Below are positions 1 through 64,000 of a stretch of DNA of 64,000 nucleotides, in pieces. A model generated the notes under the pieces. That model was not told the DNA's origin and did no database searches. It saw only the letters and a list, made by a program, of their open reading frames with translations. Location of the stretch: assembly GCF_038025025.1 (NCBI RefSeq), contig NW_027117343.1, positions 1,612,001 through 1,676,000 of the forward strand. Reading direction: 5' to 3'. Within the stretch, counting starts at the first letter, position 1. Each line of letters begins with the position of its first letter. The position numbers were made by a program, and so were the translations under genes. Source of the stretch: Phyllosticta citribraziliensis (Eukaryota).

Positions 1-3000
1 GGAGGGGACGGGAAGAAAGAGTGAGAGAGTGCAAGAAGGGAAGATAGGAGACGAGGAGAAGAAACAAAACAAGACAAGAAAAGAAGAGGAAGAGAGAGCA
101 GGAAGGGCTGGAAAGAGAAAAACGCACCCCACGAGTTTACGTACGCGCATCTGCACATCTTTACCGAACAGGCACGACAGATCTGCCGTGTCACCGTGGC
201 AGTGTTCTGGCTGACTGGCTCAGCCCTGCCCTGCGCCAAGCAAGCCTGTGTTCTCACCTCACGAGACGAGCAAACCACTTACCTGCCACTCACCTGCCAA
301 GGAACTGCTGGATGGGTGGCGCACAAGCATCGCGTCACTCGCGCGACTCTGCTTTCCGGCACACCACGAGGACGGAAGGTTTGCTGAGAAGTGGCGGGCA
401 GGAAAGGCTGCTCGTCTGCCGTTGCGCGACAATGCCCAGTACCCCGTCGGAATACTGTAGAAAGAGGTGAGAGGGCGCGCTTTATGTACTCCGCAGCATG
501 TGTACTGTACAACGGCGATTCAGCCAGCCCAGCACGGATGGGTAGAGTTGTCAGATGGATGGATGCATGGACGCGGCGCGCTGGCACGCACGCACGCGAG
601 GAAGCGAAGACTCGGCACGAGAAGAGTCTATGCAGCGTGCGGTGCATGCGCTGGCGGATGAACATGTAGGAGCATGAATCGAGCAAGGCAAGGCGAGTCG
701 CAGGCCCGCTGCGTCGTCTGCCGCAATCCCAAAGAGAGGACGGCGTATCCGTCCGTCACAGTAACCAGTGCAGACAGAGAAAGAGAGTAAGGGACAGCTC
801 AAAGCAGCAAGCCGACGACGCATCTTGCCGCCATTCCTCGACGACCAGCAGGAGGATGGCAGTGCCATCCGACAGAGACACGACCAAGTCATCCACCTCT
901 TGCCAGCTTTGACAGCAGCAACCCGCGAAAACACTCATCCACGCACGCGGAGGAGCGCGACGAATAGGGCCGAAGGCGCGCCCGTGGGGTCTGTGTTGGG
1001 GTCCGGGGGAAACGCCACAGGCCGTATCTCGTGCGGCGGTAGTGGGTCCGGGGGTGAGTGAGAGAAAGGTGGGAGAAGCAGAGAGGGATGGAAAAGCAGA
1101 CCGACAGAGAAGAAAAGAACGAAAAAGACGACGAGGTCAAGGACGAAGCAAGCAACGCGCGGCACCGACAGAGAACAGACACGCGCAACAAACCACGGCG
1201 GCAAAGTGAAGTGGCCATCCACCAGACGAGTCGAGGCGAGGCGAGGTTGCTTCAACCATTGCCGATGGCCGCCTGGGAAATGGTCTCCGAGTCGGCAGGC
1301 AGGTAGGAGACTCGAAAAAGCCCCCATCCGCGCGTTACCCCCCCGTTGGCAGTCAGGGTCCGCGGCGCCGTGTGGCGCTTTTTGCGGCGCCTTTCAGCCT
1401 GGAGAAAGGCACCGCGCGGCTGGGGTCTAGGCCGGGAGGCGCTGCGCGCAGACATTCAGGCTGAATCGTGTGGGTAGAAAGGGGGATGGCCGACGGAGCA
1501 ATGGGTGCCGTGGCTGGCGTGCTGTTGAGAAGACAAACAGAGAGGCGGAAGAGGAAGAGAAAGTTGGTGTTGGCGGAGCTGGTGGATTACCGGTTACGGT
1601 AGTGCAGCCGACCGAAGCAGCGACGAAGTATAACAACAGGGCGAGTCCACGGGGCTGGCTGGGTCGTCAGCTGGGCAGCAGCTTGGTGTTCCAGGTTGGT
1701 GATGGAGATGCAGCAGTGCGGCTCGGTGTGGTGTTCCCCCGTTGGCGTCTGGCTGCAGGGAATAGAGTTCGTTTGAGGGGCCCCATGGCACCTACGGACC
1801 TTACCCCACGACGCGCTAGGCCACCCCATCACACACACACACCCGCACACCAAGCCCAGCATTCCTCCATCGACCTGACGGCCCTCTCACCGCCGCCTAT
1901 GTCCTGTCGCTCTTATATAACACAATGTGCTCCCCTGCCGTTGGCCCCGTCTCCTCGCTCGACTCGACTCCCTGCTTGCTTCTGCGCTCTGTTCAGGTGC
2001 CGTGGGTGGCCAACATGCAGCTGACCTGACCTCGCTCCCGTCTGCCTGGATGCTGCACGTCATTCCTTGACGACTGCACTCGACCAGGTATGTATATAGC
2101 AGCCCTTCTGCTTCTGGGGCCGTCGTGGTCCTCACCCTCTCGCGCTCTCTTCCCCATCCATTGACCCGTTTGGGAACCTCGCCTAATCAATGCGGTATAG
2201 CGCCATCCACTCGGCCATGGACACACTGAACCACCCTCACGACGCATGCCAGCTGCATCGAGACTCGTCGTCGCGAGCAGCAAGAGAGACAGGATGAGGA
2301 CGATGACGACGACAACCAAAGCGCCATGATGCTTGACCACCGTCGACGGGTCGAGGTTGGACGCAGCGAGGCCAGCAAACAGGAATCCGAGCAGACGTCG
2401 CCTGCCGGGGTCTTGCAGCAAGGAAAAGAGCTGGGGAACCAGGACGGCAATCATTCGAGGAAACTGGAGCCCAAAAACCTCCGAGCCAACGGACGTCAGT
2501 GACCTGGCGGCCCCTCTCATGACGTACCAACGCCAGCGATGGACGCGATACGCGATGCACACCGCCAGCGTGGATGCGGTGGAGGAGAAGAAACGTTGTT
2601 GCCCGCCGTGGTCCACAGAGCAGCAGTCAATCCTCCCCATCACCATCGACTCTTCATCACGCGTCGCCCAGTCCGGCAACCTCGCGACTTTTGTTTGGAT
2701 GTGCTTCCTTGATTTGTCGCGGCTGACCTCACAGACTCCATCAGCGGCATTGTCAGCATCGTCATCCAGCTCCTCCTCGTTTCCATGGCCTCATCTCCGG
2801 CAGCCTCATTTCCACAATTTCCCCGGCCGGGGACCGCAAGCTCCGCAGCTGACCTCCGCCGGGCAGCCAAGACGGTCCCTCGAGACGTCATCGGCCCGAG
2901 CGGTGCGCTGGTACTGCAGGCCTCACACCATGGCAGCAGAGTTGCAGTCGGCGGAACCCGGCGCAGCGGACGAGCAAAACGGTGTGCCGGGGCGTCGATG

Positions 3001-3919
3001 ACCAACGAATTCGAAAAAAAAGGGCCACACAGGCGTCAAGGCATCGGGCCCAGGCACCCCGCGTGCCAAGGCGCCGACCAAAGGAGCAAATCCGAAGCGA
3101 CGTTGGATTGCCGCATGGGGGAATGCACCGCGCTTGTTCGCGTCGCCGGTTACCCCAACGGGAATGCCAGGTGTCGGGAACAGCTTCGCGCTTGGTGGTG
3201 GTGCGGGCGAGGTGCCGACGACGGACATGTCACGGCCACTGAAAAAAAATTTGCTGCACCCAGTGCCACCAGCCAGGCCAGGCCAGGCCGCCACGGCCGT
3301 CGACGGTACCTACCGCAGGGCATACCTACTCTGTTTGCGACGTGCGGGCGCCACGGTAACCAGTTTCCGGCTGGCGCGTGACGTGCGCGTGGGCTCATGG
3401 TCGGAAGACTCGTATCACTTTTGTCCGAAGGGCGCGGGGATTTGGGAAAGCTGGGGAGACGACGTGTGCGAGGGCGAGGCCAGACCGGACGTGGCCCCCG
3501 GGGCAAATTGCGCTCATGGGCGGAGCAAGCCGAAAAGAGGGAGAAAAGGAAGCGGCGTCGAGAGGTCACAAGGGGTGGTGGTGGGTGGCATGGCATGGCA
3601 TTGATGGGGAAGCTTCGGGAGTTGGGCGTGGACGGACGGACGGACGGACGCGAGGCATTCCGGGAGCGCAACCAACGGAACCACGGCAAACACGAACAGC
3701 AGAGGAAGGTCGGACGAGTCGGAGCAAAAGTCACTTATCACAATGGTGGGCGAAGCAACAAGAGATGGGGGTGGGTGGTCAGCGTGGAAGCGAGCGAGAG
3801 CGATGTGATGTGATGGATGGGGTATCGCAATGTCGGGGGCGAGAGATGGAGCCTGCCCTCGGGGTGTCTGGAGAAGGAGGAGAAGTCTGGAGTGAACCTG
3901 GAGTGCAGCGGTGACCTCT

Positions 3920-3951
3920 CCCCCCCCCCCCCCCCCCCCCCTTTTTTTTTT
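3920..3951. repeat. Homopolymer C22-T10
   Basis: 22 C followed by 10 T; run lengths may be affected by sequencing error. Confidence 0.85.
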
Positions 3952-5291
3952 GCGACCCGACCTCCACTTTTCGCAGGCCTCTCTCCGCCATTCCTCCGTG
4001 GACCGGCGCTGCAGTCGTGTGGGGCCTGGCACCTCCACAACCAGGGCCACCAGCATCGCAGCGACAGCAGGCCTCGACCATTTTCGCGCTGGGCCTTGCG
4101 GCGACGAGTGGGCAGACGACTTGAAATTTCTGCAGCAGGTTTCGAGGCTCCTGGGCAACAATTCGAGATGGTCGTGGTGGTAGTGTGGTGAGGCGAGCAG
4201 GTGTCCTGTCGGGCCGGGCCTGGCACAGACATGGGGAAAGGTCCGTCGGTCTGTGGGAGGGCGGTTGCAGCGCAGTGCAGTGCAGCGCAGGCATGCTGGT
4301 GCAGGAGCATCATGGCGATACGTGGTGTGAGCTTCTCGAAGAGTCGGATTGGATTGGGGGCGGCGGCGGAAGCGGTCAGGGTGGCCGAGAAAATTTGTCT
4401 GCCAGTCTGGTGATGGATTGAGGACTGCAGTGTCTTCACTTCAGCCGCTGATGGCATTGTGGCGTGTGGCGCTCGCCTTGGTCTTCGCGGCGCTGCTTGG
4501 CCCGGGTTTTGGCCCAACGGCCGCCGACCGACCGCATCCAACGACGACGACGACGACGACGAGAAGTCATCAACCAGCGACCGCAACGAGGACCAACAAT
4601 CCGCCTTGTTTTGCGCGCAGCCCAGCCCAGCACAGGTACGCCGTCGACTTGAGCTGACGGACCTCGCTGTCGGCCCTTTCTGCGTCGTCTTGCGGTGGTG
4701 ACCCCAGCTGCTGTGCCAGCCTGCCCTCGCCAAGCTCCCTCCCTCCCTCCCTGTCCGTGTCGCCCCCGGCTGCCCTTTCTGGAAGAGCCTCTGTTCTGCT
4801 CTGCTCTGCTCTCAGCACTCACCTCTACCTAGTTCCAAACTTTGCTGCCGGCGTTTGCAGCGACGGGTCCGACGGGACGAGTCAATCACGACCCTCGTCG
4901 TCGCCCACACCATCACTCAGGTCATCGTCAACTACTCAGCCCTACAGCGACATGGAAAAGGCAGAGTGCACGAGACTGCTTGATGCGTTGTCCTGGTCGT
5001 CGTCGATAGTGCTGCGCACGGCCATCACGGGAGCGTCAGCCAAGCGCGCCGCCGCCGGTAGCTCCAACGACCATCTTCACAACCACCCAAACAATCCAAC
5101 GTCGCTCTCCCGCATCCCGCGCCTAGCAGCCGTAGCTCATTGCGCTATCGCCCGCCCGCCCGACCGACCGACAACAAGTACAAGGGTGGTGGGCGCAAGT
5201 GGTGAGGTCTCGGGGCTCGTGGGCGCTTTCTCGGCTGACATGCCCGTCGCTCGAGGAGTGGGTCTCAACCATTCTTCTGCCGCCGCTCTTG

Positions 5292-5433
5292 CCTGGCCCT
5301 GGCCCTGGTCTGTCCTCTCCTGGCCCTGGCCCTCGCTCGCCCTCGTCCTCGCCCTCGCCCTCGCTCTCGCCCTCGCTGCCCATGTAGCATCCCCCACCGA
5401 CACGCCATGCCCATGCCCATGCCCATGCCCATG
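5292..5433. repeat. Compound hexanucleotide microsatellite (CCTGGC)n/(CTCGCC)n/(CCATGC)n
   Basis: Directly visible adjacent hexamer arrays in the transporter promoter. Confidence 0.85.
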
Positions 5434-5528
5434 GAGCCGGCTGGAGGCCCGGCATCTGGAGACGTCCACCCCGTCCGTCTGCACGCCCCGGCGCCGTCGA
5501 ACGACATCATTCTCCCCCATCTTCCCGC

Positions 5529-5535
5529 TATAAAA
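5529..5535 (+). promoter_or_regulatory. Probable TATA box of the sugar transporter
   Basis: TATAAAA about 75 nt upstream of an ATG in good context (CACCATGG), followed by a pyrimidine-rich tract. Confidence 0.6.
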
Positions 5536-5605
5536 CCCTCTCCCTTCCCCGGCTGCCCACCATCCCTCAGTCCCCTCCCCACTCGACACCCACCACACCT
5601 TCACC

Positions 5606-7383
5606 ATGGGCTTCTTCAGCAAGAAAGAGGACGCGTCTCACGACGTCGACCCCGAAAAGCACAACTCCGAGGCCACCACCCCCAATGACTCCCCCACCAG
5701 AAACCCCTCGCGTGAGGCCCCGGCCAAGGGCTACGGCAAGGTCCCCTTCATCTCCGTCCTGCTTGGTGCCATTGCCTCGGTCGGTGGCTTCATGTTTGGC
5801 TACGAGTCCGGTCAAATCTCTGGCTTCATGCAAGAAACCGACTTCATTGCCCGCTTCGGTCAAGACGGCGCCTTTAGCAACGCCCGCCAGGGCACCATTG
5901 TCGGTCTGCTCTGCATCGGTACTCTGCTCGGTTGCTTGATCTCTGCTCCCATGGCCGACCGCATTGGCCGCAAGTACTCCATCTCCTTCTGGGCCTTTTT
6001 CTACATTGTCGGCGTCATCATCGAAATCACCTCGTCCACCAAGTGGTACCAGTTCGCCATTGGCCGTCTCGTCGCTGGTTTTGGTATTGGCTCGCTCTCC
6101 ACCTGCGTTCCCATGTACCAGTCCGAGTCGATTCCAAGGCGCATCCGTGGTGCCGTTGTGTCGTCGTACCAGCTTTTCATCACGCTTGGCATCTGGACCG
6201 CCTACATGGTAAGTTGCGGAACTTGCCGTCCCTGCCTGGCCACTGCTAACCAACCCTTCAGGTCAACTACGGAACCCACAGGGACTACTCCAACAGCGCT
6301 CAGTGGCGCATCCCCAACGGTCTCTCCTGCCTCTGGGCCATTCTGCTTGGTAGCACCATTCTGTTCATGCCCGAGTCCCCTCGCTGGGCATACCGTGTCG
6401 GCCGCATCGACGAGGCCCGCATCCAAATGGCCCGCCTGAACGGCTGTGCCCCAGACGCCCCCCTCATCAACCAAGAGATTGAAGACATCGAGGAGAAGCT
6501 GCAGGCCGAGCGTGCCGGTGGCGAGCACCCGTGGTACGAAATCTTCACCGGCCCTCGCATGCTGTACCGCACTCTGCTCGGCATGGTCCTGCAGGCCGGC
6601 CAGCAGCTCACGGGCGCCAACTTCTTCTTCTACTACGGCACGACCATCTTCGCCCAGACGGGTCTCAAGGACTCGTTCGTCACGTCCATCATCCTCGGCA
6701 CCGTCAACGTCGTCGCCACCATTGCCGGCCTGTGGATCGTCGAGAACTGCGGCCGCCGCAAGTCGCTCATGGCCGGTGCCGCCTGGGCCTTCATGTGCTT
6801 CATGATCTACTCGTTCGTTGGCCACTTCATCCTGACCGAGGGCAACGGCTCCAACAAGCAGGCCGCCGGCTCCGTCATGATTGTCTTCACCTGCCTCTTC
6901 ATCTGCGCCTTCGCCACGACGTGGGGCCCCATGGTGTGGGCGATTGTCGGCGAGCTGTACCCGGCCCGCTACCGCGCCATCTGCATGGCGCTCGCCACGG
7001 CCAGCAACTGGCTCTTCAACTTCCTGATCTCGTTCTTCTCGCCGTACATCACGGACGCCATCGACTACCTATACGGCCTGGTGTTTGGCGGCTGCTGCCT
7101 GGCCCTCTTCTTCATCGTCTACTTCTTCATGATCGAGAGCAAGGATCGCTCGCTCGAGGAGATCGACACCATGTACGTGCTGCACGTCAACCCCATCACC
7201 AGCGCCAAGTGGGACGGCGCGTCGCTCCGTCAAGATGGCGCCCCCAACACCGACAACCTGTACCTCAACTCCGGCGGCCGCGGTATCCAGAAGGACCCCG
7301 AGGCCGCGGGCGGCGTGCGCGGCCGCAGCATCCACCAGGAGGAGGCGCTGCCCGAGCCGAAGGACGTGGAGCGTGCGGTCTAG
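5606..7383 (+). CDS. MFS sugar porter (hexose transporter family), 2 exons; intron 6209-6261
   Basis: Motifs GGFMFGYESGQISG, ADRIGRK, PMYQSE..P..IRG, PESPRW, QQLTGANFFFYYG, VENCGRRK, GELYP..YR, ESKDRSLEEID. The GTAAGT...GCTAAC...CAG intron joins ORFs 5606-6439 and 6367-7383 in frame (...WTAYM|VNYGT...). Confidence 0.95.
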
Positions 7384-8634
7384 ACCGGAGTCACCGCCGC
7401 TACCACGACCTTTTCTTCTCTCAGTCCCGACCCTGAGGGATGGAAGGAAGAGCGTCGAAGTAATGTTTCTCTCTACTCGCATTGTTGTTTCTTGTCTCCT
7501 TTTTGGATATCCTCCTCCTTTTGTTTGCTGGCATGGGCGCATCGCATCGCATCGCATCGCATACCGTACTGGGTGTTTAATGGCGGATGGGTGTTTTTTC
7601 TTCTTCGTTTTTTTTCATCCTCGTGTCTCTTTTTTGTCAAGTTTTTGAATGATGGGACGAACGAATGGATTGAAGTACAGTGTACTGGGCTGGCTAGGAC
7701 GATTGGATAGGAAAATGGGGAGGTTGTTTGGATAGTGAGTGAGAGAGTGAGAGAGGAGAGGGAGAGGAGATGAGGGGTAGATGGGTGGAGACGGAAGGAG
7801 AGAAAAAGTGCAATCACTACTACTACTACTACATGAAGAAATATCAAAAATTCGTCAAATGCTCTGGCATCTGTTGTGTGAGTGAGTGAGTGAGCGCTGT
7901 TGATGAAGTTCACTGCAAAGCCCTTTACACGGGTCTCTTGGCAAAAGAGCTTTCCTTCTGTTCCCTTTCATCCCCATCCCACTCACGTCATCACATCACG
8001 CATGGCGCGCAAGGCACGCGCCTGAGCAAACTCCAACCCATCTCATCTCATCTCATATCGTCTCATGCTCTCCTCTCTGGCGCTCGCATGAGTATACATA
8101 CATTGTCTCTTACTACTACTCTCCCGCACTTCCTCCGCCGCCGTTCGTTCCCTGTCTTGCTTGTGCATATGATGCTGAAGGCAGGGAGCCAGACGTGTAT
8201 GCCCTTGGCGCGCCTACTTTGTCGGTTGCTGCGTGGAGTGGAGTGGAGTGGAGTGGAGTGGAGATGCCGCCGCACCTGCATTGACGCGGCCTGCAGCTGC
8301 TGCACGCACATGTCCTGGAGCCCGACGGCCGCTCAGGACGTCCGCGGTAGGTAGTCCGTAGTCACCGGGGGTTGGGAGGCAGAATACTTGGCTTGACTGG
8401 TGGACTGGACTGGACGTTCTTGTTTGAGATTGGCGGAGGTGCAGGTGCAGGTGCAGGTGCAGGCGTCGGAGACTGACGGGCGGGTGAGAGGATGCAATCG
8501 GGGAGAGGGACAGGAGGGGAGACGGAGGACGCGGAGAGGCGGCGGGCGCTTGGTCACATGAGGTGAGTGAGGTGCCTGGATAGGTAGGATAGATGTAGCT
8601 AAGGTAGGTACCTACTGTACAGGTTGTGACTATT

Positions 8635-9660
8635 GAGACACGTGCGCGTTTTGGTGTTTTAGTCTCATGTCATGCACGCGAGCATGCATGCATGCACACG
8701 CGCGGTAGGCACTTGCTTCTGAGGCGCTACAAGAGGAAAAGGCGGGCATGTAAGGTAGCATGGAGACGACAGGCAGGCAGACTGGGCATTGTGGTGGCGG
8801 AAGAGAGGCATCCATGTAGACGGAAAGACGGTGGTGGTGGTGGTGTTGGTGTTGGTAGTCGCAATGCTGTCAGAAGACGCTGGAAGATGACGGAGCGGAC
8901 CAAAGGAAGGAAGGGAGACTGCTGCGCTGTGTTGTTGGCTTTTGCTTCATTCATCGTTGTCTTTGCTGCGGCTAGGTGCCTTGATGCTGCGCAGAAGACT
9001 TGTGGGTACCCAGTTCGGTGTGTAGTTTTTCTGCCTTGCGTCTCCGTTTGCCTGCAGCATGTCAAACTGCCTTTACTCTCTTCCTTGCTGGCCACAGCAC
9101 AGCGCCGCCATCAATCATCAATTCACTCACCTTCCTGCTCCCTCTTCCTCCTCTCCCTCTTTTCCTGGAGACACGTGCGTGTTTACGTTTCATGCAGCAT
9201 GCACGCGTGCAGCGAGGACTTCTGCTGGTGCTTGCGCTAGCGCGGACAGCGAGAAAGAGGAGACATGGCGGGGATGTAGCATCACGGATGACGGACTAGA
9301 CGTTGGACGCGTGAGCGAGGCTGGCATCCATGGAGACGGCATCTAAAGATGAGGTGGGTGGTGGGAATGGGCGCGCTTGTGCTGGGAGACGCCTGAACAC
9401 GGACGAAAGACTCATTCATCTTTTTTGCTTTTGATTTGGCTGCTGCTGCACGCAGAAGGCGTCTAGGTGTGTAGGTAGGTGTCCTGATGGTCTTCTTTGT
9501 TGTACTGCGTTCGTCTGCATCATGTCAAATTGCCTATGCTCTTTCTCTTTTTTTCTGACCACAGCACTCACTGCATGGCACCGCCACAGCGCGGCCTTCA
9601 TCAAACCACTCACCTTTCTGCTCCTTCTCGTCCTCTCCTCTCTCTTCTTCGCCTTTCTCT
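8635..9660. repeat. Degenerate tandem duplication of a ~0.5 kb unit (copies ~8635-9166 and ~9168-9660)
   Basis: Collinear shared anchors: GAGACACGTGCG (8635/9168), GGCATCCATG.AGACGG (8807/9323), GCAGAAG..GGTGTGTAG, CATGTCAAA.TGCCT (9058/9521), CCACAGCAC, CACTCACCTT.CTGCTCC. Confidence 0.8.
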
Positions 9661-9667
9661 CCATCTC

Positions 9668-10942
9668 TCACGCCCCCCTCGCAAGTGCCCTCTCGATCAA
9701 CCGCCCGTGCATACTCGCTATCTCGGGCACGATCAGACTCTCGATCTCGACCGACGGCTCGCCGACGCCGCCGTCTGCGCTCTTCTCCTCAACTAGCTGT
9801 TGCTGCGATGCCGAGTCCATGTAGACGTCTGCGGGTGTTTGTTGGCCGTTTTGGCTCTGGCTCACACTCTGACGCTCGCTTTCGCTCGCCCGCCACGCCG
9901 CCTTGCCAACCAGCGACTCGATCCCCGACGCGCTGCGCGCGCGCCGGCTGCGCGGGACACGAATCCACTTCTCCCTGGTGCGCGCGTCGTCCTTTGCAGC
10001 GTGGTCCTGCTCCTCCTCGGCGCTCACAAACACCACCTCCCATTTGCGCGTGCTCAGCAGGTTGCCGATGACGAGGTGGTGGTGGTAGCGGCGCAGCGCG
10101 TACACGGCCTTGCGCACCAGCATGGCGGGATCCGTCTCGAGCTTGAACGACACGATCATGGCGTCGGGCGCCCAGCCGTCGACGAGCTGCTTCAGGAACT
10201 TGGGGACCGGCTCCAGGTCGATGATGAGCGACTTGCCCTGCGTGCGGGCGGCGGGCGGCGGCTTGGACGGGCCGTTGGACGACGACGACGCGGTGGATTG
10301 CGATTGCGAAAACTCCTCGGCCGACTGGATCTTGTGCTCGACCATGCGGTCCTTGGGGACGAAGAAGTCGGACACGGCGGCCGCGAGGTAGAACAGCGCG
10401 TTGGCACCCAGCGGGCGCATCAGCTTGGCCACCTCGCGCAGCTCCCATAGGTAGTCGGTGATGCTGACGAAGCTGAGGATGAGCAGCGTGTTGGCGCGCT
10501 TGACCTCGCTGTACTGCCGCAGCACGCGCAGCATCTTGGCCTGGTGCACGGCGTCGACGACGACCGTCCCCGTCGCGGGATCCTCGGCCATGAAGTCCAG
10601 AAACGACCGCTTGTCGTGGCTGTAGTGCCGGCTGTACGGCAGCAGGCTGAACTGCCGGTGCAGGTAAATCACCGCGTACCCTTGCGACAGGAAGTACTCG
10701 GCCGACGTCGCGCCCCGCGTGCCGGCGCTGAAGTTGTCGATGAAGCGCACCGTCTGCTCCTCCAGCGGCACCGTCGTGCCGCCCGACGTCACCAACGCGA
10801 CGCGCCGTCCTTCGGCGGCGTGGCGCTCGACAAAGGCGCGCGCGAGCGTGAGGTGGTTTGATAGGTTGGCGGGCGGCGGGTTGCTGCTGAAGTACTGCGA
10901 CTCTGCGGCCGCCGGGGTGGGCGAGGGCGTTGGCTGCTCCAT
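9668..10942 (-). CDS. CAB2: Phosphopantothenate--cysteine ligase (CoA biosynthesis), intronless, 424 aa
   Basis: LVTSGGTTVPLE..TVRFIDNFSAGTRGATSAEYFL, YLAAAVSDFF, EHKIQS, VPKFL..LV..WAP..MIVSFKLETD, VIGNLLSTRK are diagnostic of eukaryotic PPC synthetase. Confidence 0.95.
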   Translation of the reverse strand: MEQPTPSPTPAAAESQYFSSNPPPANLSNHLTLARAFVERHAAEGRRVALVTSGGTTVPLEEQTVRFIDNFSAGTRGATSAEYFLSQGYAVIYLHRQFSLLPYSRHYSHDKRSFLDFMAEDPATGTVVVDAVHQAKMLRVLRQYSEVKRANTLLILSFVSITDYLWELREVAKLMRPLGANALFYLAAAVSDFFVPKDRMVEHKIQSAEEFSQSQSTASSSSNGPSKPPPAARTQGKSLIIDLEPVPKFLKQLVDGWAPDAMIVSFKLETDPAMLVRKAVYALRRYHHHLVIGNLLSTRKWEVVFVSAEEEQDHAAKDDARTREKWIRVPRSRRARSASGIESLVGKAAWRASESERQSVSQSQNGQQTPADVYMDSASQQQLVEEKSADGGVGEPSVEIESLIVPEIASMHGRLIERALARGA

Positions 10943-12336
10943 TCTTTCTGTTGCTCGCGTTTGCTTGAGTTTTGGCGTCGTTGTTGTTGTCTCAATGCTG
11001 GCGGGCTGGGTCGTGGCTGGGTGCCCTGGTGGGAACCGGCCGGTGGAGTCGTGTCGGCAATGCGACCGGGCCGGGGTTTAGACGCTAAACGGGCAGCGGC
11101 CGGGCCCGGGAAATGGAAGGCATTTGATAGGACGGAATGCATTCCCGAGACGACGTGGATGGTGTTGTTGGAAGTTTCACGATGCATTCGCTTCCTTCGC
11201 AAACGACTGAGGGTGGATGGGCTGGCTGTCATTCGTTTGCATGCTGTCCGTTGCAGCCCGAGCTTAATTCGCAGGATTGAGCGATGGGAGCTCGGCTGCG
11301 ACGGAATGCTCCAAAATGGTTCACGGTGATTTGCGGTTGGAAGAACCAAGCTTTCGATTCGATCGTAGATGGCCGTTGAGTGAGTGTAGGGGTGGCTTCA
11401 ATTGCACTTGGTCTGCTGCTACCAGCGGTCAGTTTCCACAACGGAAAGAGTCTTGGCTGACAGAACACAGTGATGAAAAACTCTTGATGCAGTAAATGTG
11501 CAACATGATGAAGAAGGGTGATTGCCTGCAATGGTGTTGAGGTCCCGGTCATGTGATGTGGCAAACTAAACCGTCCCGTCTGGCAGATCGGATCTGGGTC
11601 CGGGCGAGAAAGCCCTCCAATGTTTCCAACAGCATAACACACAAACGGCAACTCTTTCGCCACATGCAGCTTCCTATGCTTCATGCAAACGACCATCTTT
11701 TAGAATGCCATCCAGTTCGTTGTTCTTTGTCGCGGCATCTCAGCCATGGCCGCTCCAAGCCCAGTCCGGAGCACCGCCCGCGTCCCCGTGCCACCAACCT
11801 GAGCCTCCTCTTACAGCTCGCATATCCCACAGCAGGTCCGAACATCTGATTGCTCTCGATGACTTGCATTTGTCCCGACTCTTTTGCCCAATGGCGGCGG
11901 GAATTCTTTGCTACAGTGTTTGATCCCCGTGGCACCACGTGAGCACCCAGATCCACATCTCCATGTTGTTGTTCTTCAGGGCTTGCCTGCCTTCTGCAGA
12001 CTCTGCCCGGACGGCCCTGATGCCAGGTCGTCTCTTCCACCGCAGTCAACCTCACCATCGGCCTGGAGGTTGACCGGCCCCCGGCCAACAACTTCCATCT
12101 CACTGACCGTCGACCTGGATCGGTCTCGCCTGGCCGCTGGCATGCAAAAGGTGAGATGGCAGAATGCGACGATCCAGAGAAGCAACTCACAGTACCCTCC
12201 TGAGCAGGGCGGCTATCCGACTCTTCGACCGCGACGCCAGACAGTCACCATCCGGCAGTGAAGACTTTTTCGAGAGTCTGGCCGACCTCCTTCACCTCGA
12301 CCTAGCACCACCATCCGACCTCCCCGGCCCGCCAGC

Positions 12337-15300
12337 ATGAGCCAAGTTAGCAATGAGAGCCCGTCGTCTCTAAACATGGGTCCGCCATCAACCAACACCA
12401 CGGCTGCCAAAGTCGCAATACCCCCTTTGCGTCACCGCATCCACACGCCCCCTATCGCGACCGACAAGAAGCGGACCGCCAAGGCATGCGCTGAGTGCCG
12501 CTCGCGAAAGATCAAATGCAGCGGGCGGCAGCCGACGTGTGACCACTGTGACCAGCTCCAAATCTCTTGCGTCTACAACGACGGAAAGCGAGAGCGTCAC
12601 AAAAAGTGAGAGGGAGATGCCCATAACCTGGCCTCCATCGAGGCTGACGCTCCCAGGGGCCTAGAGCGCGGTGACCGCATGCTGCAGCTCATCCGTGACA
12701 TCTCTGCAACCGTCCATCTACCTGCAGACATTCGCTCGAGGATATTGACGCTCGAGTCAGAGGTAGAGTGTTGCCCCGCTGCAGAAATCGGTGGGGACTC
12801 GTCAGATTCTACGACAAGGTGTTCGAAGCAGCACTAACCAGTTGCTACTCAGGTCCCGGATGATGCTCTTTCCCTGGCCTCGACGGCCTCGCAGAAACGC
12901 TTCCTCGCAGTTGGCGCCACTGCCAGCAACAAGCGTCCGCGCTCACACTCACCCGGCGTTGAACGGACTGGGAACCCAGACGCCGCGATGTCTGCCGATG
13001 TGGGTTCTCAGAGGTCCGTCGACCTCGTTGGCGAAGACCTGACGCAGGATGAACAGGCACGCGCCACCGGCTTCGTTGGCAAAGTATCCGACGTTGCTTG
13101 GGCTCAGAGCCTCGCACACGTGCAGAATTCGCATATCAGGGATGACTGTGACGGCCAATCAGTCTTTGGCATGGCGGGAGACACTGAGCGGGCGGAGCTG
13201 GACCGTCTGAATGCGACCAGACGTCGTCATGCGCCCGACAACGGCCCTCGAGACAAGGTTTCGGACTACAACTACCATGTCGACCAAGAAGACGTCTTGC
13301 TGCTGTCCAACGTCGACAAGGATGAACTCCCGACTGCCGAGATGGCAACCAACATTTGCGAGTGCTACATGGAAAACGTTCAGGGCATGTTTCCGGCGCT
13401 GAGCAAGCCCGACTTTATGGGCCAGTTCAGAATGTATTTGGTCTCGCGCAATCCCGAGAGCCTGCCGGCCAAGTGGCGTGCCATTTTGAATCTCGTCTTT
13501 GCCGTCGGAGCCAGATTTTCACACCTCAGCGAGGCGCCTTGGAGGAGTGACGAACGGGACCACCTCATATACTACACGCGTGCGCGGCATCTTGGGTTCA
13601 ACGGGGAGACTCTGCTAGAGCACCCCGACCTTCAGGGCATCCAGGTGCTTGCCCTGATTTCGTTTTACTACTTGGCCATTGGCCAGGTAAGCCGGTACTC
13701 TTTCCCCAAAGTTGTCGCGTCATTGTTCCTGACCTTGGTACAGAGCATGGATCATGATTGGCTCTGCTTGTCGCCACGCCGTCGCACTTGGTATGCACCT
13801 ACGAACCGAGACGCCTTCGATCCCGCATGCGCAAAAAGAAAAGCGAGTCCGCGTGTGGTGGTCCCTCCACCGGCTTGACCACGTCCTCTGTGAAATCACC
13901 GGGCGCCCGCCAGCCATCAACCACCTCTTCGCCTCCGTCCCCGTTCCCGCCCCGCTCGATGAAGATAACGTGTCGCCGGCTTTGGATAGAATGAATCTTG
14001 ATGGAAGGGTAAAGAGGGATGTTGTCACAGAAAACAAAGACGCCTCCATGACCATTTGCTTTCGTCACCACGTATTGCTTGGTTTGATTGCTCAAAGAGT
14101 CATTGTCACTTTGTACTCTGCCGAAACCGTGACTGCATCCTGGGAAGCGGCCCGCAACTCCATCACCGGGTTCAGCGAGGAGATTGACCAGTGGTATCTG
14201 AACCTGCCGCTTCAATTCAAGTTTGGCCATGGCTCGGCGCCGCCGACTCGCGAGCGCACGCTTCTCGGTTTCTCCTTCTACGGCACCAAGATTCTGCTCA
14301 ATCGTCCATGTCTATGTCGCATCGACCTGCGCATCCGAAATACTGGGGAGCGTTCGAAGGCGGTCAATGATGAGAGGTCGCGCGAGTGCATCAGGGCAGC
14401 CAGAAGCATGGCCAACCTGCTCCCAAACGACGCGGAACCCAATGTGCTATGGCTGTACTGCAACGGGCCATGGTGGTGCATCGTCCACCATCTCATGCAA
14501 GCCATCACCGTCTGTATGCTGGAGCTCGCCTTTGGAATGTACCACATGTCGGAACACAAGGCCAACCGCGACGCGATCCTGCCCGTGCTGTACAAGCTCA
14601 TTCGGTGGATGGAGAAGATGGCAGACATGGGCAACGCCACTGCCCGCGGGGCGTGCAAGCAGATTCGCGAGCAGTTCAAGGGCTTTGCGTCGTACAAAGA
14701 CGACCAGATCCAGGCCTTTGCCAGGAAAGTCTTTTCCAAGCAGCCGTCGTCACGTCCTGGAGGCGCGTCGCCGCTTGGAACGTCCCGGCCGTCGCCGTGG
14801 CAGAGCCAGACTCCGGACTTTTTCATGGCAGCAGAATCGGCCGACTACTTTGGACAGTTCCATCGCGACAACTACGGCGTGTCACTGAATCAAGCGATGC
14901 AAGCGCACCACATGGGTGGGCAGCGCCCTCACTTGGGCCGCGCTCCATTGAGCAACACTACCAACTTTCCCCCTGGCGCGACAACGAGCTCCTTTGGCGC
15001 CGGGCCCGGCGAGCCGTGGGAGACTAATCCAGACCCGACGTGGAGCAATCTCATGTGGCAGACCTCGCATGACCAATTCAACCCCTTTTCGAATTTGGCT
15101 AGCGGACCGCTGTTGGCGCAGCAGCAGCAGCGGCGACAGCAGCAGCAAACGATGGACAGCGCCGGTGCTCTACCATCTGAGCACCCCCATCACCAACAGT
15201 ACGGAGCAGCCGTGCACGTTGTCTCCGGACAGGGAATGGCGATGGCGGCGTTTGCGCAGGATCTCGATGGATGGCCGCCGCAGGGACAACAACAACAGCA

Positions 15301-15496
15301 GCAGCACATGACTCACACCGACCAGCTCCCCTATAATGCCTTTTCCGACCAGGTGGACTTGGATTATCACTACGACGCCTCGTCCTCGATGACCGACGGC
15401 TATGAGACGGCTAATGTGGCGTTGGAGGAGCACACGCAGGGCATGGGGCGCACGCGCGACCCTCTGGATGGGCAGCAACAGAGATACCGTAATTGA
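12337..15496 (+). CDS. Zn2Cys6 transcription factor with fungal-specific TF domain; introns ~12606-12656, 12763-12852, 13695-13743
   Basis: CAECRSRKIKCSGRQPTCDHCDQLQISC binuclear cluster; middle homology region (RAW.MIG.A.RHAVALGMH...RVRVWWSL..LD...ITGRP); GPWWCIVHHLMQA; Q-rich C-terminus. Introns restore frame. Start could be 12337 or 12376. Confidence 0.9.
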
Positions 15497-18190
15497 ATTG
15501 GGCCGTAGTTGTGGTTGGAGAAAAGCAGTGTGGATGTGGGTGAGGAAGTGAAGAAGGAGATGGGAATTTGATGGTTGGCTGATTACTCCTCGCCATCATC
15601 GCTGTTTTCAAGGCCATCATTGCATTTCAGGGTGGCCATGAATTCAGAATCCGTCAACCCAATACAACCCAGTGTTCCGACTGGTCGGATTGATCGGCGA
15701 AAATTGACGGGCTACTTAGTTGGGGTCTTTCTTTTTTGGTGTTGAGCTGCAGGCAGGCCTGGCTGTAGCTACGTCTGAAATGGCCGTTTGCACGATGACT
15801 TCCTTACATAGAGGGGTTCCTCTTGGGAGTAAGAGCAATAGGAGTAGGTAGAGGCTTCATGTGCTAGTGTAGGATTAGGCGTAACATCACGGCCGATTTT
15901 GACGTTGGATTGACTGGAAAACTGGCGGGGATGTGTTGATTCAGTTTACCACAACGTGTATCCTCTCTCCTTTGTTAACCCAATATCCTTTTTGGATTAA
16001 GTGCGTCAACTTAGCATAGTAGCGGCCGTGGTTGAATTTTAATCGGATTGACGCCTGTCTTACATCGTTGTGTCATTATTGAATGTGTATATATCAAGGA
16101 GGCAAGCTCAAGTAGAGGTCTCTGTTAGGAGTAAGAGTAGCAGGTGGTGTTTTTCAGGGGTTGTGGGTTTTTGGGGAAATATTCAATCACTCCCGGACGG
16201 CATAAAAAACTAAGCAATTATGTCAACGCAACGCAATTGACTTGTCAAATTGACCAATTGAATCAACTCAACTCCATTGCGTTGCCGACCATACTGATTT
16301 GCTATATCTACGCAGCCCTTTGTGTCCCGGATGCTACTTGGGTTTGCTATTCTGTTGTCTTGTCGTCCTTTCTACTCAAGCCGTTGACGTATAACTGTCT
16401 AGCCTGTTCCTTCCCGTCATGTAACCACATGTGTTTTCACTCGACGCGCGACGGATTTATCTGGTGGCATCCGGACCATCGGCCCAAGATGAGGTGGAGT
16501 TGGATCGAATGGAACGGCATCGGACCGGGCCTCATTCCAGCTTCTTGGTCGACAACTCGGAGAAGACGGTAAACAGCATGTGGTTTTTGGGTTGTGTACG
16601 TACAAGCAGCCATCCATAATGCATTTTTATTTCTACACGGCCAGATAGACAGTGACCTCCGCAGGTTTGCTGTTCATCAACTTATTTACGCGGCTTTGTT
16701 GCCTGTTCCTGTCCTTCCTCCTCTTCTTCTCCTTTCGACCCCCGCACCCACTCATCCATCCCATCGCATCCCACCACACCGTCGAAGCCCGATTGGCCGC
16801 TTTCGTGATCTTTGCATTGGCATTGGCCTTCAACACACTGCAAGCAACTCACACGCGTGGCACCCGCCTGCTGAAGGTTACTTTTGCGGCGGCTGGTCTG
16901 CTGCTGCTACTGCTGCTGCTGGTGGATCGCTACCTGCCAGTTGATTTCTGTAAGACTGCAGTGGACTGCGGCGGACTGAGCTGGACTGAACGAGGCAATG
17001 AGAGCATCGGGGAAGCGGAGCAGGGCAGAGATAGGGGGCGAGGCTGATGGCAGACGGATGGACAAACAGACAGAGCGCAACCGACAGCGTTGCAATTTCG
17101 TATATCCCCCTTTCCCCATCCTATCTTTCTTTTCTTGTCCCTTTTGCCCCTTCGTCATGCTCCTTCACCTCGATTCTCGTCAAACACAAGCATTTCGAAG
17201 CCTCCTTTTCCGTTGTGGTAGGCTGACTGGGCCGGTGAGGATGGACGATAAGAGCAGCAGGGAAGGGGAGGTGAAGGGGAGAGATTCTGGCGGGTAACGA
17301 ACAACAACCTCTTGATGTTGTGCTATCCCTCCCTACCTCTCTTCCTTCTCTACCATCTGACCCTCTTTCTCTCTCTCCCATTCAATCCTCTTCCCCCCTC
17401 AGCCTCTCCCAGCACGACGCAAAGGAAACAAGTCAAAATCCTCCGTCGTAGACTGACTGGCCAACATCCCAGTCCAGCATCTCATCGTCACAGCACCCAC
17501 ACATTCGCAGAGATGGCGCAATCCATACGGCATCTGGCGGGTCGGCTCGTCTTTTCTTTTTCGGCCTAGCGCAAGTCTCTTGGGGGTTCTTGAAGGCATG
17601 CCATCCCACATTCACTCTATTCGTCTCGTGTCGACTCTTTTCGATTCATCTCGCATTTCTCCCGTCTTCTTGTTTGCCACTTGAGCGGCTTTGCGTTGCG
17701 TTGCGGCAGAAGCAGGAAGACTCCGTCTGGCTTTTGCGCCACTGTCGCGGGTCCGCTTATCTGTGAGCCGCTCTTCCGTGCATGCGGCGCTGTTTTCCGT
17801 CGCTGTTGCCCGAACGTATGACGGGGTATGTAAGGCGGTTAATCGTTCGCTTTCACGTTTAAGCTTTGTCGTTATAGTCGTCCCATGACCAGTTGCCGGC
17901 CACGTGCGGTTTCGATGCGATGACATTGGTGCAAAGTCCAGTCCAGTCCAGAGGAAGGAAAGGATGAAAAGTGATGATAAGAAAGGTGAGGGAGGCTTGG
18001 GGTGATTGGGTCTGCTTGGGCGATGATGCGCTGGCGCGCTGGCCTGGTAGATCGGGGAGACATGCTGGCTAGCAGGCAGACTAGCAAGCAGACAGACAGG
18101 CATCCCACCCCTTCACGAGCCCAGCCCAGCCCAACTAACTGCCAACAGCAGCACCAAGGAACACAGCCAAACGATGGCCAGCAATCCATC

Positions 18191-20732
18191 TCACGGTCCC
18201 GACCCACCGACCAGCACATCGCCATCAGCATCTCGCGCCGCAGTGCCGAGCAGCCCAGCGCCCTCGTCATGGTGGCCCGGCGTCACCTCCTGGTGGTGAT
18301 GGCTAGCCATCTGGGCCTGGGCGTGCGCGTGTGCTGACTGCGGTCCGTACGCGTCGGACGGCGTACTCCAGCCCCACGCGTCTTCGAGCTGCGAGCGCGC
18401 TTCTTGAACTGGCCACCCGTGGAGCCGATGCACGCGCGTCAACAGGTCGTGCAGTGCCCGCTGGTGCGGCGGGTGCGTGAAGCGGTCGCCGCCTGTGAGG
18501 CATGAGTGCGTCAGTGGGTTGGGTAGGGTTGGAAGAGAGAAAGGATAAGGGGGTAAGAGCGGGACAGAGCAACAGGTTGGCATCGCAAGAAAATCGAAGA
18601 AAGAAGAAGAAGAGTTGAGGAACCGTTGCAAGAGGAAGAGTGACGGTTGAGAAGCGGGAGAAAGAAAGAAGTACGAAAAGCAGGAGGGAGAAGAGAAACA
18701 AAACTGAACAAAGACACGGACTTACACATGGATATGGCAACCAGCGCGATGATGTTGGCCGGTCCGTGGTCCAGATGACTATTGGCGATGCTGCAAAGCG
18801 TGCGCACGTCGCGGCGCAGTTTCTTGTCGACAGTGGCGACGCTGGCTTTGCGGCTGGGACCCAGCTTTGGGATCGACGGGTCGTGGACGAGGAGGACCAA
18901 CCGCGACAAGATGTTGTAGCCATAACCGAGGACTGCTTGGCGTATCAGCGCTGATGAGTAAGAGGACATGCTCGTGTTCGGGTACAATGCGAGAAGTACT
19001 CATGAAATAAGTGACGACATGCGGCTAGAAGGGGAAGTTTAGTCCGACATCAGACTACTCACCTTGCCAGTTGCCCATGACCCGCAACTCTGGAAACACT
19101 GGTTCTGGCGGCTGCTCCGCCTCATCCAGTCCAGGTACGCGTCCAAAAAAGGGATCAAAAGATCTTGGTCTCACTCGATTCCACGCCGCGTTGTCTTCGA
19201 TTAGCTTGCTCCATCGTTCTCGCCCCCTTGCTCTTGCACCCTCGACTACACGACTGGCTCCACCCCCGCCGCCACCCCCAAACGCAAAGGCCAAAGCATC
19301 CCCACAGTGAGCTATGGCGCGCTGGGCCCATACCCACTCGGGAGCCTCGCACCAGTCGTGGGCCTCGTCAAAGCCGCACATGCGCGCGGACAGCGTAATG
19401 GGGCGGTGCGTCTGCAAAGACATGTAAATCTCCTGGCGAAAGGCAATCCAGTAGGCCGCCTGGCGGAGACCGCGTGGGACGGGCGCGACGGGCGTCTTGT
19501 TGGCGGCGAGCTGCTCCTGAGCGGCGCGAATCAGGGCCGCAGTGCCGGTCAGGTGGCCGTGCGAATCGGAGCCGACAATGTCGACTGTGGCGGGCCATGA
19601 GTTTGGGAATGCTGGTGGTGATGGTGAGCAACGTACCGTCCATTTCCTCTAGCATACGCAGGAGGATTGTTGCCGTCAGGAGGCTGTCATCGAGGGCGGC
19701 ATCCTCATTGCTTAGGGCGGGGATGAGGTGGTCTAGACATGCCGAGTAGTACTGATCAGCGACGAGGGGATCGTAGCCGTGTGTGTATGCCAAATGCCGG
19801 GCAGAGAGGGCAAAGATGGCATTGGCCAGCGTGCTGCTAGTGCGGGAGCGCTGTGGAACGTCGAATCTGAAATACGGATAAGGCGAGGTAAAGTCCAGCT
19901 ACAGTCTGGGTCAGCCGCGTCTGGAGAATTCTGGGTCGGGATATTCATTCCATTCGTGGGGAAGAGGGACTGACTCACGAAACAAGATACGACGTCAATG
20001 TAGTGCCGCATTAGGAAAGCTTCGCCCTCGGCATTGAGCGGCCATTCGGCGCCCACCTTTCTCGATTGCGAACGAGGTTGGATATTGACCTGGGGACTGT
20101 TTTCCAACAGAGGCGGAGGTGGCATAGAATTGGGCGTGACGATGTTGTACTGCTCCGAGGGATGCGCTGATTGGGCGGACGGACTGGCCGTCAGCACCGT
20201 TCCTTGAGAAGGCGACGAGGCGGTCATGGACGGCAAGGCCACATCCATGTGCGACACGACGCTGGCCAGAGGAACTCGATTACTAGGAGGCGTTGCGGAG
20301 TGGATGTCCGGGAAGGTGGATCCGAGAGCATGGCCGCTTGAACCTGCATCATTGGAGTACTCCTGGAGAAGTTCCTCTGTCTCATTTACAAAGTCGACTG
20401 GAGAAAGTTGCCAGTTAGCGGGACCTGTGAACGTCGGGATGACGTACTCTGCGGAGGGATTGGAAGCCATCTTTGGTCTTTCAGGGGCCGTGGGGGCGCG
20501 TTGAAATGCCGCCAGCGACGTCGTGGCTCTCGAACGCATTGCTGGTCAGCTTGTTCACAACGCGAACAGCGTGGGCGCTTTTCGTCACCTGCGGGTAGCC
20601 GTTAGACGGAGGAGCACCAGCCAATGACGCACGTACACTTGTGGTGGCGAGTCCGGCAACTGATGCTGATTTGCATATTAGTCGCTGCGGCCAAAACGAG
20701 CAGTCTCTCTGTCGGGCAACCCACCAAGACAT
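18191..20732 (-). CDS. Zn2Cys6 transcription factor (ArcA-like/Fungal_trans_2 type), multi-exon
   Basis: Spliced N-terminus MSC|ISCRTRHHKC|DEKRPRCSRCEQADQQC (exons 20725-20732, 20637-20665, then from 20588). Downstream motifs WPL..E.EAFLMRHY, NAIFALSARHL, LLTATILLRMLEEMD, AAYWIAFRQEIYMS, IAISMC|GDRF...HGWP. Confidence 0.85.
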
Positions 20733-20754
20733 GTTCAGTAGCTACGGTTCCATC

Positions 20755-21006
20755 GCGGAGAGTAACAATAGCGCGGAGGATTTGGCCTATGGACGGTCGG
20801 ACATTTCCAAGAAGGACGACGTTGGTGAATTGGGCGTGGGCTGAGTTGCTGTTTTTAATCGGATCAAGGCAGCCCCACCCGTGCTTAGTGCGGGGAGAGC
20901 TCCACACCCAAAGAGGTAGCCTTGCGCTGCCCGCACGCCGCATCTGGTTCGGCGCTCCGCCACGTAGCGGGTCGCTTTTGCGGGGTGAGCCAAGCCCCCG
21001 GCGGAG
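20755..21006. promoter_or_regulatory. Cluster of SYGGRG (CreA/Cre1-type) motifs in the bidirectional promoter
   Basis: Nine matches on both strands, at 20755, 20773, 20873, 20890, 20900, 20955, 20980, 20996 and 21001. Confidence 0.5.
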
Positions 21007-21161
21007 CTTTTGCCTCGAATCGTTTTGATGCGGCAACACGTCCGCACCACCTCGAGAGCTGTGATGCAACCGGATTGAGCCAAGGAACAATATAAAAATC
21101 GAGCAGAAGAATATCCTAGACGAGCCATTGTCAGTTTTCAGATTTACGACGTACACCAACA

Positions 21162-22307
21162 ATGCCTCACGCTGCATCTCCCGAAGTTGAATCAAGCTGG
21201 CCCGGCGCCAAACTCTTTGTCAATGATGGCCCCTTGGAAGCCTCAGAAGTCGCCCCCTTGAAAAAGTCATACCCCTCAGAGCCCATTGAAGAGCTTCGGA
21301 AAAGGTACAATGAGGATGGCTACATCTTCATGAAGGGCCTCATTCCTCGGGAAGACGTCTTGAAGGCTCGGGAAAGCTACTTCAAGGGGCTCGCACCCAG
21401 CGGTGTCCTCAAGCCTGGAACCAAGCCCGTCGAGGGCATCTTTGACGACGCCAAGGATCGCCTCAACTACCCGGGCATTGGGGCGGGTGCCGCTTCAGGC
21501 AACGGCCGTCCAGGCGGCGAGTCGGCCGAAGTTTTTGTTGATCTGGCGTTGAAGCAGCACACTGAGCCGTGGTATTGCGAGGAGTTTTCCAAACACCCGG
21601 CACTGTATGACTTTATCAGCAAGTTGACGGGGTGGGGCAACGACACTCTGTCGCTCAAGCGGACGCTGCTTCGGAACAACACGCCGGGGAACAAGGCCAT
21701 TGGCGTGCATTACGACCAAATCTTCCTCCGCTACGGCGAGCCGACTTCTGTGACGGCGTGGGTCCCCATGGGCGATGTCAGCGTCCAGGGCGGCGGATTG
21801 ATTTACATGGAAGACGGTAAGTCGCTGCTCCCATCTCCCGTGCTTGTCTGACGTCTTAGGCCACAATGTCGGACAACGAATCGAAAACGAGTTCACCGAA
21901 AAGGCCAAGGAAAACGGCCTCACTGAAGAAGAGGCCAAGTACGCCTTCAACAGGAACATGATGTCGACCGGATTCCTGGCCGAAGGTCCAGCTGGCTTTG
22001 GTCGTGAACACGGCGCAAGGTGGCTGCTGACCGACTACGAGGCGGGCGATGCTGTGCTCCACCAACCGCATTCTGTACGTGTGCCTGTGGGGTTGCCGTT
22101 CGTTTTGCTGACCATGCGTCTAGATCCACGCCTCGACCATCAACCACGACCCGCAAAACAAAATTCGCGTGGGAACTGACCTGCGATTTGTCAACTCGGC
22201 GCGTCCCTATGACAAGGTATGTGGCCAAAAGCGTGCGATTCAAGGCTCAACCTGATGAAGTTTGACAGAGGTGGACCAACTATTTCCAATTCAACGACGG
22301 CGTTTGA
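21162..22307 (+). CDS. Phytanoyl-CoA dioxygenase (PhyH) family 2OG-Fe(II) dioxygenase; introns 21818-21860, 22075-22123, 22217-22268
   Basis: Y..DGY, facial triad VHYD...IHAST, TAWVPMGD...GGL.Y, YEAGD.VLH, R.GTDLRF (2OG-binding Arg). Spliced C-terminus ...PYDK|RWTNYFQFNDGV*. Confidence 0.9.
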
Positions 22308-23754
22308 CGACGTGACGGATTTTTCCTTTTCCGATTCTTCGTTTGGGCACATGACGCTTGGGTCACGAAATTTTGCAAATTACAAGAGGCGATATCATGA
22401 GGGTGCTCGGAAGATCCGTAGTAGACGGCCGAAGAGCGTGCGACCGGATTCTTGCTCTGTGGTTGTCATAGCGCACGCAGAAAGTTTGAACAGAGCTTCG
22501 AGAATGCTTGACACTTCAAGTAGGCCTGTGCGCCTCGTGGGCGGAGTGACGAAAGTTCTTTCGCGCATCGTCGGGCGCGTCCGCTTTAGTTAGATTGTTG
22601 AATAATACACTTTGGATTTCTTCCTTTCCGTGTTTGGTGGTGGAAACAAGGCTGCTTTCGATAGTCATCTATCTGCAGTCTGGCCAAGATGTCCCGTGAC
22701 CGAAGGAGAGGTCAAAAATAGAAGCGATAAAGACTTGCGAGAGTTGCGAAAGCGAAAAACTCCAATTTGAGTGAGCGCCATTCAACCTTGCGAAAGAGGT
22801 GACCCGGAAAACTACAAGACGTCTGCGCAGCAATCAGCGCAACAGCAAACAGCGCGGGCGCGAGCGGCAAACGCGATGACAAGAGGGTGGAGAAGTTTCG
22901 CTTGGCGGCAGTTTGGGAGGGTCAACAATATATTGTAAAAGCCGACGAACAAACAAGGCGGGATCGAGTGTGGTGTTGATTGGGAGCGGCTATGCCCGCC
23001 CGCGACAGCACGGTGGGCGGACGAGCACCCAGCCACGTGACCGACCGCTTGCGGACTAGTCCGAGTCGGGCAGTCACCTAGCGGCTGCATGGGCGCAAGC
23101 TTCCCGGTCATCGACGTTGGGTCGCTGCGAACCCAAAGGAACAAGCGCCCATTTGCGCGCGGCACCAGCCAAAGCCTTTCTGTCTTTTCACTTCGCCCGC
23201 GCGGCCGCGTGAGGCCACATGCTCTGTCTCCTTTCTTGAAAGCGGGGGCGTCTGAGTCGAGGTGCTGAGGTCGATTTCACGGCCTGCCCAAGCTCTTGCC
23301 GTATCAAGGGTCTTTCCGGTTTCAACTTCGGCTGGTGCGCGGCACACTCTCGTGGGCTTCTCATCTCGAGCGTAAATGTGTTGAACGTTCACAAGACCGG
23401 CAGACGGACCTGATGGCGGCAGGGTCCCCCTGGATCGTCAGCCCTAGCCGTCGTTGATGCCCCACATCAATCTCGACTGGGCAGGCAGACCTTGTCCATT
23501 CAGTAATCTAAAATTTAAGAGTTCAAAGGCCATTCTCACTAGATTAAGACAATCGACGCTGAAGATCAGTCCCCAAAGGTCCTTTCACTGGCAGCAAAAA
23601 TAGCAATGTTTATGAAGATATTCAAATTGATTTCTCGAGCATAGTAGCAACGAAGAATTGTCTAACACGCCATTACTACCGCCATGTGTTTCGAAGTGGG
23701 CGACTGGTCAAAGAACAAAAAGGGAGTTTCGCAAGACCGTCCGAAATGCAACCC

Positions 23755-24515
23755 TTAGTTCTTCGAACCAGATCCAGAGCCAGAGCCAGAGCCAGAGTCA
23801 GAGCCCTTCTTGGGGTTGGACGGATCCGTGGGGTAACGGGCGGATGGCGGGCCAACGCGCCATTCAACGTCGACAGCCTGGATACCGTTGTACTCATTGT
23901 CGTCGTCGCAGGCCATGACACCCTTCTCGTTGACGAGCTGCTTGTAGCTGCCCGAAACTGAGACATAGCCTTGCTGAGAGTGCAGATTGGCCGAGTCCTC
24001 AAGCAAGTTCGAGACATCCAGGTTACCAATAGCAGCGCGCTGGTCCTTGGCTCTGGCAAAGAAAGCGACTGGAAGAGTCAGTAATAGATCAGGCCTAATG
24101 CGTCAGAGAAACACTGACCGGTCTTGTAGCGGACAATCTCACGGCCCTCGGTGGGTATCTCCCATCTGTGCGAGCCCTTTGCAACGCTTGCGGCGAGCGC
24201 CAAAGCATCCTCCTTGGTGGGCAACTTCGTCCCCTTGCTCGTATCAATCGGGACCGGGTCGAACGAAGAACTACCGCAAAGGTTCTTCCCTTCCGTTTCG
24301 CCACCAGGGCCGGGGCGGCCGGCGCGGTCATTCGGTCTACCACCGGGCGAGACCGGATTGCCTTGAGAGTCCTGACCGCCTCCTCCAGAAGTACTCGCAA
24401 GACTGACGGATTGCTGATTGTTTTGCTTGTTCTTACGAGCTGCGGGGCCGAGGGCCTCTCCTGCCAGAGCGGAGACAGGCAGCAGCGAGGCGATGAAGAG
24501 GATGTCGAAACGCAT
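23755..24515 (-). CDS. Secreted Ecp2/Hce2-like effector; intron 24069-24118
   Basis: Signal peptide MRFDILFIASLLPVSALA and G-rich pro-region, then CGSSSF...P..ED...W....R.IV.YKTVAF...IGNLDV..LL.DS...V...G.MAC...V.W, matching the Hce2 domain pattern. GS-repeat tail encoded by (CCAGAG)n. Confidence 0.75.
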
Positions 24516-27441
24516 GTTGAAGAATTGGCGTTCTGGTTATTGGATCTTTTTTGTAGAAGCGAGTGATGCTGATGTGACGGACTGAGAGATCTAGTCAGGG
24601 CAGACGCAACGTATATATACTCGCAAAGGCTAACCATAGACGCAGTGACTTGCCAAATATCAAATTAGAAACCATCAATCAATACTGGCAGTCAGTCGCC
24701 GTGGTCGAGAGCCAAGGCGTGAAGAACGTTATGCTTCCGAGTTTCTAAACGCTGTCAAGGTTTAGCTCCTTGCAAGCGACAGGCAGCATCGCTGCCGCGC
24801 GCCGGCATCTCGCAGCGGACCTGGCCACTAGAACACCGCCCGAAAGTCGGTAGCAATTCTTTAGACTTCGTCTTCTGGCCTTGTCTCATTTTCCACGGAG
24901 TCTGGCGGAAGCATGTTCAGGCCACCCCATCGATTTAGCCTGTCCTTTTCGTTGGCCTATTCAGCCTCAACCAAGCACCAAGGTACCAAAGTATTTTTCT
25001 GCGTCTTGTTGGCCTACTCGACTGGCCGAAGAGAAAGTAACGGTGTTGTGATGAGCTTGGACGCCACACCTCGGCTGCCCATGGCCTATTTGGTTATGCA
25101 TTCTTTGCAGCGAAGTGCTTCGACCGTCGGTGGAAATTGGTCGCGATGCCGACTGCAAACGCATTTGCCGCTGCGACATGAACACCTCAATACCGGTAGG
25201 GCTCGCGGGACGCTGCGGCACCTGCCGCCTACGCAGCAGTCGTGGGGCCACTTTTCTTCCGTGGCAATGCCTCCGCCCCTTGGTGAGGAGAGAGAGCAGC
25301 AACAAGGTACGCGGCCAAGCCGGGAAAGCAGCTAGTAGGCACGTATTTGCTGGCTTATTTTTGGACTGCCACGATGCCCCTGACTGATGCTGGCTGTACC
25401 GGCGATCCGAATCGTACTCTAGAAGAAATCTTATTTGCGTCGGGCTGGGCCAGCGCTTCGTAAGTAAGTATGCAATACACTGCGCCTCTCCTAGGCCCGC
25501 ACATGGCAATCCTCGGCGAAGGATATTGAAGTCTGTGCCGTCATCACATCAGGCTTGGACAGTCTTGTCCATCGAATTGGTTGCTTCATCCCCTTGCCTT
25601 CTGCGAGGACGGGAATATCGTCCAGGGATTGTCGACAACAGATGGTCCAGCTTAGTCTTGCATCGAACGAGGGGTCGGCTTCTCCGCATATTCCGGTCAA
25701 CAGCCACGGAGATGGACTGTCACGAGGCCGCAACCATCGCCTGAATGAAGCATCTGGCTGGTAAATCCACGAGCGTCTCGGTGCGGCTATGTGCGCGCCG
25801 ATGCTCCGCAATACACGTTGGTTTGACGCCGCTTCTGCCGCTGGTGGACCCGTGCTTACGGCTTGCCGTTGCCGTGGGACATATTGAATTCTCGCGGCTG
25901 GTGATGCAGTCTGACATCGGGTAAATATTTCGATTATGTTTACTCACGGCTCGAGCCTTGACCGGAGACTGTTTTCAGTTTCGAGTACGTGATTGCTTCA
26001 GTTCCAGTGGACCAAAGACTCGTACTGCGTACCGAAAGCGTCCACGGGAATGGGTGATTATTTTGGGTTTCTGTCGACATGAAGACTTCGGTCCGCACAA
26101 AGACTCAACCGCCAAAAGCATGGTAGGTTTGACGCGTGCTATGGCAAGATACGGTTGAGCGGAGATGCAAGATTATACCGTCTATTGACTCTTCCCATTT
26201 GCCTAGAGTCTGTCAGCGACTTTGGTGTAGCTGTTGCGAGACTGTGACTGTTGAGGCGCATTTCATCATCTTGGAGTTTCGACTCACCATCGTTGGCGAC
26301 GTGACGGAAATTGTCCGCTCTCTCTTATCAAAGTTGTGAGCAAACCTTTGGCTTCCTGGAATGCATGCTGGTTGGGCGAGAAGTCGATCACTCCTAACTG
26401 ACTTTCCTTTGTTCGCTGCGTGCTCTCTGTATCGTGCGTCGACTTGGTTGCGCCACCAAGGGGGAATTCCAGGAAACCTCCATTGCGCAAATTCTCTGCA
26501 CGAGTAGGCTCCTTGTCGCAACAAACGGGCAGGCGAGAGCATAAAACGACGTTCAACGTCATGAAAGTTCCCGGTCGCGCCCCATCTTCGGTGGAAATGA
26601 CAGCCCTAATAGAAATCTTCTAGAATCCCACTGGCGTCTTTCGCCCAAAAGACCCTTTTTCGCGTTCAGTGATCGGCTATCACCGCATGCGGCCGAGATG
26701 ACCTGCCAATCTCTTGGTCGAATGGTGGGAATCCAATTTTGTTAAGCTTGTGCCACCACGCCGCGAGGCCAAGAGCGTGGGAGGACCTGCCTCCGGTCAC
26801 GTCAAGTTCCGCGCAGACAGAGACTATCCACCAGCACGCGTCTTCGTCTTGCAGTTTGGCCAACGACCAAGCCCGGCGGCGCCTGGTCGCTGATGAGGCG
26901 TTGAAGTCAAGTCGTTGGTCGGCTGCATGCGGCAGAGAGGCGCCACATCACCAAAATAACTTGAGCCACACGAGCTGTCGACAATTTTGAGTTGCTCTGC
27001 TCGCAGGACTGGGAAATGCTGAAAGTAGCATATTCCGCTCCGTTTTTAGACTATTGACGGGGCAATGTTGCTTCTGGCAAATTTTCCTGCTGTGGTTGCG
27101 TTAGCAGCAAGACATCGAACGTGAGCGCCTCGAATCCCTCGCCTCGCGCCCTGAATGACAGAACGATCCTTGGCCGCTACCACAAGCGCGCTAGCCTGAT
27201 CCGTTCGCATATCTCGGCATCTCAGCTCCTCCAGTGGAAGGTGATTGTGTCAACACTCGCAGTGGACGATGAGAGGCAAGTCTGGCTCGGCTGGTCCTGT
27301 GGGGTCCATGAGCGGAACCAAGGTAGCCAGTGTTGATGATGAAGACCAGGCGGACAGGTCCTCCGACTGTCCCTACGTTTCACGTTCGATACTTCCTTCT
27401 CCGCTCGCTGAATCGTTGGAGTGAGTGGGCTTTACTTCATC

Positions 27442-29124
27442 ATGCACGTTGCCCTGCTGTGGCTTTCTGTGTCGATACTTCAACCACTGTCGGTCTCGGC
27501 TACGTCTGCAAGCTCGACACTGGGCGCAAATTCGACCGATCCTCTGAGCACTCTTCTGTCGATACCAGAATGTGGTGTAGGTAGCTGCAGCTCCGTCGAA
27601 GCTCTGGCTAATGAACTGCAGCAATCGTGTGTCATTCGAGGCGTGGACTTGAAAACAGACTGCCAATTGACGAACGCAACATGTCTCTGTGCATCGAAAC
27701 CTCTCGAAGAGTGGCTGGTTGACTGTTTGATGGCAAACTGCAGTGTCAAAGATGCCCTGAGTGAGCGCCTACAACGAGGACATCGAGGCTCATCCTGACA
27801 TTGCGCAGTGACCAAACGTATCACGGCTAAGATCTGTGACTTGCCAGTCAGGGATATTGGGTACATAATGAGTTGGACCGGTGGTGTCGGCGGGCTCGTA
27901 GCCACAGTGATGGTGGCATTGCGGGTTCTTTACCGCATGCCATTTCTGGGAGGAAGCTTCTGGCTGGACGACCTGTTTGTCCTGTTTCTTCTCGTAAGTT
28001 GGACCGACGCAGAGGATGACTGACAACTCACATGCTACCAGTTCTCCCTGATCCCGCTCTCCATCCTTTCATTCTGCAGTGAGTTCATCCAATCTTTCCC
28101 ATCGCAGCGACTCACGAGGATGCAGTCAACCACTTTGGTCTCGGCCGCGACATTTGGACCGTCTCGTTCGCCCACATCACCGATGTGCTCCACATAACGT
28201 ATTGGGTCGAAATCCTCTACACGCTGTGCCTGTACTTTGTCAAGACCTCCATCCTGCTCTTCTACCTGCGAATATTTCCGGACGAGCGCTTCAGGCGATG
28301 GCTGTACCTGAGCCTCTTGCTGTGCTTCTTGCATGGCGCCGGCTTTGGGTTGGCGGTCGTGTTTCAATGCTGGCCAATCAGTCATTCGTGGACTGGCTGG
28401 ACGCGGGAAGAAAAGGGAAAATGCATCAACGTCAACGTCATGTTCATGGTGAGCGCGTACGTGCACATTTTCCTTGATCTGCTGGTCCTGATGCTGCCAC
28501 TGCAGCAGCTGGCCCAGCTGACACTGAACCGATGGAGGCGGGCTCGGGTCATGTTCATGTTTTTGGTTGGATCGTTGTGAGTGGCCCTCCTTTTTGCCTA
28601 GTGGCAGACACTGACAGGGCGCCAGCGCAACTGTCGCCTCCTGCATTCGCATCAAACACATGAAGGTCCTCGGTCGGTCCCACAATCCAACTTGGGACTA
28701 TGTCCCCGTCGGCTATTGGTCAACCATTGAAGTAGACACAGCCACCGCCTGCGCCTGTCTTCCCGCCGTGCGCGCCCTCATCTACAAGGTGTTCTTCCCA
28801 CAAAGTATGAGCGACACACCCGAGGAGATGGACAGGTCGAGGTATACCATGCCCGGCTTGCCTCGGAGCGATGGGATGGACGGGAAGCGAGCAGCCGCAA
28901 ACGACAGGAGGGATACGTGCACGGAGATGGGAGTAGAGTTTTGCGAGAGAAAGGGCAACAGAGAAGACGAAGGCGAGACACAGACGCAAGTCCAGCGGGT
29001 GGTAATACGGCGAAAGAGCGACGAGAGGAGCGAGGCGGCAATCTTGCCAGTGGAAGAAGACTTTGATGAGGAGCGCAGCGACAAGTCGTCCTGTTGGGGA
29101 GCAGCCGAGGGAAGCAACCGGTAG
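27442..29124 (+). CDS. CFEM-domain PTH11-like G-protein-coupled receptor (rhodopsin domain); 5 introns
   Basis: Signal peptide; 8-Cys CFEM (IPEC|QSC..C..TNATCLC...C...C...C); then F.LDD, GLGRDIW, KTSILLFYLRIFP, FQCWPI..SW, HIFLDL..L.LP, S..R, WS.IEV...CACLP. Confidence 0.9.
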
Positions 29125-29886
29125 GGCGCGAGGAGCAGTGTGGCGAGCATTTGCCGGTTGCATACATACACATCTCAAGCTGTGAGGCTGTCCACTTTTT
29201 TTGACTCGTGGCATGGTGATGGATAGCCTTGCAGCTGTCGTATCAGTTCTCGTCGGGGAAACTTTTGGCGCTTAACTCAAAGTCTCCTGGAGAATGGCCG
29301 AAATAGGATCCGAAATGGCGAAGCAGCACTGTTCCCATTCGCGCGGTCCGCGATTGTCGTCACGTCGGTCTCGGGTTGTCGCGTCGTCCGGATGGTGCAG
29401 TCTGTCGAGCAGTTGCGCAGAGTGTCGTCGGATAAGTCCCGTCGTATTCGCGTGGTGGAGGTGGCAGTGGGCGCTTGGGCACTGCAGGTCGTCGCAGACA
29501 GATGACGTCAAACCAACATCCAACCTCACAACACCGAAAACGACGACAACAGCTTCTCCATCTCTCGCGACGACGACTGCTGGTCGCCGGGGCCGCATTG
29601 GGGCTCCCTCCCGATGGCCGCTCCGGATCTGTCCGCCCAGGCCGGCCGCCGACGCCAGATCGATCTGAGGCTTGCTGAGGCTTGTCTCCATTCAGCAGCC
29701 CTCGTCCCTTGCCAACCAAAGTCATGACGCACATCAGACCTCCAAGCTCGGCTGCTCGCCCTCACGCCAGTCTGCCCTCGTGCTGTAACCCTCCTCCCTG
29801 ACAGCCGTCACTGTCGAGCTCTGCAACAAACGCGTCTTTGTCTTACGCGCATGAAACGACAGACCAGGTCGCTGCTACCCACCACC

Positions 29887-32010
29887 ATGGCCAAGGACGG
29901 GAGGAAGAAGGTGTTGGTCGTAGGCGCTGGTGCTGCAGGTCAGTCAATCCTTGAGCGCGTAAACTCTCCGCTGACGGCTGCTTGACAGGCATGGCCTGCG
30001 CACACCACCTCGCCGAGCATCGCGACAAGTTTGACGTGACCCTCATCGACAGCGTCGACTACTGCGGCGGACAAGCCTTTTCCATTCCTCTGGACAAGAA
30101 CAAACATGGCGCGAGCTGGCTCAACCAAGGCGTACAAGGCGGCAGCTACATTTTCCACCACACAATGACCATGTTTGCACGCCAGGGCTACCAGGCGAAT
30201 CCGGTCAAGCTGCAGGTGTCGTTTGGGAAGGACGACACCTTTTGGACCAACGTGTACCCCACGAAGCTCATTGAGAAACACCAAAAAGAGGTGCAACGGT
30301 TCTTCAAGATGCTTGGGATCATCCGGGCTTTGGAGGTCTTTTTCGTGCTCTTGCCCATCAAGTATCTCTTGAAAATCTTTCGTTTCTCCTACGAATTCGC
30401 CAACGTCGTGGCCCTTCCAATGGTGGCGCTTTTCCTCGGCACTGGCAACCACACCCCCGAAGTACCCAGCATAATTCTTGAGCGACTTTGCACCAGTCCG
30501 ACTTATGGAATGTGGTATCCGCCAGACAAACACAGCATCATTAGCAATCTTCCGCCCATGGTAGTGTTTCCGAACTTTGGCGAGTTTTACGACAGCTGGC
30601 GCAAAAGCTTGGAGGCGAGAGGGGCGACTGTAAGACTCTCGACGGAGCTGGTCGAGGTGGTGAAGAGGGATAAAAAGGGCGTCAAGGTGCGGCTGATGAA
30701 GCGGACACCAGCACCAGATGGCCACAATCCAGCCAGCGCCGAAGCACCAGAAGACCCCAGCAGCAACGCCGATGCCGATGCGCCCAAGGAGGAGGAGGAT
30801 TATGACGAGATTGTCATCTGCACTCTGTATGTTCCCAGCTCTCAGAAATGAATGTAGCTAACAGCATAGCGCCGACACCACCAAACGCTTACTTGGCAAG
30901 ACGGCCTCTTTGCGCGAGCGCTTCGTCCTTGGTTCTGCCAAATTTGCCGACGACATCACCATTACACACAACGACGCAGACTACATGCGCAAGTACTACC
31001 AAACCTCCTACGACCCGTCAACCGCCGTGCGCACTTTGGCTGGCACCGACCAGTCCTCACGCGTCGACTTTGCCGCCTCCAACTTTCGACCAATGTATCT
31101 CATCAAGTCGTACCCAGCAGACGTGTCCAAGATTGAAATGTGCTTCGACTGCACCCACTATCAGGCGCAATTCCCACCATCAACGCCGTATTCCTCGCAC
31201 GTCTTTCAAACCATTTTCCTCAATAACGACCGCGACCGAGGCCTGTGGACGGACAACGAGATTGATCCGAGCAAGATCATCCGCAAGGACTGGTGGCACC
31301 AGCTCTGCCACGGCTGGACGCACTACGCGCGCGTAGTCTCTTGGCTGTGGGCACTGCAAGGGCGTTGCCGTACGCGCTTCGCCGGGTCCTGGACGCTCGT
31401 CAACGCCCACGAGACGGCTGTCATTTCGGGCATTGCTGCGGCGGTTGACCTTGGCGCCGCGTACCCAGAGGACCTCGAACGCGACAGGTTTGCTTTGCTG
31501 GCCTTCCGCTGCTACTACGCGCTCGTGTATGGCAAGTGGTATCGCCGGAAAGCCAAGAAGCAGGGCGAGGGCGAGCAGTGGGCTAGTGGCGTGTACGGCA
31601 GCGTCTACAAGGGTCCGGGTGTCGTGGAAGAGGAGCGGAAGATTTGGCGGAGTGAAGTCGACAGCGGGCGCAGTTTGAGCGAGGAAGAGGTGGGTAGGAT
31701 CCTGGGCTCCGACAAACCTGCGGAGCAAGCGGAGCCGACGGGAGATGCCGAGCCCGTCTTGCCCGAGGCACCTGTGCAAAGTTCCCATACGAACGGCCAC
31801 GGGCTTGGAAATGGCCATGGCAAGGCTGAACTTGTACTCGGCAAAAGTAACGGCCAAAGCGAGAACCCGAAAAAGGACAGCGCCCAATACCAAGAGCGTG
31901 ACGCGGTCTTTGGCAAAACAAATGGGTTGAACCTCAACGGCACAAAGACTCAGCAGACTCGGCCAAGCGCTCCCGTTGAGCAGTGGAGCTTCTACGGCAC
32001 CGACGAGTGA
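29887..32010 (+). CDS. FAD/NAD(P)-binding flavoprotein ('flavin-containing amine oxidase'/COG2907-like); introns 29939-29988, 30827-30869
   Basis: Rossmann KKVLVVGAGAAG|MACA, YCGGQA (GG motif), C-terminal LQGR.RTRFAGSW...AHE.AV.SG..AA..LG; low-complexity tail. Confidence 0.85.
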
Positions 32011-32173
32011 TCGCGATCCCATCGGAGGAGATTGATGAAGTTGGTTGAGCATTTACAGGGTGTTTATTACGTACCTATTTCATTTTCTCCAAACTTTAAT
32101 CTGTCGTCCCAGATGTTCCCGTTCAGCCGAATTGTTTTCCGCAGCAGGCAACCAACTTCATCTTCGGTCGATG

Positions 32174-32229
32174 CGCCGGGGCCTCGGGGCCTCGGGGACT
32201 CGGGGCACCGGGACCTCGAGACCTCGGGG
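32174..32229 (+). repeat. 8-bp minisatellite (CCTCGGGG) x ~7
   Basis: Units CGCCGGGG, CCTCGGGG, CCTCGGGG, ACTCGGGG, CACCGGGA, CCTCGAGA, CCTCGGGG at an exact 8-bp period. Confidence 0.85.
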
Positions 32230-33417
32230 CCAGACATCCATGGAACCGAAGCCAACACGGTCGAAGAAGCCCGTCAGCTATGGCAATGGAAAATCATCGA
32301 CTCGCTTTTCTCTCCAACCTCGAATGTATGCGGCGGGGTCGTACACTCGTGTCCGAAGCTCTTTTATTCGCGTTTCCCATGCTCTATACAGGCGCCTGGA
32401 TCTACTTCATGTTTTGATAATCTGGATTTGCCACGAAAGATCTCGATGAAGTCTGCGAGACTGACTGCGCAAGAAGAAGCTGAACAAAGCGGACGAAGAA
32501 ATGAAAGACTCACCGAACCAGTGTACTTGAGGCAAAGCTCAACGGTGATCGATCCAGTCGAAATTGTCGCGCGAGGTCAGCTCTGGAGTTTGTTATCCGA
32601 CTGATCCAAAGGCGCGAAAGACGAGCAAACTGGTGTTGAAAGAGAGTGCAACACGGGTTCAGTCATGATGGCCGACTGGAACGAGACGCAGCGTTGCAAT
32701 CCTTTGACCTACACGTCAGTGTTTTCCGATTCCCTTGGCCCAAAAAGCAGAATAGGCGTGATGGACGACTTCAAGGCAAGCACGTGAAAGAAATGCTCAT
32801 CCGGACAGCCCTGCAGCCTCTGCCTGATAGACCGAGCGACGGTGCCTCATGTCCCCGACTGCAGTTAACATACGTACCTTGAAACTCCGAGCTCCAAAAC
32901 TCCGACCAAGCTCCTGACGTGTTGAAAGCCAATCGAATGATAGACCCCAATTGACCAAGCAGGCCGCTGAGCAAAATGTTTGCGAAAGGCCGAGCAATTT
33001 GATACCGTGGTGCCTCAGCGGCTGCTTTATGCAAGCGCGCTTTGCTTTGGCAAGCCGATGCAAGACTCGGTGAGAAATGCATGCGGCTCATGTCGCTGAA
33101 ACGCGGTTTGGGGGTCGAGCTCCGCGTTTCTTACAGTCCGGCGTGCTCTGAACAAGCAGGCGCTCGGAGCTTAAGAAGAGCGTTTGTGTTGCTGGGAGCG
33201 GCCCCCAAATCCATCGTCACCCAAACCCCTCGGACTTCGGTCTCGGTCTGCTCTGCTCCCTTCTTGCATCCATCCCTGCCTGGCATTCCGCGGAGGCTCC
33301 GCGGAGCACAACGTCGACCTCCTACCAAACATTTATATTTGCGCCACCATGTGTTCACTTCATGCTGTCACGCCCTTCTCTTTGTCTCCCATGGCATCAA
33401 AGTCACATCATCTCAAA

Positions 33418-34371
33418 ATGGCTGCACGACCGCTTTTTGCTTCACGCGTCACCAAAGTCGCCGCCACGTCCGCCGCAGCCAGCGCCGGCTTTTTTGCATT
33501 TAACCGATACTCCACGCGAACGGTTTACGCAGAGTCTACCTCGGAGCCGCAGAAGACTTTTGCCAGCGGCTTCAAGTTTACGTCGTTGCGGCTGCACAGC
33601 AGCGAGGATATCAGCACGGATCTCAAGCGGCTGCGTTTCGAGCTCCCGGATCCACAGGCGCAGAGCGGCATGAAATTGACGTGTGAGTTTAGCATGCAAC
33701 GTTGAATCTTGGAATACTTGCTGATTTACAATACAGCATCATTGGCGACAGTAATCAGACGGCCAGGCGGAATCCTACCCATGTTCCGCGAATACACGCC
33801 GGTCAACGATCCCACCGACGCCGGCTTCATCGACCTAGTCGTAAAAAAGTACCCCAACGGACAACTCAGCTCGCACCTGCACGCGCTCTCGCCAGGGCAG
33901 ACGCAGCTCTTCGCCGGCCCGCTGACGCGCTACCAATGGAAACCCAACAAGCACCCACACGTCGCCATGATCGCCGGCGGCACCGGCATCTGCCCCATGT
34001 ACCAACTACTCCACGGCATCTTCAAGAACCCGGCCGACACGACCAAAGTCACGCTCGTGTGGGGCGTCAATCACGACGCGGAGATTTTCTTGAAAGACGA
34101 GCTGGATGCGCTGCAGCGCCGCTTCCCGGATCGCCTGAACGTCGTGTATGCTGTCAGTAATCCGGCGCCTGGCTCGCCGCATGCTAAGGGCCGCGTTACG
34201 AAGGAGCTGCTGGAGAAGGCGAATCTGGGCGCGCCGGATAAGTCGACGCAGCTCTTTTTGTGCGGACCGCCGGGCATGGAGGCTGCGGTGGCTGGGAGCT
34301 GGAATTTTGGCTCCAAGGATGGCATTTTGAGGGAGTTGGGTTATGTGAAGAGTCAGGTGGAGCGGCTTTGA
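33418..34371 (+). CDS. NADH-cytochrome b5 reductase (Mcr1-like, probable mitochondrial-type leader); intron ~33683-33737
   Basis: R/S/A-rich leader, KRLRFELP, REYTP (RxY[TS]), VKKYPNG.LS, IAGGTGICPM, LCGPPGM, GIL.ELGY. Confidence 0.9.
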
Positions 34372-35650
34372 AAGAATCGGTCGTCGTTGAGGGGATTGCG
34401 AAGTTGGATTTTCGATGCTGAGAGGCGTGGCGGAAAGGCGCGTGAGGAAGAGATGGTTGGTCAGGTCAGATCATATCGAGCGGCAGGTATAGCCGCTCGT
34501 GGTTGGGGCTGCAACGTGCCCGCTCGTCTTTGAGGCCGATTCTGTGCTCAAAGCAGCAGAAGTCGTGGGCGAAATACCAGCCGAGAGCCCAGGTTCTCTA
34601 GGGCAGAGCTCCTGTGATAGGCTCTTCATTTTCCTCTCACATCGAACGGCGTTTTGGGGCCAAGGGCAAGACCCGGTGGAGTTACACGGTTTGGACAGTC
34701 AAGTCGAGTTGGATTAGAGGTAGTGCTCCCTTTTGGCAGTAATGAAGACGACGAGGTAAACTTACCTACCATACTCCCGGGTCCGTGAGGTGATTCTGTC
34801 TCCCTGCCTCTCTCCGCGCAGCCCTCAGGCAAAAGGCAAAAAGAGAACAAACAAATATCGTCAGGCCTCGCCCGGAATCGAACAGAAGGCAGCTGTTGTA
34901 GATTCTAAGCGAGTTAATAGATAACGCCATTCCTCAAGATACGTCGACCGTCGGACGCATCCTGGTTCCGGTGCTAGATGATCTCGCTTTAGTAAATTAT
35001 ATGGCCGCCATTTTTGGACTTTGGAGGATGATGGATCTTTGGGGTCTTGTGTCGTTTTCCCCCTGTGATCTGTGCTGAACTTGGAATTGGAACCTCGTCT
35101 TTAACGAGTAGGACTCCTGACAAAACGCGCTTGCGCCCGCACCTTCGATTGCTTGTTTGCTTGCTTTGAGGTCTGAGGCAGTCTTGTCGTCTGGACAATT
35201 CTCTTGTTTCCTTTGTACATTAGAGCTTTATTATCGCTGTCTTGCGCACCTTGCGCCCCTTGCGCCCCTTGCGCCATGAACACAATCAAGCTGTTTTCAC
35301 AGTGTCTTCAGTCGTCATCAGCTCCACTGTATCACAGATGCACGCATGTCTCCGGTGATAGCAGCAATCTTCAAGGCACCAATAGCGGAAAATATGTGAA
35401 AGCATGCTGCGAATAAAAGCATCATTGAATTCACTGGACGCCCCTGTTCGGTCAATAAGGTGTGTGAAGGGTAAATGACGAAAAAAAGAAGGTGCATTGA
35501 GAACCCCGCTGCTCTTCATCTCCCATCCTATTTCGATAACGCCGTACTTCAACGCCAGCTCAGAAAAAAGAACGAACGTCCTGCCTCCTGACTCCCAAAT
35601 ACCGACCAGTCAATCTTGAACAACAATCCTGTCCGTGTTCATCATAGCAT

Positions 35651-37512
35651 TCAGTCGCCCTTCTTCCTCTCCGTCAAGACCAGGTGCAGCGGCGGCAGAA
35701 GCATGGTAAAGGTGTCCATGGGCCCCTCGTCGAACGCGACGCCAGTCTCGCCCGGCGCAAAGGCAAGGTCGAAGCGCAGCGCCAGGCGGCTGAGCACGCT
35801 GCGCATCTCCATGTACGCGAGATTCTTGCCTGGACAGGCGTAGGCGCCTGCATCGTAGCGTTAGTCGTCAGTGTCAAGAACGTATCACATAACTGTATGT
35901 AACTAGAAAAGGGAGAGTGAACGTACCTCTGAGGAACGGCAAAAAGGGCACATTCTCCGAATTGACGTCGACGCCCTCGAAGCGCTCGGGCTTGTACGTG
36001 TCCGGGTCTTCCCACACCCGCGGATCGTGGTACAGCGACCATGTCGGCACGCTGACAATGGTGCCGGCGGGGATGTGTTCGTCTTCGATCTGCAGCCCGC
36101 CGGCCGGCACCTCGCGCACGAGGCCCTGAATGGCAGGCGTCTTCATCCGCATCGACTCGTTGCAGACGTGGTCGATGTAGGTGATTTTGCGGGCCTCTTC
36201 GTAGCTCCAGTCGGCGTCGCCGTTGGGAAAGGCCTCATCGACGAGGGCTTGTAGTTTGCGGTAGACGTGCTGGTGCTTGGTGAGGTAGTACAGGACGTTG
36301 CCGAGGGCGCCGGACGTGGTGTCGGAGCCGGCGACGATGAGCAGCACCGAGTCCTCGTCGAGACTCGTCTGCGTCTGGCGCTGGGCCGGCTCGCTCGTCT
36401 CGCGCGCCGTGATGAGGTGCGACGCAATGTCCGTTGGCACCTGGTCGGGATGCCACGAGGCCTGCTTCTCGCGCATCTTGTCTTTGCACCAATTCATGAA
36501 GATGCTGTAGTCGCCGGCCATATCGGTCTGCGCGAGCATGCGAATCATCCACGGTACCGAGCTCAACACGCCGACCATCTTCAGGGCGGAGTGCATGTGC
36601 GAGATTTTGGCTTCCTTGCCGTCGTCCGATTCGATCGTCCCGTGTCCCTTGGCTAGCATCTTGAAGTCACGTCCATACGCAAGATCGCCCATGGCGTCGA
36701 AAGAGAAGAAGGACATCCAGTCCGTGGTGTTGATGGGCTGCCCCTGCCGCGCTAATAGCTGATCGAGAAGTAGGTCCACCTTGGCTCTCACGCGAGGCTC
36801 GTAGCTGTTGAGAGCTTTGATGCTGAGTCCGCGGTCCATTTTTCGTCGTCTCCAGGCATGTTCTTGATGGTTGCGAAGGGCAAAAACATTGTGGTCTTCT
36901 TCCGCGTACACTTTGGCTTGCGAGTAGAACGTTGACTTTGTGCATTTTGATTTTGCACCGTAGATGAGGGGAATAGCAGAGGGCTTTAGAATGGACAGCT
37001 CACGGGGTCCTTAGCCCGTTGTCAGACTCTGAACCAGAGCGCGAGAAGCTGTGCGGAGCCTTACCAGTTCGAACAATGTCCCCGTACTCTTCGTGCATCT
37101 TCCTGATGTCTTTGTAAAGCTGGTTGCCGCTCCTGACTTGCAAAACCATGGTGTAAAACTTGGTAATCTTGGCAAGGAACGGGCCGGGATACTTTCTGAG
37201 CGGGGAAAGAAATAGACGTTGGACAATGATGCTCAAGAAGAGGCCAAGAAGTGTTGCCCAGGAAAAAAGAACTGCACGGAAAGCAGCGGCAATCAGACCC
37301 AGCTGGCTGAATCGGGCTTGGAGGACAGCGACTGTCAAGATGAGACCATTGAACATTGCGGTGAGAAGCCAGCCGTGGTGGTCAAGTTCAATGGATTGCG
37401 TAGAAAGGTGGAAGAGACAGCCCAAGATGACGCCGGACCAGGGCGAAAGCATTGCTAACGGCGCTGGGCCTGGCATGTCTTGGGGCACGCTGCTGGAAGA
37501 CGTGACATTCAT
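35651..37512 (-). CDS. Cytochrome P450; introns 37010-37064 and 35848-35926
   Basis: N-terminal TM segments, PL..YPGP, YGDIVRT|GPRELS, AGSDTT (I helix), ESMR (ExxR), PERF, heme motif PFLR|GAYACPG. Confidence 0.95.
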
Positions 37513-38977
37513 GATGAAGAGAGGAGCGTAATCATTGAAAGGAGAATACAGCGGTGCGCGATAAGTATTTGAAGATCAGGGAGAACAGGAGTCAGACTTC
37601 AGCTTAACTCTCAGCCAAGTCTCCGTATGTCGTACAGCTTCTTGGCCAGTGAGTTGAAGATGACAGACTTATGCAGGACGGACGATACACGGACGTGCCA
37701 GCCTTATGAATGCAGTTCCAAGCCCCGACCAAGCCAATGCTTAAACAACAGCAATGTGACAACCGCGTCACCAGTAGACCAGCCTGTGGGATACTTTGCT
37801 CTTTCGACTTGTTGCGAAATGCGCGTTTGGACGAGCTCTATCGGTGTAGCCGACGTGCAGATCCATGGCTAGTGCGCCGTTCTGCAGTTCGCAGGGCTCG
37901 CTGTCACGCCCTAGACAATCAAGGTTAGAATTTGAGCCAAATTGCTGACGAGCGGACTCAGGGGCAGGGTGGTCCTAGTAAATCGTGATGCACAGGAAAA
38001 ACTTCGGGAGGGAGCGGGAAGCCCCAAATCCAAATGAGTTGGCGGGCATGAGGGGAAAATAGATGGCCGCGACATGCTTGCCTGCCTAGGCGCCAGGCGT
38101 CTACTCGGCTCTGAGAAGTTTGTCAAAGCCATCCCGCGTCAAATCTGCGCACTTGTTTGGTTGCTGTTGATATGGCAAGCTTTTGGTTGTGACTGGCACT
38201 TCGCCAGCTAACATGACGTCGACTTTCGAACGGGTTGAATCTGTCGCTCATGCAGGAAAACATTGCATTTTCCCCAGCAGCCTTGAAGCCGAGCGCTCTT
38301 CAAGTTGGCGGGCAAACGTGTTCCCCAAGTTGGACAGGGTCGAAACAGGCGGTCTGGTACGGTCGCGAGCTAGGTATATGGACTGCATTACCCTAAAGCT
38401 TCGTACCTAAGGCCAGCGCGGTGAATTGATGATTGGGCGCTCGGTTTCGCATTAGCAGAGCCTGTCCCCGCATTTCTTTCGCTGGGTGAGTGTGGGGAAG
38501 CACGGGCCGTCCCTCGGAAGGACATAGTAATCATCGAGATGGCTTGGAGGCCTCGAAATCGAAGACGGCGACGCGAAGTGTGGTGTTGAGGTTTGAGGGG
38601 TCGGATTTGGCGACGCTCGCAAAGTCCGAGCCCCGAGGATTGGTGGACGTCACGTGCCCGTCGGATTTAGCGAGTCGCCCCCACTTTGTCCAACAACCAC
38701 GACCGTTGCCGTGGCCATGATTGATGTGACACCACGACGCCCTTTTGAGGCTTCCCCGTGCGTCGCGTTCTTGCCGGACTACCGTTCTGCCGTTCACCAT
38801 GTCTGTTCGGACGTTCTCGTCGGACTTGCTCTTCTTTCGGCAGGCGGTTCGGCATGAACACCATTCGGGACCACTTCAACATGCGCGTATTTAACATGTC
38901 CAAAAGGCGGGATATCCAGCAGGGTTTCAGCTTCAGCCCTGGGTCAGCAACAATCACTGCAGCAAATCCACGCGAGA

Positions 38978-41155
38978 ATGGAAACGCTCCGCAAATCCTT
39001 TCCAGACATTGAATTTGTCAAGGTGCCACCACCAGAATGTCATCCAGCATATGCATACGCGGGCTTCAATCCATCCGAAACGATCCTGCCAAAGGGACAC
39101 GTCAGGAAGCCCGGTCGCCGTCCGTTTGGCGTTGAAACAATCTTTCAAAGAGACGCCGCGGTAAAGCTCCGCGATGGCGTAAACATCTACGTCGATGTCT
39201 TTCGACCAGCAAACACGAGCAAAGACAACAGGGTGCCAGCCGTCATTGCGTGGAGTCCGTACGGAAAGACTGGTGGAGGTCAGCTTGTGAGTTGCCAGGC
39301 ATCCTTGACCCGCTCTCATTTTCTCAGGTGTTCAGAATTATGACATGATGGGGCCATTCCGTTGCGGCTTGCCGTTGGACAAAACTTCGGGATACGAGAG
39401 TTTCGAGGTAAGCGTCTTTCGACGATTTTGTGAAAGGTCATCATTCTCATCGCTTCCAGGCGCCATGCCCTGCCGAATGGGCAGAGCGTGGCTACGCTAT
39501 TGTCAATGCGGATGCTCGCGGTGCTGGGGCTTCTGAGGGCGAAATCATGTTCTTTGGCCAACAGGTAAATGTGGTTTCACTTGCAAAAAGGATTTTCGAT
39601 ACTGAGCCTGCCTTCAGGAAGCTGAAGACATTTACGACCTCATCGACTGGCTTTCTCAGCAGTCCTGGTGCTCTGGTGTTGCCATGGCGTAAGGGTGCAC
39701 TGATTCCACGCGTCGCATTTGCTAATTGCCAAAACTCCAGGGGCAACTCATGGCTCGCGATAGCTCAAGTCAACTTCATCTCCCGTTTCCATCATCCGTC
39801 CCTGAAAGCTGTAGCTCCCTGGGAGTCTTTTACGGATTCGTACCGAGATCCCGTGGCTCGTGGAGGCATTCCGAACACGGCGATGACAAATATGATTCTC
39901 TCCTCATTTGCTGGTTGCAAGCTCTCTTATCTGCGAGCACAAGCTCCCATGCTGACTGCCACGCAGGAACAAACAGTGTCGAAAATCAGCCAGGAGCCAT
40001 TGCGCATCGACCTTTCTTCGATGATTACTGGAAGAGTAGCGTTGTTGACATCTCGAAGATGCCACGCAAAGACCTCCCTATGTATCAGACGGCGTCCTAC
40101 TCGTACGAAGAAGCCCAACATCCATTTCCCGAAAGTGTGCTTACATGCGATCAGGACTGGCCTCCACTCTCGTGGTTCCTTTGAGATTTTCGCAAAAGCC
40201 CCAACGACAAAGAAATGGCTGCGTGTACACAATACCCAAGAGTGTCAGTAAGGACCGTGGGTAAGCTGAATAATGCTGACGTCCACAGGGTACGACTTTT
40301 ATCAACCCGAGGCGAGTGACGACTTGCAGCGATTTTTCGACTTTTATTGCAAAGGTATTGAAAATGGCTGGGAAAAGGACACTCCTCCACTGCGGCTCAC
40401 GTTGCTCGGATTCAATGGCGGCATGGTAAAGTCGATCGTTGAGCGCCCTGAGCAACAGTATCCTCTTGCCCGCACCAAGAACGTCAAGTATCATCTCGAC
40501 GCTTCCGAGAAGGTGGGAAATTTTGATCCCTCTGCTCAAGAGTCCTCTGCGACTTACGATGCACACAGTCTGGAAGGCTCTTTGGTGAGTACACTTCGAA
40601 GAACGCAAAAAAGTAGCTGCTGATTTGCGCCAGGATTTTCGAATCTTCTTCAAGAGCTACACTGAACTCTCCGGGTATCCCATCGTCAAGCTTTGGATGT
40701 CATGTGCTGAAAAAGACGACATGGACGTCGCGGTGCAGCTCCGCAAAATATCCAAAACAGGCGAACCACTCGTCTCCATCAACTACCCATGTCCGGTCCC
40801 CGACGATCAAGTGCCAGACGTCAACATCGCCAAGCATCTAGGACCGCAAGGAAAGTTGCGAGCTTCTCATTCTTGCACCAAGAGCTACGTTGGCGGTCGC
40901 CCGTTCTATGCCCACAACAAGCGAGAGCCGATCGCCCCGGGCACCATTGTTCCTCTGGAGATTCCCATTTGGCCCATCGGGATGGTGTTTGCTGAGGGGG
41001 AAGGACTCATGATCAGGGTAGCCGGACACGACTTGGGCTTACCAGAGGTGGAGATGCTCAAATTGAAAGAGCCGAACGACGAAAATGTCGGTAAGCATGT
41101 TGTGCACACTGGCGGCAAGTACGACAGCTACGTGGAACTTCCAGTCCTTTCTTAG
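38978..41155 (+). CDS. CocE/NonD family serine hydrolase (peptidase S15 fold); 8 introns
   Basis: LRDGV.IY.DVFRP, WSPYGK, GYAIVNADARG.G.SEG, nucleophile elbow AMA|GNSWLA, LKAVAPWE, LH.RGSFE, H.TQE|WYD, C-terminal domain ELSGYP..KLWMS...G.LRAS...HTGG.YDSY..LP. Confidence 0.9.
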
Positions 41156-41732
41156 CTAGTCGCGCTCAGTCTTTCGTTTCTCGTCTTTCCGTGTACAGGC
41201 GCATACTTTTTGGCGATGTCCGCCGTACTCTCCAACCTCGGCCAAAAACATTGGATTTTTTTGCCTTTTTCCTTTTGATTGTGCCGTAAAACCAGCAATC
41301 CTTGACATTTCATTCCTTCGAGGAAGCAATCTGCTACAGCAAAAACTTCCGAGGCAAATGGTGTTGTTCGCATCAACCAAAAACACGTTCTGCATGACCA
41401 ACTTACCGCTTATTCACGGATATTTCCGTCTGCGTATGTCGCCTGAAGAGGGGCCACTAACAACGCTTTCCTACCAAGAAAGCCATCACTGGGAAGAGGA
41501 GGCTTACACAGACTAAGCATTGAGGGCACGCGCGGCAGGGATCGTTTCCCCAGATGACATCGTCGTACATAATGCGGGGGGCACGTCCACAGCCGAGGGT
41601 TGCGGAGATAGAGACGACTGCACGGCCGCCGGCCACCAGCAACCTGTGTATTTCAGCCTCTTGTTCGTCTCACCATGGAGCCGTCTCCCAGTTCTGCTTG
41701 CAAGTCAGTTCCTCTCCTTGACCAGCAGCGCG

Positions 41733-43605
41733 ATGCCTTTTCTCGCCAAGGAGCACATTGATGTACCTACCAAGGATCTCTTGTCTTGGTACTTTGACAA
41801 TCCGCAATTTGACCACGACGACCCGGTCTATATCGATGCCGCAAATAAGGCGCGGTCCTACACTGCGCGACAAGCTCGCGAGATAATAGAGAGGCTCTGC
41901 GCGGGCTTCAAGGCTGCCGGGCTCAAGAAAGGCGACGTCGTGTGCTTGCACTCGTTCAATGACGTAAGACGCAACCGTTGAAGACCTGAAACACTTGTGC
42001 TCACACCCACGATATAGGTAGACTATCCAGTTATTGTGAATGGCGTCGTAGCGTTCGGTGGCATCTTTTGCGGCACCAATCCGTCCTACACGCCGTACGA
42101 AATCAAACACGCCATCAAGGCGGCTCGCGTCAACTTTTTCATCGTCGAGCCCGAGCTGGTCAAGAACGTGTTGACTGCCGCTGAGGAGAGCGGCATTCCC
42201 AAGTCGAATGTTCTGGTCTTTGAGAAGCCGGGCCAGGATGTTCCGCCGGGCATGAGGTCGTGGCGTACGCTGCTGGAGCATGGGAAGTCGGATTGGGAGC
42301 GCTTCGACGATTTGGAGACGGCGAAGAACACTGATGCCGCGCGGCTATTTTCGAGCGGGACGACGGGGCTGCCGAAGGCGAGTGCAAATCAAAGGATTAT
42401 CCTGTTCTCTTGATCATGTCTAACTGCTTCCTAGGCTGCCGTGATTTCGCACTACAACTTGATTGCTCAGTATCGCATGGTCAACGACTGGAATCCAAAA
42501 CCCTTTGCTGTGAGTACTGTGACAAACCCACCAAGGAGAAACCCAAGCTAAGCGTTCTCAGCGCTCAAATCTCGTCCCCATGCCATGCTTCCACGTCGCC
42601 GTCGCGCCAGGCGTGCACTTCTCTCCACTGCGCAACGGGCGCCCCTGCTACATCATGCGGCGCTTCGAACTGGAGCCGTACCTGCGCTACATGTCCGAGT
42701 ACCGCATCACCGACATGGGCATCGTGCCGCCCATCGCCATCGTGCTCATCAACTCGCCGCACCTCACCTCCAAATACCCACTCAAGCACGTGCGCTCCGC
42801 AGCGTGCGGCGCGGCGCCGCTGGACCGCCACGCGCAGGAGCGCCTGCAGCGCCTCCTGCCCCCCGACGCGCCCATCACGCAGGTCTGGGGCATGACCGAG
42901 ACGACGTGCATCGCGACCATGGTGCCGTACCCGACCATGGACGCCACGGGCAGCGTCGGCATTCCCTGCCCATCCCTCGACCTCAAGCTCGTCGACGACG
43001 CCGGCGCCGACGTCACGGGCTACGACGTCCGCGGCGAGCTGTGCGTGCGCGGGCCCACCGTCATCCGCGGATACCTGGGCGGCGTGGGACAGGACAGCTG
43101 GGACGACGAGGGGTACTTTCATACCGGCGATATCGCGTTTTGTAAGCGTGAGAATGGGTATTGGTATATCGTTGACCGGAAAAAGGAGCTTATTAAGGTG
43201 CGCGGGTTCCAAGTCGCGCCGCCGGAGCTCGAAGCCGTCCTGCTTTCGCACCCGTCCATCGTCGACGCGGGCGTCATCGGCGTCAAGTCGTCGACGCTGC
43301 AGTCGTCGAACACCAGCACCACCATCACCTCCTCCTCTGGCGCCACAACAACCGACAACGCTACCGAGCTCCCGCGCGCCTACATCGTTCGGCGGCCCAA
43401 CGACGCGGCGGCGTCGAAGTTGTCAGTCAAGGACGTGATGAGCTACGTTGCGGAGAAGGTGGCCAGGTATAAGTGGCTGCAGGGCGGCATCGTGTTTGTG
43501 GAGGCGATTCCGAAGAATCCGAGCGGCAAGATTTTGAAGAGGGTGTTGAGGGAGTGGGCGGAGAAGGAGATGAAGACGGAGGGGAGGGCGGTGGCGAAGC
43601 TGTAA
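41733..43605 (+). CDS. 4-coumarate-CoA ligase-like / phenylacetyl-CoA-ligase-type AMP-dependent ligase, peroxisomal (PTS1 -AKL); introns 41964-42017, 42378-42434 (GC-AG), 42510-42561
   Basis: FSSGTTGLPK|AAVISHYN, QVWGMTE, GELCVRGP, YFHTGD, IVDRKKELIKVRGFQVAPPELE, IPKNPSGKILKR, C-terminal AKL. Confidence 0.93.
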
Positions 43606-45924
43606 GGGAGAGGATCGAGGATACGTCGAATGTTGTTTTTGTGCTTGGTTTGGCATTTGAGTGCTGGTGGGCTTGGTTGTGCGTGCATGCAGACTGCATT
43701 TGGATTTTGGTTACGCATTGCGAAGTTTCCAGCTTCCAGTTTCCATAATAGTTCATGGCATTGGCAGAATCTCTTGCTGTTTGGATGGTTGAGAGGAGAC
43801 ACCAGGCTCTTGCAATGTGAAAGTGAGAACAGTCCACTTCCGCATACCTACCTTAGACGCCATCACTTCATCACCCCCCTTGACCTACTCTCCTACCCAC
43901 CTTGTCCTGCGACATGACAGAAACCACAACCTCACCGCATCAAACCTCTGCTCTGTTTGTTTGGTTTAGCTCAGCTCAAGGCAAAGCAGCTAAGCCACAC
44001 CGCACCAACCTGCGTGCCGGCGGGCGGGCGGGCGGCGCGCGGCCGTCGAACCCGAAATAGATAGAGTTGAGTTGTGTGTGCAGACAGGGCAGAGCTGGAC
44101 TGGGTGGGCTGAGCTTCAAACCAGGATTGACAAGCTGGGGACATGTGCAGATGAAACGAAAAGGACGTCGATTCTTGAGGGCTGGAGAGATACCTAGGCG
44201 GGCGGAGTCGCGGAGTGGTATGCGGAGTCGCGTGTGTGTTGTACTGTTCAAGGTGTACATGCAGGTAGAGGACAGACACATGCATCCGTCAGTGGCTCAA
44301 CACGGCATACATACGTGCCTCGGCCAGGAAGTCACTGACTGTCAAAACTCCCGTCGACGACGCAGCCGTTCGGCCATCCCGAGCCCCGGCCTCCCCGGCT
44401 GCTCCGCTCATCCATCCATCCATCCATCTATCGGCGTCGCCGTGCGCTGCGCGTCTCATCGGAGACACCGAGAACTTGCCCCGCAGACGAGCCACCAAAA
44501 CGTCTTCCGTACACCGATGCACATCCACTCGCCAATCGTGTCCATCCATCCACCCACCACGCAAAAGGTAAAAGGATGCGGGAGTTGTACAGTGCGGTAG
44601 GGTACGGTTCGTAGGGCAGCAAGGCAGCAGCAGCAGCCGGTAAGGTAGGCTCACAGGTAGCAGACGCAGATATCCACCTTGTCTGCGGTAAGGTAAGGAT
44701 GTGGAGACGGGAGGGAGGGAGGGATGACAGCCGCGGGAAGCGCCCGCTCGTTTGCTTTTACTCTGCGGTAGGCTGCACGACGAGAGCAGGCAAAGAAAGG
44801 CAAAGCCAATCGTCCATCTGAATGCATGCGCGGCGGTCAGTGTTCGCATTACGTCGATGCTGTAGGACCTGGTAGAGACACCCGACGCCCGGAGGTGAGA
44901 TTCAAATCAGTCAAATACGTCCGTCCAACGTGCATTTATCTACACACTATACAGCCGACAGTCCTCCTGCCTGCACCACATACATGGCAAGTCCCGCGTG
45001 CGAGGCTGGATGAATGGATGTGGTATGGCGTCCAGTCCAATCCAGCACCAACGAGCGGTGTGGTGTGGTGTGGTGTGGCTGAAGCAAGCCCACAAGCCCG
45101 CAAGCCCATCTCACCCACACCACCGAACCCCGGACCGGGTGTGGATGCGATGCGGCGCAATGCCAGACGTCATGGACGACACGGGGGCAGCACGGCAGCG
45201 CTGACGGGCGGCGCGCCACACGCGCCATCTCTTCCGAAAAGGGGGCATGCAGTACGTAGGCACGGCGAAGAAACGCGGCGGGACGCAGCACTGGCGGTCG
45301 AAGCGGTTGAGGTGATGGAAACAATGGAAGTGTTGGAAAGGCCGACATGAAAAAGAACAGAAGAAGTCGACGACCAGCGCGACGAGCAGCTTTCTGTCGC
45401 TTTGGCATTAAACGGGATCTATCTTGTGATGGATGTGCTGCAGTACAACTACCACCTCCCTCCTACTGGTACAGAACAAACAGTCTTTTTGCTTTGCTTT
45501 GCTGTGCAAGAATGGTTGCGGACAGGGACAGGGACGTGACGTGCCGGCCCATGATTAAGTGCGGTGGAAGAGAAAGGTAGGCAGGTAGGCAAGTGGTGAC
45601 GAACCACTCAAGATGGCCAACGAAAGGCCGGAAAAGTTCCGCCTATGTATGGCGTGCATGCGTGGTGAGGCAGTTGGGTAGGTAGGTATGAGAGGGCTTC
45701 CAATCCGTCTCTTCTACTCACGCTTCGCTTCGCTTCGCTTCGGCCGCCAACGCCAGTGCACGTCGTGGACGTGCAGAAATGACAGCATTACAGTATCCAG
45801 AAAACATGAGCAACAATGCCGCCCAACAACTTTGAAGAAAAACGCCAATTGAGATGCGATGGAAGGAGTCGCCGAGGGAACATGTGTGCAAGAAGCGAAT
45901 GAAGTCTAATGGCTTGCCGCGTTT

Positions 45925-47047
45925 TCAACCGGCAATCAGAACCCAGAGGAGGAAGACTAGAGAGAGGTCAGTTAGATCTTTTACCAGACGGGCAAAGCGA
46001 ACAGAACTTACAGATCATGAGAACGCCAAACATTTTGGCAACCAACCACCGGTTGCCGCTGACGCGATTCCAGTACTTCATCAGCTCGCGCTGTGCGCCC
46101 TGTACATTGTCCACCACGTCCTCTGTGTTGGCGTCTATGCGTTGAATCATCTCGCTCTGCTCCGACACCATTTGCGCGAGCTGTCCGAATATGCCTCCGA
46201 GCTCGGAAATGGTGCGTTCGATAGCCTCAATTGCCTCGCCACGCTGGTTGATGTACGTGTTTGTGGGCTGCGCTTCCTCCATCAGCAGCAGCTGCTGATC
46301 CGAGGCCGGCCCGCCTCTACCGCCGCCCATGAGCGCCGACGACCCGGAACCATTGGGTTCGAGTGAGAGCAAGTCTTGTTGAGCGGCATTCGTGTTTTGG
46401 AGACCGGGCTTCGGGCTGCGCCCACGGGAGGGGGTCTGGTAGAGTGGAGAATCCGTGCGGCCGGGCTCGAGTGTGGATTGTTGGGCCTGGGAGGAGACGG
46501 AGGAGACAAAGTTCTCGGTGCGGGATTTGGAAGCCTGGATGTTTTTGGTGCGCAGCTCGAGGACCTCCTTGAACGACAGGCCGACGTCGGCGATGCGGCC
46601 TTGCAGCAGGAGCAGCACGTTCCTGTTGTGTTCGCCTTGCTGGTCCGCCGACGAGTTCTTTGTTGCCGGATGTTGCGAGGCCGACAGGGCCTGTAGTTGC
46701 TTGATGCTGTTGTTGAGCTGGGCGAGGTCTTGCTTGATGACGTAGGTCAACTCGGCAATCTCGACGGGTCGGTCGTCGAACAGCGTCTTGCGGCGAGCCA
46801 GCTGGGCCAGGCGCTCTAGTTTGGCCATGGCGCCAGATATGCCGCGGCCAATCTCGGCGGCCTTGCGCGCAAACTCGGAGCGCTGCTTCTGGGGGGACGT
46901 GGCGGAACCATTTGCGGCGGCTTGCTGGGAGGCGGAGAGGAGCGACTGGCGCTGGGCGCTGGCTTTTGAGGTTGCGACGCGGCGTTGGGCCTGTTGCAGG
47001 ATGGAGCGGAATTCGGGGGTGCGGTCTTGGATCGAGGCTGCGGCCAT
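45925..47047 (-). CDS. SED5: cis-Golgi syntaxin Sed5; intron 45957-46011
   Basis: N-peptide IQDRTPEF, RSEFARKA..I, LARRKTLFDDRPVEI.ELTYVIKQD, SNARE motif IERTISELGGIF.QLA.MVSEQ.EMIQRID, spliced TM tail FGVLMI|FFLLWVLIAG*. Confidence 0.95.
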
Positions 47048-47979
47048 GGCGGGCGGACAGCGGGAGACGGAGGGAGCGGCGGGGGCGGACGTTGGAGAGG
47101 GCCAGTCGCTGGAGTTGGAGACGGCGAGAGAGATGGGAGATGGGAGATGGTGGTGTGGACGGAGACGATGGGAGACTGGAGGTTGTATGGAGCCAAGGCG
47201 GCCAAGGGCGAGAGTTAGCAAGGGAGAGGCGAGGCCAGGCGAAGGCGATTGTTGGGTTGGCGAGTCAGAGGGATGGATGGCGCGGGCGGTGACGGTGGTA
47301 CAAGAGTTGAGGATGTCTGGTCGCAGAGGAGAGGAGATGATGATGGTGGTGATGATGATGATGAGGATACGTACTGCCGTGTACTGTACTGGAGTTGGCT
47401 GCGTCAGCTCCTGCGCCATCCATGATTTGACTGGCCATCAGCCCCGCCTGCGCCTTCGCCCGCGCCGACTTCTCTTCGACTGTCCACCATCGCCCCCTGG
47501 GCTGCCCTCTGCCCTCTACCTCTCCTTGTCCCCCTCTCTCCCATCACCCTCCCTCTTATCTTCGCGACCTCTTCGACTGCAGGCCTGTCGGACCGAGCGT
47601 TTGACCTGACCTGACTTGACCTGACCCGACCCGACCTGACCTCAGCTGTGCCGGCCTCATCCCCGTCTAGTCTCACGGCCCGCTGTCAACACCAGATTCA
47701 CCCTCCACTCGCCTCGGCCTCACTGCTGCACCGCGAACAAACGACTGTCGACCCTCGCCCCGTCCCGCTCTCCTACGGGCTGAAGAGCGCCTTCTTCCCT
47801 GACTCGCGCCCCGGTCGTGCCGCATTCCTCGCGCGCGTCACCAGGGTCCCCCCTCGTTCGCCCTCCAACCAGTCAACCGCATCGCTCGCGCGAAGACCAA
47901 TGTCTGGCCCCGATCTTTACTCTTGAGCCTTCTCCTCCTCTCCCACTCCGATTCCGAGCTCGCTGGCTGTCCATCCGCC

Positions 47980-50900
47980 ATGTCGGGCCCCTATCGCTTT
48001 CCCCCAGAGCGTGTCACGTCGCCACTGTTAGTCCAGGTCGCAAACGAATGCCTTCAAACACAATACTGACCTGCCCTCAGAGACCAGCGGCCCGTGAATC
48101 TGTTCCCCTCGGGACAACCGCCCAACTTCAAGACCAACCTAAACCGCAACAAGACCAAAAAATGGGTCGAGGCCAAGCCCTACAGCTACGACGGTGACGA
48201 CTGGGGCGACTATGACGAGGACGATGAATACGGCGTGTCCGAGCAAGCCTCCAAGGCTCCCCAGGCTCCAACCGGCCTGAGACAAAGAGGGCAGAGCATT
48301 GAAAAGGGCTCTCGCAGCTTCACGGATCCACAGCCGGGAGTGGAGCGCCGGAACTCGTTCGACTACGGCGATGACAAGCGGGCATTTTCGTCTTCCATGG
48401 GCCCAATGGATGCGCTGCCACCGATTGATACTTCTGTACAGGGTGGAAAAGCGGGATCAAATGTAAGCCCAAACAAGGCCCCAACGTATTCCCACCAAGG
48501 CGCCCCTCGCTGTTCTAGAGAACCCGCATCGGCTCATGGTCGAGGGTCAATCTTGAGCTGGGGCGCAACCTCCGTGACGAGCGACTAATCGGCCTTTCAG
48601 GACCCTCACACGCGTCGTGACTTTGAACACTCGGCACTTCCTCCTCCCTTGCAGATGCGCACCGCTACAGCTCCCACGAGCGCGCCCGACACTCCCCTTG
48701 GTCACCGTCCCAGAACCAGCAGCCTCGCTCCCGACACCGCCATGCCGTCCGCCGTCTCTCAGGACTCGACTCCAATCTCCGAGCGTCAGCGCGCACCCAG
48801 CAACCCGAACAAGCCTCTTTCCTTTGTTCGCCCAGCCGATATATACAAGCGCGCGGTGGAGGGGGGAGTGGAAACAAAGAGCCCGGTCGAAGCGAAGCCA
48901 CAGCACGAGCACCTGCCGGGCTTCGAGATCACCAAACCACCGGGACAGCCCGCCAGCGGCTCTGGAGGTGGGGTCATCAGTCCTTCCCTGCCACCTCTCC
49001 ACTCTGGCTCCACTTTCGGGGACGAGTTTTGGGATTCTACTCAAGGATTGGCCAAGTCTGGAGGTGAATCTGCGCAACCAGAGCTGCAGCACCAGCCGTC
49101 TTCGGGATTCCGCTCTGCCGTCCGCGCTGCTTTTGAGAGAAAGGACGACAATTCCGTGCCGCCCACGCCCGTCTCCAAATCGAATTCTCTCTCGACGTCT
49201 GGATGCAACGTCTCGAGGAGCAACACGGACAGCACTGCTGGGATTAGTCCAATCATGAGCGGGGTGCCGGGTAGTGGGCTGCCAAGTTTGAGGACAGACA
49301 CGTCGACCCCTGCAATTGCAGAAGAGCCCAGCCCTAGCCCGCGCTCTGCATCTGGCACAATCCAACCCTTTGACCCATCGCAAAAGCCATCGACCTCGCA
49401 TTCCAGGAACCCATCTGGCGGCACCTTGCCTGGCGCCAGCACCCCAACGGGCCGACCTAGCTCCAACCACAGTCCCGCAAGGTCGCCAGCCATTGAGCCA
49501 GCCAGGCCCGTCGCAGCTCCAGCCGTGGCCGAAATGTCTGCCGACTATGGCGCGCGCGAGGTTGATCTCGCATCGCCGCCCTCAAAGAGCAGCAAGTCCA
49601 ACTCTGGCCTGGAAGAGCTCCAGGCGCAGGCGTCTTTCTTGGACTCTCATCGGAGCCCAGGTCCCGACTCGCCGGAGCGCTCATCACCCATCTCGCGGTC
49701 CGAGTCCCCGACCAAGGGCAGGGTCCGCGACCTTGCAGGAAAGCTCAACGAACAACTCGCCGATTCGAGGCGCAACTCGACCCACTCCATCTCATCTCAA
49801 AAGAGCCACGACTCTGGCAAAAAGTCCTCTCGACCCTCGTCGCCAACCAAGAGTGCCGAGCGACCGCAGGCCGAAAGGGAAATCAGTTTCAGGCCCAAGA
49901 TTCCGGGAACCTGGGAGTCTTACAACTCCACCCCAGGCCAGAGCTCACCCGAAAAGGAAAAGCTAGAGCCGCCAATGAAACTCTCTAGGGAAACGACGGC
50001 TGAAAGTTTTGACATTGCCCCCACCACCGCGAAGCAGCAGCTAGACTACAAAGAGCCTGTTGATCCAATCAAGAACCCGACCGCCGCGCTTGCTGCGACA
50101 GGTGCTGCACTCGGCGAATCCATCAGGTCCGCGCTTTCACCAGGCGAACGCTCGGCTGAATCGTCTTCCGAAGACTTGACCAAGGCAGAGGATGATCGAC
50201 AGGCACGGGCGGTTGGTGACGTTTGGTTGCGCCCGCTGCAGGTTGACAGGACCAACACTTCCACCACCGAAGCGACATCAAAGGACAGTCACTTGGGCGA
50301 CTCGCCCGTCGATGCACCTCTTCCGCTCAGGTCGTCTCGAAGCCCTTCTACTCAACCCGAAGCCAGGACTCCTCTTCCCCGCAGCAAGACAATCAAGGAC
50401 GTGGAAAGCGAAGCGTTGGAGCAGGAGATTATGAAGCGATTGAGCAACCCAAGCCTTGGAAGCTTGAATGTGGAACCTTTCAACCGTGCGGGCTCGGGCC
50501 TTTCCCAGAACTGGACCAGCGGTGAAGATGATGTACAGTCCCTGAAGACTGGCCTTTCCGTCCACGATGCGACCATCCGGCCCGTCGAGCCGTCCCCATT
50601 CTCATCGCCAGAGAGAGACGACCCCGGCAGACCCAACTTGATGAAGCGTTTTAGCTGGGAGCAATCCAGCGCTGGAAACAGCACCGCCCAGCAAACGCCG
50701 TCGAAGCTGTTGGACAGCCGAGAGAACCTCGCCGACGGCCTCCAGCTGGTCAACCCTGAGCCAGAATCGTCCCCATCACCTGAGCCGGTGGAGTTGGCGG
50801 CCCCTGCAGCTCCCAATCAACCACTTGACGCCGATGCGTGGCGTGCACAGTCCACCGCCGTCGATCCCGCCGCAACCTTGGGCGAACGTTCGACTTCGGT

Positions 50901-51426
50901 TTCCCAAACGCTGGCATCGACTGAGCAGTCGCGAATTCCGCTGTTTCGCGAGATTCTTGCTCTCAAGTCGTCCCACGAACGCATCTCCAAGTTCAACCAG
51001 ACGCGCGAATCTTTTGCCAGCATGGACACGGGCCTCAGAGCCTGGGTCGCAATGACGCTGGAGAAGAAGCCCGAGCACGCTGAGCTGGCGGATTTGCCGA
51101 GGAACCCACCCAAACCCATGTCGGCCAACTCGGGCAGCATCCGCGGTCATAAGCACGGCGCCTCGCTCTCCCACATTGCCACCGGCCTGCGCAAGACCAG
51201 CCAGACTGCCACTTCCGAGTCTGCAACCACTGGAGCTCACCCTGGGGCCAGCGGCGCAGCAGGCTCAAGTGCGTCAGCCTCTGCGAACCGGGAGAGGATG
51301 CAGGCCAAGGGCAAGGACCTCCTCAAGGGCGCCGGTGTCCTCGGTGGAAAGGGCATGAAGGAGGCCAAGGGCTTGTTCGCCAAGGGACGAAGCCGATTCG
51401 GGAGAAACGAGAGCAAGGTAGATTGA
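47980..51426 (+). CDS. FYV8-like large low-complexity protein (short form ~1084 aa); introns 48027-48080, 48463-48600
   Basis: Spliced N-terminus MSGPYRFPPERVTSPL|DQRP...NRNKTKKWVEAK.YSYDGDDWG and the C-terminal block FREILALKS.HERI.KFNQTR..FASMDTGL.AW resemble the conserved ends of yeast Fyv8-type proteins (recognised from memory). Both introns have good branch/acceptor sites and keep frame. Confidence 0.7.
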
Positions 51427-51737
51427 GAATTTCCTTTTCTTCTCCCCTTTTCCCTATACCCTTATTTCCCTTGCGGTTGCTTTCTTCGCTCGGCGAGTTC
51501 AATCGATGGCGGTGGCATATGTACCCTTTTGGTTTTTGACACGGCCTATGATATCTTCCCTTTGCCGTTGAACACGGTCTAGCAAAAGCAACATCGTGTC
51601 GCTCGGCGGTCTTTTCCAGCCCTCCTGTATTGTGTACTCTGTAGTTCCTAATCTTACTGGTTTTTGTCCGCCACCACATCGATTGTACGCGCTGCTCTGA
51701 TGGAACATGAGTGTTGATGTATTCTGTGTGCAAGCAG

Positions 51738-54700
51738 GCCCAACGCAGCGCGAGTAATGACGCTCCCTACACTGCCAGCCGGAGAAGCTCGCTATTCTCA
51801 TCCAGTGCCTTGCCATCGCGCCCTGTATCGTCGCACAGCCCCTTGCCTCCGGTGGTTGGCAGCAGTGAGTCGATTGCGAATGGCGACCAGGAGACCCCGC
51901 TCTCGAACGATGAGAAACAAGACAAGAAGCGGAAACGATTTTCAGCTGCCTTTAGCCGAATCGCCCATGGACGAAGCGGAAGCAGACCTGCCAGCATGTT
52001 TGTCGAAGGCCCCACGGTTGACAAGGGCAAACGAGTCGCATCACCGTTGCCGCCTGTCGAAGATGTGCAAGTACGGCCTTTTAGCGTTGCATTGGATGGT
52101 TTGACCCAGGACCCCTTGGCCAATGATACTCAGCACCAAGACGAAAAGGAAGAAAGCGTGGACAAAAGCAAAGGCAAACGGCCCATAGCTGAGCCGGAGA
52201 ATGGTTTGGACAGCGTTTTGAACGGCGATCCAAAACTTCCGGCAGCTAGTCCTAGCCCACCTGAAGCAGACCGCGCCCGCTCCCTTTCGAGCATGGACTC
52301 TGAAGAAGACCCTTTTGCGCGCCTCCCCTCCCGACCCATCAGCGTTCGCGATAAAAGTCGCAGCCGTGGTGCCTCGGCCTATACTTCACCAGCTGCTTCG
52401 CGCCCAGTCAGCGGCGGCGCATTCGTTCCCCCCGAGGAGTGGGACACGCTTCCAACGCTCTGGACTGGCGGTCGTGGAACACCAAACGAGCGCACTCCTC
52501 AAACTGACCGACACATGTTGCCCAGTCAGAGGAGCTTGGAGCGTTTGAGGCGCAACTCCAGTCCCCAGGTTCTGCAAAATCTCAGGTCATCCAGCCTCTT
52601 GTCTAGCAAGCGGAGCCTTGCTGAGCTTCCTGAAACCCCGGAGCGAGAGCCAAGCGACCAGCTGATTGAGCGCCTCGGTGTGCTACCAAGTCCCAGCATC
52701 GAGCCCATGAATTGGCCAGAGGAGAAACAGCGGCGAAAGACGGTCGGGGCTGACCAGCGACTCGAAAGGGTGGTGGAGAGCGTCGTTCGTCACAGTGCGT
52801 CGCTCAGTTCGAGGGAGCTCAAGGGCGAAAAGGTTACCAGAAAGCCCTCGAAGCTACAGGATGTCGATAGCGAGGTGCCCGCCCTCCAGCCTGGGTTCCA
52901 GGAGGAGAAACCAAGGCCGTCTTTTGTGAGAGATAGGCGCTCTACCCCGTCGCTGAGAGCAGCTCCATCCAGAGGCTCCATTCGCACGCGGGGTTCCAAA
53001 GCGTCGATTTCGTCGCTGCTGCCCATTCCTTTGGACGAGGTTGCCCGCCGGAGCATGGCCAGAGAAGAGGGGGAGGGGGCCGAGGATGCAGCCGAAGTTG
53101 CCAAAAACGGCAAAATGGCCGAAGAATTGATCAATGAGCGAGAACCACCCGCCAAGATTGTTGAAGAAAAGACGGTCTCTCCGGTGAGATCGGTAGACTC
53201 TTCTGCACCCGACACTTCGGCCGGAGCACCACTGTCTCCAGGTCTTTCATTCCACACTGCTGCATCTGAGCGCGAGGAAGAACCCTTTGAGTTGCAGCCA
53301 GAGAAGGAGCCGGTCGGTCAAGAGGAAAAAGAACGCGCAGCCAGCCCAAGCAAAAAGGTCTCCCTGGTCATGGACGAGACTCCAACGTCTGGCCCTTCCC
53401 CGCAACCAGACCAGGGCGAATGGCTCGTCCCACGCACTCGCAAGCTGCGCAACGACCCTCGCCTAGGTTCTCATGTCACGTCTCCTGTACCGGGATTGGT
53501 TGACGCTAGCAGCCATGCGCGATTCCAAAAGTCGGCGCCGGGTGTTGTCGAATACAGAGCCTCGCAGGGCGACCCACCAATGCCGCAGAGGTTCATGTCA
53601 CCGCCTCCAGGACTGGTAGAATATGGCACACAACAAGGCCGTCGTGGTGCGCCACAAGCTTTTCAGCCGTTTATCGAAGATCGCTCTTCAACAACGCAGG
53701 AGATTGCCAAGGAGTTTGATCCTAGAGCGTACACTCCAGAGTTCACCCTGCCTGGCGTCGGTCCACCTGATTTTAGTCGGTCTGACACTAAGCGCAAGTC
53801 GTTCCTCGGCGTTGGCCTCCCAGGAAGTAAACACTCGACACCACCCAGTGGATCCTCGGCCGAGCGCATCAACGAGCGCATCAACCCGCGGGATCTGGAT
53901 CTTGTGCAACGCAAGTTCTCGTACCAATCCAGCAACGACGAGAGACAAGAAGTCGATGCTCCGCCTCCTGTAAGGCGCGGATCCAGAGGATTCTTGCCCT
54001 TTAGGAGGACTTCGGTTGCAAATGACTCGACGATAGAATCGCCAACCACATCACGCTCTGGCTCTGGATTTGGGGCAGCGGTTGCAAGCCTTGCTCCTCC
54101 TCCCGCAGCCAGTCCGACGCCCATGAGCGGACCGTCAGTGGGCCCCAGCCCGAACAAGAAGGGCCGCAATGTGCTCCAGCGGAACCATTCAGTGGCAGTC
54201 ACACCTTCGCCGGAACCCAAGGAAAAGACCAAGAGGCGCGGATCCATCTTTGGGAGTCTGTTTGGTCGCTCCGCATCAACTTCCCAGGCAAAGGAAAAGG
54301 GTGAAAAGAAGCCGCGTAGGGCGGAAGGAAAGCGTCTGTCCAAGATGCCAGCCGTGACGGAGACGAGAATTGATGAGCCTTCGGTCGATGGCGTGATGGC
54401 AAGCCAGGGACAGCCGTACGAAGCGATTCCCGAGATTCCATTGCATCTCAAGCCGAGCGGTGAATCGCCATCTCGCATCTACTACAAGGAGCCGTCTCTT
54501 CCCAATGTCAATCCCACTGACCTCCATCGACACAAAGGTCTCAAGACGCCGCCGCCGCCGCAAAATTACTACATTCCCTCTGGCCCTGAGAACCAACCAC
54601 CAGTTGACGCGGGAAATCACGTTCCTCAGCCGCCTCGAAGCCGCTATTACCAGCCTCAAGGCCCTTTGAGTCAAACGACGCCTCCACTACCGCAGCCTGG

Positions 54701-56042
54701 TCTTACGAACGGTCCCATTGTCGCACCCACTCAGCCTTATATCGCCCGCCAAAACACACTTCCCGAATTCAGCAACTTTGCGGGAATGCACGCGTCGCCG
54801 CCAGACACTCGGATTGCATCACCTCCTGCGCGAGAATGGTCCAGAAGTCGCGGCCCCGATCCCGCACTTCCGATGATCAGCTACATGCCGTCGAGACCAA
54901 ACTCGGCAGGGGGGCAGGGCTTCTCTAGGCCGCAAAGCGAGACGCCGCCTATCCCACGTCCCGACCCGTTCACTGCGCAGCGCATCTTTTATGAGCAGCA
55001 GAAGAAGCAGCAGCAGCAGCAGGTTGATCAAGAAGGTGCCAGCAGGAATGGCAGCATTAATGAAGCTACGCATTATGTGCCCGGCCCGCCTACGCACGAT
55101 AATACTTCCATGCAGCACTATGCACCAACTCCTCCGCCGCCAGAAATGCCTCCACAGCAGCAACGTCCTTACCAGCTCCAGCTCCCGCCAAACCCTGTTC
55201 CAGAGAGATCTCGCTCCAATCCTCGCTTTGAGCCAGCTGATTCGTTCCGACCAACACCGCGTCCCGAACCTCGGTGGCGCGAAGCGTCTCCGCAAGAGAT
55301 ACAACAGTTCCAGCAAAAGCAGATGCAACCTCGTCTCTCATCGGAGCGCCAGTACGAAACGCCATTCTACGCACCTGCTCGACCGTCTTCGCGCGGCGGG
55401 CCCATGAGCTGGGCAGCAGACCCGTACCACCGCCGCGGCTCCGCTCCACCCATTGCGTACGCGCCGCCACCCCCTCACAACGGCCCACCGCCACCGCAAA
55501 TGCATCTCCCACAGCCGGCGCGCAGCTACACGGATCAAGTCATCTACCAGACGTATGGCAACGGGATGGCGCCGCCGCAGAATCGACGACGTTCGTCCAG
55601 CGGCCACCGTCCCGGGCCCGAGACATACGTGCCGTATCGCGGCAGCGCCGTGTACGACTTTACCGACGACGACGCGACATACAATGATGGCAACTTTGAC
55701 AACAAGCGCGACAGCCGGGGCCGGTGGCCGGGATTCGCCAACGCCGAGGCTCAGGCGCAGGCGGAGGCGTATGCGGACGCGCGCGTGTCGGCGGTCCGCG
55801 CCCAGAGCAGGAGCCGCAGCCGCAGCGCCAGCCAAAGCCGTGGAAGCCGAAGTCGCAGCCGCGGCAGGGCCACCGGTGGCAGCAGCGCAGCCAGGCCTCG
55901 CGGGCTGAGCCAGGGCAGTGCCCCGAACGGTACTACTGAGGGGAGGAAGAGCCTTGGACAGGCCGAAGAGCCCGTCCCTATGCTTGCGAGCAGCTATCCC
56001 GGCATGGAGTGGCATCCCGGTGCTGGATGGGATGGCCAGTGA
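51738..56042 (+). CDS. ~1434-aa Pro/Ser/Arg-rich coding exon: alternative last exon of the upstream gene, or a separate gene from ATG 51717
   Basis: 4.3 kb uninterrupted ORF ending in a motif-like EEPVPMLASSYPGMEWHP. CAG acceptor at 51737 is in phase with the donor at 51418. Confidence 0.75.
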   Translation, partial: AQRSASNDAPYTASRRSSLFSSSALPSRPVSSHSPLPPVVGSSESIANGDQETPLSNDEKQDKKRKRFSAAFSRIAHGRSGSRPASMFVEGPTVDKGKRVASPLPPVEDVQVRPFSVALDGLTQDPLANDTQHQDEKEESVDKSKGKRPIAEPENGLDSVLNGDPKLPAASPSPPEADRARSLSSMDSEEDPFARLPSRPISVRDKSRSRGASAYTSPAASRPVSGGAFVPPEEWDTLPTLWTGGRGTPNERTPQTDRHMLPSQRSLERLRRNSSPQVLQNLRSSSLLSSKRSLAELPETPEREPSDQLIERLGVLPSPSIEPMNWPEEKQRRKTVGADQRLERVVESVVRHSASLSSRELKGEKVTRKPSKLQDVDSEVPALQPGFQEEKPRPSFVRDRRSTPSLRAAPSRGSIRTRGSKASISSLLPIPLDEVARRSMAREEGEGAEDAAEVAKNGKMAEELINEREPPAKIVEEKTVSPVRSVDSSAPDTSAGAPLSPGLSFHTAASEREEEPFELQPEKEPVGQEEKERAASPSKKVSLVMDETPTSGPSPQPDQGEWLVPRTRKLRNDPRLGSHVTSPVPGLVDASSHARFQKSAPGVVEYRASQGDPPMPQRFMSPPPGLVEYGTQQGRRGAPQAFQPFIEDRSSTTQEIAKEFDPRAYTPEFTLPGVGPPDFSRSDTKRKSFLGVGLPGSKHSTPPSGSSAERINERINPRDLDLVQRKFSYQSSNDERQEVDAPPPVRRGSRGFLPFRRTSVANDSTIESPTTSRSGSGFGAAVASLAPPPAASPTPMSGPSVGPSPNKKGRNVLQRNHSVAVTPSPEPKEKTKRRGSIFGSLFGRSASTSQAKEKGEKKPRRAEGKRLSKMPAVTETRIDEPSVDGVMASQGQPYEAIPEIPLHLKPSGESPSRIYYKEPSLPNVNPTDLHRHKGLKTPPPPQNYYIPSGPENQPPVDAGNHVPQPPRSRYYQPQGPLSQTTPPLPQPGLTNGPIVAPTQPYIARQNTLPEFSNFAGMHASPPDTRIASPPAREWSRSRGPDPALPMISYMPSRPNSAGGQGFSRPQSETPPIPRPDPFTAQRIFYEQQKKQQQQQVDQEGASRNGSINEATHYVPGPPTHDNTSMQHYAPTPPPPEMPPQQQRPYQLQLPPNPVPERSRSNPRFEPADSFRPTPRPEPRWREASPQEIQQFQQKQMQPRLSSERQYETPFYAPARPSSRGGPMSWAADPYHRRGSAPPIAYAPPPPHNGPPPPQMHLPQPARSYTDQVIYQTYGNGMAPPQNRRRSSSGHRPGPETYVPYRGSAVYDFTDDDATYNDGNFDNKRDSRGRWPGFANAEAQAQAEAYADARVSAVRAQSRSRSRSASQSRGSRSRSRGRATGGSSAARPRGLSQGSAPNGTTEGRKSLGQAEEPVPMLASSYPGMEWHPGAGWDGQ

Positions 56043-57068
56043 GTCCTCTCCTTCGACTTTTTCTTCGCATCCGCCTTTAATACGCGACACTCTGCACCTT
56101 TTTCTAGCGCTGGAACTGCGTGGCGGCGTTGATCGCTCGCCCGCACGAGAAGCGCCTAGTCTGTTTAATCATCTTCCCTCTCTCCTCCTGGTCGAGATAC
56201 CCTTCTGGCCACCATCGTGTTTATTCGTACAGCACTTTCCCTTTTTCTAGATTCTTGGGCACTCTGTTCATGACTGGACGCGGTCACTTGGTCTCTCTTG
56301 TTGGCAACATAGCGACGGCCGGCTGTGCATCTAGCGCTTTCCAGTTCGTTTGTGGTTCATTTCGGGTTTCTCTTTTCTTGTTTTTGGTTTTTGGTTTTCT
56401 GTTTGAATTCATCATCGACTTGCACAGACTCATCAGCGAGCACAGCAGCACAGCACAGCACAGCACAGCACAGCACTAGTTTTGTAATGACTATAGATTG
56501 TGGAGTAGGGCGTTTAGTTTGTCCATAGCAACCGAACTGACAGAATGAATGTATAATGCCGATGATCGGCCCACATTCGGACCGAGAGCGCGATGCAGAC
56601 TAGCGGCCCTCCGCCCCCAGACGCCAACGCGGGGAAATTTTGATTTTGCGGGGACACAAAGACTTCACCACCTCCTCACCGCAGTCGCCAAGGTCGCTCG
56701 CGAAGGACAGAGACTGCGACAGACTCGTCAAGACTGGCCTGGAAACTGACAGAGACACTCCAATTCAGCTCAACTGACTCTCTCCGCCATTGGTTCAGCT
56801 CCTCACCCCGCACATGGCCACCGTGCCTCACTGAATCCCCAATCATGGATGCCCCTCCGTCCCTGGTCCGGACTCTTGCCAAGATGACGCATCCACAGCA
56901 TACGACATGACCGACTTTGGCTCTCCTCACCGAACCACTCTTGTCATGCCGCAGGTCATGCGGTGAAATCAAAATGCCGCCGCCCTTAAAAGCCAACCAT
57001 CGCCAACGCCCTGTGCTCCCGCTCTCCTGTGCTCTGCGCCATTGGACCTGTTGGACTCAATTGTCAAA

Positions 57069-58721
57069 ATGCTCTCTTCCCTCTTGCTGGCAGGCCTCGC
57101 CGCCTCCACCGCCTCCGCCTACATCACCAAGGACGGCGACGTCGTGATTCCCGGTGCCAGCTCCTACAATGGGCTCAATCTGGTCCCGCAGATGGGCTGG
57201 GACAACTGGAACGCCTTTGGCTGCGACGTGTCCGAGGAGCTGCTGCTCGAGACGGCCGACGCCATGGTCAAATTCGGCCTGCGCGACCTGGGCTACGACT
57301 ACGTGGTGCTGGACGACTGCTGGAGCATTGGGCGCAACGCGTCGGGCTACCTCGTCCACGACCCGGTCAAGTTCCCCAACGGCATGAAGCACGTCGCCGA
57401 CGCCATCCACGCCCTCGGCCTCAAGTTTGGCATGTACAGCTCCGCCGGCGTCTTCACCTGCGGCCGCTACCCGGGCAGCTTGGGCTACGAGCAAAAGGAC
57501 GCGGACATCTTTGCGAGCTGGGGAGTTGACTACCTCAAGTACGTAAAAAAGAGAAAAGAAAAAACTGACTCGCCTTTTGCCTGCCCAATGATCCCTGTGC
57601 TAATCCGCGGCCTGTACCAGGTACGACAACTGCTACAACCAGGGCCAATCGGGAACGCCCCAAATTAGCTTCAACCGCTACAACGTCATGTCCAAGGCCC
57701 TCAACAACACCGGCCGCCCCATCGTGTACGCGCTGTGCAACTGGGGCAATGACGACCCGTACGACTGGGCCTACACCATCAGCAACAGCTACCGCATGAG
57801 CGGCGACATTTTTGACAGTTTCCAGCGGCCCGACGCGCGCTGCCCCTGCACCGAGACGCCCTGCACGTGGCCCGGCTACCACTGCTCGGTCATGAATATT
57901 CTTAATAAGATGGCGCCTATTGTGTCGCGCTCGCAGCCCGGCGCCTTTAACGACATGGACATGCTGGAAGTGGGCAACGGCGGGCAATCCGGTTTGTCCC
58001 CTCCTCTCCTCTCCCTCTCCAACCCCACCACCACATCTATCTAACTAACCCCCATCCAGACTCCGAATACATCGTGCACTTCTCCATGTGGGCCCTCCTC
58101 TCCTCGCCCCTCCTCATGGGCACAAACATCCCCACCCTCTCCCCCGCGCACCTCTCCATCCTCTCCAACCCGGCCGTCATCGCCCTCAACCAAGACCCCA
58201 CCGGCACCGCCGCGACGCGCAAGTGGCGCGAGCTCGTCCCCGACGTCGACGACGACGGCCAGGGCGAAATCGCCCTGTGGACCCGCGTGCTGGACAACGG
58301 CGACACGGCCGTCGCGCTGCTCAACGCCGGCAACAGCTCGCGCACCATGCGCGCCTCCGCGCTGCACATCTTCCTCGACCAGGCCACCGCCGGCACGTAC
58401 GTCCCCGCGCCCGAGCTGTCGACGCCGTACGACGTGTACGACCTGTGGGCAAACCGGATGAGCGACGATGAGGCGGCGGCCGTCATTGCGGGCAACGCGA
58501 CGAGCATCGGTGCAAACAGCACGAGCGTCACGCGGTATAATGCGACGGCGCTCAGCTATGCGGAGGGCTTGGCGCAGGAGCATCCGGCGCTGTTAGGCAA
58601 GAAGGTTGGCCGGCTGGAGGCGGGGGGCGTTTGGGAGGCGGAGGTGGATAGGCATAGTGTGGGGTTGTTTAGGCTGCGTAATGCGACGCAGGCGGGGTTG
58701 CGGAAGAGGGATGAGTTGTAG
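57069..58721 (+). CDS. Secreted GH27 alpha-galactosidase (AglB-like); introns 57539-57620, 57992-58059
   Basis: Signal peptide, NGL..VPQMGWDNWN, LDDCW, FPNGM, WGVDYLK|YDNC (nucleophile), YRMSGDI (acid/base), FNDMDMLEVGNGG, HFSMWA..SSPL.MG, NQD. Confidence 0.95.
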
Positions 58722-58899
58722 TGTTGAGGGCATGTCCTTCTGTCGTCTGTCTATAGATGCGTTGGTCAGTCGGTCAATCGGTTGACCCCAGATAAAACAC
58801 ATCAGTCCCGCCATGTAGTCCACGGACCACGAACTCTACTCACCCTACCTCTCTAAGAGAGACCACCGCTACTCTGTATCCATATAAACCAACTGAACT

Positions 58900-59300
58900 G
58901 CCTCTAAAACACCTAACTACTACCCCGTATATATTCTACCTTCTCTCCCTCCTCTGGCTGCCCCTACATCTTTCTTCCTCTTATCTTCTCCTTTTGCCTG
59001 GATACTTAGCACATGCCCATGTGACTTTCCTCCTAATCTATTATTTACTATAGAAGTACTTAGGAGTAGAATGAATAACAATAAGCCTATACTTAGGTAG
59101 TTAATAGGTAGATATAACCCCCCTTCTCCTCTTTCCTCTTCTCCTCTTTTTCCCCTCCCTATTTCCTTTATCTGCCGCGTCGTACTTATTTCCAAAACTA
59201 TGCTTAGTACAACTTTAGAATGAACACAAATTAAGCCGGCCCTAGTCTACTATCTTGTACTCTACATGCTGTGATGTTTTTCCAGAATACTTACACTATT
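58900..59300. other. AT-rich, TpA-rich patch; possible RIP-degraded repeat relic
   Basis: Abrupt drop in GC with many TA/TAG/CTA words (e.g. TTATTTACTATAGAAGTACTTAGGAGTAGA) inside otherwise GC-rich DNA; no element identity recognisable. Confidence 0.45.
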
Positions 59301-59897
59301 TGGACTGAGCTTTTAAGCATCGTCTCATGGCACTGGTGATTTTTACCGCTGCTACTGCCGTTGCTCCTACCACTGCTGCTGAGAACATGCATCTACCTAT
59401 TTCTGTGCTCTTCTTCTCCCTTCTCCCCTCTCCATCACGCAGACAGATGGACAACCGAGTAGAGTATAGGGGCCACTCACTCACGCACAGCGCTCATTCC
59501 GATTCGCTGGCTTTAGATATGCACCCGATGAGGCTGGCTGGCCGGCGGCGCTGACAGAACCATCATGGTGATCATCATCGTGATCGGTAACTGCTCATGC
59601 CTGCAATCAACTGCCAAGCTGCACTCTGCTTACATGTATATTGTGCATACGGAGCCTCTTCTTGAGGCTGACTTTGTACTCGCTCCTATATACAGTATTC
59701 ACAGACGCCTGATCGGCCCCCACTATCGCCTTCCCCTCCTCCTACCCCTCCTCCCCGCATCATCATCAATCAGGTCAGTCATAGCAAAACCACTCACTAC
59801 TTTTCCAAACCTAAAGAAAACCTCCCCATTTCACCCCTCCCCAACCCCTTATCCAAACAAACCACCTACCTTACCTTAGTACACATACTCCCATCCC

Positions 59898-61871
59898 ATG
59901 GCTGCCTCCGCCTCCTCCTCATCCCAAAGCCCAACACTCGACGCCCTATGGCACAATACTACCCCCACGGCTCTAACGTGCTGCGTCTGCGACCGCGGCA
60001 TCGAAGCATCAACGCAGCCCCTCGTCCGCACCTTTGCGCTGGAATCGTACATCATGAACAACTTCTCGCGAACCACCCTTCCAACCCCACCGCCCCGACC
60101 ACCACCGCCACCCTCCCACAAAATCACCGTGCCAGAGCAAAACGACACCCTTCTCCTCTACGACCGACACGCCACATGCCTCTCCGGCGTCGCGTACGTC
60201 AGCGTGTCGCACGTGTGGCACAGCACGGTAGCAGCGGTGCAATACAGGCGGGGAGAACAAACAGACGGCGCCGTAGAAGAGGCGCGACGGCTGGCATACG
60301 CGCTGCCCATGGGCGTGTACCGCGGGCTCGCAGCAGCACACAAGAACGACTCCACGTCCCTCGAGCTGTGGCACGACTACATCAGCGTGCCGCAGTGGGC
60401 CGACGAGGCCAAACGAAAGATTCTGACGCAGATCCCGCGGATTTATGCTGGCGCGGCGTACACGCTGGTGCACCTGGACGACGTGGACAGCGCAGCACTG
60501 GCGCTGATGCGGCGGGGCGCGACAACGCGCGAGCGCCTGACGGGCATCGTGCGCGTGTGCAACGCGGCGTGGTTCAGCCGCATGTGGACGGCCATGGAGC
60601 TAGTGCAGAGCCCGCGGCAGCGCGTGATGCTGCGCGACGGTGTTATCGAGGACGCGGGGCACACCGTGTTTTTGGGGGAGATGGACAGGGCGTTTTTGAG
60701 AGAGGTGCGCGAGCAGGGCGATGGGGGCAAGATTGGCGCCATTGTCAACAGCATCGGGGCCGGCGGCCGGAATCTCGAGCCGTGGATGCTCGGCCAGCTG
60801 TGCCAGGTGCACCATGATCTCAAGGTGCGCGGGACAACCGAGTTTGCGCAGGCCTTTGTGCTGCTGTCGCGGCGGCGCTTGACGCAGGCGCGCGACTTTT
60901 TCTACGCGCTGTTGGGCATGGTGGCGGCAGACATCGAGGCGGAGAAGCTGCGCAACGATCCGCAGACGGCGTGCTTACAGATTGCAATGTCATGTGTGAG
61001 TCGCGGAGACTACAGTCCGCTGCTGATGATACCGGCGTCGGTGAGGGAGTCGGGGCATCCGCAGATCGAGCACGGCTTCAACGACGTCAACACCTGGGGA
61101 CTGGACCGACCCGTCTTGCCGGCCAGCATCAAGAACGGAATCACCGTTCGGGGGAACAAGGTGCTGCTCAAGTGCGTCGAGATTGGGACTGTCCATTTTC
61201 TGCGCAGGTTCCGCTACGGCGAGCTCGCGGCCAGGGATCCGTCCGACATTCTGGGGTTTTCATACATTGCGCGACTGGCCTTGGATTTTACGGGGCCCGA
61301 TATCGAAGCTTTTGTAGAGACGGTGGGTGGGCGTATCTACGGCCAGAATCCTCAAGCCATTTTCGACCGCCTGGCACGCAAGGATCGATATCAGCATCTC
61401 AAACACCTCCTCACTCTGCGATACAACATTCCGCTCGAAGACCCGTGGGGAGCACCAAATGCATGCTGGATTGCGGACGCAATGGGGCTCTCCACGACCG
61501 AACTGGGGGGAAATCCAGAGCTCACCCCGCTAAAATGGTCCTACCACCACGGCGGCACGATGCACATGGGAGCTTCTGGTGCCATTGTCGGCATCGCATG
61601 TCCTGCGTGTCATGGCCGTTTTCTGTTCCGTGTCGCTCCATACAAGCTCCTTTCCGAAACTCTCGGAGCTGTAGCGTACAGGATTCCCGGGTTGAAATAC
61701 GCCCAGACGCGTTCCGATGGCATCGCAATTCTCGTCAAAGACGGACACATTGTCGGACGGATGATCTACGCCACGCCGGCCTGCGCGTGTCAAGAGGGCC
61801 GAGAGGTCGAGCTCGAGTTGCAAAAGCTGCCAGTCCCGGCACCAAACGAATACAAGTATGGGGGTTCGTGA
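59898..61871 (+). CDS. HET-domain (heterokaryon incompatibility, TIR-like) protein, intronless, 657 aa
   Basis: YVSVSHVW, LWHDYISVPQW, QIPRIYAGA.YTLVHLD, WFSRMWTAMEL are the PF06985 blocks; later RD.FYALLG motif. Confidence 0.85.
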   Translation: MAASASSSSQSPTLDALWHNTTPTALTCCVCDRGIEASTQPLVRTFALESYIMNNFSRTTLPTPPPRPPPPPSHKITVPEQNDTLLLYDRHATCLSGVAYVSVSHVWHSTVAAVQYRRGEQTDGAVEEARRLAYALPMGVYRGLAAAHKNDSTSLELWHDYISVPQWADEAKRKILTQIPRIYAGAAYTLVHLDDVDSAALALMRRGATTRERLTGIVRVCNAAWFSRMWTAMELVQSPRQRVMLRDGVIEDAGHTVFLGEMDRAFLREVREQGDGGKIGAIVNSIGAGGRNLEPWMLGQLCQVHHDLKVRGTTEFAQAFVLLSRRRLTQARDFFYALLGMVAADIEAEKLRNDPQTACLQIAMSCVSRGDYSPLLMIPASVRESGHPQIEHGFNDVNTWGLDRPVLPASIKNGITVRGNKVLLKCVEIGTVHFLRRFRYGELAARDPSDILGFSYIARLALDFTGPDIEAFVETVGGRIYGQNPQAIFDRLARKDRYQHLKHLLTLRYNIPLEDPWGAPNACWIADAMGLSTTELGGNPELTPLKWSYHHGGTMHMGASGAIVGIACPACHGRFLFRVAPYKLLSETLGAVAYRIPGLKYAQTRSDGIAILVKDGHIVGRMIYATPACACQEGREVELELQKLPVPAPNEYKYGGS

Positions 61872-63789
61872 AGAGTAGAAGATTTCATGCGTGAGTGTAG
61901 AACGACGGAAGAGACTGACCTTGTTCCTTGTTCGCTACATCTGCGCCCTAAAAATGTAGAGTGAAATGGGCCAAACAACGGGAATTGCCGACCGAAGGAG
62001 ACTGCGAAAGCCATCGTGGATTTGTCCTGGAATTACATGCTGTATCAGTCCAATTGGGTTATCTTTGGTGGTGCTGTGGCTGTGCATCCGGCAGTTTTCT
62101 GCCAGCACACCAACAAGTGGAGTCCGGCCTGGCCTCGTGCAACTGACGATTTCTCGCCATGAATTTCTCGTTTCTTTTTTTGCCGATGCGGATACGCCAT
62201 TCTCTTGGCTCGCCCTGAATGACGTTGATTGGTCTATTTGATTGCCGCCTTGTGGCACGCACGCTGGCAGCCGAGGTTTGCAAAGAACGTGCGCGCGTAC
62301 CTGACCAGTCGCTGGTCGCCACAAGCTGTCTCCGAGTTTCGAGCCGTTGCCAGGGGGGGAGGCGGATTCTTGTTCTCAGCAGGTCTGCGAGGTGGTCATA
62401 TGCGAGGAGGAATGACGAGCGTAGTCGAGGTCGATTGCAAGCTGCATGTTCCCCGCAAAGGGTCGAGGGAGGGACCCGGGCGCAGGGACCACGGCGGTTT
62501 GAAACGCAGCGAGGGCAGCGGGTGAGGCGCAGCGGGCGGATGGGAGCCGGCAGCTTGGCGAGGAGGATGGAGGTTGTAGAGCAACAAAGAGCAGAGACGA
62601 AGGATCAAAAAAGAGACAAGAAGTCGACTCTAGAAAAGGGTCTGGATCTGAGTGTGGCTCACGCAGTGTGGAGGTGGCAGTGGCTCTTGATTCGAGAAGC
62701 CGGTGGGAGGCCCAGGGATGCAGCATGTTTCAACCCGCAGCGACAAGGTTTCAACCGCTTTGCGACTCCTTGGGGCCAAACTTTGTGCTGACCTCGCCGC
62801 CAACGACACGTCCCTTTGTGATGGTTGGTGGTGCACGCCGATCCAGATTTCCCTTGCTTCCTGGCTGGCCAGCGACGGCGAGGGTGAGGTCATGGCCCGG
62901 CGAGCTGGCGCCGGTGGCATGCCTCGCATGCCCTTTTCTGAACGAGCGGAGGTGGACTGTGTGCTGTGGGTAGTGGGTAGGGTAGGGTAGCTGTGGGTGA
63001 GGTGCCGATCAAGCGTGTCGCAAGGCCGACGATGCTGAGACTGGAGGACTGGCGGACTGGCGGACTGGCGGACCTGGAGGGACAGGTGAGTGTTGAACAA
63101 GAGCGACGAGAACAGGAATTGACGGTTGACAGACACAGTGCATGGGCCTGGACCTGATGGCGTTTTTGAGTGGATGGCTTGTGGTGATGATGTCGGTGGT
63201 CGAGGCAGACCGGACGGTCCGGTGCACTGGTCGGCCGGTACAACGCCCGGCCGCCGGCTCTACAGCGTAAGGTACGTACCTTAGCAACTTGACGACTCTG
63301 GTTCTCTCTTCTTCTTCTTCTTCCTCCTCCTCCGCTTCTTCCACACACCACTCACCCGCCCTCTCACCAAGCTTCATGCGACACGGCCCCTCTCGCAGTA
63401 CTTGGTGTACGTCGTGCCCCTACTGCGCGTCTGCTCTCCGTCTCCCTGCTGACCTGCAGGCGCGACGCCACGACAGGACCTGGACTCCAAAGCACATGAA
63501 CCGTACATGAAGCTTCAAGAAGGAACGCTGCCACTGTTTCTCCTCCGGCAGTTGCAAAAGACGCCCTACGACTGCTCTTCTCCAGTGACGACAGCCACCA
63601 CCGTGGTGGGGTCGCCCTCTCCTCTCAACAAGGAAATCACCGCACCCACGCACCCACGCACCCACGCACCCTTCAACGCTCACCCTCGATTGAATTCCAA
63701 GAGCGCGGCATCCTGCTACCTCTCCTCCGTCGCCGCTTCCGCCCCTCAGATCCTAAAATCTAAATTTCCTACGTCCTAGAGCCGCCACC

Positions 63790-64000
63790 ATGTCACTCGC
63801 CGCGTCCTTCAAGCAGCCCGGGGATGGAGGCGCAGGCACAACCTGGAAACGGGCAGATGTCAACATCAGCGACGCCTGGAATTCCGCTGCAGGCACCGCG
63901 CAAGAAGATGAGGGCATGTCTCTAGCACAGCTTACCGCTTCTTGCGCAGTCGGTCTTGTGGCTCTGGGCTTTTGCCTTTTCGTATTCACCATCTTGCGTA
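63790..64000 (+). CDS. 5' end of a membrane protein, probably OSCA/CSC1/RSN1 (DUF221) family; truncated by the window edge
   Basis: Ideal Kozak GCCGCCACCATG; open frame to the end of the window, MSLAASF...AAGTAQEDEGMSLAQLTASCAVGLVALGFCLFVFTILR, resembling the first TM helix of fungal CSC1/RSN1 proteins. Absent from the ORF track because it has no stop. Confidence 0.55.
   Translation, partial: MSLAASFKQPGDGGAGTTWKRADVNISDAWNSAAGTAQEDEGMSLAQLTASCAVGLVALGFCLFVFTILR

Follow-up and report, generated by a model that had tools for sequence, protein, structure and literature searches.

Five consecutive enzyme genes in a 64-kb window (64,000 nucleotides of contig NW_027117343.1) of the citrus-dwelling fungus Phyllosticta citribraziliensis raise the question of whether they make up one pathway or simply lie side by side. 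A first-pass annotation had proposed the former, a catabolic cluster in which a plant ester would be hydrolysed, oxidised and activated.

A run of five intact enzyme genes

All five genes are intact and stand in the order that annotation gave, flavoprotein, b5 reductase, P450, hydrolase and ligase; their introns are GT/GC-AG, the models contain zero internal stops and Pfam agrees with each of the family assignments. NCBI proteins from P. citribraziliensis, which may derive from the same genome, equal the hydrolase and ligase models exactly, and an NCBI P450, a record that may likewise derive from it, is a 555-aa suffix of the 575-aa model. Ten spacer, antisense or flanking ORFs of at least 120 aa were tested and none scored above the Pfam cut-off, no tRNA gene was found in the run, and the spacers yielded neither gene relics (tblastn with a protein set) nor an inverted repeat that would mark an inversion. 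The statement that no housekeeping gene lies between the five holds, because the canonical MCR1 gene is on contig C1. Cytochrome b5, transporter and regulator genes are absent from the run, and no core synthase was found within the 64-kb window. Such a run is not by itself beyond chance, since 3 to 38 runs of at least five enzyme genes are expected per genome, on the assumption of 11,000 genes of which 20-35% encode enzymes.

The hydrolase and the ligase

The reading that we favour, with a probability of about 0.5, is that the run is composite: the hydrolase and ligase would form a unit under FarA/FarB control for acid release and peroxisomal activation, the P450 would be an old neighbour in the block, and the flavoprotein and b5 reductase would be bystanders.

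The hydrolase gene (38978..41155, forward strand; nine exons, 590 aa) encodes a CocE/NonD (S15) serine hydrolase, which scores 196 bits against TIGR00976 (cut-off 66), carries PF02129 and PF08530 and has the three-domain fold of that family. Its nucleophile, Ser189 in the motif GNSWLA, is invariant in 33/33 sequences, and the alignment alone offers His293 (33/33), His314 (33/33) and Glu318 (32/33) as candidate triad residues; there is no Asp at positions 284-292, where the triad order of cocaine esterase would place one. The protein is predicted to be cytosolic because it has no signal peptide or hydrophobic leader and no PTS1 or PTS2. Cutin- or suberin-linked esters had been suggested as substrates, but direct attack on the polymer-bound forms is unlikely, given that the enzyme lacks a leader and the run lacks a transporter; a secreted cutinase-like enzyme was likewise rejected. 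A metagenome scan with the hydrolase returned 10 loci at 31-38% identity, none of which held relatives of the other four genes, and no description of this locus, or of any substrate for this fungal S15 subfamily, was found among the papers listed by literature searches.

The ligase gene (41733..43605, forward strand; four exons, 569 aa) encodes a 4CL-like acyl-CoA ligase with PF00501 and PF13193, whose best solved relatives are plant 4CL and luciferases and whose clade mates are proteins from Saccharata, Cercospora and Zasmidium. As the annotation had noticed, it ends in a PTS1 (AKL), which is kept as AKL or ARL in 5/5 Phyllosticta orthologues examined and is found at the C-terminal end of 77 of 106 long homologues.

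Hydrolase and ligase have consecutive accessions, a proxy for gene order, in 6/6 named Phyllosticta species, although relatives this similar (83-95% protein identity) would be expected to share the adjacency in any case. The two genes need not occur together: Botryosphaeriaceae retain the hydrolase, yet none of the best 120 of 737 ligase matches comes from that family, and none of 69 hydrolase matches comes from Saccharata, which carries the ligase.

FarA binds CCTCGG and controls fatty-acid and ferulate catabolism in Aspergillus (PMC5068947, PMC10512302). The motif was fixed before counting, and the 500-bp cut was chosen after the box positions were seen; within that distance upstream there are three boxes before the ligase, two before the hydrolase, one before the b5 reductase (at -163) and none before the flavoprotein or the P450, and one of the 12 other genes in the window has a single box. 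The ligase boxes, at 41236, 41349 and 41593 (-497, -384 and -140), lie in the hydrolase-ligase spacer (41156..41732), the first of them 81 bp past the hydrolase stop, where 0.23 would be expected (300 shuffles); only 1 of 178 control tiles held three. Those of the hydrolase are at 38512..38517 on the forward strand and 38633..38638 on the reverse, 466 and 345 bp before its ATG, and by themselves they are weak evidence, as the entire spacer that contains them is not enriched (2 against 0.81, p 0.21). Just 4 of 2080 hexamers occur at least twice before both genes, CCTCGG among them, and neither CreA nor CCAAT motifs were enriched in any of four spacers. Among positive controls in this genome, the isocitrate lyase (ICL) gene has two boxes, methyl-ICL three and two PEX11 genes one and two, whereas the hydrolase paralogue, the nearest P450 paralogue and MCR1 have none; of 11 ligase paralogues five have a box, one has two and none has three.

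From these boxes we infer that hydrolase and ligase would be co-regulated by the fatty-acid regulators FarA/FarB (CTF1). A small lipophilic ester or amide, once in the cell, would be cleaved in the cytosol by the hydrolase; the freed carboxylic acid, perhaps medium-chain fatty, branched or aryl-alkanoic, would then be converted by the ligase to its CoA ester in the peroxisome and enter beta-oxidation there. Of the route first proposed, the hydrolyse-then-activate portion fits the pair, through its adjacency, PTS1 and boxes, while the five-gene version is not supported, the b5 reductase being of Mcr1 type with a mitochondrial-type N-terminus and the P450-hydrolase linkage being shared with an alpha-galactosidase.

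The alternative that stands up best, though we think it unlikely, is that no functional link exists, the five being accessory enzymes, each under its own regulation, that happen to share an unremarkable stretch of synteny, the ligase one more FarA-controlled peroxisomal ligase and the hydrolase boxes a product of chance. This would agree with the expected frequency of five-enzyme runs, with the equally linked but unrelated alpha-galactosidase, with the differing distributions of P450, hydrolase and ligase, and with the 12 of 178 control tiles that hold two or more boxes. It sits less easily with a joint motif signal before two adjoining genes whose chemistry runs end to end, and with the box-free hydrolase paralogue.

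The P450 and the upstream neighbours

The P450 gene (35651..37512, reverse strand; three exons, 575 aa) is transcribed divergently from the hydrolase gene, as had been claimed, across a spacer of 1465 bp (37513..38977) whose two boxes both lie toward the hydrolase. Its product has PF00067, the motifs AGSDTT, ESMR and FLRGAYACPG, and hydrophobic N-terminal segments. By convention, a protein belongs to a CYP family if it is 40% or more identical to that family's named members; the P450 is 38% identical to a single protein designated family 628, and in the tree that protein sits apart from the Botryosphaeriales clade. By resemblance the P450 would be CYP628-like and of the CYP574 clan (PMC8955511).

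Wherever a Botryosphaeriaceae species has both genes (7/7), P450 and hydrolase are on one contig, and in six of the seven their accessions differ by exactly two, at a P450 identity of only 43-49%; fragments of both also occur on a single 6,976-bp Logan contig, and the trees track species groups. The linkage is nevertheless largely block synteny, since an unrelated alpha-galactosidase 13 kb downstream, the sole GH27 gene found in this genome's assembly, stays linked too in both species (n=2) where this is visible, as in Macrophomina (P450 EKG11942, hydrolase EKG11944, alpha-galactosidase EKG11948). Calling clusters from contiguity is a trap, and conserved linkage has to be weighed against the surrounding block.

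It is doubtful that P450, hydrolase and ligase form a three-gene module that oxidises, hydrolyses and activates one lipophilic plant compound from the divergent promoter, with a gene between P450 and hydrolase filling the third place in Botryosphaeriaceae. The two-accession spacing, the shared Logan contig, the low P450 identity at which the linkage persists and the trees speak for such a module, but block synteny can explain the linkage and no box lies within 500 bp of the P450. Moreover, none of 57 P450 matches places a Neofusicoccum protein in this clade, although that genus has the hydrolase, and in Lasiodiplodia theobromae at 37 °C the inferred P450 gene g8560 is down 3.3 log2, while g8561 and g8562 do not appear in the table of annotated changed genes. 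Contig C6 carries no copy of the nitronate monooxygenase gene that neighbours this block in L. theobromae, and for the gene between P450 and hydrolase in Botryosphaeriaceae, such as EKG11943 or KAF4541324, full-text searches by accession and locus returned no mention and the supplementary tables searched no row. More speculative still, and improbable, is an order-wide Botryosphaeriales module of P450, intervening gene and hydrolase, joined in Phyllosticta by a FarA-controlled peroxisomal ligase and degrading an ester or amide of the woody host (a defence compound or lipid signal), whose hydrolase would be the first fungal protein to be given a function in a large S15 subfamily with His and acid swapped. 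The P450 is a candidate member of the hydrolase-ligase unit. In the composite reading it would be an old neighbour that the conservation of the surrounding chromosome block has kept in place, and its electrons would probably come from the usual P450 reductase.

The two remaining genes are probably bystanders. The flavoprotein gene (29887..32010, forward strand; three exons, 676 aa with a low-complexity C-terminal tail) encodes an FAD-dependent oxidoreductase of the amine-oxidase fold (PF13450/PF01593), whose Atlas neighbours are without exception PF01593 and whose match to LkcE is weak (E 0.009); it has one match in this genome's assembly, an exact look-up of two of its exon frames found none, and the only link seen to the other genes is position. 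The b5 reductase gene (33391..34371, forward strand; two exons, 308 aa; PF00970/PF00175) encodes a second Mcr1-type NADH-cytochrome b5 reductase, 57% identical to the contig C1 MCR1 product against 36-37% to two other reductases. It is not the housekeeping gene, the conserved MCR1 being separate. Its first 47 residues include seven R/K and no D/E, a mitochondrial-type presequence, and in 5/5 sister-species assemblies showing both it lies 6-7 accessions from the P450 (accession order again standing in for gene order). The expectation that it supplies electrons to the P450 is hard to maintain on these grounds, and the two are not neighbours in the sister species; the linkage of P450 and hydrolase does persist in Botryosphaeriaceae.

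A full five-gene cluster in which the reductase feeds the P450 and the flavoprotein adds an oxidation is thus very improbable, for although the genes are contiguous here, the reductase has a box and cytochrome b5 with its reductase can reduce some fungal P450s, the separation in sister species, the mitochondrial-type leader, the lack of a b5, transporter or regulator and the box-free flavoprotein all count against it; a hidden five-gene pathway is not supported.

Comparison with known systems

The b5 reductase resembles mitochondrial Mcr1 in its FAD/NAD domains and basic, acid-free leader but, unlike the conserved copy on contig C1, is a diverged second copy. The hydrolase shares the three-domain fold, the nucleophile elbow (Ser189) and the oxyanion Tyr95 with Staphylococcus aureus SACOL2612 (3IB3/3III), Rhodococcus cocaine esterase and the alpha-amino acid ester hydrolases. 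SACOL2612 (3IB3) is its closest solved relative, at TM 0.82 against 0.66 for cocaine esterase and 30% identity against just 18-19%; a true cocaine esterase was rejected. It differs from these relatives in that no invariant Asp follows the strand on which the acid is usually found. No record of a substrate for SACOL2612 was found, and substrates of the relatives are not transferable to it.

PhlA and PhlB of Penicillium are fungal peroxisomal 4CL-like ligases, and ACTT5 and AzaF act in polyketide clusters. The ligase shares its AMP-binding domains, PTS1 and 51-58% identity with proteins named ACTT5, EpaB and AzaF by automatic annotation; the polyketide setting differs, as the window holds no synthase.

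The nearest parallel to the pair is the FarA-regulated route of Aspergillus niger (FaeB, HcsA, FoxA and KatA) for releasing acids from esters and activating them with CoA, which likewise combines a hydrolase and a PTS1 (AKL) CoA ligase with CCTCGG boxes (PMC8140964, PMC10512302). It differs in that FaeB works on wall polymers, whereas our hydrolase is of the S15 type and lacks a leader, and in its thiolase KatA, which has no counterpart at this run. HcsA is described as a member of the very-long-chain/Fat1 family that is reportedly specific to Eurotiomycetes (PMC8140964); the ligase, whose best solved relatives are 4CL and luciferases, was rejected as its orthologue. Should the pair be real, it would offer an initial way into an S15 subfamily that is widespread in fungi, by linking it to FarA-driven peroxisomal beta-oxidation in a latent coloniser of woody plants. 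The hcsA-katA genes of A. niger are themselves a small pair with no core synthase (PMC8140964, PMC10512302). A hydrolase-ligase pair would be an ordinary sort of arrangement.

The gene run and its flanks

The five consecutive enzyme genes claimed in the first-pass annotation are all intact and spliced, and lie exactly within 29887-43605. They encode a flavoprotein (g1, 29887-32010, plus strand), a b5 reductase (g2, 33391-34371, plus), a P450 (g3, 37512-35651, minus), an S15/CocE hydrolase assigned to its family by profile (g4, 38978-41155, plus) and an acyl-CoA ligase with the C-terminus AKL (g5, 41733-43605, plus). The window (G000:C6:1612001-1676000) is mid-contig, away from contig ends, and the g4 and g5 models match NCBI proteins of P. 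citribraziliensis, described as an endophyte of citrus (PMC6859488), at 100%, although these records may derive from the same genome. A CFEM/rhodopsin-type receptor gene flanks the run on the left; to the right are genes for syntaxin-5, two large proteins that gave no match in a Pfam profile search, an alpha-galactosidase and a HET protein. A divergently transcribed gene pair at 18500-22330 encodes a transcription factor (Fungal_trans_2) and a dioxygenase of the PhyH family. The AT-rich, C/T-skewed interval between the alpha-galactosidase and HET-domain genes (58800-59500) may be a decayed repeat, and the minus strand of the g2-g3 spacer carries a short T-loop-like sequence (~34860-34890) in which ARAGORN found no tRNA.

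CCTCGG boxes and the encoded proteins

Three motifs (CreA, CCAAT and the FarA/CTF1 box CCTCGG) were fixed before counting, and four spacers were examined. CreA and CCAAT motifs occur at chance level in these spacers. CCTCGG occurs three times before g5 (0.23 expected) and four times before g2 (0.91 expected), three of the latter falling in an 8-bp tandem array (32177-32231, 6.9 copies) directly 3' of g1 and ~1.2 kb before g2; over the whole g3-g4 spacer it is not enriched (2 vs 0.81, p 0.21). Within 500 bp upstream, a limit set post hoc, g1 to g5 have 0, 1, 0, 2 and 3 boxes, respectively, and the other 12 window genes, some with approximate starts, have one in total. Among 178 control tiles, at least one box was found in 46, at least two in 12 and three in a single tile. 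Fatty-acid genes of the same genome gave counts of 2 (ICL), 3 (methyl-ICL) and 1 and 2 (PEX11), and a fifth control, an ICL-family gene, gave 0. Five of its 11 ligase paralogues (three starts extrapolated) have a box, one has two and none has three, and no box precedes the hydrolase paralogue, the nearest P450 paralogue or MCR1. The signal is good for g5 and modest for g4. FarA/B are reported to bind CCTCGG and regulate fatty-acid genes (PMC5068947; PMC4117967), and ferulate use in A. niger to be under their control (PMC10512302). A 19-bp near-perfect palindrome with CGG/CCG triplets, resembling a Zn2Cys6 site, lies ~90 bp before the g2 start (33287-33305).

The hydrolase g4 has neither a hydrophobic leader nor a PTS; its expected substrates are therefore small molecules of the cytosol, not wall polymers. 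Among solved structures its closest relative is that of S. aureus SACOL2612 (30% identity, TM 0.82), cocaine esterase being more remote (18-19% identity, TM 0.66). All 33 homologues compared have Ser189 and Tyr95; residues 284-292 contain no Asp, while His293 and His314 are kept in 33/33 and Glu318 in 32/33, and the catalytic triad may therefore be rearranged. A His/acid swap is possible in the triad of this S15 subfamily. SACOL2612 aligns in the same pattern over g4 residues 283-321, without Asp at the usual acid position. Elsewhere, a metagenome contig has two S15 hydrolase genes in tandem (L010:7113-10965), and in the Seiridium gene model P0066 the hydrolase is joined in one protein with a zinc alcohol dehydrogenase and a regulator of the C2H2/Fungal_trans type, a hint that the hydrolase has other neighbours in other fungi.

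The ligase g5, whose PTS1 is conserved, resembles 4CL and luciferases. Orthologues measure 565-569 aa in Phyllosticta and 542 aa in Saccharata; a Ser/Thr-rich insertion of ~25 residues lies in the C-terminal domain (~43290-43365). The P450 resembles those of the CYP628/CYP574-clan, and the only functional note found on such P450s concerns diallyl disulfide induction in Penicillium (PMC12546766). The reductase is nearer to MCR1 than to other reductases and has a basic leader without acidic residues; no cytochrome b5 gene lies within the five-gene run. The flavoprotein g1 has an amine-oxidase fold and matches LkcE weakly.

The reading we favour, at a probability of about 0.5, is that FarA/B would induce g4 and g5, g4 would split a small ester or amide, and g5 would activate the freed acid for peroxisomal beta-oxidation, with g3 a probable syntenic neighbour and g1 and g2 probable bystanders. 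The regulation, localisation and substrate of the pair are all inferred. Of the hydrolyse-oxidise-activate route first proposed for a plant ester, the hydrolyse-activate part is partly supported, for the two genes g4 and g5; the five-gene route is not.

Gene order in related fungi

Five enzyme genes in a row are not rare, because 3-38 such runs are expected per genome if 11,000 genes, 20-35% of them for enzymes, are assumed. That the five lack any functional link is rather unlikely. In Phyllosticta, where accession numbers serve as a proxy for true gene order, g4 and g5 orthologues have consecutive accessions in 6/6 named species.

A module of P450, hydrolase and ligase is more doubtful. The P450 adjoins the hydrolase or sits one model off in the five Phyllosticta species for which a single assembly shows all three accessions, and the two are linked in 7/7 Botryosphaeriaceae species with both genes, the P450 orthologue being assigned by tree clade. 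They are two accessions apart, with a single gene between them, in M. phaseolina, L. theobromae, L. hormozganensis, D. seriata, D. intermedia and B. dothidea, and share one contig in D. corticola; the exception is one B. dothidea assembly that places them 10 accessions apart on the same contig. However, Macrophomina and Lasiodiplodia share a conserved block with the source genome, as marked by the alpha-galactosidase (57069-58721), the only GH27 gene found there in the latter. EKG11948 lies six accessions from the P450 EKG11942 in Macrophomina, and in published supplements (PMC6928909; PMC6739476) g8567 of L. theobromae is listed as an alpha-galactosidase whose best match is EKG11948, and g8560 as a P450 bearing the orthologue's database name, from which we infer that g8560 is the orthologue of g3. 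The whole block, unrelated genes included, therefore appears conserved, and with this control the P450-hydrolase linkage loses much of its weight as evidence. Tight co-regulation of the two is weakly disfavoured by L. theobromae tables: at 37 vs 25 C, g8560 is down 3.3 log2 and g8567 down 2.0 log2, g8561 and g8562 are not among the annotated changed genes listed (1,059/1,580 annotated), and the 706 in-planta temporal genes listed include only g8565 and g8567 from g856x. The three genes also appear to differ in taxonomic range. The best 120 of 737 ligase matches include Saccharata and none from Botryosphaeriaceae; Neofusicoccum has the hydrolase, and no P450 of the linked clade from this genus was among 57 matches.

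A complete five-gene route is highly improbable, since the expected linkage of orthologues fails at the reductase, whose accession is separated from that of the P450 by 6, 7, 7, 6 and 6 in the 5/5 sister-species assemblies with both visible (P. citriasiana, P. citricarpa and P. paracitricarpa); no g1 orthologue was seen, nor a reductase from P. capitalensis or P. citrichinensis. The gap would fit an insertion, or an inversion from the transcription factor at 18-20 kb to g2. Upstream of g2, the interval ~18500-34371 holds the transcription factor, the PhyH dioxygenase, a small secreted protein, the CFEM receptor and g1, and were it inverted, these five genes would come to lie between g2 and the P450, an arrangement suggested by the gap in the sister species.

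Comparison with known systems

All protein families of the run are already known, and searches of open-access papers gave no account of the locus or of a substrate for the g4 subfamily. The putative g4-g5 pair has a precedent in hcsA-katA, a known FarA-controlled catabolic pair without a core synthase, but A. niger HcsA is assigned to the Fat1 family (PMC8140964), whereas g5 lies outside it.
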